From Ignavibacteriota bacterium (GTDB lineage Bacteria > Bacteroidota > Ignavibacteria > UBA10030 > CAVZMI01), in contig CAVZMI010000034.1 of the NCBI GenBank assembly GCA_963776275.1, positions 42,371-106,370 on the forward strand: a stretch of 64,000 nucleotides of DNA, given 5' to 3'. Numbering within the stretch: position 1 is the stretch's first letter; each line of letters starts with the position of its first letter. The position numbers were made by a program, and so were the translations under genes. The notes below the pieces were generated by a model. It was given only the letters and a program-made list of their open reading frames with translations, was not told the DNA's origin and searched no databases. Positions 1-64,000 of this stretch are shown piece after piece.

Positions 1-917
1 TGCAACGATATCATTTTTATGGATATGGTATTTTTGCAGTAACTCGTTTGGCGTACCGGATTCACCAAATACGTCATTCACTGCTACCATCTCAACCGGA
101 ACCGGAGCATTTCGCACCACAACCTGAGCGACAGCATCGCCGAGTCCGTTATTGATCTGATGTTCTTCGGCTGTGACAATTGCACCGGTTTCTCGAGCTG
201 CTGTAATAATCGCTTCACGATCAAGGGGTTTGATTGTGTGCATATTGATAACCCGGGCCTTGATACCTGCTTGGGCCAGCTCATCTGCGGCTTGAAGTGC
301 CTGCCAGACCATTACACCGCATGCGATAATCGTGACATCATTACCCTGCAGAAGTGTATCCGATTTTCCCAGGACAAAAGGAGTTGCGGGATCTGTAAAT
401 ACCGGCAGAGCAGGTCGGCTGAAACGGAGGTATGCGGGCCCTTGAGTTCAGCAATCGCAAATGTCGCTTTTCGTGTCTCGTTCGCATCGCACGGGACTAT
501 AACGGTCATATTCGGGAGTCCGCGCATCAATCCGATATCTTCAAGCATCTGATGTGTCGCTCCATCTTCACCAAGTGTAAGACCGGCGTGTGATGCACAG
601 ATTTTTACATTCATCCTGCTGTAAGCAATACTCTGGCGGATAGTATCGTATACACGACCCGTCGCGAAGACTGCGAATGTTCCTGTGAATGGAATTTTTC
701 CTGTGATCGAGAGCCCGGCCGCCATTCCGATCATATTATGTTCGGCAACGCCTGCGTGCACAAACCGGTCCGGAAACTCTTTAGCGAATTTGTGCATATT
801 GACCGATTCGGTTAAATCCGCACAGAGAGCGACGACATTCGGATTTTTTCGGCCGAGTTCGACGAGTGCTTCACCGAAGGCAACGCGGGTGGCTTTTTGT
901 TCTGCTGCTTGTATCAT
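1..917 (-). CDS. Transketolase C-terminal subunit (partial, runs off the left edge; apparent frameshift near 436-441)
   Basis: [23 protein letters not shown] and GEDGATHQ motifs; C-terminal part continues in another frame ([14 protein letters not shown]). Confidence 0.9.
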
Positions 918-940
918 GAATTTTTCTTCCTTTGCAATAT

Positions 941-1831
941 TTAAGTATTGTTCTTTTCCCATTCAAGTGTTATAAAGTCGCCGAATTTTGTCGGGGCAAG
1001 ATCGGCAAGCGCTTTCTTTGCCTGTTCTTCGTTTGGCGCTACACCATGCCATTTAAAATCTCCCTCCATCCACGGCACTCCTTTGCCCATAATTGTACGA
1101 GCGAGTATCACCGATGGTTTCCCTTTCGTTTGGAATCCTTTATCGATGGCATTTCGGATCTGGTCGATGTTGTGTCCGTCAATTTCCTGCACATCCCAGC
1201 CGAAGGCGGAAAATTTATCCGCCAGCGGATTGATATCGTACAATTTATCCATAAGGCCGTCAATTTGAATATTATTCCGGTCGACTATAGCAAGAAGATT
1301 ATCGAGTTTTCTATATCCCGCCATCATGATGCCCTCCCAGCTCGATCCCTCCTGAAGCTCGCCATCGCTCCCGATCATAACGACGCGGTTTGGCTTTTTG
1401 TCCAGACGCATTCCGAAGGCTGTCCCCGTCGCTACCGACATTCCCTGTCCCAGTGAACCTGAAGCGATTTCAATACCCGGCGCACCATGAATCCACATAG
1501 GCGCAGGATGACCCTGAAGACGGCCGTTGAACTTCCGGTATGTTGCAAGCTCACTCAAAGGGAAATAGCTGGCACGCGCTAAAGCCGAATACCAAACGGC
1601 AGCCACATGCCCGCACGAGACATAGAAATAGTCGCGTCCCTCCCATCCGGGATTGGTAGGATCATATTGTAAGACATTAAAGAATAATGTCGCAAATATA
1701 TCGGCAAGGCCAAGTGGTGCACCTGTATGGCCGGACTTGGCAAGATAGAGCATTTTAATAATATCGCGACGCATCTGTCGTGCCATTTCTTGAAGATCGG
1801 GTGTTTCAAATTTCTGAAATTTCCGTTCCAT
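941..1831 (-). CDS. Transketolase N-terminal subunit
   Basis: SGHTG, LQGHP, GSLGQG, TPP-binding SDGE...[11 protein letters not shown]. Confidence 0.95.
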
Positions 1832-1840
1832 TTTGTCCTT

Positions 1841-2485
1841 TCATTGATCAGAAGAAGATTGACCGCGTTTTGTACGAATCAGACCGCGGATGAAATCCGC
1901 ATGACGCAGAAGGATAAGCATACACAACGCTGTGCACAACCAAATCATTTCATTCCATTGTATCGGTGTCCATAAGCTTACTTCAACCCACGACCGGGGG
2001 AGAAAGAACAACAATATCGGGGTAATAATAGTCGCTACTACATTCCCACCATGTACATCCCGCCAGATCTTGTATGTTATACACCAGAGAAGACACCACA
2101 CGAGGGGAAAAATCGAGCCGAGTAATAACATGACTCCAAGCGCTGTAGCCAGACCACGACCGCCACGAAACCGTAACCAGATATTAAAATCATGTCCGAC
2201 GATTGCCGACAATCCGGCAAGAGCCTGAATCGGATATCCAGACTTCTCGAATCGCGATACGACAACTACAGCAGCTGCTCCTTTGCATACATCAAACAGA
2301 AGAACAGCAATACCCACCCATTTTTTCCGGGTCACCTGAAAACTGTTGAGGGCACCGACATTTCCCGAACCTGCGAGGCGAATATCACGCTGTGAAGAAA
2401 GCTTCACAATGATATAGGCTGCAGGTATCGAGCCGATAAGATATCCGATCAGAATCGCAAGAATGCCACTGGACAGCAACTGCAC
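1841..2485 (-). CDS. plsY: Glycerol-3-phosphate acyltransferase PlsY
   Basis: GYLIGSIP, GSGNVGALN, DVCKG, GHDF..FRGGRGLAT. Confidence 0.92.
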   Translation of the reverse strand: MQLLSSGILAILIGYLIGSIPAAYIIVKLSSQRDIRLAGSGNVGALNSFQVTRKKWVGIAVLLFDVCKGAAAVVVVSRFEKSGYPIQALAGLSAIVGHDFNIWLRFRGGRGLATALGVMLLLGSIFPLVWCLLWCITYKIWRDVHGGNVVATIITPILLFFLPRSWVEVSLWTPIQWNEMIWLCTALCMLILLRHADFIRGLIRTKRGQSSSDQ

Positions 2486-2566
2486 CTCGGTCGAGTAACC
2501 TCAGGAATGATGATTCATCTACTATAAAAATAGGGAAAATATGGTGAAGAAGCAAGGAAGCGGGAC

Positions 2567-2608
2567 GAGGTAAAGGTAGAGGTAAAGGTTAAGGTTAAGG
2601 TTGAGGTG
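2567..2608 (+). repeat. Tandem degenerate hexamer (RAGGTD)x7
   Basis: GAGGTA AAGGTA GAGGTA AAGGTT AAGGTT AAGGTT GAGGTG read directly. Confidence 0.85.
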
Positions 2609-2692
2609 GAACATTATAGTTTGATTGCGCGTCGTCTATATGAGACACTCTCTAGAGAACATTCACCTGAAAGAAGATTTTGAACTACATTA

Positions 2693-2721
2693 TTGAACGA
2701 CTATCAAATTATCGTTATATT
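2693..2721 (+). promoter_or_regulatory. Putative sigma70 promoter
   Basis: TTGAAC-N17-TATATT upstream of ATG 2758. Confidence 0.55.
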
Positions 2722-2757
2722 TTCGATTATGTTGCCCATCGTAAACTCGGAATCCCA

Positions 2758-3648
2758 ATGAGATATTATATACTGTTTTTTCTGACTATTTTCTTCACTT
2801 TCTTTCAGAGAACTAATGCGCAGGAACTTGAATTCGACGTTTCCATCGATGCACAGCAGCTCCCCACGGCAAACAAGGAGTATGTCACCCACTTTGCGGA
2901 AGAGGTGAAGAAGTACCTAAACGATTTTAGATGGACAACCGAAGATTATCTTGGCGAGAAGATTCATTGTACAATGTCGATCTTTTTTCTCTCAGGATCT
3001 CCGGATAACCGATATAGTGTCAGGGTCTTCATCGGGAGCCAGCGACCGATATACCGATCGAACAAAGGAACATTGACATTGCGTATACTCGATGATAAGT
3101 GGGAGTTCAGTTACATCCCCGGACAGGGATTCCGTCACAATGAAACTCAATTCGACCCGTTGTTAAGCTTCCTCGATTTCTACGCCTGCCTCATCATTGG
3201 ATACGATACGGATACATTCTCAGAAATGGGCGGTACCCAATATTTTCAAAGGGCTTCCGATATTGCCGCGCGCGGAGCATCAGAAAATTCGAAGGGGTGG
3301 CCGAAAGGAGGCACCGGCTATACGCGGCAACAGATCATCGAAGACCTGCTAAACTCTAAATATGCCCCTATCCGCAAGGCACTTTTCATATACCATTTTC
3401 ACGGTCTAGATATGCTGGAGACGAATCAGAATCGCGGTCTCGATAATATGCTGTACGCGATCGACCTGATCGGAAAAGCACAAAAAGCTGAGAACACGGC
3501 CCTCCCCCTCGCCAGAATTTTCTTTGAGGCAAAATATCAGGAAATAGCAGATCGCTTTGCCAACTACCCCGACCGTTCGGTGATCGGAAGATTCGCAGAC
3601 TACGACCCAACACATAAGAGGGATTACGACCAAGCCGGCAGAAGATGA
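2758..3648 (+). CDS. DUF4835 family protein (T9SS PorD-like)
   Basis: Signal peptide ending AQEL; W(T)-, RPIY, LDFYACLIIGYDTDTF and YHFHGLD segments typical of DUF4835. Confidence 0.8.
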   Translation: MRYYILFFLTIFFTFFQRTNAQELEFDVSIDAQQLPTANKEYVTHFAEEVKKYLNDFRWTTEDYLGEKIHCTMSIFFLSGSPDNRYSVRVFIGSQRPIYRSNKGTLTLRILDDKWEFSYIPGQGFRHNETQFDPLLSFLDFYACLIIGYDTDTFSEMGGTQYFQRASDIAARGASENSKGWPKGGTGYTRQQIIEDLLNSKYAPIRKALFIYHFHGLDMLETNQNRGLDNMLYAIDLIGKAQKAENTALPLARIFFEAKYQEIADRFANYPDRSVIGRFADYDPTHKRDYDQAGRR

Positions 3649-3679
3649 CTAAAGTATATATAAATTTCCCGCCCCGTTT

Positions 3680-3880
3680 TTACTTTTTACGACGAAGCTT
3701 CGACAATGATTTTTCGTCAGCAGCATACTGCTCCATATAACCGCACGATGTACAAATATACCGCGTAAGGTTCGCAAAACCGAACATATCAACCTTAATT
3801 ACATTATATGTACCAATATCGCTGGGTATGACTGTTATTTTCTTGGAGGAGCATTTTGGACAAACGCCTGTAGATTTCAT
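3680..3880 (-). CDS. Small zinc-ribbon protein
   Basis: CPKC...CTSCGYME, 66 aa. Confidence 0.7.
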   Translation of the reverse strand: MKSTGVCPKCSSKKITVIPSDIGTYNVIKVDMFGFANLTRYICTSCGYMEQYAADEKSLSKLRRKK

Positions 3881-3967
3881 GATGATTTTCCGGAATATTT
3901 TTTCATTTAATGATCTGATTTACTCAAGGTTACAAGTCGTCGGTTTTTATCAACAAATATGAAATCA

Positions 3968-4099
3968 TTACATAATTTCAATTGCCTTCTCCAGAACAAT
4001 ATCATGTTCATCTTTAATACTTTCAGATGCATCAATCACAATATTAGGAAATATACCAACGTCTTCAAGAATTGTCATATCCAATTTATATTCAACTGT
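3968..4099 (-). pseudogene. 3' remnant of an S41-peptidase-like gene
   Basis: Manual translation TVEYKLDMTILEDVGIFPNIVIDASESIKDEHDIVLEKAIEIM*, resembling S41 C-termini (E..GI.P.I.V...D..LEKAIE). Confidence 0.5.
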
Positions 4100-4100
4100 C

Positions 4101-7100
4101 TCATTCTTCCATAGAAAAACCATGAAATCCCACAACAGGCTTTTCGCCGCGCGTATCGGCGTTCTCCAATTCCATTTTAACTAAACGCTGCTCGCCGGGC
4201 ATAAGCGAAATATAATTATCGCTGTATATAACCGGTAAAATTCTCTCTCCGCTTTTTTCTCCCGTCACTCTCAACACAACCATCAGCGCGGGTTGATTGG
4301 TATTGTTTTTCAGACTGGTCGTCAAATACCAGCGGTTCCCTTTCTGTTCCACTTTTGTGTCCGAGTCCAATTTCACCTTTGGAAGTTTTCGAATCGCTTT
4401 GAGATCACCTTCTTCCAATCCGCGCCAGTAAAAATTTTCCGAGATCACTTCGCCGCCTCTTTCAAGCTTGAGTCTGATAAAACAAACGCGGCTCAGGCTA
4501 TCGGCAGATTCAATCCTGAAACAACGTATTATGCTGTCTTCCGGACAACTCATCGTTGTTTTCCTTTTTATTTTTACCGTTCCGTCCAGACCGATAATTT
4601 CCATGCTTGCCGTAAGCTCGCGACCGTTCGGAACGCTGTAATTAACAACTTCAATGCTGTCGCTCAATGGATTCCACTGAATATGCAGCGGTTCGCAGGC
4701 TTTCTTGCAGCCGAAATAAGCTGCTGTCGGCTCGAAGTAATAATCATAGGTTTGCCAGACAAGAGAAGGCCATGCAGGGTGGCTCATCCATAATAACATT
4801 CCCATCCTGTTCTTACCTTGAGCTTCAAACATTGCGCGATATCCCTGGTAATTCATCCACTGTGAGAATGAAAGCCACTCTTTCAAATCATTCATGGGTC
4901 CAAAACTTTCCTCAAGCTGTTGAATAAATGACGATCCACCTTGAGCACCATTCAGACAAAAATCGTGGATCCCCCACATGCGCTCCCGGGGCCATATTGC
5001 AGAATCGGGCATCATTTGTTTTAGACTTTCAAACGAGACGATGTCAGGCATCCCCATTTCACTGTGGAGTTTTTCCGTAGCCCTTTTTTCGAAATAAAAC
5101 TTTGTCGGCATTGCCCTATAGGGCCCTCCACCGCTCACCACTCCGAATGCCGAGTTTGATATGTAGTGCACATCCGGGTGTAATTCCTCCAATAATTTCC
5201 TGATTGCCGAATCTATTACCTCAGGCGGATTGCCTTCGTTACGCCCACAGTATAATGCGAGTGAGGGGTGATTGCGAATTCGCTTCACGAAGTCTTCCAC
5301 ATTCCGTACGAACATTTCATTGTCGCTTGGGTTCGGACCGTCTACCGGGTTCGCCAGCCAGAAATCCTGCCATATCATAATACCGTGGCGGTCACAAGCC
5401 TTATAAAATTCTTCATCGCCCGTCTGTCCGACCCAGTTTCTAATCATGGTGAAATTCATCTCTTTGTGATATCGTACTGCGATATCATACTCCCTTCCCC
5501 GATAACGAAGCATCGATTCGGAAAAACCCCAGTTGCCGCCTTTGCCGATGAACCTCCTGCCGTTAATCCAGATTTTCAAAATCCCACCATCTTCGGAGTA
5601 AATCATTTCTCTGATGCCCGTTGAAAACGAAATTGAATCCGATACTCGATCATCTGCAAGAACGAATGTAAGTTCAACATTATACAAATTAGGTTTACCG
5701 TATCCGTTCGGCCACCACAACGCGGGATTGTGCAAGTGAAGCGACGGGTGTGTAGAGGAATTAAATCTTACCCTCGCTTTTTCAGAAGCTTTAAGTGTAA
5801 CAGATTGTTCAAAAGCAACCCCGCTGAATTTACCTCGCAGCGTTCCCGTTACGCGTTCCGAGCTATGATTACAAAGAAGTGCTTCTATAGTTACATCAGC
5901 CGACGATGTATCCGGAAGGGGTAGTTTGGTTGAAATAAAAGGATTTTCAATTGTGACGGAGCCACTCACCGACAGGTAAACGTCGTTCCAGATGCCGGTA
6001 TTGCGTCCGCGTATAGTCGGTATCCAATCCCAGCCGATAGATGCATGAAAGGTCGGATTATCTGCACCAAGCTCGCCGCCGTTTGCATCGGGACTGAATT
6101 TTGTTTGTTCGGTGACAAATCCGGGTGCGGCATTTTTTTCGATATGTACAGCAATCACATTTTTCTTTCCAGTGATAATGATGCCTGAAACATCGAATTT
6201 GCCGCGCGTAAAAGCTCCTTCTATCCGCCCGAGCTTTTGTCCGTTCAGAAAAACTTCCGCTTTCCAGTTTATTCCATCGAAGTCAAGAGATATCCGTTTC
6301 CCTTTATAGGAAGCTGGAGCAATGAACTCGTCCCTGTACCAGAAATCCGAATAGAAGTAAGAATCCGAAATCATCAATTGATTATCTCCATAGTTCGGAT
6401 CGGGCAGAGCCCCCGCGTTGAGGTAACTGACAAGCACTGTTGCCGGTACGGTTGCAACAATCCAGCTGCTGTCATTGAATCCTGGTCTGGACAAAGCTTC
6501 ACCGTCGGCGTGAACCTGCGAGCTGCGCTGAAGCTTCCATGCACCTCCGGACAAATACAATTTCCCATCTTCTTTCACAGAAGGCTGGGCATGCGGGATC
6601 GCTACGGGACCACCCCTGCCGTACACTTCCAATTCACTTAAAATGTAATTGCTGTCTATAGCGGGCTTTTTTAAAAGTATGCGCACATACTTTCCTTTAA
6701 CAGGTTTGCTTAATTTAATATCATCGGTGTATCCCCAATTCTTAGACAGCAACATGACATCCTTCCAGTGCGTTGCGTCGTCCGACACCTGAATCGAACC
6801 GGCCACAGCGCGGTGTAACCAATAGAGAACAATTCGATCAAATGAACATTCAGCGCCCAGATCTACATAGACCCACTCCTCCCCTTTGCCTTCGCTCATC
6901 CATGCGCTGGAAAACTGGTATGCGTCATCCGATAATGGAACGTGTTCCGTTGGTGAACATGGCAAACTCGCCGATACCCCAACTCTTGGCATTAGGGGAA
7001 TGTAAATCAACCCGATAGAACCGGTGGTGAGACGGTTTCTTCAAATTAAAAGGATAATTGAATATTCGAAAGTTGGGCGGAAGAAATTTTCGGAAAAAAC

Positions 7101-7662
7101 CGGTAATAGTGTCTCCAGGGAGACCGCCACCGCTTACAGTACCCAATGTCTCCCAATTTCTCCCTTCATCAGAAACGCTTACAGCCATCTCCCAATGTTT
7201 AGGTTCCAGACTGTCAACCAGAAGGCTGCATGTTACAGCGATGCTATCCACCTGCGGGATAATACTATTCCCGCTAATTTCTACCTGAGTCCAGACATTC
7301 GGACCTACCAGATTTTTCCCTGTCATCATGTGACGATCCAAAACCCATTCTCTCTCGTTCTTTTTAGCTACTCCATCGCTGTAGGTCGTAACTACAAAGG
7401 GGGGAAGTTGTGATTCTTTTATTCCATCGGTAACAAGCTGCGCAGCCAGATTATAATCGTAACTGCTCGAATTGTAAGCCGGCCTGTGTAAAGCAAGGTT
7501 TCTGTACGTTGTATTATCTATTTTTATCGACGGAGAGAAATCTTCTTTTGCGTCCCCCGGGTATATACCCACGCCGCGTGTGTGCACCTGAGCCTTTGTC
7601 GTAGTGAAGACTAATATCGCAAGAAGAATAAAAAAGGTATGGAGTAGAGTCATTTTTTTCAT
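4101..7662 (-). CDS. Secreted GH2 glycoside hydrolase with discoidin/F5-8 type C domain (beta-mannosidase/exo-glucosaminidase-like); split near 6925
   Basis: WDWIP, GGNWG, MIRNW, NHPSLALYCGRNE, HSEMG; ORFs 6925..7662 (signal peptide) and 4101..7010 join. Confidence 0.88.
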
Positions 7663-7738
7663 AATACTTCCTGTCGAAACTGGATGATTGATACTTCTCT
7701 CCCCATCAATCTGTCAGCTCGTGAAGCAGAAGCTCTGC

Positions 7739-9605
7739 TTATGGTGCCTGCACGACGGTGATTTCAAACGGTTTTAAGTTCAATGAAACATCACTAATAA
7801 CAGGTCCGCCGAATCGCACGTAACTTGTATCCTGCTTCACTGATAGCTCCTTGTTGTTCACTGCTTCACGCCAACCGGAAGTCGGAACCTTCTGGATGAA
7901 CCTAAGCGTCATCGCCGCTGTTTCATCGCTCATGTTATAAAGGACATATTGCTTGTCGCCGAACAAGTACATGCCGACACCTCCGGGGCCATCCAACTCC
8001 GTTCCAAGTTCTCTTACGAAGGCACGTCGAATTAAATTCAGAGCCTGCGCGGGGAGACGCAGCAGATCGTAGCTGTTCTCCGGCATATTTAAGACGTATA
8101 TTCTTCCGTTGAGATACTGCACGTTAAAAAGGACTCCGAAGTCGTAGTCATCCTTCTCCACGGCTACATCGCGCGCGTAAGGCCAGGTGGTCGTTTCGAT
8201 GCGGGGGAAAGTGAAAGTCCTGTCCGCCTTGATGAGATCCTCCCGGAACCATCCTTCTCTCAGCCTGAATTCATCCAACGTCACGCTCCCACCGTAATCA
8301 ACCAGATTCAGAGTATTCTTGAATTCTGTATTCTGAAGTTTTTTCCAGAGCCCCCACGTCATAAACAGGTCTCTTCCTTCACGCAGTCGTACAAGCATCT
8401 CATCGGCGAGTCCGGGATCCTTGAGTGAGTGGAGAGTGAAGATTGCATTCTGACTTTGCGCCGGAAACTTTGCTACTGGAGTGAGCGGAATCCCCGCCAT
8501 GCCCAAATAACCGAAAATATTGTATTCGCCTGTAGAGCCGTAAGGCAAATAGATCGGGACTCCGCGCGAAGGACCGTTCAGCATTCCAGCAACTCGGTCG
8601 AACTCCTGCAGCTTATCGCGGAAATAAGGGTAAACGTCGCTTGACGGACCGGTTGCAGGATGAAGCTGACCTGCGCACCAGAGGATTATCTCCGGTGTCT
8701 GTGCAAGAACCGCCTGCCAGACCTGAGCATTGTAATCGTTATAGTCTCCCTTCATATCGTAATTGTCCAACCACGAGCCGACCCACTTGGAGGAATCGAC
8801 GCTTGAATACCATTTCTGGAAAATATAACCGCTGTAGATCGGTATATGCTGGTCGTGATTCATTCGATTCCGTGTTTCGATGCCGACGGCCATATTATCA
8901 AATAGATGAGTTTCGTTGTAAACGTCGTAACCGTTGTCTCCGAATCCTTCGTACCAGTTCGGGTACTTGATGATGATCCTGACCTCAGGATTTACTTGTT
9001 TGGCTGGAGCGATAATATATTTTTTAGATTGTTCGAGCAATAGTTTTGTGCGGTATTCGGCCCAGGTTTGATTGCCCCGTTCTTCGTAACTTTTCGGATC
9101 AGTAGCCAATGTGAAGAGCCAGTCGTCGATAATGATATCGTCGAAGATCCCAGCCAGCGCGCTCATTCGTTTCTCGAGGGCTGCCATGTCCCTGGGGTCG
9201 TTGTAGGTCAACGGACACTTGTGCTCCGAACGGCACCATTCCTCCTGAGACTCTGATACCCATGGCCCGAAACCTGTCGGCGATTTTTTTCATCATTGGA
9301 ATATCTATTTCTCCGCGGGTGGTCCCTTCGAGATATACATGATTAGCTTTTATCGGTGCGAAGTATTCCATCGTCTTCTGGAATTTAACAGGATCGGCGA
9401 GAAGCGAATCGATATCCCGCGATGTGAAGTAGATCGCGTACTTCAAGTGCGGCCAGCCCGCTTCGCTCGTCTCGCCTTCGGCTCGCCGAAGCGAACGAGG
9501 CGAGCCCGCTATCTTGCTGTTCTCTTGACCGTGAGCAAAGCGTGTACCCAGAAGCAGGATGGATATCAGTCCGAGGGTAAAGTATTTTGGAATTGTATTT
9601 TTCAT
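7739..9605 (-). CDS. Secreted conserved hypothetical protein, possibly a glycoside hydrolase-like TIM barrel; split near 9215
   Basis: Signal peptide; IIIDDWLF, IIKYPNWY, GIETR; ORFs 9099..9650 and 7739..9211 join; co-oriented with the GH2 gene. Confidence 0.6.
9455..9510. repeat. Palindromic REP-like element, in frame inside the CDS
   Basis: Nested stems GCTCGTCTCG/CGAGGCGAGC and CTTCGGC/GCCGAAG; AGCCCGCT repeated 48 bp apart. Confidence 0.7.
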
Positions 9606-9659
9606 CACACACTCCTTGCTGAGTCTATTGGAATAGTCATATTGTTTCAATGTGTTTCA

Positions 9660-9752
9660 CCATAATCAGCTTATCCGGCATCAAAAAAAAGTCGAAAGCA
9701 TTCGGGGAAAGGTGATGGTAGTGTAGGAAGAAGCTTTTAAAAATGCAAGGAG
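9660..9752. repeat. Island-flanking direct repeat, left copy (contains a minus-strand promoter)
   Basis: Matches 16336-16425; 36 bp exact core 9717-9752 = 16390-16425. Confidence 0.92.
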
Positions 9753-9848
9753 AGAGTAAAAATCCTCAGAGATTTATGATTGCCCGCGTTTAATAGATGC
9801 AAAGTCAATTCCGCCGTAACGGAACCGACCCTGCCGTCGTTGTTCCAT

Positions 9849-10133
9849 TTATCTAATAAATATTAATTTCTTAGTCCGAACCATATCTCCCGCTCGAAGT
9901 CTGTAAAAATAAAATCCCGACGCCAGATCTTGTGAGTTAAACTTATAAGAATATTTCCCGACAGATCGCTCTCCATCAATCAAAACTGCAACTTCTTCAC
10001 CGATCAAATTGAACAAAGTCAGCCGAACATGCGACGTGATATTGTTTCTTAATATAAGCATTAATATCGAATTTTCTTCTGGGACATTATTACGATTACA
10101 ATATAAAAAGTACAAATTGAACTTACCTTTCAA
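9849..10133 (-). pseudogene. Isolated T9SS type A C-terminal sorting domain (remnant)
   Basis: VRLTLFNLIGEEVAVL...LASGFYFYRL...KKLIFIR, with no upstream passenger domain. Confidence 0.65.
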
Positions 10134-10216
10134 ATCACTTAACTTACAAGTAGAATAAGAAAGTCGTATTTAAATAATACAAGGATTCTATGGATTCGGG
10201 GATAAACACCATATAA

Positions 10217-10954
10217 ATGAATGATAACATGAAAAAAACTAGGACTATTATACACCCTGCGAGAATTATCAAAAAACCAGTAGCTATCCCTCAAATTGTT
10301 AGTCTTCGGAAAAAGGCTATTCAAGCCACTAAAATTCTTCGTTCAATTTACCATTCACCACAGCATAACAATAAACAAGACCCACTCGATGAGATCGTGT
10401 TCATTATACTGTCCCAAATGACAACATATCGGAGTTTCGAACGAGTATTTGACCGGCTAAAGAAAATCGCTCCAACTTGGGAAATGGTTCGTCGGATGCA
10501 GCTGAAGCGGCTGAAGAGACTCATCAAGGATGCGGGGCTTAGCAACCAGAAGGCACCTCGAATAAGGGCGGTATTGAACAGACTGCGGAATGACTTTGGT
10601 AGGGTAACGCTAGAGCCGCTTAGGCAAATGAAAACCAGTGATGCCGAAGCCTATCTGGTTTCCCTCCCCGGAGTACAAATGAAGAGTGCAAAGTGCGTAT
10701 TAATGTACTCATTGAAACGCAAAGTTCTCCCAATTGATACTCATGTACTGAGAGTAGCACGTAGGCTCGGGCTCTTGGATGATTTGGTCATTTCAGAGAA
10801 GGCTCATCGGCGACTAGAAGCAATAGTTGAACCTTCGTTTCGTTATGCATTCCATGTTAATTCTGTCTCTCACGGTCGATCGATTTGCCTTACGGCCAAC
10901 CCACGTTGTCCCTTGTGCAGGCTGAAACGACTTTGCGATTACTACAAAAAGTGA
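10217..10954 (+). CDS. Endonuclease III-like HhH-GPD DNA glycosylase with 4Fe-4S motif
   Basis: IILSQMT, HhH LPGVQMKSA, PIDTHV, C-x6-C-x2-C-x5-C (CLTANPRCPLCRLKRLC). Confidence 0.88.
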   Translation: MNDNMKKTRTIIHPARIIKKPVAIPQIVSLRKKAIQATKILRSIYHSPQHNNKQDPLDEIVFIILSQMTTYRSFERVFDRLKKIAPTWEMVRRMQLKRLKRLIKDAGLSNQKAPRIRAVLNRLRNDFGRVTLEPLRQMKTSDAEAYLVSLPGVQMKSAKCVLMYSLKRKVLPIDTHVLRVARRLGLLDDLVISEKAHRRLEAIVEPSFRYAFHVNSVSHGRSICLTANPRCPLCRLKRLCDYYKK

Positions 10955-11045
10955 TCTAGGGGCATTGCTTGATTTCGACATACGGCGCCTACACCCTGTG
11001 GTGAGCAATGTCCGGTTGTGACCTCCGATGGGTCAGAGGACTAAA

Positions 11046-11645
11046 ATGGCCAATCAGAAAATAGATGATGAAAACGAATTTCTCGAGAGTGAAGACGACT
11101 TCAACCGTGAACTCGAAATAGCTATAAGAGAAGCATACCCAGCCCTTCTCAATAGGGTCAGGACTGCGGGGTTTGCAGGCTATCGCCGACGCTTGGGTTT
11201 GGAAAAGGATCTAGCCGATGAGGCAGTCTTCCATTTTATAAAGCATTGTAAACGCAAACACACGCTCCCTGACAATGCACTTAAATATCTTGTTGCCATT
11301 GCCCGCAATATCGCAAAGAAAGAGTACCGCAACAAGGATAGGATTACCCCTCTATCCCGAAGGAGTGTATCCAGTTTATCTATCGCTGAACTTACAATAA
11401 CGGAGGACATACAAGAGGTTGAATTGGAAGGGGACGAGGCTTCATACCAGGAGATACTCATGGAGAAAGTTCGCATCATGATTGAAAAACTGCCCCCCAA
11501 GCAGCGGAAAGCGGTTAAACTCCATATAGAAGATCCAGCAGCAACACAAAAGCAGCAGGCCGAAAGAATGGGTGTAGATGAAGGCGCTTTTCGAAAGGAT
11601 CTTACAAGGGCAATGGATAGACTTAAACGGGAACTGAATCCTTGA
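11046..11645 (+). CDS. ECF-like sigma70 factor
   Basis: Region 2-like YLVAIARNIAKKEYR; region 4 HTH LPPKQRKAVKL...QAERMGV...DLTRAMDRL; GAGGA RBS. Confidence 0.75.
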   Translation: MANQKIDDENEFLESEDDFNRELEIAIREAYPALLNRVRTAGFAGYRRRLGLEKDLADEAVFHFIKHCKRKHTLPDNALKYLVAIARNIAKKEYRNKDRITPLSRRSVSSLSIAELTITEDIQEVELEGDEASYQEILMEKVRIMIEKLPPKQRKAVKLHIEDPAATQKQQAERMGVDEGAFRKDLTRAMDRLKRELNP

Positions 11646-11710
11646 GTACGACAGAAAATGTCCGGTATGCGACTCCATTGTTATGTGAATAAAAAAAAAG
11701 GAGATCAAAA

Positions 11711-12928
11711 ATGGAAGAAACAGCAAAACCAAATCAGACAAGCCCTTTTGAATCTACCCCACCACCGATTCTTAGCTGGGAAGGGCAAAAGAATTGGCAG
11801 AAGCCCCGATTCGAGGCGAGGTACTTCCACCGTAAACGGATCGAGGTTTGGAACGGATATGTACGAACTAGGGATGTGAAGGGATGGGTTGACAATGTTC
11901 GGATCGAGCTATTCGTTGAAAAATGGAAGCGTGATAATCATGGATTACCTCCAGGTAACGAAGATATACTTCAATGGATGAAGAACGATCCCTACGATGA
12001 GTTTGATCTGAAGAGCCTGGGAGAGAGCATTGTGAATAATGGGGTCAGACAACCTATCGTGGTGACAAGTGATGGCGTACTCCTCGATGGAAATCGACGC
12101 TACTTCGCTGCATTGATGATGCTGGAGAAGTCTGAACAAGAACACGCCCCTGATATCTCCGAAATGGTAAGCCAGCTCCCGGCTTATGTCTTGAGTCCCA
12201 CCTGCGAACCTTCGGAATATGACTCAGTGCTTGTCGAGGAGAATTTTGTCGATGATTGCCGCCGAGAATGGCCCAATTTCATCAAAGCTAAGAAAGTCTT
12301 CGAAGCGTACGGTGAAATGAGGGAACGGGGCAAATCACGTTCAGAGGCTCTTTCAGATTTGGTCGTTCGTTTTGGCATTTTACGCAGTCGAGCAGAGAGA
12401 TTCATCAAAATGATGGATCTAATCCAGGAGTTCCATGACCATCATTCCACTAACGACGAGGAATCCGGCCAGCAGGCCAAGGACGAGTATGAGGTTAGGT
12501 GGAGAGCACAAAAGTATTTCGAATACTTCGACGAGTTACATAAGACGCGAGTATTGAACACACTCGACAATGATCCGGAGCTGAGAACCAAGGTGTTCGA
12601 AAGGCTTTACGATGGCGACTTCTCTAGCTTCGCTCAAATAAGGAAAGTTCCAGAAATCGCAGCTGACCGACGTGCACGTGATAAGTTCATTTTAGGCTCG
12701 GGCAAGCGAGCAGTTGATGAGGCAATCGAATGGGTTACAGTCGTGGGCGTCGCAAAGAAAGCACTCAACAACAACGACCGCATAACGAGCTTCTTGCGCT
12801 TTTTGTTGAGCTTGACAGCTGAAGAAATGGAGAACCTAGATCCTGTTGCAATAACTGAACTAAAGAATATTTCGACGAAGGTCGCTGATATGGCCAACGC
12901 CGCAAAGGGAGGTGAAAAAGATAATTGA
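11711..12928 (+). CDS. ParB/Srx N-terminal domain protein
   Basis: LGESIVNNGVRQPIVV...LLDGNRRY; GGAG RBS. Confidence 0.8.
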   Translation: MEETAKPNQTSPFESTPPPILSWEGQKNWQKPRFEARYFHRKRIEVWNGYVRTRDVKGWVDNVRIELFVEKWKRDNHGLPPGNEDILQWMKNDPYDEFDLKSLGESIVNNGVRQPIVVTSDGVLLDGNRRYFAALMMLEKSEQEHAPDISEMVSQLPAYVLSPTCEPSEYDSVLVEENFVDDCRREWPNFIKAKKVFEAYGEMRERGKSRSEALSDLVVRFGILRSRAERFIKMMDLIQEFHDHHSTNDEESGQQAKDEYEVRWRAQKYFEYFDELHKTRVLNTLDNDPELRTKVFERLYDGDFSSFAQIRKVPEIAADRRARDKFILGSGKRAVDEAIEWVTVVGVAKKALNNNDRITSFLRFLLSLTAEEMENLDPVAITELKNISTKVADMANAAKGGEKDN

Positions 12929-14667
12929 AAGAAGCACTCGGCTTAATAGACATAGATCAAAGCGACATCGCGTTTGTTTGCAAAACGCTGTCGCCATACA
13001 ATCGCCGTAAATCAATTGAACTAATCAGGAGGGTAAATCCCTCCGCCAAGATTTCCATTGATGGAACTCTCTTGAGATTCAGTGTCACGGATGCGGTTGC
13101 CCTGCGGGCCAGTATCGACAGCTCTGAGTTCACCTGGTCGGAAAATGCAGCCATGTGGATAACAACCTTCTCTCAGAATTACTCAAACCTAAGTCGCTCC
13201 CGTCGACGTCTTTGGGAACTACAGAGACATGGCACTGCTAAGAAGTTGCTATCAGATTATTCTAATTTCACGAACCTTGATGAGCATCAGATCATTGCTG
13301 TTGCCGCCATGACGGATAAGACCATTACTGGCATATGCTTGTTCGACGAGCAAGGCCTTGGAAAAACAGTCATGGCTATTCATTCTTTTGATCGCCTCAA
13401 GCAGGAGAGTTTAGCGGATGCGGTCTTGATATTTGCACCCAAAAACATGTTGGAGGAGTGGAAGAAGGATTTCGAACGATTCATGGGTGGAAAGTATAGA
13501 ATCCAGATCCTCTCGGGTGAACGGAGAAAGAAGTACCAGTCACTTCTTGAGAGCGCTGACGTGTATATTACAAATTACGAGACCGCCTACTCCCTAGAAG
13601 ACTCCTTGCGTTCCATTCTCAACAGGAAGATAGGTAAAGTTGTTCTCGTTGTTGATGAGAGTTTCTACATAAAAAACCGAAATACGAGGCGGGGTATAGC
13701 CATTAGACGACTACGAAACCTATGCGAGCGGTGTTGGGTTCTATGTGGAACGCCTGCACCTAACAACGCGCTCGATGTGGTGCATCAGTTTGAAGTAGCA
13801 GATGCTGGTGCTACTTTTGCCGGTGTTGAACTTCCAAAAAATGGAAAGAGACTTCAAGAGGTCATCAAGACCACAGTGGAGTCGAGAGGCGTATACTTGC
13901 GTCGACTGAAACGCGATGTTCTTCCTGAATTGCCCGCGAAGCAGTTCGAGCTAGTTGTCGTACCGATGGAGTCAGAACAGCAGAGTCTCTACGGAAATGC
14001 ACTCCGATTGCTCGTTAAAGACGTGAAGGCTTCGGATGAGATAATCTTCAATAAACAATATGCATCATTCTTGTCACGGAAGATGAAGCTACTTCAAATC
14101 TGCAGCCATCCGGGGCAAATCGTCGATCAGTACCAAGGCTTACCAGCAAAGATGGTGGCATTGGATGGTCTACTGCGTCACCTTATAGACGAAAACGGCG
14201 AAAAGGTCGTTCTGTGGTCCTACTTTCGATACACAATTGATCAATTGATCCGGAGATACGACCTATATAAACCGGTAAAACTCGATGGTAGTGTACAAGA
14301 CACTACAAAACGGTCTCAAGCAATACGCAGCTTTCAAGAAGATAGTGAAACAATGCTCTTTGTCGGTAACCCTGCTGCTGGTGGAACTGGTATCACTTTG
14401 ACACGATCCTGCACCATGATCTATGAATCTTTCTCACCACAGACAGCACATTACCTCCAAAGTCTCGACAGGATACATAGAAGAGGCCAAACGCGTGATG
14501 TGTATTACTATGTTTTGCTATGTAAAGGCTCGATCGAAGAAGATGAGTACGAGAGATTATTGAGAAAAGAAATTCAATCAGCCGAGTTATTCAGTGACCC
14601 GTTGCCAGAAGCGACACCGAGAGAAGTGTTCCTTGAGGAACTGATCGGTGCTTTGAAGAAACTCTAG
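12925..14667 (+). CDS. SNF2-family helicase/ATPase
   Basis: DEQGLGKT, VVDES, LCGTP, RRLKRDVL, GTGITL, QSLDRIHRRGQ; TTGA overlap with upstream stop. Confidence 0.92.
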   Translation: MKEALGLIDIDQSDIAFVCKTLSPYNRRKSIELIRRVNPSAKISIDGTLLRFSVTDAVALRASIDSSEFTWSENAAMWITTFSQNYSNLSRSRRRLWELQRHGTAKKLLSDYSNFTNLDEHQIIAVAAMTDKTITGICLFDEQGLGKTVMAIHSFDRLKQESLADAVLIFAPKNMLEEWKKDFERFMGGKYRIQILSGERRKKYQSLLESADVYITNYETAYSLEDSLRSILNRKIGKVVLVVDESFYIKNRNTRRGIAIRRLRNLCERCWVLCGTPAPNNALDVVHQFEVADAGATFAGVELPKNGKRLQEVIKTTVESRGVYLRRLKRDVLPELPAKQFELVVVPMESEQQSLYGNALRLLVKDVKASDEIIFNKQYASFLSRKMKLLQICSHPGQIVDQYQGLPAKMVALDGLLRHLIDENGEKVVLWSYFRYTIDQLIRRYDLYKPVKLDGSVQDTTKRSQAIRSFQEDSETMLFVGNPAAGGTGITLTRSCTMIYESFSPQTAHYLQSLDRIHRRGQTRDVYYYVLLCKGSIEEDEYERLLRKEIQSAELFSDPLPEATPREVFLEELIGALKKL

Positions 14668-14684
14668 CTTTATGATATCGATAA

Positions 14685-15994
14685 CTATTTTATTTCCCGG
14701 CTCTTGTCTAGAATGAGGATATGTTTAGAAATGATATCGCGGCGATGGCCGTTGTTACCCAACCAATTACGCGCTTCCTTCGGATTTTTATTGCGCCGCA
14801 TCCTTGCCGGGTTTAACATTGTATGAGGTCGATCTGAGAGACGATCCAATAGAGTCAGGTTATGACAAACGATAACCCCTCGTAGTTTATGAGTTTTCGC
14901 GCTCTGCATGGCTTTTTTTATTGTTTTTCCAATTACCTCTCCTAACCCCACCGGTACAGCATTGCCAATTTGTTTGTATTGTTCAGAAATGCCACCCGCA
15001 AATCGCCAGTTATCTGGGAATTGTTGGATGCGAGCATATTCCCTTACACTCAGTGGTCGAAGTTTTGTGGGGTGGCACAACAAGGTTGCTTTGTAGGTGG
15101 GATGTGTCGTTAGTGATGGTGCTGGTCTCTTCCATGAAAGTCTTCTGAAGAAACCACTCCTCCCCCCCACGAGTCGTATGCTTTGCCGAGTGCCTCCTCT
15201 TGTACACCAGGTTTTAAGTCTCTCCAGTTGCCACCTTCGGGTATGTGCTTTAAGTACTTCTTATATGTCGGTGGCAATGGAGTATATTTTTGACTCTTTT
15301 CCCTCAACCCCTTAAGGGCTTCGTGCAACCCGAACCAAGGAAGGCGCCCCTTTTTTCTACTTTTAGAATGAGAAGGTTTTATGAACCGCAAATCTTCTCC
15401 ATCTCGTGAACCAATAAATACAACGCGTTGTCTTGACTGAGGTACGCCATAGTCAGCTGCATCAAGTAAGTCAAAAACTATATAGTAACCAGTCTTCTTT
15501 AGTTCTCTAAGAATTAATGCAAAAGCTGATCCTAATTCCTCCTCGATCGTCAGTGGCGGAAACCCTGGTCATCGTCTCTTAAGTTGGCGATGCTTAATGG
15601 CAGCGGAAAGAAGTCCTTTTACATTCTCCATTACAAAGAACCGTGGTTTTGCTTCATTAATAACTCTTAAAAATTCTTTGAACATTTTCCCACGTGGATC
15701 GCCAACTGATCCTCTTTGTCCTGCTGTACTGAATGCCTGACAAGATGGTCCTGCAGCTACAATAGCAATATCACCAATTCCAAGACCCGCTGCCATCAAA
15801 AGTTCTTTTGTAGATACATCCTCTATTTTATTTTCAAAAAGTTTGATGTCTGGTCGGTTAATGCGGATTGTCTCCGCTGCATGTTTGTTACACTCAACCG
15901 CAACACGAACATTAAAACCAGCCTTCTCAAGACCAATATCAAGCCCTAATGCTCCTGAGAATATAGATATTATAGATTTGTTTCTCTTGCTCAT
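14685..15994 (-). CDS. DNA (cytosine-5)-methyltransferase, SinI/Eco47II-like; in-frame TGA at 15569-15571 and a homopolymer frameshift near 15165 (probably sequencing errors)
   Basis: Motif I FSGALG, IV GPSCQAFS, VI ENV, VIII QSRQR, IX REYARIQQFP, X QIGNAVP spread across three ORF pieces. Confidence 0.92.
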
Positions 15995-16335
15995 GTAGGA
16001 ATCTTAAAGAAATATATGTTCATCTTGTAGCTTCATCAAGACGGTTTATTAAGAGTGCGTTTTCTGTTGTAGATAACTGAATATAATTAAAGTACGAGAG
16101 TGTACATTTACTTTATAGTCCCTTCGCATCCCTGAGCTTCCCATCAGCATTGTCTGTTTCAAATCCTGCATCACTTTCTCAATCGTGTAAGATGAGTGCA
16201 ATACGCTTACATAATTACATGCCTCGGTTTGATGTCCCTAGTTCTAAAAAATATATCTGTTTTTTGCTGTGAAAGCAAGCCTATCGACGCCTCCTACAAT
16301 TTTGAAAGATTACGTCCATTCCGGTTGCCTTGCTT

Positions 16336-16425
16336 CCATATCAGCTTATCCGGCATTAAAAAAAGTCGGAAGTATTCGGAAAAGGCGAAGGTAGTGTAGG
16401 AAGAAGCTTTTAAAAATGCAAGGAG
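16336..16425. repeat. Island-flanking direct repeat, right copy (minus-strand promoter TTGCAT-N17-TACACT)
   Basis: Matches 9660-9752. Confidence 0.92.
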
Positions 16426-16498
16426 GAGGTCAATATTGATTGATAATTCTCATCTCTTTAATCTCATCGCCAACCTGAATCTGATCCATGTACTATAA

Positions 16499-17902
16499 TC
16501 AAAAATAGGGCCGCATCCGGTATTTCATTCCAAGCGTTTTCTCGATGAACTCTTTTGCTTTCTCCTGATCCACTTCATCCATACCTACGATGCTCATAAC
16601 AACCTCGGGGAGGTATTTCTGGCATTCCCTGGCGAACTCGAGTATTGCGGTATAGAAACGGGGACCGTCGATACGCATCAGGCGGCCGTACTGTTCGGGA
16701 TCCGTGGAATTCAGGCTTATCGATACACTATCGATCAATCCCACAAGTTCCGGAACTATATTCCGTTTATTGATAACGCTGCCGTGTCCATCGGTGTTGA
16801 GGCGGACTTTTCCACCGTGCTCTTTGACCCATCGTGCAATATCTTTCAGCTCATCGAGGCGAATCGTCGGCTCACCATACCCGCAAAAGACAATCTCATC
16901 GTATTTTGTCGGATCGCCGATTTGGTCGATGACTTCCTGTGCGGTCGGTTCCTCAGTGATGCGAAGATTATGTCCTTTTATGACTGCCTCGCCTTTGCGA
17001 TCGCAGAAAACACAATCAGCATTGCAGCGGATCGTCAGGTTAATGTATAGAGCATTCTTGAGCTCGTACACGATCCGTGGCGGATCGAGGCTCCCGATGC
17101 CGAATAACTTTTTTGCGTTATACGACGTTGTCCGCTCTACATCTTTTATCGTTGCGTGCAATATTTCAGCGATTTTTTCTGCAACAATTTTCACGTTTGC
17201 CGGTTCGTTCCGCCGGCCGCGGAAAGGGACGGGAGTAAGATACGGGGCGTCGGTTTCAACCATTATATAATCATAACTGATCTTTTTCAGCACATCGACG
17301 GTACTGGAATTTCTAAACGTTACAATTCCCGGAAACGAAATCAGAAAACCCATCTCAATGAGCTTCCAGGCTGTTTCTGCATCCCCTGCATAACAATGGA
17401 ACACTCCCTTATGAATCGGGACCTTACCGTCCGATCCCGTCGTTCCACTCCGCCATTTCGGTTCCTGAGCGATCGTTTCCTCGACGATACGGATGGCATT
17501 ATTAAGTGAATCGCGAGTGTGAATCACCACCGGGAGATTTCTCCGGACAGCAATACGAAGCTGCTCGCGGAACACATCAACCTGAGTCTCACGGGGAGAA
17601 AAGTCGTAATAGTAATCGAGTCCGATCTCGCCGATAGCGACCACCTTCGGGTGCTTGCTTATTTGTTCGATTTCTTTGAGTGATTCCGTTGTGGCCTTGC
17701 CTGCATCATGGGGATGGAAACCGACACAGGCATAGATCATGTCGTATCGTTCTGCCAGATCGATAACGGTTCGGCTGGTTGCATAGTCAACTGCCGGCAC
17801 AACAATATATTCAATACCGGCTTCGCGTGCACGAGCGATAACTTCATCGATATCACCCTGGAATTCGGGAGAATAAAGGTGAGCATGTGTATCTATAAGC
17901 AT
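16499..17902 (-). CDS. tatD: TatD family hydrolase fused to a TatD-associated radical SAM domain
   Basis: DTHAH, GEIGLD, HTR, HCY, ETDAP; C-terminal CNADCVFC and CGYGEP. Confidence 0.9.
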   Translation of the reverse strand: MLIDTHAHLYSPEFQGDIDEVIARAREAGIEYIVVPAVDYATSRTVIDLAERYDMIYACVGFHPHDAGKATTESLKEIEQISKHPKVVAIGEIGLDYYYDFSPRETQVDVFREQLRIAVRRNLPVVIHTRDSLNNAIRIVEETIAQEPKWRSGTTGSDGKVPIHKGVFHCYAGDAETAWKLIEMGFLISFPGIVTFRNSSTVDVLKKISYDYIMVETDAPYLTPVPFRGRRNEPANVKIVAEKIAEILHATIKDVERTTSYNAKKLFGIGSLDPPRIVYELKNALYINLTIRCNADCVFCDRKGEAVIKGHNLRITEEPTAQEVIDQIGDPTKYDEIVFCGYGEPTIRLDELKDIARWVKEHGGKVRLNTDGHGSVINKRNIVPELVGLIDSVSISLNSTDPEQYGRLMRIDGPRFYTAILEFARECQKYLPEVVMSIVGMDEVDQEKAKEFIEKTLGMKYRMRPYF

Positions 17903-18020
17903 GGAACAAGAATATTCTTATGATTGAACTTTTCTTTAATATACCAAGCACGGCCCTGAGAGGCAAGCGGAGAGTGTCGCTGTCAGATATGAGAATATAA
18001 AAGCAGATATTTCACATTTG

Positions 18021-18707
18021 TCAATGCGGATAAATTTTTCCTATTCCATTGACTGTTTTATTTACAACCGGCGGATTGCCTTCATACACAATACTTCCAA
18101 CACCATTAATTTCAGCATTTAATTGTTGTGTGACATGAACTTCACAATTTCCTGTCCCGTTAATGGTGGCTGTACACACGGAGGAAACCAAACCGAAATT
18201 GCTGATATTTCCCGCCCCATCGATGAAAATCGTTTGAGTGCTGGCATCTCCGTCAAGTGAAATATTTCCGGCACCCTCGATCCGGCATTTCACCGCATCG
18301 CAATGAATCGGGTTAGTAGTAGTAATATCTCCCGCTCCGATAATTTCAAGGTTTTCGATTGTCGTCAGGGTGACATAAACTCTAACCGTAGTGTTGGTGT
18401 ATGATCCTTCATCCAATCCTACGATCAGGTATCCGTTTTCACACCGTGTGACTACTCTGTCGATAATATTATCGTCGGCCTCAACCCGTATGCTCTGATG
18501 GGTGTCTTGTGTCAGATATACTTTTGCCGATCCGACGATCTGTACGCTCTGACAAGGCTGAACGACTCGTTCCTCGGATACAGTCCTTCCCGAGCCGACA
18601 ATGGATTCGCTGTCTTCATAATTATGATGGTGATGAAAACAGCCCTGAGTAAAGATAGAGAGCGTAATAATAAGAATAGCGGATATAATTATTCGGCGAT
18701 ATTGCAT
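18021..18707 (-). CDS. DUF2807 / head GIN domain lipoprotein
   Basis: Lipobox TQGC; repeated I.GAG.I beta-solenoid motifs; YEGNP. Confidence 0.8.
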   Translation of the reverse strand: MQYRRIIISAILIITLSIFTQGCFHHHHNYEDSESIVGSGRTVSEERVVQPCQSVQIVGSAKVYLTQDTHQSIRVEADDNIIDRVVTRCENGYLIVGLDEGSYTNTTVRVYVTLTTIENLEIIGAGDITTTNPIHCDAVKCRIEGAGNISLDGDASTQTIFIDGAGNISNFGLVSSVCTATINGTGNCEVHVTQQLNAEINGVGSIVYEGNPPVVNKTVNGIGKIYPH

Positions 18708-18817
18708 TGTGTGTTCCTCACTGGATGATGTTTTATTCTTATCACTATTCATATACGTAAAATTGGGCAACCTGTTTCAGAATTACTCTTTAATAATTGC
18801 TTTATCCAGGATTTAAG

Positions 18818-21010
18818 TCACAAAAGTGCTTCAACCGTCAGTGTAAATCGTCGTACTGGCGCGATATTACCAATCAATTCCACATAATAATATTGAAAGA
18901 TATTATATGCATTAAACGTAATACGTGCAGGGATGCCATAATGCGATCCGTCGAACATGAGACGGGCATCAGTGACATAGATAGGGACCCGCAGGTCTCC
19001 GTCTTTGACTATGTTGAGTGTGACAAACTCCCTATCGATCCTGTCGATTTTGCTGATAAACCGGAAATCGATTCCGGCGCTGAACGATCCGATGGTTGCG
19101 TCGAATCCGGCCATGAGTACATGGCGGGGTCTGTATTTTAAAAGGTCATTAAGCGTAAGGTCGCGCGGATAGACATAGGTGTAGGCAAGCTCGGCCTTGA
19201 GGAGATTATGGAATAATGAGGATTGAAGGTGAACTTCTCCGCCGAGGATACGTGCGCGTGTAACATTATTAAACTGTCCGAATGATTTTCCTCCGATGAC
19301 AACAAAACGGGGCTCGATCATATCCCAGAACTCATTTTGAAAAAGTGCGCAATCGACAGCGACATCGGATACTATCCGAGCGTTCAACCCGATTTCTATT
19401 GACAAGCTTCGTTCAGGCTGAAGCGAAGGATTCGGGATGATGGTGAGTCCGCCGGCACTCGTGACCGTGAATGTTTCGCCGACCGTCGGTACACGAAATC
19501 CGCTCCCGGCCGATGCCCTGACAATGATCCCCTCGGACAGCGTCGCGGTCAGACCGAGTTTCGGATTGAAGCGCGAAAAAGCCGAAAGAGAATCGATTTT
19601 TTGATAATCATATCGAGCACCCGCGGTAACATGCAGCGAAGTCATGATTGCATATTCATCCTGGATGTAGAATGCCCCACCGCCTCCCGATCGTTTGCCA
19701 AAAATGTTCGCATCGACCTTATCGATTCGTCCTTCTATACCCGCCGTGAGATAATGCTGCGGATGAATCTGAGTTTCAATCTGCACTTCGTTAACAAAAA
19801 GGTTTGCCAGCGACTTATTCCCCACTCCATTGATGTTGCCGACATTATCCTCCCAGTCAGTCCGGTACCACATCGATTTGAAAGTGAATGAAAGATCCTC
19901 TGTGAGAAATGTTTTAAAATCCGAGCTGACATTCACCCGTGTCGTTTTTACCCATTCACCAAGCTGATCTTCCTGCGGCTGAAGCGCGTGATAAATATCG
20001 CGCCAGAAGAGAAAGCTTCCTGTCCGATGGGAATAGAAGTTAGTACTCAAAGTCCAGCGGGTGAACGGACTGAATTCATACCCGGCTTTCGCATAGAAAT
20101 TCAAACGTCGGGCATAATCATTTTCACGGTATCCATCATCGACCGTACGATTTGCCGAGAGCGCCAATGTAAGCTTATCGAAACGCTGTGTATGAGTAAG
20201 ATATAGACCGGCCTGACCCCGCGTTACAGAGGACCACTTCCATTCATCGTAGAGCGGACGGTCATACACACTCAAAAAAGTCTTTATCACAGTCACAGGT
20301 TGTGATTCAACTTCTTTCGTAATAATATTGATAACCCCCCCGAGCGCATTCGATCCGTACAGTGCCGATCCGGCTCCTTTCACAACTTCGACCCGATCGA
20401 TGCTCATTACCGGAATGGATTCAAAAATAATCTCGCCCGTATCGCCGGTGAGATAAGGGATCCCGTCGAGCAGCACCAGCACGCGGCTTCCGATTCCGCG
20501 GGCATATCCGCTCGATCCGCGGATGTTGATTTGCCATTGCGTCATGTTGACGCCGGGGATATATCGCAGCGCTTCGTCCATGGTGATAATATTCCGTGTG
20601 CGAATCATCTCGGCTCCCATTACGGCAACAGTCGTCGGTACATCCTGAATATTCTGTTCATGCTTTGCTGCAGTTATAACGACGGGTTGAGTTTGAACAG
20701 GCTGGGGTGTCAGCAGAATCGTGATCGTGCTAATTGAGTCTTTCGCAACACGGACGTTCACGACTTTTTTCGTGGCGAAACCAACCATGGAGACTTCAAG
20801 AGTAAAAAGCCCCGGAGGCACTCTTTGGAGTGCAAATTCGCCCTGTGTATTTGTAGTACTCCCCAGCAGAGTACCATGAACGGAGACTGAAACACCGAGA
20901 AGCGGCGATCCGTCCTCATCGGATCTAACAACACCCCGAAGCGTACCGTTCTGTGCTAATGATATTTGATGGAATACTATCAGTGCAAAAATGAAAGAGT
21001 ACCATCTCAT
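18818..21010 (-). CDS. TonB-dependent receptor
   Basis: N-terminal CarboxypepD_reg-like domain, plug IDRVEVVKGAGSALYGSNALGGVINI, NPSLQPE. Confidence 0.92.
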   Translation of the reverse strand: MRWYSFIFALIVFHQISLAQNGTLRGVVRSDEDGSPLLGVSVSVHGTLLGSTTNTQGEFALQRVPPGLFTLEVSMVGFATKKVVNVRVAKDSISTITILLTPQPVQTQPVVITAAKHEQNIQDVPTTVAVMGAEMIRTRNIITMDEALRYIPGVNMTQWQINIRGSSGYARGIGSRVLVLLDGIPYLTGDTGEIIFESIPVMSIDRVEVVKGAGSALYGSNALGGVINIITKEVESQPVTVIKTFLSVYDRPLYDEWKWSSVTRGQAGLYLTHTQRFDKLTLALSANRTVDDGYRENDYARRLNFYAKAGYEFSPFTRWTLSTNFYSHRTGSFLFWRDIYHALQPQEDQLGEWVKTTRVNVSSDFKTFLTEDLSFTFKSMWYRTDWEDNVGNINGVGNKSLANLFVNEVQIETQIHPQHYLTAGIEGRIDKVDANIFGKRSGGGGAFYIQDEYAIMTSLHVTAGARYDYQKIDSLSAFSRFNPKLGLTATLSEGIIVRASAGSGFRVPTVGETFTVTSAGGLTIIPNPSLQPERSLSIEIGLNARIVSDVAVDCALFQNEFWDMIEPRFVVIGGKSFGQFNNVTRARILGGEVHLQSSLFHNLLKAELAYTYVYPRDLTLNDLLKYRPRHVLMAGFDATIGSFSAGIDFRFISKIDRIDREFVTLNIVKDGDLRVPIYVTDARLMFDGSHYGIPARITFNAYNIFQYYYVELIGNIAPVRRFTLTVEALL

Positions 21011-21534
21011 TGATGAAAGTCCTCCTGAAATGGTTGTGGAGGAGGATTACTAAAATCGACAAGGATATCGATACCGGGAACGACCTGATCGGTGGGAACG
21101 ACTAAATCTTTCGTTTCGTTGGTTCCACTCCCGCCATCGTATACGCCGATAATTCTCCAATCAGCGAAAGGATTTGTTCCGAAACGCTGAACCACAGCAA
21201 TATATCGATAGGTAGATGCTGGAACAGGAAACTCATAAGGCACGGAATCATGTCCCATTGGAAGTCCGGATTCAGCCGGCGGCGGATAAATTTTCACCGA
21301 ATCTGTATTGACTACGAGTGCGATGATCTCGGTAAATGACGTAAATTTACGCCATGCCTGAGATGCAATAAGACGCAATTCCAGTGTATCTTGCGGCCAT
21401 GTCCCGTGAAACCGGATAACACCGCTAAAACCCGGCTGAACCGGACGCGACGGCCCAAGGCCGTGATCGCAGCCGCCAAGGGAAAAAAGAAATGCGAAAA
21501 AGAGAGGGAGCAGTGTTATGAGTCGTTTCATCAA
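21007..21534 (-). CDS. Hypothetical lipoprotein
   Basis: Lipobox LGGC; ATGA overlap with the TonB-dependent receptor gene. Confidence 0.7.
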   Translation of the reverse strand: MMKRLITLLPLFFAFLFSLGGCDHGLGPSRPVQPGFSGVIRFHGTWPQDTLELRLIASQAWRKFTSFTEIIALVVNTDSVKIYPPPAESGLPMGHDSVPYEFPVPASTYRYIAVVQRFGTNPFADWRIIGVYDGGSGTNETKDLVVPTDQVVPGIDILVDFSNPPPQPFQEDFHQ

Positions 21535-21599
21535 TGCAAAAAGTAGTAATTGCTGAAGCGAAAGTCAAGAGTGAAGAGATAGGTTAAGGGAAAGGTTAA

Positions 21600-21660
21600 C
21601 CCTTCGCCTTTCCGCCTACGCTCCGCTGGTGCGGAGCTTCGGCGGATCGCTCAGGGCAGG
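21600..21660 (-). repeat. Nested REP-like element inside a GGTTAA-type tract
   Basis: Reverse complement CCTGCCCTGAGCGA-[hairpin]-AGGCGAAGGG. Confidence 0.7.
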
Positions 21661-21679
21661 GGTTAAAGTTAAGGTCGAA

Positions 21680-22495
21680 TCATATTTTCCTTAATAAATA
21701 AACATCCTGTTTCTGATTGGCATTTTTTCCTCCCGGCACATAATCGACAAGTTCAAATCCAAACAGAAGGTTATCTTCTAAAAATTTCTTCGTTTGATAC
21801 GTAGCGCACTTATTATCCCCCTCAATATTCTGATTCAGCGTCAGTATCCCATAGCGTTCCAATACAGCCTTTTCAGCGGGAGTAAATTTTTGGAATGTAG
21901 TTTCTCCATGAGTCGTAAGATAAATATATCCTCCCTTTCTGAGAACTCTATGGAATTCAGTAGTCCATTTTTTTTGCAGCTCGACGCTTAAATGTGTAAA
22001 TACAGACCGCGCATAAAGAAAATCGAACATCGAACTCTCATACGGAAGCGGTGGCGCCAATGTATTGGCATGGAATTTCGCAAACGGTAGGTTGGCGGAA
22101 CACCACCGTATCAATTCCGGATTATAGTCGGAACCGTGGAGATGAACCGTATTTGAATGCGGAAGAAAATGTCTGATAATTCTTCCACAGCCGCATCCGA
22201 AATCAAGTATCGAATTGAATGAACGAATATCAACCTTATTTTTTCCCAACAAAGCTTTCATATCATCAAATATCTCTTTCCCCAAATAATAATACACCGA
22301 TACCCATGGCAGTCCGATTATCAGGAATATCAACCGTAATGGAGGAGCCGGATAACCATCGGGTAATCCTTTTCGGCGGTATGAATATTCGTCTAAAAAG
22401 ACCCGGGGTGAAAAAGATTGCAGCGAATGATAGATTATTCGAATTAGATCTAGGAGGCCTATCGTTCTTAATAACTTTTTTAATTTGTTTTTCAT
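21680..22495 (-). CDS. Class I SAM-dependent methyltransferase
   Basis: ILDFGCGCGR, SVFTHL, RVLRKGG. Confidence 0.88.
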   Translation of the reverse strand: MKNKLKKLLRTIGLLDLIRIIYHSLQSFSPRVFLDEYSYRRKGLPDGYPAPPLRLIFLIIGLPWVSVYYYLGKEIFDDMKALLGKNKVDIRSFNSILDFGCGCGRIIRHFLPHSNTVHLHGSDYNPELIRWCSANLPFAKFHANTLAPPLPYESSMFDFLYARSVFTHLSVELQKKWTTEFHRVLRKGGYIYLTTHGETTFQKFTPAEKAVLERYGILTLNQNIEGDNKCATYQTKKFLEDNLLFGFELVDYVPGGKNANQKQDVYLLRKI

Positions 22496-22540
22496 AATAA
22501 TACATCAAAAATATATTACAGATTCGATGATCGGTGATAT

Positions 22541-22573
22541 AAAAAGCCCCACAAGGATTATTTTATGGGGCTT
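22541..22573 (-). terminator. Intrinsic terminator after pnp
   Basis: AAGCCCCA...TGGGGCTT stem with a T-run on the minus strand. Confidence 0.7.
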
Positions 22574-22634
22574 GATGTATTTCAATATCACAAAGCGATA
22601 CTGCGGCAGGGCGGACGCTCAGCCTGACAGTACT

Positions 22635-24832
22635 TTAATGTCTGTGATCGCGACGCGGGCCTCTCCGGTCATGTGAACCGCCGTCTCTCCGGGGTGTACG
22701 AGGTCGATTATGATCCTCTTCGGCTGCATTCTCTCCGCCAGCCATCAGGATTTTTCGGCTGAGGTTTAATCTTCCCTCATCATCGATCTTTATCAGTTTC
22801 ACTTCAACCGGATCTCCGACCTTGAACACGTCAGAGACTTTGTTCGTTCGCTGGACGTCGATCTGTGAAATATGCAGTAGTCCTTCTTTCCCCGGCAGAA
22901 TTTCAACGAATGCACCAAAGTCCATGATGCGCTTGACGGTACCTTTGTATACTTTGCCGACTTCGGGGAGTTCGATAATGCGGTCGATGAGTTCTCTGGC
23001 CTTATCGCTTTGTTCCTGATTGATGGCAGCGATGACAACCGTACCGTCGTCTTCGATATTGATTTCGGCACCGCTTTCGGCAACAATTGCCCGGATATTT
23101 TTCCCGCCCGGAACCGATAATAGCACCGATCATATCTGTCGGGACCATCATGGTATGCAGCCGTGGAGCAAACGGTGAAAGATCGGGTCTCGGTGCCGCG
23201 ATTGTCTCTTCCATTTTATCGAGTATATAGAAGCGTCCCGCTTTCGCCTGTTCAAGCGCCGTCTTCAAGATATCGAAGGTAATTCCTTTGATCTTGATAT
23301 CCATCTGAAATGCGGTGATACCTTCGCGTGTACCGGCAACTTTAAAATCCATATCGCCCAGATGATCCTCGCTCCCAAGAATATCGCTCAGAATTGCCAC
23401 TCCATCACCTTCTTTTACCAATCCCATCGCGATTCCTGCAACCGGATGTTTGATCGGGATGCCTGCATCCATAAGAGCCAGAGTCCCGGCACATACCGTT
23501 GCCATCGACGATGATCCGTTCGATTCCAGAATATCGGACACGATGCGTACCGTGTACGGAAAAGCTTTCTCGTCGGGCATCATCACCTTCAACGATCGTT
23601 CGGCCAGGTTCCCATGGCCGATTTCACGCCGACCCGTCCCGCTGTATCTCCCGACCTCACCTACACTGTACGGCGGGAAGTTGTAATGTAACATAAATCG
23701 TTTCGTCGATTCGGGCAAGAGGCCGTCGACCATCTGCTCGTCGAGTTTCGTTCCGAGTGTGACGCTGGTCAGACTCTGTGTCTCGCCGCGTGTGAATAGC
23801 GCCGAACCGTGCGTGCGGGGAAGGAGTCCGATTTCAATCGTAATCGGGCGAATATCTGTCAATCCACGACCGTCCAGCCGTTTTGAACTGTTGAGGATCA
23901 TCTGCCTCATTTCGACTTTTTCGATGTCGTACACAACTTCTTTGATCCAGTGTTCGCGTTTCGGATGAGTCTCGTCCGGATATTTTTCTTTCAGTGCTTC
24001 GAGCGTCTCATTTACGATTCGCTGGTAATCATCGTGACGTTCCACTTTCGTCATCGCCGTATTGACGTGAGTCCGAATTTTCTCGGTAGTGAGAGCACGA
24101 ACATCCTCGATGAGTTGAGGATCAATCGGGGTGAGAGTAATTTCGCGTTTTGCTTTAGGAGCTATCTGCATGAGTTCGAGCTGAAGGAGGCATATTTTCT
24201 TGATTGCTTCATGACCGACATTAAGGGCATCGAGCATCTCTTTTTCCGAAATTTCTTTAGCTTCACCTTCAACCATTACGATGGAGTCCATAGTCCCCGC
24301 GACGGTCACATCCATCGCACTCTCTTCGAGCTGTTTGAATGTCGGATTAACGATCCACTCACCGTTCACCCGGCCGACGCGGACTTCGGCGATAAGGTCC
24401 GTCGAACGGAATGTCGGAAATCATCAGAGCTGCCGAAGCAGCGCATGCACCCAGCCAATCACCGTCATTCTCCTGATCGGCAGAAAAAACCGTAACGATA
24501 ACCTGAGTCTCATTGTTATATGACTCTGGAAACATTGGGCGGATAGGCCGATCGATGAGTCGTGAGGAGAGGATTTCTTTCTCCGAAGGACGTCCCTCAC
24601 GTTTGAGGAAACCTCCGGGGATTTTCCCCGCGGCTGCTGTTTTTTCGCGATACTCAACTTGAAGAGGGAAAAAATCCTGATCCTCCTTCGTCTCTGTTGA
24701 GGCAACTACGGCTGCCAGCACCATTGTATCGCCATAGCGGGCCATCACGGCACCGCTTGATTGTTTTGCATATTTACCTGTCTCTAATGAAAACTTCCGT
24801 CCACCGAGCTCAAGTTCTTTTACATTAATCAT
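22635..24832 (-). CDS. pnp: Polynucleotide phosphorylase (apparent frameshifts near 24395 and 23112)
   Basis: [35 protein letters not shown] and S1 domains across three ORFs. Confidence 0.96.
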
Positions 24833-24862
24833 ATGATCTTTCTTCCTTAATCTTTCATGAAA

Positions 24863-25132
24863 TTACTTGCGGATATCGAGTGCTGCAATGATTTTTCTGT
24901 ACCGATCGATATTTTTTTCCTGGAGATATTCCAGCAACCGACGTCGTTTACCGACCATTTTCAGAAGACCGCGACGGGAATGATGGTCTTTGGTATGGAT
25001 ATTAAAGTGTCCCGATAGTTCGTTGATATGCGCTGTCAAGAGTGCAATTTGAACTTCAGGCGTCCCCGTATCGGTATATGATTTGCCGTATTTCTCAATG
25101 ATCGTCTTTTTTTGTTCTGTTGATAATGGCAT
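24863..25132 (-). CDS. rpsO: 30S ribosomal protein S15
   Basis: [27 protein letters not shown]. Confidence 0.98.
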
Positions 25133-25156
25133 TGATATACTCCTTTGATATTGAAT

Positions 25157-26108
25157 TTATATTCCAATGTGAAATTCATTTTTCATAATTGCTTTGCACA
25201 TTTCGGCGTCAAGCCGCAGTTGTTGAGCGAGTGTTTCCGGACTCACAAAGCGTTTTTCGTCGCGAATCCGATCGTAAAACCTGATCTGCACACGTCGTCC
25301 ATAAATCTCCTCGCTGAAATCGAACAGGTGAATCTCGATACTGAGTTCTGTTGTTTCTGTGAACGTCGGACGGGTGCCGATATTAAGCATTCCGGGATAT
25401 TCGCTTCCATCCATCACCATGCTTGCTACATATACGCCGCGTGCCGGAATTAATTTTCGCTCGCCGATAATACTGATATTTGCCGTCGGGAAACCGATCA
25501 ATCGGACCACGGCCTTCTCCTTCAATGACGATACCATCGGCGGAATATATCCGGCCCAGCAGCAGATTCGCCTTTCGGACATTCCCCACTTCAAGGTGTT
25601 TCCGTATTTTCGAACTCCCTACAACATCACCATCTATTGTTATCGGCTCGACCACGCGAACGCCAAAACCGAATTCCCGGGCTATCGTCTGTAATTCGGC
25701 AATTCGTGCTTCGCGGTCGCGCCCGAACGAATGGTCATACCCTTCGATTACTTCTGCAACACCGATTCCGCCGACAACATACTCTTTATAAAACTGCCTC
25801 GGCGTCAATCGTGAAAATTCATATGTAAAAGGAACGATTAACAGCACCTCGATATCGAATTTCTGAAGCAACGTAATCCGTTCTTCAAGTGTTGTCAGAA
25901 GCCGGATTGCACCTGCATTTTTCCCCACCAGAGTTCTCGGATGAGGATTGAACGTCACCACTACACTCCGGCCCTTCTTCTCCCGTGCACGGTGTACAAC
26001 CTCGGTAAGTATTTTCTGATGCGCCTGGTGAACACCGTCGAATGTTCCGACCGTGACGATGGAATTCGAATCTTGTTGTATGTCAATCAGTGAAGAGAGT
26101 ATCTTCAT
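25157..26108 (-). CDS. ribF: Riboflavin kinase/FAD synthetase (apparent frameshift near 25505)
   Basis: GTFDGVH, GYDHSFG, GFPTAN, NIGTRPT. Confidence 0.95.
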
Positions 26109-26784
26109 TCGCTCGTTTTATCCAGGTTAAATCGCGCAAGCTCCTCAATTGTCCAAGCATTTTCGAGGCGGTACGGACCACACGCGAGCGGATCAACCGT
26201 CTGAGATATGCACCGCAGCCGAGCCGCTCGCCTATATCATGAGCCAGCGATCGGATATATGTTCCTTTCGAGCACACAATACGAAAGCCTACCAGAGGAA
26301 AGGCAATCGTTGCTACGTCGCACGCTGTGATTTCAATGCTTCGTTTTTCCCGTATTACTTCACGTCCGCGCCTGGCGTAATGATAGAGCGGTTTTCCACC
26401 GTACTTCAACGCTGAATACATTGGCGGCACTTGTTCCCGGACGCCTACGAATTCTTGAAACACCCGGCGAATATCGGCTTCTGTAATGCCTTCGATTGAC
26501 CTGCGTTCTTCAATTTCGGTTTCCACATCAAAACTTCGGGTCCACGCTCCGAGCTCAAGATCTCCCTCATATTCTTTGTCAAAATTCTTAAACTCTTCGA
26601 TCGTCTTTGTTTTTTTCCCCGTGCAGAGTATCAGGAGTCCAGTAGCCTTTGGATCAAGCGTCCCTGCATGACCGATTTTCCCAATATGAAAAAGATGTTT
26701 GACTTTTTTTACCACATCGAACAACGTCCAATCGATCGGTTTATTAATAAGCAAGACCTCCCCTTCATCGAAATCAAATGTCAC
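26083..26784 (-). CDS. truB: tRNA pseudouridine(55) synthase (GTG start likely; 3' end probably frameshifted near 26177)
   Basis: GHAGTLDP, QVPPMYSA, CSKGTYIRSL. Confidence 0.95.
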   Translation of the reverse strand: MTFDFDEGEVLLINKPIDWTLFDVVKKVKHLFHIGKIGHAGTLDPKATGLLILCTGKKTKTIEEFKNFDKEYEGDLELGAWTRSFDVETEIEERRSIEGITEADIRRVFQEFVGVREQVPPMYSALKYGGKPLYHYARRGREVIREKRSIEITACDVATIAFPLVGFRIVCSKGTYIRSLAHDIGERLGCGAYLRRLIRSRVVRTASKMLGQLRSLRDLTWIKRANEDTLFTD

Positions 26785-26811
26785 CTTACTATGAAGCAGG
26801 ATCGCTGAAGG

Positions 26812-26859
26812 CCTGTCCTGAGCGACTTGCCCCGGGTTACATCGAGGGGAGTCGAAGGA
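26812..26859 (+). repeat. Nested REP-like element
   Basis: CCTGTCCTGAGCGA-[insert]-GAGTCGAAGGA. Confidence 0.7.
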
Positions 26860-26887
26860 AGGCGGCGATGTTTCACTATATTTCACA

Positions 26888-27247
26888 CTATTCTCCCGAG
26901 GATGAACCGTTGTCATGCGTTTTCTTTATCAGATCATTGATTCGTTCGACACGATCGAGCGTATCATCAAGATGAAAATGTATTGCTGGTGTAAACTTCA
27001 ATCGAATGTGACCACCGAGTAATGATCGAACGTGCCCTTTGTGATCTTCCAGCATTGTCAGTGTTTTCTCCCGTATCTCGATATTCCCTAGGATACTCAC
27101 ATACACTTTTGCGATTTTGAGATCGGGTGTTACTTTTACTTCTGTCACCGTAATAAAACCGTATCCCGGTTTGGTCAATTCTCGTTGGATTATTGTGCTC
27201 ACCTCTTCCCGAATCAGGGAAGCAACTCTGTTCATCCGGACCGTCAT
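26888..27247 (-). CDS. rbfA: Ribosome-binding factor A
   Basis: RMNRVASLI, VTPDLKIAKVYVS, KFTPAIHF; lies after infB. Confidence 0.95.
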   Translation of the reverse strand: MTVRMNRVASLIREEVSTIIQRELTKPGYGFITVTEVKVTPDLKIAKVYVSILGNIEIREKTLTMLEDHKGHVRSLLGGHIRLKFTPAIHFHLDDTLDRVERINDLIKKTHDNGSSSGE

Positions 27248-27317
27248 ACCATTCTCCTTTAAACCCGCCACATGAAACCGATAAAGTATAGCGGGGATGA
27301 GCCTATGGCTCATTCTC

Positions 27318-30041
27318 TTACGCCAATTTTCGTTTTGTCTCAACGATCCGGTATCCTTCGATAACATCACCGACCTTCAGGTCGTTGTAATTCTCGATTC
27401 CGATACCACATTCAAAACCCTGTTCGACTTCACGCACATCGTCTTTAAATCGTTTCAGTGACGAGATCCCACTGTCAAAAATTACTATACCATCGCGAAC
27501 CAATCGGACGCGGGTATTCCGCGTGATCTTTCCCTGCTGAACGTAACATCCGGCAATTGTTCCCGCCTTTGGCACCCTGAAGGTTTGCCGGATCTCGACC
27601 GTCGCAGTGATTTCTTCTTTCTGTTCGGGCGCGAGTAATCCCTCAAGTGCATCATGAACCTCATTAATGGCATCGTAAATGATATTATAGAGTCTGATGT
27701 CCACTTTTTCCTGCTCGGCGAGCTGGCGGGCTTTCAGGTTCGGACGCACGTGGAAACCGATGATCACGGCCCCGGATGCAGTTGCGAGCAGTACATCCGA
27801 TTCAGAAATTGCGCCGACTCCGCGATGAATCACATTGACTTTTACTTCATCGGTCGATATCTTCATCAGAGCATCGCCAAGTGCCTCAACCGATCCATCG
27901 ACATCGCCTTTCACGATGACTTTCAATTCCCTCACGACGCCTTCCTGAATTTGCTTTGATATATCGTCGAGTGTCAACATATGAATCTGGCGGAAATCCT
28001 GCTCGCGTTTGAGCTGCTGGCGCTTCAAGCTGATTTCGCGTGCATACCGCTCGGAGGCAAGCGAAACAAACACATCGCCGGCCTGTGGGACACCGTCGAA
28101 GCCGGTAACCTGAACCGGAGTCGACGGCCTGGCAGCCTCGACACGATTTCCGCGTTCATCAAAGAGTGACCTGACTCTGCCGCTGTAAATTCCTGCTACA
28201 AAGGCATCACCGACACGAAGTGTTCCCTTTTGGACAAGTACTGTCCCAACAATTCCTTTTCCTTTGTCAAGCTGTGCCTCGATTATCGTTCCCCGGGCAA
28301 GTCGATCGGGATTTGCTTTGAGTTCCAGCACTTCGGCTTCCAGTAGTATCTTTTCCAGCAGCAGTTCTATATTCTTTCCGGAGCGCGCCGAGAGTTCTAC
28401 AGATTGATATTTTCCGCCCCATTCTTCGACAAGAATCCCCTTATCGCTCAACTGTTGCCGGATGCGATCAGGATTTGCATCCGCCTTGTCGATCTTGTTC
28501 ATCGCTATTATGATCGGAACGTTGGCAGCCTGTGCATGGTTGATCGCTTCGACAGTCTGCGGCATCACGCTATCATCGGTCGCGACCACAAGTACGACAA
28601 TATCGGTCACCTGTGCTCCGCGGGCACGCATCGCCGTGAAAGCTTCGTGGCCTGGCGTATCCAGAAAACTAATCTGCCTCCCGTTTTGAAGCGTCACTTC
28701 ATATGCACCTATATGCTGTGTAATTCCACCCGCCTCACCTGCCACAACATTTGCACTACGGATATAATCTAGAAGTGAAGTTTTTCCATGGTCAACATGT
28801 CCCATGATTGTTACTACCGGGGCACGCGATTTCAATGTAGATTCCAGATCGGGAACATCTTTCAGGACATCCTCGGTGAATTCTTCCTGGAATTCCACCT
28901 GTAATCCGAATTCGTCGGCGACCAGCTGGATCGTATCTTTATCCAGTCTCTGGTTAATCGATACCATGAGGCCGAGTCCGATACACTTGGCGATCACCTC
29001 GCTGACATCCACATTCATCAAATTAGCGATCTCGCCGACGGTAACGTACTCAGTGACATGTAGTATCGATTTATCCCGTTCGGCCAATTCCATAATGCGT
29101 TGTTCTTCCTGCTCTCTCTTTTCGCGCTTTTTCCTTCGGAAGAGTGCACGGGCACTGACGGGCGCGGTATCGTCCATTTCCTGGAGCGTTCGTCGGATTG
29201 CGTCTTCGACTTCCTTTGTATCGATTTCATGATGGCGGAGTTTTTTCTTTTTCTTCTTCTTCTTTCCTTCTTCTTCCTCAACCGCGGTAATCGCGTGCAC
29301 TTCTTCACGCAGCTTCTTTTTCTTCTTCTTTTTCTTCTTATGTTCTTCCACTTCGGGGGGTAACAACATTCCTTCAATGCCGCGTGCCGGGCCAACCTGT
29401 CGCTGCGGCGGCCTCAGCTCTATTTTACCCATTACTTTAAGGGTTCGCTGTTGTGCCTTGGCTTTTTCGAGAGGTGAAATATGAGCCTCTTCCGCGTGTT
29501 TCTTCTTTCTCCTGCGCCGTTGCGGACCTGTTTCTTCACGTGCTATTACCGTCGCTTGTTCCGCACCACCCGTGGGTACCTCTTCTCCGCCGAGGGGAAG
29601 TTCTCCCTGGACAGGTTCAGCAATCTCCGGAGCACCGGGTCCCTGTGTCTCCTCTGGGGGTTTCCCCCGCGCTTCGATCACTTCGGTGACCGGAGAAACG
29701 CTCACAGGTTCACCCGCCGGATGCTCGACTTTCTCTTCCTTCAGTTTTTCTTCTTTCGGAGCATGGAGTTCAACAACAGGGGAAACCTCTTCGGGTCTTT
29801 TTTCAATCTTCTTCCGGGATTCACGAATCTCGGCTATTTTCCGATGGTGCTTTTCGGCTACGTCCTTATCCTTCTTGAAATGGACAAGAATATCGCGAAA
29901 CATCTCCTCGGTCACCGTCGACATGTGACTCTTGATCGAATATCCTTTTTTATTCAGGAATTCGATAATAGTTTCGCTCGAGAGATTTAGTTCCGTTGCT
30001 AGCTTGTACACCTTTTTCTTTTTTTCGACTTGTTCTGTCAT
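27318..30041 (-). CDS. infB: Translation initiation factor IF-2
   Basis: [23 protein letters not shown]. Confidence 0.98.
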
Positions 30042-30073
30042 TCTTCTACTATAATTCGTACATGACGAAGAAT

Positions 30074-30215
30074 TAGTACCGCTCCAACTATTATTTCAAA
30101 AAAATTCTATGTGATTATATGTGTTGGAGTCCCGCTCTCTGAGCGGGATGCCACTTTTATAATACGGTGAAACAGTACCGCTACGCGGTAGTAAAAACTA
30201 ATTGGAGTGGCACTA
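30074..30215. repeat. MITE-like element with 14 bp imperfect terminal inverted repeats
   Basis: TAGTACCGCTCCAA ... TTGGAGTGGCACTA; internal hairpins. Confidence 0.5.
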
Positions 30216-30229
30216 TTATGTTGAAAACG

Positions 30230-31609
30230 TTATGATCGGCGGATTGTTCCTCCCTGAGGAAGTGCATTCGCCTTCCGTTTCGCCTCGCGGTCTTCTTTTG
30301 TTTCCTTTTCTACTTCGTTCTCTCCTATTTCCGATTCTTCTTCCTCGTCGGTTTCCCCCTCCTCTTCAACCTCCGCTTCTTCCAGTCCGACCTTCATCAT
30401 TTCAAGGATTTCTTTCGCCCGTTCCTCACCAATACCATCAATTGTTGTCAGTTTTTCCATCCCGGCTTCGATCACCTCACGGGCAGTCGTCAATTCTTCG
30501 TCAATCAGACGTTCATAGATTGCCTCACCCAGCTCGGCACGAAATTGCTGGAGCTCAATATCGTACTCTTCTTCAGGCGCGCCTTCGTTCACAACGTCAA
30601 TTTCATATCCGGTAAGCTTCGATGCGAGACGGACATTCTGACCATTTTTCCCGATCGCGAGCGACGCTTGATCGTTTGCCACAAGAATCACGGCTCTCTT
30701 TTGCTCATTATCGATTGAGAGGTTTTTTAATTTTGCCGGTGCGAGAGCCCGGGTAATCATTACGACATGATCTTCGCTATAGTTAATGACATCTATATTT
30801 TCGTTGTTCAATTCACGGACGATGGCGTGTATCCGGACTCCCTTCATGCCCACGCAGGCGCCGACAGCATCTATTCGGTCGTCGTGCGATTCCACCGCCA
30901 CTTTCGAGCGTTCACCGGCTTCCCGTGCGACAGCCTTGATCTCGATGATACCATCGTAGATTTCCGGAATTTCGATCTCAAACAGCTTGATAAGAAACTT
31001 CGGATCACTTCGCGATATAATCACGCGGGGATTTCCGGGACCTTTCTGTACTTCCTTGACCAGAGCCCGGAGCGTATCTCCTTTTTTGTACCGTTCTTTG
31101 AAAATCTGTTCCTCCTTGGGGAGAATCAATTCATTACGGTTATGGAGAACAAGAATCTCTTTTTTCCGAATTTGATAAATTTCCCCAACGACAATTTCCC
31201 CCAGGGCGGCAGAATATTCATTATAGATCAATTCCTTTTCGACATCTTTGATCCGCTGGTTGAGAGTCTGCTTTGCCGTCACGACAAGCCTGCGTCCGAA
31301 GGATTCGAGATCAATGATCTCAACGTATTCGTCTCCGACATTAAGCTCTTCCCCAGATCCTTTTCGTGCCGTTTCAACATCGACCTGCATTACAGGATTT
31401 TCAACCACCTCGACAACTTCACGCTCAAGGTAAATTTCAATATCTCCCTTTTCCATATTGACTACGACTTCGAACTTGGCATCCTGTCCGTATTTTTTCC
31501 TCATCATCATTCCGAAGATGTCTTCGAGAATGCCGACAAGAATGTCCTTGTCGATCCCCTTATCTCGCGCCATCTGTGCGAATGAGTCGACGATTTGATA
31601 ATTCATCAT
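30230..31609 (-). CDS. nusA: Transcription factor NusA
   Basis: AREAGERSKVAV, GACVGMKG, AIGKNGQNVRLASKLTG. Confidence 0.98.
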   Translation of the reverse strand: MMNYQIVDSFAQMARDKGIDKDILVGILEDIFGMMMRKKYGQDAKFEVVVNMEKGDIEIYLEREVVEVVENPVMQVDVETARKGSGEELNVGDEYVEIIDLESFGRRLVVTAKQTLNQRIKDVEKELIYNEYSAALGEIVVGEIYQIRKKEILVLHNRNELILPKEEQIFKERYKKGDTLRALVKEVQKGPGNPRVIISRSDPKFLIKLFEIEIPEIYDGIIEIKAVAREAGERSKVAVESHDDRIDAVGACVGMKGVRIHAIVRELNNENIDVINYSEDHVVMITRALAPAKLKNLSIDNEQKRAVILVANDQASLAIGKNGQNVRLASKLTGYEIDVVNEGAPEEEYDIELQQFRAELGEAIYERLIDEELTTAREVIEAGMEKLTTIDGIGEERAKEILEMMKVGLEEAEVEEEGETDEEEESEIGENEVEKETKEDREAKRKANALPQGGTIRRS

Positions 31610-31652
31610 GTTCTCCTGCTATAAAAATTTTGTCCCCTATATCTGCCGCCCC

Positions 31653-32108
31653 CTATTTGAAGCGGGGTTCGACAGTTGCACGCAGAATTCCGGCTATCGG
31701 TATCTCGACGGCGGTTCCTTCTTCATTCTCCACCATAATCGAGTTCTCTGTCACCGTTACTAATTTTCCGACGACCGTCACCGCTGTGCCTTCCATGGTA
31801 TATTTCACTTTGAGGGTTCGGCCGATATTTTTAGGATACTGGCGATACAATTTCAGCGGCCGGTCAAGACCGGGCGACGAAACCTCGAGTCTATAACGTC
31901 CGTGAATGATCTCAGCAGCATCAAGCCGGGCAGCAAGATCACGACTGATCGAGGCACAGAGTTCTGTCGTGATGCCTGAATCTGAATCGACAAAAACTTC
32001 AACAACGCGTGTACCATGTTCACCACGGACAGCGCAGTCGACCAGGTAAGCCTTGTAGCCCTCGATAATCGCTTCAGCATGATTGCATACCGCCTTCGCC
32101 AGATTCAT
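31653..32108 (-). CDS. rimP: Ribosome maturation factor RimP
   Basis: YRLEVSSPGLDRPL. Confidence 0.95.
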   Translation of the reverse strand: MNLAKAVCNHAEAIIEGYKAYLVDCAVRGEHGTRVVEVFVDSDSGITTELCASISRDLAARLDAAEIIHGRYRLEVSSPGLDRPLKLYRQYPKNIGRTLKVKYTMEGTAVTVVGKLVTVTENSIMVENEEGTAVEIPIAGILRATVEPRFK

Positions 32109-32126
32109 GCAAATTCAATTCCTTCC

Positions 32127-32157
32127 AAAAAAAATAGCCCATTAAGGTGGGCTATTT
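32127..32157 (-). terminator. rimP leader hairpin with U-tract (attenuator, or atpC terminator)
   Basis: AAATAGCCCA/TGGGCTATTT stem followed by a T-run on the minus strand. Confidence 0.65.
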
Positions 32158-32167
32158 GAGGTTTTTG

Positions 32168-32196
32168 AATATAGTAAATTCCTTCATAGAAAGCAA
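32168..32196 (-). promoter_or_regulatory. Putative sigma70 promoter of rimP-nusA-infB
   Basis: TTGCTT-N17-TATATT. Confidence 0.6.
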
Positions 32197-32201
32197 GGAA
32201 A

Positions 32202-34111
<1,910 letters not shown>

Positions 34112-34813
34112 CTAAAAATTCGGAAGGTGTTTCTCCTTCGTGTAATGACGGGCGATAATGGCAACAGCTTCTTTCGGATTATCGGTAATATGGAAAAGAT
34201 TGAGATTCTCGGGCGATATATTCCCGGCCGACAGCATGGTCGTTTTGATCCACTCGACCAAACCCTGCCAATAATTCTTGCCTAAAAGAATGACCGGAAA
34301 CTTTGTCGTCTTGTGCGTCTGGATCAGTGTGATCGCTTCGAAAAATTCATCGAGCGTGCCGTACCCGCCGGGAAGGACGATGAACCCCTGAGCATACTTT
34401 ACGAACATCACCTTACGAACGAAAAAATGCCTGAACTTTATCAGCTTATCTTGATCGACGTAAGCATTGGCCTGCTGTTCAAACGGTAAATCAATATTGA
34501 CGCCTATGGAACTCCCGCCTGCCTCTCTCGCCCCTTTGTTCGCAGCTTCCATGATCCCGCCGCCGGCGCCGGTAATAACGCCATATCCGGCACGGACAAG
34601 CTCACGTGCGACTTCTTCGGCAAGCTTATACGCAGGCGTTCCGGGCTCTGTCCGAGCCGAGCCGAAAACCGAGACGGCCGGACCGATCCGCGACATGATC
34701 TCAAAGCCGTTGACCAGCTCGGCCATTACCTGAAATACCCGCCAGAGATCCTGCTGAGCACTTTCAAGCCACGCAGTACGATCCCACAATGTTGGTTGAT
34801 CCGATGAGTTCAT
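34112..34813 (-). CDS. LOG family (TIGR00730) Rossmann-fold protein
   Basis: VFGSAR, GIMEAAN, PGGYGTLDE. Confidence 0.92.
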   Translation of the reverse strand: MNSSDQPTLWDRTAWLESAQQDLWRVFQVMAELVNGFEIMSRIGPAVSVFGSARTEPGTPAYKLAEEVARELVRAGYGVITGAGGGIMEAANKGAREAGGSSIGVNIDLPFEQQANAYVDQDKLIKFRHFFVRKVMFVKYAQGFIVLPGGYGTLDEFFEAITLIQTHKTTKFPVILLGKNYWQGLVEWIKTTMLSAGNISPENLNLFHITDNPKEAVAIIARHYTKEKHLPNF

Positions 34814-34875
34814 AATTTTTCCTTACCAAGATTTCATTTCCGACGTTTTTACGAACTGTCGGGAACTAATTCCTT

Positions 34876-35445
34876 TCAGTATTTGCCTTCAAGAAAATTC
34901 TTTAAGATGATGATCCCGTTGTCGGTTGCAATTGATTCCGGGTGAAATTGGACGCCGATTGTCGGAGTTTCACGATGACGGACGCCCATGATTGTTCCAT
35001 CATCAACCCATGCGGTGACCAGGAGATCTTTCGGCAGCGTCGCCCGATCGATCACAAGCGAATGATACCGCGTGGCGGAAAATGGGTTCGGCAGGCCATC
35101 AAATAATTTCCATCCGTCGTGGTAAATCAAAGATGTTTTCCCGTGCACAATTTGCTTAGCCCTTATAATATCACCGCCGAATGCCTCGCCAATCGATTGA
35201 TGTCCGAGACATACCCCGAGAATGGGAATTTCCCGATAAAATCTTTTTACAAGGGAAACGGAGATACCTGCTTCCTTCGGAGTACACGGTCCCGGAGAGA
35301 TAATGATCGCCTGTGGTTTTTGTCGAGCGATGTCGTCGAGTGTCATTGCATCATTGCGTGCAACGTTCACTTCAACCCCCACCATGCCGAGATATTGTAC
35401 GAGGTTATACGTAAACGAATCGTAGTTATCGATTACCAGCACCAT
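34876..35445 (-). CDS. trpG: Anthranilate/aminodeoxychorismate synthase component II
   Basis: IDNYDSFT, SPGP, GVCLGHQ, QFHPES. Confidence 0.9.
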   Translation of the reverse strand: MVLVIDNYDSFTYNLVQYLGMVGVEVNVARNDAMTLDDIARQKPQAIIISPGPCTPKEAGISVSLVKRFYREIPILGVCLGHQSIGEAFGGDIIRAKQIVHGKTSLIYHDGWKLFDGLPNPFSATRYHSLVIDRATLPKDLLVTAWVDDGTIMGVRHRETPTIGVQFHPESIATDNGIIILKNFLEGKY

Positions 35446-35449
35446 GATG

Positions 35450-36970
35450 TTATGCTCCCTCTCTTGGCCGTTGGGAATATTGCGGCAACATTTGAAAAGA
35501 CTGCACCAGGGCTCCCATTTTATCGAGTGATTCCTGGTATTCGCTGGCCGGTTCCGAATCATAGACAATTCCTGCGCCCGCCTGTAAACGGGCAACGCCG
35601 TCTCTCATGACTATCGTCCGGATCGCAATACATGAATCAAGGTTCCCTGCAAAATCGATATAGCCGATTGCGCCGCCGTAGACGCCTCGTTTGGCTTTTT
35701 CAAGCTCGGCGATTATCTCCATGGCGCGGATTTTTGGAGCGCCGGAAAGCGTACCTGCGGGAAAACATGAATAAAGTGCGTCTATTGCACTCATGTCCGC
35801 ACGAAGTTTCCCCCGGACGTTCGAGACAATGTGCATGACGTGAGAATACCGTTCGATCGCCATGAATTCGGTCACGGCGACGCTCCCGTAGTCACAGATT
35901 CTGCCGAGATCATTCCGTCCGAGGTCTACGAGCATGAGATGCTCCGCCCGCTCTTTTTCATTCGCCAGAAGCGCGACTTCGAGCTTCGCATCTTCTTCCG
36001 ATGTCCGTCCGCGCCGTGTTGTTCCGGCGATCGGCCGCGTCTCAACGATACCGTTGTCGACACGAACTAGCAATTCCGGAGACGAACCGATAATTTCCGT
36101 CTCTCCAATCCTCAAGAAATATGCATAGGGGGAAGGATTCACAACCCGCAGCATACGGTATACGTCGAATGCATCCGCCTGAATTTTCTGGGTCAGTCGC
36201 TGTGAAAGCACAACCTGAAAAATGTCTCCCGCCCGGATATACTCTTTACACCGCTCGACGCTGCCGAGATACTCTTTTTCGCTCATGCTCCATTGCTGTA
36301 ACTCATCGAAACGGGCAGTAGCAAAATACGGCGTCACCTGCCGCTGTAGAATCGATTTTATTCGCGTGATTTCTTCAACGACTTTTCGGTATTCCATCCG
36401 TATCTCATCTTCAGGTAACTTGTGAGTGCTGATGTAGCCATTCGATACAATGAAAATTTTTCGTTGGACATTATCGAATACAAGAATCGTGTCATAAAAC
36501 ATCAACACGCCGTCATCATAGGGGAGTTCGGGCGTATTCGGGAGATCGAGATTCTCCACCAGTTGAACCGTCTCATAACCAAGATATCCGACGGCACCAC
36601 CGCTGAAACGGGGCAGACCCGGAACCGGAACAGCCTTAAGATGATGGAAAATTGTTTTCAATGCGTCGAGCGGATGGACAATATCTTTCACCAATGCTGG
36701 AAGAACGGTAACATCGCTGTGCAGCGGTTCGAGAGAAAATTTTTTACCGTTGATTCGAAAAATCATAAACGGATTAAATCCGAGAAACGAGTAGCGTGCA
36801 AGGCGTTCTCCACCATCGATACTCTCGAGCAGAAATGAGTACGGACTTTCACGCCCGATCTTCAAATAGACCGAAACGGGAGTCTCGGTATCTGCAAGCA
36901 GCTCGTCGACGATCGGAACGACATTCCCCTGTACTGCAAGTTTCTTAAAATCTTCGAACGATGTAATCAT
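35450..36970 (-). CDS. trpE: Anthranilate synthase component I
   Basis: LLES, NPSPY, EHLMLVDLGRND, GAPKIRAM. Confidence 0.9.
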   Translation of the reverse strand: MITSFEDFKKLAVQGNVVPIVDELLADTETPVSVYLKIGRESPYSFLLESIDGGERLARYSFLGFNPFMIFRINGKKFSLEPLHSDVTVLPALVKDIVHPLDALKTIFHHLKAVPVPGLPRFSGGAVGYLGYETVQLVENLDLPNTPELPYDDGVLMFYDTILVFDNVQRKIFIVSNGYISTHKLPEDEIRMEYRKVVEEITRIKSILQRQVTPYFATARFDELQQWSMSEKEYLGSVERCKEYIRAGDIFQVVLSQRLTQKIQADAFDVYRMLRVVNPSPYAYFLRIGETEIIGSSPELLVRVDNGIVETRPIAGTTRRGRTSEEDAKLEVALLANEKERAEHLMLVDLGRNDLGRICDYGSVAVTEFMAIERYSHVMHIVSNVRGKLRADMSAIDALYSCFPAGTLSGAPKIRAMEIIAELEKAKRGVYGGAIGYIDFAGNLDSCIAIRTIVMRDGVARLQAGAGIVYDSEPASEYQESLDKMGALVQSFQMLPQYSQRPREGA

Positions 36971-37066
36971 TGACTTTTCCCTGGCACCGCACCAAGTAAG
37001 TGTACATTCATTGATTTTATAATACCTTACCCTTTTATTTGCAGATATAATACAGTAGTATGGGCA

Positions 37067-38092
37067 TTAGCCAAAGAGCATGTGGAAGACAGCGACTGCC
37101 TGGCGTATTTCGTCCAGAGAGACATCCAGATGGGTAACAGCCCGTATTTTTCCGGGGCTACCGGCACTTAGCAGCACTCCCTCGGTCCGCAATTTTTCCA
37201 GAACAACCGCCGGTGTAAGTCCGTCGCGTTTGACATCTACAATCACGATATTTGTCTGCACCGTTTCCATTTCGATTATAAAGCCCGCGATCGTACCGAC
37301 TTCAGCAGCAAAGTATCGTGCTTTCTCGTGGTCTTCTGCAAGCCGCTCTCTATTATTTTCCAGTGCATAGAGAGCGCCGGCAGCAATTATTCCAGCCTGA
37401 CGCATTCCTCCACCGAAGATTTTCCGGTATCAATCGGCCCCTTCCAATAAATTCTTCGGACCGGCGACCGCCGAGCCGACCGGAGCCCCGAGTCCCTTCG
37501 AGAAACACACCGAAATCGAATCACAGTACTGTGCATATTCCTGCGGAGATATCCCAGTCGCGACACACGCATTCCACAGGCGGGCGCCGTCGATGTGAAG
37601 AAGAAGTCCTTCGCTCTTTGCAAGGTCGTGAATCCGGCGAATTTCCTCGATCGGATAGATTGTTCCACCGGCGCGGTTATGAGTATTTTCTATACACACC
37701 AATCGAGTCGGCGGCATATAATACTCTTTGGATCGGATTGCCTGCTCGATCTGGTCGGCGGTCATGATGCCGTGACGACCCGGGATTGTCATAAGTTGAA
37801 CGTTCGAAATCATAGCGGGAGCAGCAGTTTCATAATTGAAAATATGCGACTCCTGTTCGACAATGATTTCATCTCCCGGTTGAGTGTGAGCTTTAATCGA
37901 GAGTTGATTCCCCATGCAACCCGATGTGACATAGATCGCTTTTTCTTTCCCCAATAACTTGGCGACCTTTTCCTGTAATTCATTGATGGTGGGATCTTCA
38001 CCGTAGACGTCATCTCCTACGGGAGCCCGGGCCATTATCTGACGCATCGCCGGCGAAGGCCGTGTGACGGTATCACTTCGAAGATCGATCAT
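37067..38092 (-). CDS. ltaE: Low-specificity L-threonine aldolase (in-frame TGA at 37430-37432, probably an error)
   Basis: DLRSDTVT, DGARL, SKGLGAPVGS, GGGMRQAG; both ORFs are in the same frame. Confidence 0.92.
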
Positions 38093-38133
38093 AAATTTTC
38101 TCAGGCAAAATTGCATTCAATACGACGATCATT

Positions 38134-39808
38134 TCACTTTTTTCCCTTACGAATGAAAATCCATCCAGCAGCAACAACGGTAAGGCCAAGGCTCAATCCA
38201 AACGCCGGAATTGCTATATAGTCTCCCATTCGTGCATATAATGTCTTTTCCTGATTTATTCCGATAGACTGAAGCCGGATGGCCTGTGTATCATATTCTG
38301 TAGATTGATACATTCTTCCGTACGGATCTACAAACGTGCTTATCCCACCGTTAGCACAGCGTACAATCCATCGACGGTTTTCAATTGCACGCAGCCGTGC
38401 ATAGTCGGCGTGTTGGAGAAAACCCAACGTCCTCCCCCACCAGCTATCGTTAGTGATAATGACAAGAAATTCGGCGCCGGAATTCACAAATTCACGGACG
38501 AAACCCGGGTAGATCGACTCATAACAAATAAGCGTTGAGAATTTTCTATCCCCGGTAGAATCCGGCAGCCGGAATATCGTCATTTCTTTCCCGACGCCCC
38601 AACCGCTTAATCCGACACCCCACTCCAGCACATTCAGGAAAACAAACGTATCGGCATAGGGAACACGTTCGCCAAACGGAACCAGAAGCATCTTATGATA
38701 TCGCTGCACCTGACGATTACCCGGAAGGAAAAGAACAGCCGAATTATATGTATCATACCACTCACGCGTGACCGTTGTCCGCTTGCTGCTTGGATTCGCT
38801 TTTATAGAATCCGGATAGAATTCAACATCAGGAAAACCAGTTAGCAGCGCGATATGGAGCGAATCGATCTGTTCTTCGATCATACTTCGATGAAACTGAT
38901 ACCGTGGAAGAAGGATAAAATACGGCAGTGCAGTCTCGGGCCATATTACGAATTTCGCTCCGCGTCGAACGAGCGAGTCGGTGAGGTCCATGATAAAGCC
39001 GAAGCTGCTGCAATTTCTCGCCACCGCTCCATTTTCCCCACGGGTCAATGTTGGGTTGGACGATCCCTACAGCGAGCGATTCTGCCGAATGTATCGTCTC
39101 GACCGGATGGGTACGCAGGACAATCTCGCCATGAATCTTCGGTAAAAGAACGAGCACAATTCCAGCAAGTGTCGTTAATATCGCGCGGCTCGATGCAATC
39201 GTCCACCGGCCTGTCGAAAGATTTTTCCATGCCACATAGAGAAGTATATTGACAATGAGTATGAGCAACGAGGCACCGTAGATTCCCGTCCACGATATAA
39301 ACTGCACACGTGCCGGATCCGATGCCTGCGAATTACCGAGCGTAATCCAGGGAAACGCAATATCACCAAGCGAATGCCAGTACTCGAATCCGATCCAGAA
39401 TATTGGAAATGTAACAAGCATCCATCGTTCCCCCCATGATTTTCGGACAAGGAGCGCCGCCGCAATTGGAAGAAAAAAGAAAAAAGGATGCCCGATCATC
39501 AATCCTGCACCGGCCAGCATCAGATAGGGATCGCGGCCGTGCGTAAATCCTCCAACCCAATATAAAGATATCGCGTTGAACACAAAAAGCATCACGTAGG
39601 AATATCTAAGCGGACGCATGACGCCTTCAAGACGGGATATCATAATAAAAAAGGGAATAAATCCGATATAGGCAAACATCGCCGTCGGTAAGGGGGGGAA
39701 TGAAAGACCGAGCAAGATTCCAGAAAACAGAGCCAGCGTGAGGTTCGTACGTCGGGAACCGGTACCGATCCGAATTGGGTGCGATGATATTCCAGATAGT
39801 TTGTTCAC
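38134..39808 (-). CDS. lnt: Apolipoprotein N-acyltransferase (apparent frameshift near 38990)
   Basis: VQPNI, WPE, K..LVPFGE, ICYE, TNDSW. Confidence 0.93.
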
Positions 39809-40392
39809 TGTTTCTGTTTTGCCTTCATCCCGAATTTAGCCGGGATGGTCCTTTCAATATATTTCAAAAGTAAAATCATTATCTGACCTACAATAAAGCC
39901 GATGAGAGCACCTCCAAGAGCATCCGAAGGATAGTGGACACCAACATAAACTCGTGAAAGTGCAATAATTCCTGCCATCGAGTAGAAAGCCCACACCCAC
40001 CGCTTGTATGCATACGACAACACGACAGCCGCTGCAAACATGTTCACCGCATGAGACGATGGAAACGATTTCCCCGAGCCGCAGTCGACTAACGGCCGGA
40101 CTCCTTCCAGTACATAACACGGGCGTTCGCGTTCAACAAGCGGCTTTATAACAGAGCTGCTTAACTGATCGCTGATAGTGATTGTGAGAATAAGGACGAC
40201 AACGACAATCCGCCCTGTCCGCCCGCCCATGACTAGAAGAAGAATCCCAACCGCAAGAAAGAAAATCTTTCCCCCGATCATCTGATTGAGATCGGTCAGG
40301 AATGGCATGACGACATTCAAAAGATCATTTCTTAATGTCTGATGAATGAAGAAAAAGAGCCATCGATCTATTCCAAATAAAAAATCAATCAT
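39805..40392 (-). CDS. PAP2 family phosphatase
   Basis: K..VERERP, SFPSSH, SRVYVGVHYPSD. Confidence 0.92.
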   Translation of the reverse strand: MIDFLFGIDRWLFFFIHQTLRNDLLNVVMPFLTDLNQMIGGKIFFLAVGILLLVMGGRTGRIVVVVLILTITISDQLSSSVIKPLVERERPCYVLEGVRPLVDCGSGKSFPSSHAVNMFAAAVVLSYAYKRWVWAFYSMAGIIALSRVYVGVHYPSDALGGALIGFIVGQIMILLLKYIERTIPAKFGMKAKQKQ

Positions 40393-40997
40393 CGCTTATT
40401 CAATTTTTTCCTGAGTACAAGATAAAAAATCCACACGATGACAACCGTGCAGATCACAATCGTGATAATTCTGCTATAGTTTGCGAGATATTCACCAATA
40501 ATCTGCCAGTTTCTGCCGACAAGGTACCCTGAATACAGCAACAGCCCATTCCAGACCAGTGCGCTTACGGCACATAGCGGGATCGTTATCGAAAGCGAGA
40601 GCCCTGACATTCCGGTAAAGAATGAGACAACGGCACGAGTCCCGGAGAGAAATCTATTCGCAACAACAACCCAGGCTCCCCATTTCTGGAACCAGAGTTC
40701 TATTTTTTGAACACCGCTTGATGAAATGAATTTCAGCTTCCCGGTCTTCAGAATATGCTCACCAAACCAGCGGCCAAGCAGATACATCGAGAAAAAACCG
40801 AGTGTACTCCCTGCAGTCGAAAAAAGAATAGCACCGATAAAATTGATTCGTCCAATGCCAATTAATGTTCCACCAAAAACAATAACAACGTCACTCGGAG
40901 ACGGTGGAAAAATATTTTCGATATAGGCGATAAGAAACAGAGTACAGTATACCCATACCGGACTTAATTGCGCCAGTGTCGTGATAAATTCGTGCAT
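40389..40997 (-). CDS. DedA family membrane protein
   Basis: ENIFPPSPSD, RFLSGTR. Confidence 0.9.
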   Translation of the reverse strand: MHEFITTLAQLSPVWVYCTLFLIAYIENIFPPSPSDVVIVFGGTLIGIGRINFIGAILFSTAGSTLGFFSMYLLGRWFGEHILKTGKLKFISSSGVQKIELWFQKWGAWVVVANRFLSGTRAVVSFFTGMSGLSLSITIPLCAVSALVWNGLLLYSGYLVGRNWQIIGEYLANYSRIITIVICTVVIVWIFYLVLRKKLNKR

Positions 40998-41001
40998 GCT
41001 C

Positions 41002-41487
41002 TCATTGTGGCAATGGATGAAGGGATGCAACTGAATATGCAACAGCACCTTCTCCGGTACCGACGAATCCCATCCCCTCGGCAGTTGTAGCCTTTACGGA
41101 AACCTGATCAAGTTGCATGCCGAGGACGTGGGCGATGTTCAGACGCATTTCCGTTACGTAGGGAGCAATCTTGGGCGCCTGAAGCACCAGTGTTACATCG
41201 ACGCTGATGATCTTGAATTTATGTTCCTTGACCATCTCACCTACCCTTTTCAAGATCATCAGGCTTGAAATATCTTTTAGCTTTTCATCGGTGTCTGGGA
41301 AATGTTTCCCGAGGTCTCCTAATGCCGCGGCTCCGAGGAGTGCATCGGCAATCGCATGGAGAATGACATCTCCATCCGAATGGCCGAGGAGTCCTTTGTC
41401 GTGAGGAACCTCGATACCTCCGATAATCAACTTCCTCCCTTCAACCAACCGATGAACATCGTATCCTATACCGACCCGCATAGGCAC
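41002..41487 (-). CDS. ispF: 2-C-methyl-D-erythritol 2,4-cyclodiphosphate synthase
   Basis: GYDVH, GHSDGDV, KATT. Confidence 0.96.
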   Translation of the reverse strand: MPMRVGIGYDVHRLVEGRKLIIGGIEVPHDKGLLGHSDGDVILHAIADALLGAAALGDLGKHFPDTDEKLKDISSLMILKRVGEMVKEHKFKIISVDVTLVLQAPKIAPYVTEMRLNIAHVLGMQLDQVSVKATTAEGMGFVGTGEGAVAYSVASLHPLPQ

Positions 41488-41493
41488 CTCCTG

Positions 41494-41769
41494 TTAGTAT
41501 ATCTCAAAAGCGGGAAAATCGTGTTGTGGTTCCCGCCATTCAATTGCTACATCGGTGACATGAGACATCCGGGTTCCGACTCGTACCTGCGAAATCATCT
41601 CTTCAACGAGTGAACGATCCCCTTCGATCTCGATTTCCACTTCGCCCGTCACAAGATTCCTGACATACCCTCGCAAGTGCAGGTTTACTCCTATCCTGTA
41701 GACGAAGTAACGGAATCCGACTCCCTGGACGAATCCACGGATAAGGATGTGCGCGCGAACTTCTTTCAT
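41494..41769 (-). CDS. acyP: Acylphosphatase
   Basis: VQGVGFR, GYVRN. Confidence 0.95.
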   Translation of the reverse strand: MKEVRAHILIRGFVQGVGFRYFVYRIGVNLHLRGYVRNLVTGEVEIEIEGDRSLVEEMISQVRVGTRMSHVTDVAIEWREPQHDFPAFEIY

Positions 41770-41859
41770 TTAAGATCAATTTACAAAAAAAGGGGAAAAT
41801 TACAAAATTTATACGTGATGTGATAAAACAATCCGTGGAAATAATGCGGAAGGATGATG

Positions 41860-42393
41860 TTATTGTTGTTCTTTCTCCTCCTCCAGGCGTATAACCTTAC
41901 CCGCGGGTGTCTCCTCCGTTTCATATTCAGTCATGCTTTGAATCCTGACGAGGGCCTCGGAGATCTTTTTCGCGGCAATCTCGCACTGTTCCCACCGCTT
42001 GAGATCTTCGTCTGGGAGATTTCCTGTTCCATGCCGCTTTGCAGCCTGTGAGACCATTAGAATAATCGCCAGCGGATTAGCAATGTTGTGCTGAAGACTG
42101 CGGGTAACTTCATGCAATGTGGATATTTCCTTTTCCTTCAACTGCCATTTCTGTTCGATATCGAGCCGCTTTAACTCCTCCTGGTGAAGGTACTGATTCA
42201 TCATTACTAGCCGTTGAAAGATGTATGAGAGGATAAAAAAGAAAAGAAGACTTTCGACCTTAAAAAACCATGTAAAAAAGTCGAACCTTTGGAAATGGAT
42301 ATCGTAAAAGACATTAAAAACCGTGATTCCCATGAAGAGAAGAAACGCAAGCCAAACGATAAAACCCGGATTATTTTTTAGCCATCCATTCAT
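41860..42393 (-). CDS. Membrane protein with a HisKA-like phosphoacceptor helix and no ATPase domain
   Basis: Two TM segments; LQHNIANPLAII H-box. Confidence 0.65.
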   Translation of the reverse strand: MNGWLKNNPGFIVWLAFLLFMGITVFNVFYDIHFQRFDFFTWFFKVESLLFFFILSYIFQRLVMMNQYLHQEELKRLDIEQKWQLKEKEISTLHEVTRSLQHNIANPLAIILMVSQAAKRHGTGNLPDEDLKRWEQCEIAAKKISEALVRIQSMTEYETEETPAGKVIRLEEEKEQQ

Positions 42394-42737
42394 AGATATT
42401 CCCGGTGAAAAAGCAATTTGAGTTCGTCGAAATTAATGTACTAAACAACTTATGGAGAGTCAAGCAATTGCTAAAATTTATCTAATTCCTTATTATATAT
42501 ATCCGACATATTCCGGCGCAACCTTTAAGGAATGGAGACCCATGAAACGCTCAATGTTTTTTTCACCGCGCTCGTTTTTTCATCTATCCTCACCTTCGCT
42601 CAACCCAAAGAGCAAAGGCTCACGTTCTATGAAAAAAGCAACTACTATACCGTTCATTGGAAAGAATGAAGCGCTTGTTAAAAAATCGAGACGACCCGCG
42701 TTAACTTTATCTATACTTCCAATATTCCATTTGATAA

Positions 42738-44339
42738 TTATTTTTTAAATAGAGAATTGTACTTCTGACGAGCGGCATCAGCATTTATCTGTAAATCACT
42801 CAGAGTGGTTCCCGCAACAATAGCGAAATATACATCTACAGTATCCCCGACTGAAAGTGCAAATGGACCCGATCCGATCCACATCCTGTATTCACCAGGC
42901 ACTATGATAGGTTCGTTTAAGAAAGTTGAAATCCATATGAATGATGAATCACGGATTCCGTTACCCTCCCCTTTCCCGGTCACACGAGCACCCGACATTC
43001 CGTTCAACGCAATAATGCCGTAATAATTCGGATCACTCCCACCCCCACCAGGGTATTCATATGCCATATTTCTTGACTGATCATACCCACCGAGATTTGA
43101 ACCACTCCCATTCGTTCCTCCAATATCCCAGTCTGCAAAAATACCGACGAAGAGATCATTTAGCGCCCATTGATTCCCATAAAGACGATAGTGAATGAAC
43201 ATGCTATTTTCACCGGTGTTGGAATATGAAATTTGATTTACCGTCAAACTGTAAGGACTAGGGGCTCCACCATCATTAAAAGTAGCCTCCGCGATTTGAT
43301 TCCAGGAAGAATTGGATTTAAAACCAGAAACGTGAACCGTATTAACTAAATCATTATTTATCATGAAACTTCCTACATGACCATTAACACTCTTACGAGA
43401 CATTGTTCCCATAATTAGACCTGATGAATATAATGCATCTGCATTTCCCTTAAACCTGACACCTCTACCGATATTTCCATTGTATAAGTGGCCAATATTG
43501 CCATTCTCAAACATTGTAACTTCAAGGTTTCCTGTGTTGTGTGTCAGATATTGTGTTGGCTGCATTTGTGGCAGTGCCACTAACTCAACTAGAAAATGCA
43601 AATCTGAAAGAGTACTTGAATTATCGTTACTTATGAATGGACCGGGTATCGATGCAGACATTTGCCCACCGATATTATTTCTATTCTGTAATACCGAAAT
43701 ATCAACAGTAGTATCAAAGGAAATTGAATTCCCGAGTTCATTATAATATCTGATCCAGAGCCACCATTGAGTACTACTCCCGCCTTTCACAAAACTAATC
43801 TCTATGGCATTTTTGATACCTTCAGGATCAGCGTTAAACGACATCGAACCCCAAATATTATATTGTTCGTTGAAATAATCATAAGCTTCCGTATACACTC
43901 CGTAAGGATAACTATATGATCCGATACAGCACTCATAATATTCATATGATTTACCGTTTAACTTAAAAGTTATTACATTCTGCCCGCCACATTTGTCTTT
44001 CGGATAATGATAATCTTTCCCATCAATATTAACATCAAAGCTGATAACAGTAGAACGACCATAATCATTTTTAATATTGGTCCACTTGAAAGTATGTGTT
44101 TCGTTATTCATGCTTATCGTCGCATCGAACGAGAGAAGACCTTGAACGTTTTTTGAGTAATCCGATCCGTTATTCCACATGTTATGGATCTTTACTTCAA
44201 ATCCGTTCACTGTAAAACATATGGAGTTGGCTCCGTCGGGGGATTCTGTTGGATTTTTTTTCGAACAGGATACCATCAAGCAACACAACATGATGGCCAT
44301 TTGCAAAAGATCGAAGATAATGTGTTTCATAATATCCAC
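42738..44339 (-). CDS. Hypothetical lipoprotein, AT-rich
   Basis: Lipobox MVSC; C-terminal beta-rich domain (GIFADWDI) like those of secreted FCB proteins. Confidence 0.65.
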   Translation of the reverse strand: MDIMKHIIFDLLQMAIMLCCLMVSCSKKNPTESPDGANSICFTVNGFEVKIHNMWNNGSDYSKNVQGLLSFDATISMNNETHTFKWTNIKNDYGRSTVISFDVNIDGKDYHYPKDKCGGQNVITFKLNGKSYEYYECCIGSYSYPYGVYTEAYDYFNEQYNIWGSMSFNADPEGIKNAIEISFVKGGSSTQWWLWIRYYNELGNSISFDTTVDISVLQNRNNIGGQMSASIPGPFISNDNSSTLSDLHFLVELVALPQMQPTQYLTHNTGNLEVTMFENGNIGHLYNGNIGRGVRFKGNADALYSSGLIMGTMSRKSVNGHVGSFMINNDLVNTVHVSGFKSNSSWNQIAEATFNDGGAPSPYSLTVNQISYSNTGENSMFIHYRLYGNQWALNDLFVGIFADWDIGGTNGSGSNLGGYDQSRNMAYEYPGGGGSDPNYYGIIALNGMSGARVTGKGEGNGIRDSSFIWISTFLNEPIIVPGEYRMWIGSGPFALSVGDTVDVYFAIVAGTTLSDLQINADAARQKYNSLFKK

Positions 44340-44738
44340 CTATGAAAAAGTTATATGATAAGTCAATGTTTTTTTACTCGCGCGTTAAGACGGGAATCAT
44401 CCGCATTTTTTATAACGTCCGGAGAATATTCAAGGACTCACATAATTCCACAGTGAAATTATGTATTCACAAAACACAACCGTGAAAGGCCGCCGGGGTC
44501 GGGTTGTCTTGTCGTAGCTGTTTTCGGAATGGGGAATTAATCAGGAACGACCTAATTATAGGCTTCCCGATAGAGCAGTAACGATATCTGTTATGTTTGT
44601 GAAAGATAAAATTTCTGTTTGAAAAGTCAAGTATCCGTCTACGCTAAGGAGGTTATTATTCTTATTGGAATTAGAATAGCAAAAATAGAAAGAATTTCAT
44701 AAATTTCATTAAATCTGAGAATAACTGAAGGAAACAAA

Positions 44739-45707
44739 GTGAAAGCCATCATCATTTCACAAACCGGCGGACCTGAAGTGCTCGAATATAAATCAGCACC
44801 CATGCCGCACATTAAAGAGAATGAGGCGCTGGTCAAGATCGAAGCGATCGGCGTCAACTTCATAGACATCTACCACCGGAGCGGATTGTACCCTATCCCC
44901 CTCCCCTTCACCCCCGGCTCGGAAGCAGCAGGAATAGTCGAGGCTATAGGACAGAAAGTGACCGAGGTAACCATCGGCCAACGCGTTTCCTATGCAATGG
45001 TGATGGGTTCATACGCCGAATACGCCGCCGTCCCGGCGTGGAAACTTGTCCCGGTACCGGAAACCATTCCGATCCAGACAGCGGCAGCAACGATGCTGCA
45101 GGGTATGACGGCGCATTATCTCACTACATCTACGTATTCATTAAAATCCAACGATACCGTACTCATTCATGCGGCAGCAGGCGGAGTCGGACTGCTTCTT
45201 ATCCAGCTTGCGAAGCGAATCGGAGCCCGTGTGATCGGTACTGTCTCGACAGAAGCGAAAGCCGCGCTCGCGCGCGAAGCCGGAGCCGACGATATCATTC
45301 TGTACACGCTGCAGGATTTCGAAACCGAGGTAAAAAAAATTACCGGCGGCAAAGGTGTGCAGGTTGTTTACGACTCGGTAGGCAAAGACACATTTGCAAA
45401 AAGTCTCGATGTACTCGTTCCACGCGGGATGATTGTACTATTCGGTCAATCGAGTGGTGTCGTTCCTCCATTCGATCTGAATATTCTGAGTCAGAAAGGT
45501 TCTCTGTTTATTAGCCGGCCTTCACTCGGTCATTATACACTAACACGCGAAGAACTACTCTGGCGTGCAAACGATTTGTTCACATGGATCGTCAAAGGCG
45601 AATTAAAAATCCGGGTCGATCGAACTTACGCGCTGACGCAGGCGGCCGAAGCGCATCGTGCATTGGCTGGAAGAGAAACAACGGGGAAGGTGTTGCTGAT
45701 ACCGTAA
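44739..45707 (+). CDS. qor: NADPH:quinone oxidoreductase (zeta-crystallin family)
   Basis: GVNFID, HAAAGGVG, YDSVG, TTGKVLL. Confidence 0.92.
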   Translation: MKAIIISQTGGPEVLEYKSAPMPHIKENEALVKIEAIGVNFIDIYHRSGLYPIPLPFTPGSEAAGIVEAIGQKVTEVTIGQRVSYAMVMGSYAEYAAVPAWKLVPVPETIPIQTAAATMLQGMTAHYLTTSTYSLKSNDTVLIHAAAGGVGLLLIQLAKRIGARVIGTVSTEAKAALAREAGADDIILYTLQDFETEVKKITGGKGVQVVYDSVGKDTFAKSLDVLVPRGMIVLFGQSSGVVPPFDLNILSQKGSLFISRPSLGHYTLTREELLWRANDLFTWIVKGELKIRVDRTYALTQAAEAHRALAGRETTGKVLLIP

Positions 45708-45802
45708 ATTTTATATTGGAGCTCTTTAAATTTGCACTGTCGTTAAATACGATAACATTTTCTTAGTTGACGTTCAGTGCTTTTTGACATACCTAACTAT
45801 TT

Positions 45803-46141
45803 TTAAAAATATTCCAGCCAAATTTCGGAAAGATAAATCAGGACCCATTTATAATTAAATAGAAGTACGACTACCAGAATAACCAGTATTATCCTGAATA
45901 TAATAGGCGCGGACTCTATCGGTCTTGCAACGAAACCTGAAATTCTCTTGACAACACCCCACGGGATTAAAAGACCAATTACAGCGAAGAGCAGGGACGA
46001 GATCAAAATCTGAGTACCCGTATTATTATCGGCGGTACCATGCTCCTCAGTCATTGTAGCAAACACACCGGCAAAGAAGCCGACGACAGACCAACAGAAC
46101 ATGTAGCCCATCTTTAGGAAAACTTTGAAAAAGAATGACAC
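45803..46141 (-). CDS. Hypothetical membrane protein
   Basis: Three hydrophobic segments; GGAGG RBS before a GTG start. Confidence 0.6.
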   Translation of the reverse strand: MSFFFKVFLKMGYMFCWSVVGFFAGVFATMTEEHGTADNNTGTQILISSLLFAVIGLLIPWGVVKRISGFVARPIESAPIIFRIILVILVVVLLFNYKWVLIYLSEIWLEYF

Positions 46142-46345
46142 TTGACCTCCGGTTTGATCTAATGTGTCATCTATAATAAATGCCTTAGTTGGTGTCCATA
46201 ATAAAGAGGAGCGGGACTCCTCATAACGGTTAATCTACAAATTTTTAAACAAAATAAAAATGTCGTTGCAAGCTTTATTCCTTTTTACTTTTTCCTTAGA
46301 AAAAGCCATATAACACTTGCATTCCAGCTCTATCCACCATGATAC

Positions 46346-46374
46346 TTGACAGAAGCAAACGACCACCGTATATT
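46346..46374 (+). promoter_or_regulatory. Putative sigma70 promoter
   Basis: TTGACA-N17-TATATT. Confidence 0.7.
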
Positions 46375-46410
46375 TCAGCCGAGAAGAAATAGGCAAGGGT
46401 AAAGGTTGAG

Positions 46411-47664
46411 GTGACCATGAATCAAATAGCTGAATCATACGTGAAGCTCGTCCTGGCTCTTGGCCTGCATGATGCAGATTATGTCGATGCGTATTATGGG
46501 CCTAAGGAGTGGGTAGGAGAGATAGAAAGAGAGGTAGAGGAAGAGGTAAAGTTTAAGGGTAAGAATGGGTCGCTTGATAGAATACGCGATGAGGCGAAAT
46601 CGCTTCTCTCCGAGCTTCCACCAACAGCAGCTCCTACGGGCGATGAAATCGTGCAACTCAGACATAAGTATCTCACCAAGCAGATTCGAGCGCTGATCGC
46701 CCGAGCGGAAACACTTCTCGAAAAGAAATTACTGTTCGACGAAGAATCGGAAGCGTATTACGATGCGATTGCACCGATTTACCCTGAAGATCATTTCAGG
46801 AAAATTCGAAACGATCTCGATTCGATACTTCCCGGCCACGGGAGAATTCCTGAACGGTATGATAATTTCAAAAACCAATTCATCATTCCCGGTGAGAAAC
46901 TCGATGCCGCGTTTTCAGTCGCTATCGAAGAATGCAGGAAGCGCACAAAAGAACATATCTCCCTTCCGACGGACGAGAGTTTCAACCTCGAATATGTCAA
47001 CAAAAAACCATGGAGCGGATATAATTGGTTTAAGGGAAATGCCCATAGCCTTATTCAGCTGAACACCGATCTTCCGATATTTATCGACCGGGCAGTCGAT
47101 TTAGCCGCACATGAAGGATATCCCGGACATCATGTGTACAATTCACTCCTTGAACTGCATCTCTTCAAACAAAAAGGGTGGGTGGAATTTTCTATATTTC
47201 CGCTTTTCAGTCCACAGGCATTGATTGCAGAAGGGACGGCAAATTACGGCATTGAAGTCGTATTCACTCCATCAGAGCGAATTGACTTCGAGCGGGAGAT
47301 TCTCTTCCCTCTTGCAGGACTTGATCCTTCGAAAGTCGAGCTTTATTATAGAATACATGAACTCTCAATGCGACTCGCATACGCCGGGAACGAAGCAGCA
47401 CGCGGATATCTTGATGGGAAGATCACCGCTGAAAAAGCCATCGAGTGGTTAGTCGAATATGCGTTAATGTCGCATCAACGAGCCGAGCAGCGTATAGAAT
47501 TTTTTGATAAATATCGAAGCTATGTGATCAATTATAATCTCGGTCAGGATCTGGTTAAACAATACCTAGAACGTCTCGGTGCGACGGCGGATAATCCGGC
47601 AAAGCGTTGGGAAGAGTTTGCGAAATTGTTGGCTTCTCCAAGGCTACCGTCGGGATTGCGATAA
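46411..47664 (+). CDS. DUF885-like zincin metallopeptidase
   Basis: HEGYPGHH, IAEGTA, YVINY. Confidence 0.75.
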   Translation: MTMNQIAESYVKLVLALGLHDADYVDAYYGPKEWVGEIEREVEEEVKFKGKNGSLDRIRDEAKSLLSELPPTAAPTGDEIVQLRHKYLTKQIRALIARAETLLEKKLLFDEESEAYYDAIAPIYPEDHFRKIRNDLDSILPGHGRIPERYDNFKNQFIIPGEKLDAAFSVAIEECRKRTKEHISLPTDESFNLEYVNKKPWSGYNWFKGNAHSLIQLNTDLPIFIDRAVDLAAHEGYPGHHVYNSLLELHLFKQKGWVEFSIFPLFSPQALIAEGTANYGIEVVFTPSERIDFEREILFPLAGLDPSKVELYYRIHELSMRLAYAGNEAARGYLDGKITAEKAIEWLVEYALMSHQRAEQRIEFFDKYRSYVINYNLGQDLVKQYLERLGATADNPAKRWEEFAKLLASPRLPSGLR

Positions 47665-47736
47665 TACTACAAAGAAACCGCTCTACATCTGATGGCGTGA
47701 AATGTATCCGAAGAATGAATGGTATTTTTAATATTG

Positions 47737-47770
47737 AAAAGGCGATCCTCTCCTCAGAGACCGCCTTTTT
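47737..47770. terminator. Bidirectional intrinsic terminator
   Basis: AAAAGGCG...CGCCTTTTT between convergent genes. Confidence 0.7.
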
Positions 47771-47813
47771 GTTTTAGTTGATAACCCCGGGCTTAAAGCC
47801 ATGGTCATGTCTA

Positions 47814-48191
47814 CTATTTTAACGCCGCTACATCCTTCACGATAACTCCGTTGACACCGCCTGATGATCGGATAATTCCGTTCACAGTTACATTCCGTGC
47901 GATGAATCCCATCAGTTTTTCATTCGGCCCGCTCTTATGATTATCGGGCAGCAGAGATACATAGAGCTTCCCATCGGATGTAAGGATACCGAGCGCCCCA
48001 CCCGCTTTTGCACACGACTCGGCGCAAGCCTTATGTCCTTCACCCCGTGCACCGTGTCCGAGATAACAGCTGATATCGACAACCTCGCCGGTGATTGTGG
48101 TTTCCTTCGCAGCGGATTTCGGTTTGTCCTGCGATTGCAGCAGTGTAACAAGCAGAACAAGTAGAATGAGGAATCCTATCGCTCTTCTCAT
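47814..48191 (-). CDS. Small secreted protein with a Cys/His cluster (possible metal binder)
   Basis: Signal peptide; DISCY...HKACAESC. Confidence 0.7.
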   Translation of the reverse strand: MRRAIGFLILLVLLVTLLQSQDKPKSAAKETTITGEVVDISCYLGHGARGEGHKACAESCAKAGGALGILTSDGKLYVSLLPDNHKSGPNEKLMGFIARNVTVNGIIRSSGGVNGVIVKDVAALK

Positions 48192-48578
48192 TGATCTTCT
48201 CCCCCCATTTCCCCCCTTTTAATATTAACTGTATAAAATAACTCTTTATTTTCATAACGATAGTACATGCTAGAGAGTTCCATTCACTTCCGCCCTACCA
48301 CTAATACAAATTCCCCGTACCCCATATGATCGATGAAGAAATGGAGAGTGATGGGCTAAAGCCCTTTATTGGGAATTTGGTTTTTCATCCACGAGCTGAA
48401 GCTCGTGGCTATTAATGCAAATGAATTTATGCCCCAGAATAATTTCGGTCTTTTCATCCCCGAGTTTCTACCATCGAGCGGTAAAACTCCACCAAATTAG
48501 TCTGCCTCAGGAGTACACCTGTCCCAACGGTCTACAGACCTCTACGAGCCGCAGGCCGTAGGAGTCGTAGACCGCCGC

Positions 48579-48666
48579 CTTGTCCTGCCCTAAAGGACCA
48601 CTTCGTGGAGCGAATTCCGCCGACTTGCCCTGAGCTTGTCGAAGGGAGGCGGAATGAGTCGAAGGA
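48579..48666 (+). repeat. Multiply nested REP-like element
   Basis: Outer CTTGTCCTG..AGCGA..GAGTCGAAGGA, middle ATTCCGCC/GGCGGAAT, inner CTTGCCCTGAGCTTGTCGAAGGG. Confidence 0.75.
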
Positions 48667-48878
48667 TTTCGTGTTCCGTTTTCGTTTATGTCCCACGATT
48701 TCGTGTTCTTTACGTCCCACGTTTCACAGTGGGACTGTGGGCCCAGTGGAGCAAGTGGGGCCCCCAATGGGGCTGGCGGAACTCCTTTGGAGTAGGCTTT
48801 CCAGAATTCTCCTTGAAATTTTTTCTTGATTTGAGTACTATTGATGAACAACAGTATTAATTCAAAAAGGAGCACTCA

Positions 48879-50801
48879 ATGCAGCCACGTACGATTCCAT
48901 ATCTTTTCGAAGAGAGCGTTCGTAAATATGCCAAAAATATACTCATGTGGGAAAAAACCGGCGATCACTATACCGGCTCGACATACGAAGAGATCCGTGA
49001 GTCCATCTATCAATGTGCTGCAGGACTCCTGCATCTTGGTATACACAAAGGCGATAGGCTTGCACTCATCGCCGAAGGTCGGAATGCGTGGGTAATTTCC
49101 GAGCTGGGGATCTTTTATGCAGGAGCGATTAACGTCCCCCTCTCGGTGAAACTCAACGAACTCTCCGAAATAAAATTCCGACTTGCCCATTCGGGCTGCC
49201 GGATGGTCATCGTGTCGGCAAATCAGCTTGGAAAAATCCGTGAGGTCGAACCCGATCTTCCCGAGCTCGAAAAAATTATTATTCTGGATCCGTTGGATTC
49301 ATACGAAGAAGACGAGATTCCGTTCGACGTGCTCTTGAAGCTGGGGGGCGAATATCTCAAAGATCACCGAAACGAATTCGATCAAACATGGCGGTATGTC
49401 GAAGAAAATGATGCGGCAAATATCTGCTACACATCGGGAACGACGGCAGATCCAAAGGGAGTCATTCTCACACATCGCAACTATACCGCAAACGTTGAAC
49501 AGGCTTCCGCCCTGCTCCCCATTCCCGAATATTATTGTTCGCTTCTGATACTTCCCTGGGATCACTGCTTCGGACATACAGCCTGTATTTATACACTGAT
49601 GCGCAACGGGGCGAGCATGGCGGCTGTGCAGGTCGGAAAAACCGGACTCGAGACTCTCAAGAATATTCCTATCAACATAAAGGAAACGCGTCCTCACTTT
49701 CTATTAAGCGTCCCTGCGCTGGCAAAAAATTTTCGGAAGAATATAGAAAATGCAATAAAGGAAAAAGGACCGAAAGTCGAAAAACTTTTTCAGAAATCAC
49801 TTAACTTCGCCTACGAATATAATGGAGAAGGATGGAACCGTGGGAAAGGTTTGAGAATGCTGCGCCGGCCTCTCTATCTTATCTTCGATCGGTTGATCTT
49901 CAGCAAGATCCGCGAGAATTTTGGCGGCAGGCTTGAGTTCTTTATCGGAGGCGGCGCTTTGCTAGATATCGAGCTCCAGAAGTTTTTTTATGCAATTGGG
50001 ATTCCTATGTTTCAGGGATATGGGCTCACCGAAGCGACGCCCATTATCTCCGCCAATGTTCCCCTCAAACACAAGCTCGGTTCATCCGGATCGATCGTCA
50101 AAGATCTCGAAATAAAAATCTGTGATGAAAAAGGAAATGAGCTGTCTGTCGGACAGCAGGGCGAAATCGTTGTACGCGGTGAGAACGTGATGGCCGGCTA
50201 CTGGAAAAACGAGAAAGCTACGAAAGAGACCATACGCGACGGTTGGCTCTACACAGGCGACCTTGGATACCTGGATGAAGACGGATTCTTGTATGTACTT
50301 GGTCGCGATAAGAGTCTGCTTATCGGCAGCGACGGAGAAAAATACAGTCCCGAAGGAATCGAAGAGGCGCTCATAGCACACTCAGACTACATCGACCAGA
50401 TCATGCTTTATAACAATCAATCACCCTATACGGTGGCACTGGTCGTCCCGAATAAAGATGCGCTCCTCCGTGCCATGCATTCTGATAATCTAAGCTGCCA
50501 CACAACGGAAGGACAGGACGCCGCCTTGCGTCGGATTGAATCGGATATCCAGGATTACAAAACAGGCGGAAAATACGCGGGGATGTTCCCGGAACGGTGG
50601 CTTCCTTCTGCCGTCGCCGTTCTGGGTGAGGGATTTACGGAACAGAACAGGTTTCTCAACAGCACGATGAAAATGGTACGGGGGAAAATTACCGAATTCT
50701 ATCAGAACCGGATCGAATACCTGTTCACGACCGAGGCAAAAAACATCTGTAATCCGCAAAACCGGATGATCATCAAACGATTTGAGGAACACCAGGAATG
50801 A
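48879..50801 (+). CDS. Long-chain fatty acid--CoA ligase
   Basis: YTSGTTADPKG, QGYGLTE, YTGDLG. Confidence 0.92.
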   Translation: MQPRTIPYLFEESVRKYAKNILMWEKTGDHYTGSTYEEIRESIYQCAAGLLHLGIHKGDRLALIAEGRNAWVISELGIFYAGAINVPLSVKLNELSEIKFRLAHSGCRMVIVSANQLGKIREVEPDLPELEKIIILDPLDSYEEDEIPFDVLLKLGGEYLKDHRNEFDQTWRYVEENDAANICYTSGTTADPKGVILTHRNYTANVEQASALLPIPEYYCSLLILPWDHCFGHTACIYTLMRNGASMAAVQVGKTGLETLKNIPINIKETRPHFLLSVPALAKNFRKNIENAIKEKGPKVEKLFQKSLNFAYEYNGEGWNRGKGLRMLRRPLYLIFDRLIFSKIRENFGGRLEFFIGGGALLDIELQKFFYAIGIPMFQGYGLTEATPIISANVPLKHKLGSSGSIVKDLEIKICDEKGNELSVGQQGEIVVRGENVMAGYWKNEKATKETIRDGWLYTGDLGYLDEDGFLYVLGRDKSLLIGSDGEKYSPEGIEEALIAHSDYIDQIMLYNNQSPYTVALVVPNKDALLRAMHSDNLSCHTTEGQDAALRRIESDIQDYKTGGKYAGMFPERWLPSAVAVLGEGFTEQNRFLNSTMKMVRGKITEFYQNRIEYLFTTEAKNICNPQNRMIIKRFEEHQE

Positions 50802-50864
50802 ATTCAGTGTTTTTCATTCATATACTTTAAATAAACTTCTTTCACCTATCGCATACTTCTTTCA

Positions 50865-52022
50865 ATGAAAGCACTGAATTTTGTGATTTTTTTCTCGGTT
50901 TTTTTTGCAATCTATGGACTCAGTAATTATTACATTTACATTCGCGGCGCGCAGTCGATTCCGGCAGGATCGCCGCTTAAAGGCTGGTATGTAATAATAT
51001 TCCTCGTTGTTTCTCTTTCCTTTATTGTAGGCAGAGTACTTGAGCGATTCACACTCTCATTTGTCAGCGAACTATTCGTCTGGATCGGGAGTATCTGGCT
51101 TGCAGCGATGCTGTATTTCTTCCTTGCCATTATTCTTTTCGATTTTCTGCGATTGATGAATTTCATCTTTCACATTTTTCCATCATGGATCACCGATGAT
51201 TACGGCAGAGCGAAGGCCATCACGGCGTTGGTGACAATCAGCGCGGTTGCAGTTCTTCTCGCGGCAGCGTTCGTCAATGCGTTGACCATTAGACTCCGTA
51301 CACTCGAGATATCAATCCCTAAAAAAGTGGAAGAGATGAAAACGATGAACATTGTCGCCGTTTCGGATATTCATCTCGGCACAATTATCGGGCGAAAACG
51401 ATTTGACAGGATTGTCGACAAAATCAACGCCCTGCAGCCGGATATCGTCCTCTTCCCCGGCGATATTGTCGATGAAGACCTAGCGCCGGTGATAAAAGAA
51501 AACCTGGGCGAATCCTTGAAGAATATCAAGCCGAAGTATGGAGTATACGCTATCACCGGAAATCATGAATATATCGGCGGAGTTGAAGAAGCCTGCCGGT
51601 ATCTGATTGATCACGGAGTGACGATGCTCAGGGATTCCGTTGTAAAAATCAACCACGCTCTTTTCTTAATCGGACGTGAAGACAGGAGCATCGGACAATT
51701 TCAGGGGAAGCGGCGAAAGTCACTTGAAGATCTCATGGAAGAAGTCGACCTGACGTATCCGGTTATCCTCATGGATCATCAGCCGTTTCACCTCGAGGAG
51801 GCAGTTCGGAATCGCGTTGATCTTCAACTTTCCGGACATACCCATCACGGACAGCTCTGGCCGTTGAATTATATCACCGAAAAGGTCTACGAGATCAGCT
51901 GGGGGTATGAAAAAAGAGAGCAGACACATATTTATGTCTCAAGCGGTGCCGGTAGCTGGGGTCCGCCAATGAGACTTGGGAACACTCCTGAAATCATAAA
52001 CATTCATCTTCACTTCGAATGA
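50865..52022 (+). CDS. Membrane-anchored metallophosphoesterase (YkuE-like)
   Basis: SDIH, GDIVD, GNHE, GHTHHGQ. Confidence 0.92.
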   Translation: MKALNFVIFFSVFFAIYGLSNYYIYIRGAQSIPAGSPLKGWYVIIFLVVSLSFIVGRVLERFTLSFVSELFVWIGSIWLAAMLYFFLAIILFDFLRLMNFIFHIFPSWITDDYGRAKAITALVTISAVAVLLAAAFVNALTIRLRTLEISIPKKVEEMKTMNIVAVSDIHLGTIIGRKRFDRIVDKINALQPDIVLFPGDIVDEDLAPVIKENLGESLKNIKPKYGVYAITGNHEYIGGVEEACRYLIDHGVTMLRDSVVKINHALFLIGREDRSIGQFQGKRRKSLEDLMEEVDLTYPVILMDHQPFHLEEAVRNRVDLQLSGHTHHGQLWPLNYITEKVYEISWGYEKREQTHIYVSSGAGSWGPPMRLGNTPEIINIHLHFE

Positions 52023-52053
52023 CAGGTAGTGTAATTCCGGCAAAAATTCATCA

Positions 52054-53544
52054 ATGAAGGAGCATCCAATGCATTTTTTCCGATCGCTTTCCAAAAAAAG
52101 TGTTCTATTTTTATTCTTAATACTGATTCTTCATTCTTTTCAACTCGATGCGCAGCGATCCGGCATCGACGCCAGAAACGCACCTGAGTTCATCCAGCCG
52201 CTTCTTATCTATGAATATTGCAGAACCCTTACATCACCGAAATACACCGGGCGTCTCACGGGGAGCGTTGGATATACAGAGGCAGCTCGATGGATAGAAA
52301 CCCAATTAAGAGGATGGGGTTTACAACCTATGGACACAGCCGGACATTACCTGCAGGGATTTCCAGCGGCATATTCAGAAATCAAAAATGCATCGATGAC
52401 TATCATTCTTCCCGCCACTGTGGACTCGGCAACCAGAAAATTTGTCCTCGAACCCGTAAAGGATTTTCTTCCTTTCTTCTCCGCCGATTCAGGAACGCAA
52501 TCAGGAAAAGCAGTATTTGCCGGCTGGGGAATCAGCGCCCCCGAACTTGGTTATGATGACTATGCCGGGCTCGATGTCCGTGGAAAATTCGTCATGTGTT
52601 TTCGCAAGACACCCGATCCATCCGACGATCGATTCACACCCTTTAATGAGAGCCGTAGGCGCATGTCCATTGCTAAGGAACACGGTGCGATCGGGGTAAT
52701 TGCCCTCAATGATGAAGTCCTAGCCCATCCATATGGCGACCGGATCGCGAATTTCATCCCGGTAATGATTGCCTTCAAAACAGCGGACATGATTCTGGAA
52801 GAAAAAGGAACCCGATGCGATTCTCTCAAGGCTGTGCTTCTTCGAACGAAAAAACCCTCTTCATTCGAGACCGGGACTGTTATTGAGTGCACGGTCTCTT
52901 CACATTATCACCCGGATGAAAAGGGATACAATGTTGTGGGGATTATTGAGGGCTCCGATTCAACACTTAAAAAGGAATGCATTGTCATTGGAGCTCATGC
53001 AGACCACTGCGGTCAGTTTAAAAATAAAATATTCTCAGGCGCCGACGATAATGCAAGCGGAACAGCCGTTGTAATGGAAATCGCACGTACCTTCGCTACA
53101 CTTAATGTCAAACCGAAGCGCTCGATCGTCGTTGTGCTATTCGGTGGGGAGGAGATAGGATTGAAAGGCTCGGAATATTTTGTCTCGCATATTCCACAAA
53201 AATTTTCAAAAGTTGCCGGCATGCTCAATTTTGATATGGTAGGCGAGGGCGACGGAACGAATTGCAGCTTTTCTTCTTCTGATTTTAAAAATATACTAAT
53301 TGAAGCTGACGGTCCGGTCGGAACTTTACAGAATACGCACCTTATGAAAAAGGATGAGGCATTGTTAAGCGACTATGCTTCATTTCTGAAACAGGGTATT
53401 CCCTGCCTGTCGTTCTCGTCAAACGGTCCGCATCTGAGTTATCATCAAACAGGAGACACACTCTACCGTCTCAATCCGGATATCATGGCGGACGTTGCCA
53501 TTCTCGGTTTCCGGGCGGCATATATACTGGCGAATAGAGAATGA
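52054..53544 (+). CDS. M28 family peptidase with PA domain
   Basis: GAHADH, GADDNASG, GEE, NFDM, YHQTGD. Confidence 0.9.
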   Translation: MKEHPMHFFRSLSKKSVLFLFLILILHSFQLDAQRSGIDARNAPEFIQPLLIYEYCRTLTSPKYTGRLTGSVGYTEAARWIETQLRGWGLQPMDTAGHYLQGFPAAYSEIKNASMTIILPATVDSATRKFVLEPVKDFLPFFSADSGTQSGKAVFAGWGISAPELGYDDYAGLDVRGKFVMCFRKTPDPSDDRFTPFNESRRRMSIAKEHGAIGVIALNDEVLAHPYGDRIANFIPVMIAFKTADMILEEKGTRCDSLKAVLLRTKKPSSFETGTVIECTVSSHYHPDEKGYNVVGIIEGSDSTLKKECIVIGAHADHCGQFKNKIFSGADDNASGTAVVMEIARTFATLNVKPKRSIVVVLFGGEEIGLKGSEYFVSHIPQKFSKVAGMLNFDMVGEGDGTNCSFSSSDFKNILIEADGPVGTLQNTHLMKKDEALLSDYASFLKQGIPCLSFSSNGPHLSYHQTGDTLYRLNPDIMADVAILGFRAAYILANRE

Positions 53545-53597
53545 GGAAGCAGCGCTTGATTTCACTCGCATATTAATGCAGACAAGGTTGCCTCTAC

Positions 53598-53637
53598 AAC
53601 TTTAAACTTTAAACCTTAAACCTTCAAACCTATAACC
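53598..53637. repeat. Degenerate heptamer tandem repeat (AACYTTA)
   Basis: AACTTTA AACTTTA AACCTTA AACCTTC AAACCTAT AACC. Confidence 0.75.
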
Positions 53638-53650
53638 CGTTGGTTTCTTG

Positions 53651-54142
53651 TTATTTCACCTCTTCAAACTCTCCTGTTTTTCTGTTCTTTCGTACGTTAT
53701 CCCAGTTAAAATATCGTCCGTTCATGACAATGTAAACGCCATTCGGAAGTGTTTCAGTAAATGCAAGAGCGCTTCCGAGGTTGAATAATCCGTCGGAGCT
53801 TCCGAATTTATATGGAATCATGGCGCCGGTCAGGACGATTGTCTTATTATGGATATTCTCTCCGAGAATCCGGGCCGTGATAGCCATCGTATCCGTTCCA
53901 TGCGTGATCAGGATGCGGTCGCTCTTCGCACGTTTACAGGAATTTAGAATTATCTGCCGATCTCTATCCGTCATCCGGAGACTGTCAATCATCATAAGTA
54001 CTCTGATTTTAACGTCGACTTTCGAGCGGCCGAGTCTCAACATTTCATAAAGATGAGTGTCTTTGAAGAAAAGCTTTCCATCCAGCTCATGATATTCCTT
54101 ATCGAATGTGCCACCCGTAATAAAGATCTGTATTGTTGCCAT
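53651..54142 (-). CDS. Short asparaginase N-terminal domain protein
   Basis: TGGT, HGTDT, LTGAM. Confidence 0.9.
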   Translation of the reverse strand: MATIQIFITGGTFDKEYHELDGKLFFKDTHLYEMLRLGRSKVDVKIRVLMMIDSLRMTDRDRQIILNSCKRAKSDRILITHGTDTMAITARILGENIHNKTIVLTGAMIPYKFGSSDGLFNLGSALAFTETLPNGVYIVMNGRYFNWDNVRKNRKTGEFEEVK

Positions 54143-54349
54143 GACTGTCTGACCTACTAATTTTAGATGTACTGTTTTAAGTAATCCGAATGATTTGAGT
54201 GAGACTTAAAATAATAAAAATGAGTATCGTGTGCAAGAAACCGCCGCGGACGTATTATATTGCTTTTTTCAACTCGAATTGCTACCATAAATCACACAAC
54301 ATTCGTCGACATCGCGGACAATTAACATTCTTTATTCACAACCGGTTCC

Positions 54350-54976
54350 ATGTCCCATATCGAATTTCAATTATCGAAGAGATTATTTGCCTGGCTTTCA
54401 TCTCATAAAAATACAGCCTACGAAGCATTAATAGCACCGCGGAAAAAGATGCTGCTTGGATCGCTCAAAGGAACTATAGTAGAAATTGGTGCGGGAACCG
54501 GTGCTAATCTCCATTACTATCCTCAAGGGATCAATTATATCGCAGTCGAACCGAATACATTCATGCACGGTTATCTGAAAAAAGAAGCTGCGAGTCTGGG
54601 GATAATGATAGATATTCGAGATTGTGCTGCAGAAGATATAAGGATTAAAGATGGAAGTATCGATGCTGTTGTGGGAACTCTCGTACTCTGTTCTGTAGCC
54701 AATCAGTCTAAGGTACTCCGGGAGATTTTCCGCATATTAAAACCGGGAGGAACGTATTGTTTCATTGAACACGTGGCTGCACCGAAGAAAAGCGCTTTAA
54801 GAGCGATTCAACATTTACTGCGTCCGTGCTGGAGACTTATAAGCGACGGCTGCTACCCCGACCGGGAGACCCTGGCAGTAATTCAGATGAGCGGATTCAC
54901 TACTATTGATTATGAATCATTCCGTACCGGCGCGCCGGTTGTGAGTCCACACATCGCCGGTCGGGCTGTAAAATAA
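54350..54976 (+). CDS. Class I SAM-dependent methyltransferase (METTL7-like)
   Basis: EIGAGTG, LVLCSV, RILKPGG, FIEH. Confidence 0.9.
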   Translation: MSHIEFQLSKRLFAWLSSHKNTAYEALIAPRKKMLLGSLKGTIVEIGAGTGANLHYYPQGINYIAVEPNTFMHGYLKKEAASLGIMIDIRDCAAEDIRIKDGSIDAVVGTLVLCSVANQSKVLREIFRILKPGGTYCFIEHVAAPKKSALRAIQHLLRPCWRLISDGCYPDRETLAVIQMSGFTTIDYESFRTGAPVVSPHIAGRAVK

Positions 54977-54995
54977 TTGGAATTTTTCTTGCACC

Positions 54996-56990
54996 CTACG
55001 CTTCGATCAATAGACCTTCGATCTCGTTGAAAATCTCTTCATCTTCGAAAAGATTTTGATGGATCGCTCCTGACGGACAGGCGGCAACGCATGTTCCGCA
55101 TCCTTTGCAGAGCGCTTCATTGATTACGGATTTTTTCTTCTCATCGTTGAACGAGATCGCATTGTACGGACATAAGGAGATGCATGTCTTACATCCCGAA
55201 CATGATTCTTCAAGGATATAGGCTGTATTCGGCTCGAGCTCGACATGACCGGTATCGATGAGTGCAAGAGCTTCCGCTGCAGCAGCACCGGCCTGAGCCA
55301 CCGTATCGGGAATATCTTTCGGTCCCTGACAGCATCCTGCGATAAAAATCCCATCGGTGAACGTGCTAACCGGCGCCAGCTTCGGATGACGCTCGAGAAA
55401 AAAGTTCTCAGATGAGCAGCAGATGTTAAATATACGGCGGACTTCTCCGGCATCGGCATGCGGTTCGAGTCCTACCGACAGAATCACCATGTCAACTGGA
55501 ATCGTTCGGAGCCTTCCAAGTAAAGTATCTTCCACACGGATATTTAACCTGCCGGTAGTCCCATTATTCGACTCTGGATATACATCGGCAACTTTTCCAC
55601 GGATCAGGTGAACTCCTTCTTCCGCAACTCGGTTGTAAAACTCCTCCATCGTTTTGCCGACAGTCCTCATGTCGATGTAAAAATTATATATCTCGGCCTC
55701 CGTGTGCTCCTTGACCAGATGCGCCAATTTCAATGAGTACATACAGCAGACACGTGAACACCACCGGTTTGTATTCGCATCACGCGAGCCCACACAGTGC
55801 ACAATCGCGACCGATTTTGGCTTTCGTCCGTCGCGCATTATCACTTCACCACCTGTCGGACCGGAAGCATTGACAAGGCGTTCGACTTCGAGTGCGTTAT
55901 AGACATTCGGGTAGGTACCGTAGCCGTAATACGGAATGCGTGAAGCGTCGAATGTTTGAAATCCTGTGGCGATAATGATGCTGCCTACTTTAATTTCAAT
56001 TTTCTCTTCCTGTTGATTGAAGTCGATGGCATTTCTATCGGCACATGCATCGACGCATGTTTTCTTGCACTTATGAGATTTGAACTCGATGCAGGTTTCC
56101 GGATCGATGATAGCAATAAGAGGTGTCGCCTGCGCGAAAGGAATATATATCGGTTTCCTCTTACCCAATCCGAGATTAAACTCATCGGGATATTTTGCCT
56201 CCTTATAGATACATTCTTCAATACATTCCAGGCATCCTGTACAGCGATCCTCAATCACGTAGCGGGGTTTCCGTTTTACCGTTACCGTATAATTTCCGAC
56301 AAATCCCACCACACTCACTACTTCAGAGTATGTCCAGAGTGTAATGTTCGGGTGGGATTTCACAGCCGACATTTTCGGAGTCAGGATGCAGGCCGCACAA
56401 TCGAGAGTTGGGAAGGTTTTATCAAATTTCGCCATATGTCCGCCGATGGTCGCATCCCGCTCGACCAGGGTGACATGTTTCCCTGCATTTGCCATTGTCA
56501 GGGCGGCATGAATTCCCGCTATTCCTCCGCCGACGATCAATACATCGGGATGAACCGGGACTTCTTTTTTCTCGAGCGGCTTGTGGTAACGAACACGCCG
56601 TACAGCTGCACGGACAAGATCGAACGCTTTCGCCGTCGCCGCACTTTTATCTTCATGAATCCATGAATCGTGCTCACGGATATTCACCATTTGAAAGAAA
56701 TAGGGATTGAGTCCTCCTTTTTCCGTTGCACGCCGGAATGTTTTTTCATGAAGAAGCGGCGAGCATGACGCAATGACAATCCGGTTGAGTTTCTGCTCAC
56801 GGATGTCGGTTTGAAGCAGCTCCTGACCAGGATCGGAGCACATATATCTATAGTCCCTTGAAACCACGACTCCAGGCAACGTGGCCGCATACTCAGCGAC
56901 TTTCTTGACGTTGATGACGCCCGCGATATTTGAACCGCAGTGACATATGTAAAATCCAATCCTTATCTGACCGTTGTCTTTCTTTTCCAT
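54996..56990 (-). CDS. hdrA: HdrA-like flavo-iron-sulfur protein
   Basis: CHCGSNI, VNIRE, GGGIAG, KTFPTLDC, HCVGSRD, CSRVCC, ferredoxin motifs. Confidence 0.93.
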   Translation of the reverse strand: MEKKDNGQIRIGFYICHCGSNIAGVINVKKVAEYAATLPGVVVSRDYRYMCSDPGQELLQTDIREQKLNRIVIASCSPLLHEKTFRRATEKGGLNPYFFQMVNIREHDSWIHEDKSAATAKAFDLVRAAVRRVRYHKPLEKKEVPVHPDVLIVGGGIAGIHAALTMANAGKHVTLVERDATIGGHMAKFDKTFPTLDCAACILTPKMSAVKSHPNITLWTYSEVVSVVGFVGNYTVTVKRKPRYVIEDRCTGCLECIEECIYKEAKYPDEFNLGLGKRKPIYIPFAQATPLIAIIDPETCIEFKSHKCKKTCVDACADRNAIDFNQQEEKIEIKVGSIIIATGFQTFDASRIPYYGYGTYPNVYNALEVERLVNASGPTGGEVIMRDGRKPKSVAIVHCVGSRDANTNRWCSRVCCMYSLKLAHLVKEHTEAEIYNFYIDMRTVGKTMEEFYNRVAEEGVHLIRGKVADVYPESNNGTTGRLNIRVEDTLLGRLRTIPVDMVILSVGLEPHADAGEVRRIFNICCSSENFFLERHPKLAPVSTFTDGIFIAGCCQGPKDIPDTVAQAGAAAAEALALIDTGHVELEPNTAYILEESCSGCKTCISLCPYNAISFNDEKKKSVINEALCKGCGTCVAACPSGAIHQNLFEDEEIFNEIEGLLIEA

Positions 56991-56991
56991 G

Positions 56992-58194
56992 TTATTCGCC
57001 TCCCATAGATTCGGCAAGAAGTTCGACGATATCTTTGACGAGGATTTTTTCTTGTCCCAGTACTTTCAGAGCGTCTTCAAAGCGGGAAACTTCATACGGG
57101 CATCCCACTGCCACCACCTCGGCTCCGGTGTCGATCGCCTCTTTCATTCTCCGTTCCGACAAACGTTCCATCCCTTTCGATTTATAATATGTATCGAGCC
57201 ACATCCCGCCGCCACCGCCGCCACAGCAAATGGAATTTATCCGATTATGAACCATCTCGACGAGTTTCACACCGGGTATGGCACGCAGCAGGGCACGGGG
57301 TTCTTCATAGACATTGTTACTTCGTCCAAGGCAGCATGAATCATGATATGTGATCTTGTACGGTAATTTCTTCTTGAGTAAGGGTTTTAACTTATCCAGA
57401 TATCCTGCAAGGAACGGTATCGTATGCGTGGTCGGATAATAGAAACCGTACATGGTATAACGATATTTAAAAGCGTCGAATGCATGCGGATCGGAAGTGA
57501 CAATACGGTTAAATTTGTACTTTTTGAATGTCTTCATATTGGCATCGATTAATGTCTCTGACAATCCCGATTCCCAGGCGAATCGTCCGCAATCTCCGGC
57601 ACATTTCTCTTCGTTCCCGAGGATCGCAAAATCAATTCCAAGCGCATTGAAGAGTTTTGCAGTGGCACGACAGTTATCCTGTCCTCGCGGATAGAACGAG
57701 GTATAGCACTCCACGAACCAGAGAACATCGACCGGTTCCGGATGTTCGGAGAGAATCCGCACCGGGACGCCCGCAGTAGGAACCCATGCCGCCCGCTTCC
57801 GTGGAGATTCACCCATTGGATTCCCATATCGCATCGTATTGATCAGACCCTTTTGAAATTCGGCTGGAAGTTGCGTCTGATGAGTTATGACCTGCTCTTT
57901 CACCAACGGTAAAAGAACGTCGGTGAGGTTAATATTACGCGGACATTTGGCTTTACAGGCGTAACAGCTCACACATTTCAACAGACTATCGGATTGAAAC
58001 ACTTCTTCGAGTAATCCGTTCTGGAGCATTTGAATAATCCGCCGCGGAGGAAAATCCATATATTCACCATACGGACATGTTCCAACACACATGCCGCATT
58101 GAATACATGAGAGAACTTGCTTTCCCTCCGGCGTTTCCGCAAGAGTCTCGAGCGTATATTTTTCAATTCCAGGTGTTGCTGTAAGTGTCTGCAT
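56992..58194 (-). CDS. HdrD-like Fe-S oxidoreductase (ferredoxin + CCG domains)
   Basis: CIQCGMCVGTCP, CVSCYACKAKCP, YHDSC, CCGGGGG. Confidence 0.88.
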   Translation of the reverse strand: MQTLTATPGIEKYTLETLAETPEGKQVLSCIQCGMCVGTCPYGEYMDFPPRRIIQMLQNGLLEEVFQSDSLLKCVSCYACKAKCPRNINLTDVLLPLVKEQVITHQTQLPAEFQKGLINTMRYGNPMGESPRKRAAWVPTAGVPVRILSEHPEPVDVLWFVECYTSFYPRGQDNCRATAKLFNALGIDFAILGNEEKCAGDCGRFAWESGLSETLIDANMKTFKKYKFNRIVTSDPHAFDAFKYRYTMYGFYYPTTHTIPFLAGYLDKLKPLLKKKLPYKITYHDSCCLGRSNNVYEEPRALLRAIPGVKLVEMVHNRINSICCGGGGGGMWLDTYYKSKGMERLSERRMKEAIDTGAEVVAVGCPYEVSRFEDALKVLGQEKILVKDIVELLAESMGGE

Positions 58195-58200
58195 AAAATT

Positions 58201-60231
58201 TTATACCCCTTTCTGAATCTCGAGTGCATCCCCCACAAATTCTGCAATATCTTTTATCATCAATCGCTGTTCATTTCCGGTAGTTTTAACAGCATCACGA
58301 AACATGACAAGATCTTTCGGACACGCAACCGCCATTGTATTGACATCAGGAAGCGATATAGCTTCACGGACTCGATTCTCTGCAGGTCGTTCTTTTATTC
58401 CCGGAATATCCTCCATCCAAATCCGTCCTCCTCCTGCTCCACAGCAAAAGCCCTTTGAGCGATTTCGCGGCATTTCTTCGATTTGAAGACCCAGCATTCC
58501 CAAGAGCATCCGAGGAGGTTCATACACACCGTTGTAGCGACCGAGATAACAGGGATCGTGATATGTGATGCGGCCGTTCAGATTTTTCCGGACAGTAAGA
58601 TCCCCTTTCAGAAGAAGTTGATAGAGCAGTTCGGTGTAATGGACAACCCTGGGACCATGTCCGTTCATACGATATTCATTTTTCAATGTATTATATGAAT
58701 GAGGATCTGTCGTAACGATGGTCTCGAATTTTGCTTTACCAAGAACCGTTTGATTCTTCTCACTCAGGAGCTGGTAAAGTCCTTCTTCCCCGACGCGGCG
58801 GACATCGTTTCCGGAATTTCGTTCTCCGTCAAATAGAATACCAAAATCAAGTTTTGCCATCTGAAAGATTTTCGCCGTGAGTTTAGTATTATCCTGAATT
58901 CGGGGATCATACGATGCATAATCGCCCACAAACCAGAGATATTGAACCGGTTCCTTCCTTGCATCCTTTATCGTAAAACCGATATCCTGTGTCCATTTCG
59001 CGCGCATACGATCAGATTGCCCGAAGGAATTGCCATATCTGTTCATCTTCATTAATGTGTCCTGAACAAGTGTCTCTATCTCGCCTTGATTCACCAGATA
59101 TCTTCTCATCTCGACAATCATTCTTGGATGTTCCACAAAGACCGGACACATCTCTTCGCAAGCACCACATGTGGTGCATGCCCAAAGTTCCGGAGCCGAA
59201 ATTACCGGGCCGTGCAGTTTTTTTGTTTCTTCTTCTTTCCCGGAATTTGATCCATTGGTTTTTGTGTAATGCAGCAATTGGGAATCCAATTTTAAAACCA
59301 GGTTCTTGGGAGATAGTGAATAGCCACTCGCATAAGCAGGACACACCTCCTGGCATCTGCCGCACCAGGTGCAGGCATCGACCTGCATCAGCTGTCTCCA
59401 TGTAAAGTCGTCGATTTTTTCTAATGCAGCGTCTCCGGAAGCCGTCAGTGCTCCCACCGGGGCGAACTTTCTAAAATAAATACTAAGAGCAGATGAAAAA
59501 ATATGGAAAGCTTTTGTGTAAGGAATACTAGCAACAAACACAAGGGCAAGGATAAGATGGAGTAGCCAAAATACAAAGTGAATTGATAATATTGCAGAAA
59601 GAGATAACGGCTGGAAGAGCGTTGACAGATAATATCCCACCGGAGCCCACTCTGCCCATGGAGGATTCTGTGCCGTAATTCGGAGACCCTCTATAATAAA
59701 TCCCGTCAAATCGATTAACAGGAGAATAATCAAGAGATAGAACGAATCCCACCGGAACGTAGGTGTCTCAGGGGTCTTAAGACGTTCCGGACGAAGAATA
59801 TATCGTCTGTATACAGCCATCCCAAGACCAAAGACCAGAAGCAGACCAAAGATATCGAGTGCTAATTCATAGAAAAGATAAAAATATCCTCTCAAGAACT
59901 GAAAATCGAGTATTAAGAATGTAACATCCCAATCCACAGTAGCAAGCGCTGTTCCGACCAATAGAATTGCCATACTCCAAAAAATTGTCAAATGCATTAT
60001 GATGGCAAAACGGTCTGAAGAAAGCCGCCATTGAAAAAGAGCATAAGTCACAGAGGATTTGAGCCGTTCGAATACAGATCTTTCTATCATTTCGGGCTTT
60101 CCCAATCGCCATTTTTTTATGTGACGATATACTCCATAGGCGAAAATAGAAATTGCCACAGCACCGAGAAGATATACCAGGATCTGCGCCCAACCCGGGA
60201 TGTTCCAGTAAGTAGGTCGAATAGGCTCCAT
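58201..60231 (-). CDS. HdrF/FadF-like membrane Fe-S oxidoreductase (NarI-like TM + ferredoxin + CCG)
   Basis: TM region with His residues, CTWCGRCQEVCP, CTTCGACEEMCP, YHDPC, CCGAGGG. Confidence 0.88.
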   Translation of the reverse strand: MEPIRPTYWNIPGWAQILVYLLGAVAISIFAYGVYRHIKKWRLGKPEMIERSVFERLKSSVTYALFQWRLSSDRFAIIMHLTIFWSMAILLVGTALATVDWDVTFLILDFQFLRGYFYLFYELALDIFGLLLVFGLGMAVYRRYILRPERLKTPETPTFRWDSFYLLIILLLIDLTGFIIEGLRITAQNPPWAEWAPVGYYLSTLFQPLSLSAILSIHFVFWLLHLILALVFVASIPYTKAFHIFSSALSIYFRKFAPVGALTASGDAALEKIDDFTWRQLMQVDACTWCGRCQEVCPAYASGYSLSPKNLVLKLDSQLLHYTKTNGSNSGKEEETKKLHGPVISAPELWACTTCGACEEMCPVFVEHPRMIVEMRRYLVNQGEIETLVQDTLMKMNRYGNSFGQSDRMRAKWTQDIGFTIKDARKEPVQYLWFVGDYASYDPRIQDNTKLTAKIFQMAKLDFGILFDGERNSGNDVRRVGEEGLYQLLSEKNQTVLGKAKFETIVTTDPHSYNTLKNEYRMNGHGPRVVHYTELLYQLLLKGDLTVRKNLNGRITYHDPCYLGRYNGVYEPPRMLLGMLGLQIEEMPRNRSKGFCCGAGGGRIWMEDIPGIKERPAENRVREAISLPDVNTMAVACPKDLVMFRDAVKTTGNEQRLMIKDIAEFVGDALEIQKGV

Positions 60232-61215
60232 TTATGATCCTTCCTTACGTTTTTTAATCTCTTCGGTCAGTGCCGGAAGAATATCGAGAAGGTCGGCACA
60301 CACACCGTAATGCGCAATACTAAAAATAGGAGCATTTGGATCTGTATTGACGGCGAGGATGAGTCCGGAGTTTTTCATTCCTTCTTCATGTTCCGGTGCC
60401 CCGCTAATTCCCGCCGCAAGATATAATTTTGGCGAAACATTCATTCCCGATTTTCCCACCTGTCGGGTCAGCGGAAGCCATCCTTGATCGACAACCGGCC
60501 GCGAAGCGGACACGGCACCTCCAAGCACATTTGCAAGCTCGTCGGCAATAGCAACATTGTCCTGATTTTGAATGCCGCGACCGATGGAAACGAGAATATC
60601 CTGTTTAGTGATATCGATATCGCCTGCTTCAGGCTCTATGGTCCGTTCAAATTTCATCCGTAGTGCTTCGAAGGGAATCGAAGCAGTGACATCTTCGACC
60701 TGAGGAGCATTCGGTGCTGTTCCGCTCTCGGAACGGAAAGAACCCGAAAGTACTGAAACGATGTTGTAATCACCCGTCAACTCGACATCGGCGAACATTT
60801 TTCCGCCATAGAGCTGACTTTTCACGATAAGTTTTCCGTCATCGATTCGGAGATCCCTGCAGTAGGAGACAATCGGAATATTCAGCTTTGCCGAGAGCGG
60901 AGCCGCCAGATCAAGTCCCATTGATGTTGACCCGAACATCGTAAGCCGTGGTTGATATTTTTTTATCAATTCACTAAGGACAAGCTGATATGCCTCAGGA
61001 TTGAAATCGTGAAGCCGATCGTCTTCGATGCAAAGAACCTTATCGGCCGGCCGGAGTTCCGCGGCAAGTTGACGGACACCGCTTCCAATTAAAACAGCGT
61101 ATAATGTACCTCCACTCTTTCCGGCGAGTTCGCGTCCCTTGCCGAGAAGCTCGAATGTAATGTCGGTAAGTTTTCCCTGAAAATATTCGGCGAAGATAAA
61201 AATATTGTTCTCCAT
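60232..61215 (-). CDS. etfA: Electron transfer flavoprotein alpha subunit
   Basis: SIGRG, ASRPVVD, QVGKSG, GISGA, NTDPNAPIF. Confidence 0.95.
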   Translation of the reverse strand: MENNIFIFAEYFQGKLTDITFELLGKGRELAGKSGGTLYAVLIGSGVRQLAAELRPADKVLCIEDDRLHDFNPEAYQLVLSELIKKYQPRLTMFGSTSMGLDLAAPLSAKLNIPIVSYCRDLRIDDGKLIVKSQLYGGKMFADVELTGDYNIVSVLSGSFRSESGTAPNAPQVEDVTASIPFEALRMKFERTIEPEAGDIDITKQDILVSIGRGIQNQDNVAIADELANVLGGAVSASRPVVDQGWLPLTRQVGKSGMNVSPKLYLAAGISGAPEHEEGMKNSGLILAVNTDPNAPIFSIAHYGVCADLLDILPALTEEIKKRKEGS

Positions 61216-61218
61216 TTT

Positions 61219-62031
61219 TTACTTCACCAATCCTTTCTCACAAAGTATCCCGACAATTCTGGATACAATTTCCTGAGGTGTGCCCGAGATCATTTTGGCC
61301 CGGCCGGAAATCTCCGGCTTAAGCAAACGCTGTATCTCGAGTGCATGCGGAATACCTCCATCGCCCGTTGTTTTTCCAACGGCAGCTTCGACCGGCTTGG
61401 GTAATTCGGATACTGTAATCTCTTCGATACGGCCGGATTTCATCGCCTGTCGAATGCGGGCTACCGGGACATAACGCGGCGGTTGAGAGGCCGATTGAAT
61501 TCCCAGGAGTGCCGGTAGTTGTATTCGGATTTCCTCCAGGACTCCGCCGGGGAACTCTTTCCTCACAATCACTGATGTCCCTTCAACTGTTACGCCGCTC
61601 ACAACGCCGACATACGGCAGTCCGAGATACATTGCCAGCATTGCACCCACCTGTCCGTCCAGATCATCCGTTGCCTGGACACTGGTGAGAATTAAATCGT
61701 ACGATTTGTCCTTCAGAAGCGATTGCAGGATGCGTGCTGTGCAATGGCTGTCGATTTTCCCTTTTCCAATGCCTGTGATTTTAACCGCCGAATCGGCGCC
61801 CTTTGCCAGAGCACCAAACAGGACATCGTCGATGTCGGTTGAGTCGAAGGCAATAACCGAGAGAGTGCCGCCATGTTTTTCCTTGAGAAGAAGTCCCTGT
61901 TCAAGCGCATGATCGGCAGGTTCGTTTAGAATGAAGCGCAGGTATTCGCTATCAAGTGATTTCCCGTCAGGGGCGATGACCAAGTCTTCGACCGTATCCG
62001 GTATCACCTGAAGATATATGAGTATGTTCAT
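61219..62031 (-). CDS. etfB: Electron transfer flavoprotein beta subunit
   Basis: QVIPD, NEPADHALE, ALAKGAD, GQVG, PRY. Confidence 0.93.
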   Translation of the reverse strand: MNILIYLQVIPDTVEDLVIAPDGKSLDSEYLRFILNEPADHALEQGLLLKEKHGGTLSVIAFDSTDIDDVLFGALAKGADSAVKITGIGKGKIDSHCTARILQSLLKDKSYDLILTSVQATDDLDGQVGAMLAMYLGLPYVGVVSGVTVEGTSVIVRKEFPGGVLEEIRIQLPALLGIQSASQPPRYVPVARIRQAMKSGRIEEITVSELPKPVEAAVGKTTGDGGIPHALEIQRLLKPEISGRAKMISGTPQEIVSRIVGILCEKGLVK

Positions 62032-62206
62032 ACTATTCCTCCGGAATTATTATCATGGTGGGGATCAAAACAGGGTAGAAAATCGACACACTGGATTACA
62101 ATGGCCTGGTGAAAAAACGTTATCTCTTGGTTCTCGAATCTATATTGAAAGTTAAAACGTTGGGCAATGTAAACTGTCTTGAACACCTTATATCCGGACA
62201 GTTCTA

Positions 62207-62235
62207 AATATACCATGAGAGTATAACAAAGTCAA
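62207..62235 (-). promoter_or_regulatory. Putative extended -10 sigma70 promoter of the etf-hdr operon
   Basis: TTGACT-N17-TATATT with TGn. Confidence 0.6.
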
Positions 62236-62353
62236 GTATATTGTAAATTCCTGGAAAATCATATTGTATAAGGTTTTTAAAATTGGTATCTTTCATATAC
62301 AGTGTGAAAAAAATAATCACATTTATCAATAATTTAATTAAAGGAAAAACAAC

Positions 62354-63031
62354 TTGAAAAATATTGTCATTGCCTGTATTTCATTCCTCATTATGATGGC
62401 TCTCACATCATGTCAAAAAAGCAATCAAGACGCTTCGGCTTTGAAGACTCAAAAAGACAGCCTCAGTTACGCCATCGGGCTGAGCGTCGGGAAAAGCCTG
62501 CAACAGGATTCTGTCGGTGTTGATCCGGATCTGATTGCCCGGGCATTAAAAGACTTAGCCGTGAATAAAACAATCCTCAATGATGAAGCTGCAAAAGAGA
62601 CGATCAGGCGATACAGAAAGGAACAGCTTGCCCAGCAGGGCGAAAAAAATAAAAAAGCTGGAGAAGCCTTCCTCGAAGAGAATAAAAAGAAAAACGGAGT
62701 GATCCCACTGCCGAGCGGACTGCAGTACAGGGTAATCACAGCAGGAAGTGGAAAGAAACCGAAGGCAAACCAGATTGTTGTTGTTCAATACCGTGGCATG
62801 AACATTGATGGAAAAGAATTCGACAGCTCTTTCCGGAACGGCCAGCCCGTTTCCTTGCGGGTGGACAGGGTGATCAAGGGATGGTCGGAAGCTCTTCAAT
62901 TAATGGCGGTAGGTTCCAAATGGGAACTCTTCGTTCCATCGGATCTCGCTTATGGGGAGAACGGCATCAGCCAGCTTATCGGCCCGAACAGCACATTGAT
63001 TTTCGAAATAGAACTCGTCGCTATAAAATAA
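62354..63031 (+). CDS. FKBP-type peptidyl-prolyl isomerase (lipoprotein, FkpA/Mip-like)
   Basis: Lipobox LTSC, DSLSYAIG, SGLQY, FDSS, VIKGW, LAYG, TLIFEIEL. Confidence 0.93.
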   Translation: MKNIVIACISFLIMMALTSCQKSNQDASALKTQKDSLSYAIGLSVGKSLQQDSVGVDPDLIARALKDLAVNKTILNDEAAKETIRRYRKEQLAQQGEKNKKAGEAFLEENKKKNGVIPLPSGLQYRVITAGSGKKPKANQIVVVQYRGMNIDGKEFDSSFRNGQPVSLRVDRVIKGWSEALQLMAVGSKWELFVPSDLAYGENGISQLIGPNSTLIFEIELVAIK

Positions 63032-63154
63032 AATCTCTTTTCCGAGGGAGGGCAATACGACTCTGTCGCATTATGCTCTCCCTTATTCTATCCATGGCCC
63101 CTTCGGCAACATACAATCTGATCTGGAGCGTCATTCGGCGGATTCCGACAAGAG

Positions 63155-64000
<846 letters not shown>

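Follow-up and report, generated by a model that had tools for sequence, protein, structure and literature searches.

A probable AbiR-like, methylation-gated immunity cassette on a horizontally acquired island of an Ignavibacteriota bacterium

A strain-specific island of 6867 bp (9618 to 16484, no strand assigned) in an Ignavibacteriota genome probably carries an AbiR-like, methylation-gated immunity cassette that was gained by horizontal transfer. All positions refer to the window, the whole stretch of 64,000 nucleotides that was analysed. Four co-oriented genes, encoding a DNA glycosylase, a sigma-like protein, a ParB-like protein and an SNF2 ATPase, converge on a C5 methyltransferase gene between two direct repeats. 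Comparison of gene content among homologous loci shows the sigma-like, ParB-fold, SNF2 and C5 methyltransferase genes, usually accompanied by a T:G repair enzyme, to be a conserved mobile unit and not a chance neighbourhood; the unit is rare.

Extent and origin of the island

The island was delimited by blastn of the window against a same-genus relative (G001). The alignment covers window positions 1073–9617 and 16485–22614 at 94–96% identity and leaves the stretch in between unaligned; at the corresponding site, the relative carries an unrelated insert of 2.0 kb. The direct repeats, to which no strand applies, lie at 9665–9763 (left) and 16340–16436 (right), and their alignment comprises 99 columns with ~87% identity and two 1-base gaps (BLAST E 2.5e-27). 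They are the only full copies in the 3.70-Mb assembly, where the next best match spans 41 nt (E 3.5e-4). At the left end of the island there is a gene fragment, together with ~450 bp of DNA that is non-coding. A 94-aa piece of a T9SS C-terminal sorting domain (9849–10133, minus strand; TIGR04183, 29 bits, cut-off 23) is probably a remnant lying outside the cassette.

Profile searches including Pfam, NCBIfam and PADLOC found no integrase or restriction nuclease among the island ORFs, and Pfam found no defence genes beside the island in the window, which counts against an immunity reading. The ORF, domain and BLAST analyses confirmed the layout described in the first-pass annotation, with its five genes, 17-bp convergence, bounding repeats (here ~99 bp) and lack of an integrase and a restriction nuclease. 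The island is horizontally acquired: it is missing from G001, the ParB family was found in none of 200 further genomes from the order, and some relatives of the cassette have mobile or defence neighbours.

Recurrence of the cassette

A profile search with a 23-sequence ParB alignment returned 24 genome loci and only one locus from IMG/VR. Together with the window, and with the 100% identical L014 and L015 counted once, these make 25 distinct loci spanning more than 10 phyla, for which gene counts were taken from HMM and cluster maps. The sigma-like gene lies upstream of the ParB-like gene in all 25, SNF2 follows ParB in 22 (the exceptions being three Dehalococcoidia loci), a C5 methylase is linked in each of the 24 assessable loci, and 17 of the 25 have a gene for T:G repair (the glycosylase family in 14, Vsr in 3). 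No further shared partner was found, as the 113 flanking ORFs match 99 Pfam families, each in at most four members. The conserved co-occurrence of the five genes, proposed earlier from the one locus, was thus borne out, in a unit that moves between phyla.

Some relatives are flanked by integrases, Tn7-like genes or other defence genes. In L022 and L028 a P4-type integrase is the immediate neighbour of the methylase, L024 and L025 have integrases no more than a few kb away, and L021 is repeat-bounded like the window island. These integrases and repeats, combined with a ParB fold that matches partition and plasmid-repressor proteins, would suit a cassette that serves a mobile element, through partition, establishment, anti-restriction or post-segregational killing, rather than host defence. 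However, the cassette includes no ParA or replication gene, its loci sit mostly in long chromosomal contigs, and the ParB family is unmatched in 72,556 plasmids (tblastn, E 1e-5) and 50,697 phage records, with one locus in IMG/VR, which makes such a role very unlikely.

The ParB-like and sigma-like proteins

The ParB-like protein (11711–12928, plus strand) scores 18.7 bits against Pfam ParB_N, under the cut-off. Its AlphaFold2 model (pLDDT 87.6) matches ParB/Noc/KorB/Spo0J structures in Foldseek with probability 1.0 and E values from 2.9e-4, PDB 5K5D standing at rank 22. Together with the family alignment, which contains an invariant LLDGNRR motif, this identifies a putative NTP-binding protein of the ParB/Noc/KorB fold with an HTH domain. 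A ParABS partition system was rejected because the adjacent ParA ATPase is missing: neither the island nor the cassettes of the related loci contain a ParA-type ORF.

The ECF-type sigma-like protein (11028–11645, plus strand) reaches 59.2 bits with TIGR02937 (sigma-70 ECF family; cut-off 42.9), covering model positions 8–165 of 165. Sigma regions 2 and 4 (sigma2 and sigma4) are present across the sigma-like family, whose three clusters are mutually homologous (hhalign probability 96–98%). One protein among the 265 of the family, P0159, is a sigma–ParB fusion. Since every locus has the gene, next to that for ParB, and P0159 unites the two in one protein, these sequence features point to the sigma-like protein as a structural partner of the ParB-like protein, whereas no evidence was found for the earlier proposal that a sigma factor makes the system inducible. 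No candidate for a cognate anti-sigma factor emerged, and the ParB-like protein might take that role.

Complex prediction for the ParB-like and sigma-like proteins gave a score of 0.47, compared with 0.18 for the best of three controls, with contact agreement between runs of at least 0% and a partner pLDDT of at least 60. Of 80 solved complexes, 58 attained the mark used for such predictions, against 2 of 110 mismatched pairs, and scores of 0.60 or less included only 7 of those 80 solved complexes yet both passing mismatches. The prediction weakly supports the pairing. The accessible part of a preprint (bioRxiv 10.1101/2025.10.10.680097) reports bacterial fusions of a ParB-CTPase fold with Sigma70, in proteins that bind ATP. 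They resemble P0159 in joining these two domains, and are described in that part of the preprint without a defence role or an SNF2 or methylase context.

The SNF2 ATPase and a putative nuclease

By Pfam, the SNF2-family ATPase (12925–14667, plus strand) is a minimal motor (SNF2-rel_dom, 103 bits, and Helicase_C) preceded by an N-terminal region of ~115 aa. It carries the motifs GLGKT, DESF and HRRGQTR, and its sequence matches in the PDB are ISWI, Rad54-like and INO80 proteins. Residues 1–125 contain few conserved positions and have no Pfam or PADLOC match. Counted from the first available start codon, the SNF2 ORF shares 4 nt with the end of the ParB ORF, an overlap also seen in several other loci, and one of the 265 family proteins (P0066) is a ParB–SNF2 fragment.

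A small protein with an invariant P-D...(D/E)-A-K motif is encoded 3´ of SNF2 in 10 of 20 assessable loci. This PD-(D/E)xK-motif protein, a putative nuclease, was not detected in the whole genome of the window, and no nuclease domain is recognisable in the window's cassette. Half of the assessable loci are nuclease-less, so this lack is a common state. The want of a recognisable nuclease in the window copy, the three Dehalococcoidia loci without SNF2 and the broken methylase of several relatives are all observations that run against an immunity reading.

The nuclease-less form might itself provide immunity without cutting, a possibility to which a low probability is attached. A clamp of ParB type, gated by NTP, would load exclusively on DNA free of the cassette's 5-methylcytosine mark, be held by its sigma-like partner (with a possible tie to RNA polymerase) and spread with the SNF2 motor, blocking foreign replication or transcription in a form of methylation-gated silencing that combines a fold of chromosome partition with one of transcription factors.

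The C5 methyltransferase and errors in the assembly

The C5 cytosine methyltransferase gene (14685–15994, minus strand), identified by Pfam and alignment with homologues, is broken as assembled. Its end lies 17 bp from the convergent SNF2 stop at 14667, and its reading frame is split over three frames (15994–15569, 15391–15110 and 15170–14685). The first lesion is an in-frame TGA at 15569–15571, where homologues carry Gly; the second is a 1-base loss in a G-run near 15161–15167 (seven G, where eight keep the frame), within the conserved SWGGRSGF. The motifs GPSCQ and ENV are present in the alignment, and the family methylases have a conserved C-terminal extension in common. One family protein among the 265 (P0218) is a fragment in which a methylase C-terminus is joined to ParB. 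With the methylase dead and the other four genes intact, the cassette as assembled would be toxic under AbiR logic, an observation that also speaks against an immunity reading.

Six single-base indels relative to G001 fall in coding DNA, and those at 6923, 9217, 23113 and 24394 split window ORFs that are intact in G001 (1186, 621 and 731 aa). Frame-breaking indels amount to ~1 per 3 kb where G001 allows a check. At this rate two lesions in the methylase are unsurprising, and the gene cannot be called a pseudogene because the assembly carries many such errors. Both lesions are more likely to be errors of a poor assembly than true mutations.

It has to be considered whether the window copy is a decaying remnant, in which the methyltransferase has truly been inactivated, the nuclease gene lost and the rest is no longer a system. 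The occurrence of two independent lesions within 1.3 kb, the missing small nuclease gene, the gene fragment and non-coding DNA at the left end and the divergence of the repeats would agree with decay, as would the methylase disruptions in 4 of 24 loci, among them one by an IS element (a DDE transposase in L023, a Dehalococcoidia locus without SNF2) and split genes in L010 and L020. However, the sigma-like, ParB-like, SNF2 and glycosylase genes are full-length with conserved motifs intact, nuclease-less copies are common, and the indel rate makes lesions of this kind unsurprising, so that decay is considered unlikely.

The glycosylase

The remaining gene (10217–10954, plus strand) encodes an HhH-GPD/4Fe-4S DNA glycosylase (Pfam HhH-GPD, 46 bits; NCBIfam) with a conserved Asp174 and a conserved C-x6-C-x2-C-x5-C cluster at C224, C231, C234 and C240. 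In PADLOC, it matches a REBASE-derived 'Type II nicking endonuclease' model (E 5.6e-12). It is read as a putative partner of the methylase in the repair of T:G mismatches arising from 5mC deamination, a role that is backed by the three loci in which Vsr takes its place. Two roles had been proposed at the outset; repair gained support from this replacement, and attack on modified phage DNA found none. Dcm–Vsr pairs and methylase-linked HhH-GPD mismatch glycosylases likewise link a C5 methylase to a putative T:G-mismatch repair enzyme, but such a pair corresponds to one sub-module of the cassette.

Comparison with known systems

The protection of dairy lactococci by AbiR was shown more than 20 years ago. 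AbiR of the Lactococcus lactis plasmid pKR223 consists of AbiRa (AbiRi), AbiRb (AbiRii) and AbiRc (AbiRiii) with the M.LlaKR2I methylase, a GATC-specific C5 methylase. According to the accessible part of a 2026 review (PMC13064643), it combines sigma70-like, ParB-like and nuclease-SNF2 proteins, requires the methylase, without which it is toxic, and impairs phage DNA replication; in that part, AbiR is still unexplained and treated as a one-plasmid oddity. Compared by description only, its component list (sigma70-like, ParB-like, SNF2 and methylase) is that of the cassette, so the initial statement that no described system is known with this gene set is not supported. AbiRii was superimposed on PDB 5K5D (PMC13064643, same part), a structure also found among the Foldseek matches of the window ParB-like protein. 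Indirect searches for a sequence link to AbiR, including tblastn of the ParB-like protein in the 72,556 plasmids and PADLOC, found nothing.

There are also differences. The methylase is the cassette's own part, without a cognate restriction enzyme, whereas AbiR relies on one belonging to an R-M system nearby, and the T:G repair glycosylase is an extra relative to AbiR. AbiRc has an N-terminal restriction-endonuclease-like domain, while the N-terminal region of the window SNF2 protein has no recognised domain; in relatives of the cassette, the putative nuclease, where present, is a separate small protein.

As a check suggested with the first-pass annotation, the island was searched with PADLOC; it matched no system, and there was no match at all for the sigma-like protein, the ParB-like protein, the SNF2 N-terminal part or the small protein of relatives. 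DISARM likewise has an SNF2 helicase in one defence locus with a C5 methylase, and its models match here (SNF2 with DrmD, best E 2.2e-21; methylase with DrmMII, E 7.6e-43). It was rejected because DrmA (helicase), DrmB (DUF1998) and DrmC (PLD) are absent and no other island ORF is of fitting size; moreover, neither a sigma nor a ParB component belongs to DISARM, and the cassette SNF2 scores higher on ZorD and DpdE models than on DrmD. Zorya type I was rejected since ZorA, ZorB and ZorC are unmatched and SNF2 fits only the helicase part (444–868 of 908) of models for ZorD, a protein that also bears an Mrr-like nuclease. Dpd, in which DpdA, DpdB and DpdC serve modification and DpdD to DpdK restriction, resembles the cassette in pairing a ParB-like NTPase with a DNA-modifying enzyme and in its SNF2-like helicase (cassette SNF2 with DpdE, E 1.2e-35). 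It was rejected as well, with neither the DpdA transglycosylase nor 7-deazaguanine genes present and a ParB motif DGNRR rather than DGQHR/DGQQR; the modification in the cassette is C5 methylation, and its ParB protein has a ParB/KorB-like HTH body.

In a further reading, the cassette is a DNA-modification machine without a restriction arm. The ParB-like NTPase and SNF2 would load the methyltransferase on DNA or move it along, as in DpdB–DpdA or SNF2-coupled eukaryotic methylases, and the sigma-like protein would link it to transcription, giving an epigenetic regulator. The nuclease-less half of the copies, the methylase–ParB fragment P0218, the conserved C-terminal extension of the methylases and the three SNF2-less loci, which retain the cassette's working parts, would accord with this, as would DpdB, which the accessible part of its source presents as a ParB-like ATPase aiding insertion of the DNA modification (PMC12839542). 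This reading is nevertheless quite improbable, given the patchy, horizontally transferred distribution in islands that have integrases and further defence genes as neighbours, the PD-(D/E)xK-motif protein in the other half of the assessable loci and the toxicity of AbiR without its methylase (PMC13064643, in the part available).

Proposed mechanism and significance

The steps of the preferred, AbiR-like immunity reading are drawn from domains and from AbiR genetics as given in the accessible part of PMC13064643. The methyltransferase would mark the host's own DNA, and the sigma-like, ParB-like and SNF2 proteins would act together as a single NTP-driven complex, engaging incoming DNA that is unmethylated and halting its replication. 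The earlier proposal of a methylase that marks self, with ParB and SNF2 directed at unmarked DNA, is consistent with the reported toxicity of AbiR without methylase (PMC13064643, same part). In about half of the relatives, cutting would be done by the small PD-(D/E)xK-motif protein; the window copy lacks it and therefore would act without that putative nuclease, or weakly. The glycosylase would take T out of the T:G mismatches that deamination of 5-methylcytosine leaves behind, the task of Vsr in other copies.

For the genome of the window itself, the lesson is smaller, namely one more copy, nuclease-less and in an error-rich assembly. For the family, the AbiR design, as matched by description, is a self-contained mobile cassette present in more than 10 phyla, in the window and 24 distinct relatives, whose specific parts go unrecognised by the PADLOC version searched; its methylase would keep the sigma-like protein, the ParB-fold NTP switch and the SNF2 motor in check. 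The cassette joins three folds whose more familiar settings are transcription, chromosome segregation and chromatin remodelling, and the coexistence of copies with and without the putative nuclease may offer a natural experiment on restriction through cutting versus blocking.

The Island and Its Insertion Site

The island (9618–16484) interrupts a flanking run of minus-strand genes in the window. ORFs, domains and repeats bear out the layout proposed in the first-pass annotation, with glycosylase, sigma, ParB and SNF2 genes in series, a convergent C5 methyltransferase gene, and direct repeats as boundaries. The left (9665–9763) and right (16340–16436) repeats align over 99 columns at roughly 87% identity and are the sole full copies of this repeat in the 3.70-Mb assembly; they may represent diverged attachment sites. 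No integrase was found in the island. Inside its left end is a gene remnant (9849–10133, minus strand), an orphan 94-aa T9SS C-terminal sorting domain (TIGR04183) without the protein body that would normally precede it.

In G001, a relative of the same genus that lacks the island, the flanks are collinear with those of the window, and between them lies an unrelated 2.0-kb insert (8542–10544 of the G001 locus, L037) with two unrelated ORFs of 345 and 283 aa and no copy of the repeat. Given the different inserts carried by the window and G001, this intergenic site is a variable hotspot. Next to the island, a complete TatD DNase domain (274 bits) and a radical SAM domain (66 bits) are encoded together in one 467-aa ORF (16499–17902, minus strand), which is also conserved in G001.

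Components of the Cassette

The first gene (10217–10954, plus strand) encodes an HhH-GPD glycosylase (Pfam, 46 bits) that keeps the conserved Asp174 and the C-x6-C-x2-C-x5-C iron–sulfur motif. Its top NCBIfam match is a monofunctional glycosylase model, with a score far below the model cut-off. The following gene (11028–11645, plus strand) encodes an ECF-type sigma factor (TIGR02937, 59.2 bits, cut-off 42.9). Most of the related sigma-like proteins end in a D/E-rich acidic tail after region 4 (L010–L012, L014, L016–L018, L020, L021, L023, L027–L030 and L032 in alignment A3); this tail is missing from the proteins of the window and L009.

The ParB-like protein (11711–12928, plus strand; 405 aa) matches Pfam ParB_N below the cut-off (18.7 bits). 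An alignment of 23 homologues shows invariant residues including LLDGNRR, NF, WP and FEYFDEL, with LLDGNRR occupying the position of the nucleotide-binding GERR box of ParB. The confident AlphaFold2 model (pLDDT 87.6, pTM 0.74) gave ten Foldseek matches with an E of 0.001 or better, every one of them to ParB, Noc, Spo0J or KorB, and they cover both the nucleotide-binding and the HTH domains; the protein is therefore a true ParB-family switch protein and more than just a ParB/Srx nuclease domain. The family is small, with 126 clusters in one collection (90% identity) and 121 among 1.84 billion representatives (E 1e-30 or better), nearly all of them unnamed. One related locus, L016, carries a second, divergent ParB-like paralogue (5782–7008, minus strand; E 9e-102 with the family HMM) a few kb from the cassette ParB.

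A non-coding motif, CTGTTGCGCC-N4-GACTA-N-CGG, whose first half resembles a parS half-site, is common to cassettes of different phyla. Five related loci (L022, L025, L026, L028, with two copies, and L030) have it upstream of the sigma-like gene, no more than about 140 nt from the annotated start; the L025 copy lies 10 nt inside the gene. The motif is absent from the window, and no parS-like site was found.

The SNF2 ATPase (12925–14667, plus strand) carries the GLGKT, DESF and HRRGQTR motifs, and the solved proteins closest to it in sequence are ISWI, an archaeal Rad54-like protein and INO80. No domain could be recognised in its first 115 residues, even in PADLOC searches at E up to 10, and the alignment shows little conservation there.

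Conservation and Distribution of the Gene Set

A search with the ParB alignment, taking one genome per species, found 24 loci, and a scan of IMG/VR added one. Two of them, L014 and L015, are one 6731-nt contig (100% identity) that was binned into two MAGs, labelled Methylophilaceae and Melainabacteria; it consists of the cassette alone, which suggests either an artefact of binning or a mobile element left unbinned. Counting this pair once and including the window, there are 25 distinct loci. Their record titles place them in Acidobacteriota, Actinomycetota, Chloroflexota, Nitrospirota, Planctomycetota, Verrucomicrobiota, Bacteroidota, Thermodesulfobacteriota, several proteobacterial lineages and others. 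No member of the ParB family was found in 200 further genomes from the same order, nor did tblastn at E 1e-5 give a match among 72,556 plasmids or 50,697 phage records; at E 10 these collections gave only short matches to the ParB box, none from Lactococcus.

Gene content was counted by clustering all ORFs and running cluster HMMs on six-frame translations. The first-pass annotation had proposed looking for co-occurrence of ParB, SNF2, methyltransferase, sigma and glycosylase genes in other genomes, and the set is indeed conserved. A sigma-like gene lies directly upstream of ParB in 25/25 loci; its three sequence clusters are mutually homologous (hhalign probability 96–98%), and the distant members give weak matches to Pfam region 2 or 4. 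SNF2 follows ParB directly in 22 of the 25, the exceptions being three Dehalococcoidia loci. The family-specific C5 methylase is present in all 24 assessable loci, the contig of L009 ending inside SNF2. The glycosylase family of the window occurs in 14 loci, with a remnant in L026; Vsr takes its place in three (L012, L013 and L029), and six (L010, L011, L020, L021, L031 and L039) have neither repair gene, L026 and the truncated L009 being left out of these repair counts. A further cluster, c14, was rejected as an additional cassette family, being an antisense shadow of the glycosylase gene. Because Vsr stands in for the glycosylase in three loci, and because the glycosylase gene usually adjoins the methylase gene, the glycosylase is best read as a putative functional equivalent of Vsr.

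Matches to 99 Pfam families were obtained among the 113 flanking ORFs, none of the families in more than four members, and the cassette is therefore self-contained. Its surroundings are varied and often mobile or defence-rich, including integrases, Tn7-like genes, a resolvase, a Bpu10I nuclease, type IIG enzymes and AbiE; P4-type integrases adjoin L022 and L028. The cassette is a mobile unit, conserved as such with a defined list of components. In L021, the cassette lies together with a type ISP-like enzyme and a fragment of an IS91-type transposase in an 11.5-kb stretch between direct repeats of 110 nt (2121–2230 and 13638–13747; 96% identical), in parallel with the repeat-bounded island of the window.

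Methyltransferase Lesions and Assembly Quality

The C5 methyltransferase gene lies on the opposite strand and stops 17 bp from the SNF2 stop. Intact homologues align to it over their full length, though in two frames and through a stop, and it retains the catalytic GPSCQ and ENV motifs. The first lesion is an in-frame TGA (15569–15571) at a position occupied by Gly in homologues; reading of TGA as glycine was ruled out, as the other long ORFs of the window are normal under table 11. The second is a G-run one base short (7 G, where the frame needs 8) within the conserved SWGGRSGF stretch. Taken alone, the methylase looks like a pseudogene, but the assembly is unreliable.

Comparison of the window with G001 over about 18 kb, at 94–96% identity, revealed six single-base indels in coding DNA (6923, 9217, 23113, 24394, 25147 and 25503). 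The first four split ORFs, which appear in the window as 969+245, 490+183 and 163+455+157 aa and are intact in G001 at 1186, 621 and 731 aa; the second of these genes is also open, at 681 aa, in a relative of another family. These splits reflect either an error-rich assembly or a genome with many pseudogenes. Measured against G001, frame breaks occur in the window about once per 3 kb, and at this rate it is not unusual for the methylase gene to have two lesions while the remaining 4.3 kb of the cassette has none. A public DNA run (X1, 12% of sampled words; no RNA run was listed) yielded short, low-depth contigs covering parts of the island; one spans 15549–15731 with a single differing letter at an unstated position, and none covers the G-run. 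The genome encodes one other C5 methylase, a 414-aa ORF on contig C23 of the source assembly (G000; about 232430–233458, minus strand) that is about 33% identical to that of the island.

A Putative Nuclease in Related Loci

A small protein of about 145 aa is encoded after SNF2 in 10 of the 20 loci with SNF2 and downstream sequence; L028 and L030 are examples with it, L017 and L032 examples lacking it. It was found neither in the window nor in the rest of the genome (96% completeness). The protein has no Pfam match, and no PADLOC match at E up to 10. Its alignment contains an invariant P-D-V followed, some 13 residues on, by (D/E)-A-K-x-T-E, which as a sequence pattern corresponds to the classic PD-(D/E)xK nuclease signature. 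In the structural model (pLDDT 87.6), the motif residues lie on strands 52–56 and 61–67 or just after the second, and we read these as the strands that the PD-(D/E)xK core would use. Foldseek returned nothing at E 0.001 or better. With VIA-align, the best match was an unrelated RNase P protein (Z 8.0), and PD-(D/E)xK nucleases (LHK-Exo, NucS, FokI and AF1548) scored Z 5.8–6.5 among many methyltransferase-like folds. Since the fold searches gave no clear match, the assignment of this protein as a probable nuclease is based on its sequence motif.

Comparison with Known Systems

PADLOC recognised no named system in the island, and its matches were generic: ZorD, DpdE and DrmD models for SNF2; type II, DrmMII and DruM models for the methylase; and a REBASE-derived "nicking endonuclease" model for the glycosylase. 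The sigma and ParB proteins of the window had no match. At E up to 10, the sigma-like family again gave none, and 2 of 23 ParB family members gave weak matches to PD-Lambda-5_A and PDC-M38A. No paper with a name for the five-gene set turned up in the literature searched, whose supplements may list AbiR homologues.

The first-pass annotation knew of no described system with this set; however, the same design is found in AbiR, a phage-resistance system encoded by three genes on the L. lactis plasmid pKR223. In the 2026 review PMC13064643, the predicted structures correspond to a sigma70 factor, a ParB protein, and a protein whose N-terminal domain resembles a restriction endonuclease and whose C-terminal part is an SNF2/INO80-like ATPase, and the three proteins are predicted to form a complex. 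As described there, AbiR depends on the methylase of the adjacent LlaKR2I R-M system, is toxic without it, and impairs phage DNA replication by a mechanism called unknown. The likeness (sigma, ParB, SNF2 and methylase) is one of design, as set out in this published description. The best Firmicutes SNF2 matches on plasmids (H14 and H18), considered as a route to AbiR, proved to be large SNF2 genes that are unrelated and have no ParB or sigma gene beside them.

Several differences can be noted. The methylase belongs to the cassette here, whereas AbiR, as described, uses that of the neighbouring R-M system; no restriction enzyme is present, and a T:G repair gene is added. Furthermore, the nuclease either has a small gene of its own or is lacking, in contrast with the N-terminal restriction-endonuclease-like domain reported for the third AbiR protein.

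Physical Coupling and Proposed Mechanism

The ParB stop and SNF2 start, taking the earliest start, overlap by 4 nt in the window, and likewise in L010, L011 and L012. Three of 265 family proteins join neighbouring components: P0159 (738 aa) fuses a sigma-like N-terminus (E 5.6e-8, sigma HMM) to ParB, P0218 joins the methylase C-terminus to ParB, and P0066 joins the ParB C-terminus to the SNF2 N-terminus. As single cases, with the latter two being fragments, they are only hints of coupling. A search for fused forms among proteins of 710–2025 aa gave none that scored. ParB-fold/Sigma70 fusions that bind ATP have been reported in a 2025 preprint (10.1101/2025.10.10.680097); they may belong to this family or to another.

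Prediction of a complex between ParB and the sigma-like protein gave a score of 0.47, against 0.18 for the best of three controls; 58 of 80 solved complexes and 2 of 110 mismatched pairs reached the mark, and with a score of 0.60 or under only 7 of these 80 did so, as did both of the mismatches that passed. The runs agreed in at least 0% of contacts, with a partner pLDDT of at least 60. This prediction lends weak support to such a complex.

The main inference of the first-pass annotation, that the methylase marks self DNA and that ParB and SNF2 form an NTP-dependent effector against unmethylated DNA, is reasonable. By analogy with what is in print for AbiR, the cassette may rely on methylase-dependent self-protection and may act on phage DNA replication. 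The C5 methylase would mark the host genome, and the sigma-like, ParB-like and SNF2 proteins would form one NTP-driven complex recognising unmarked DNA, with the small nuclease, where present, doing the cutting. Without the nuclease, as here, the outcome could be a replication block without cutting, an as yet unrecognised activity, or a weakened form of the system. Only one methylase is clearly disrupted, by a DDE transposase, and it belongs to L023, a locus without SNF2; this single case fits a need for SNF2 in toxicity.

The island holds an AbiR-like cassette in an error-rich assembly, in a variant that lacks the nuclease and carries its own methylase and repair glycosylase. The kind of system is not new; the finding itself is real.
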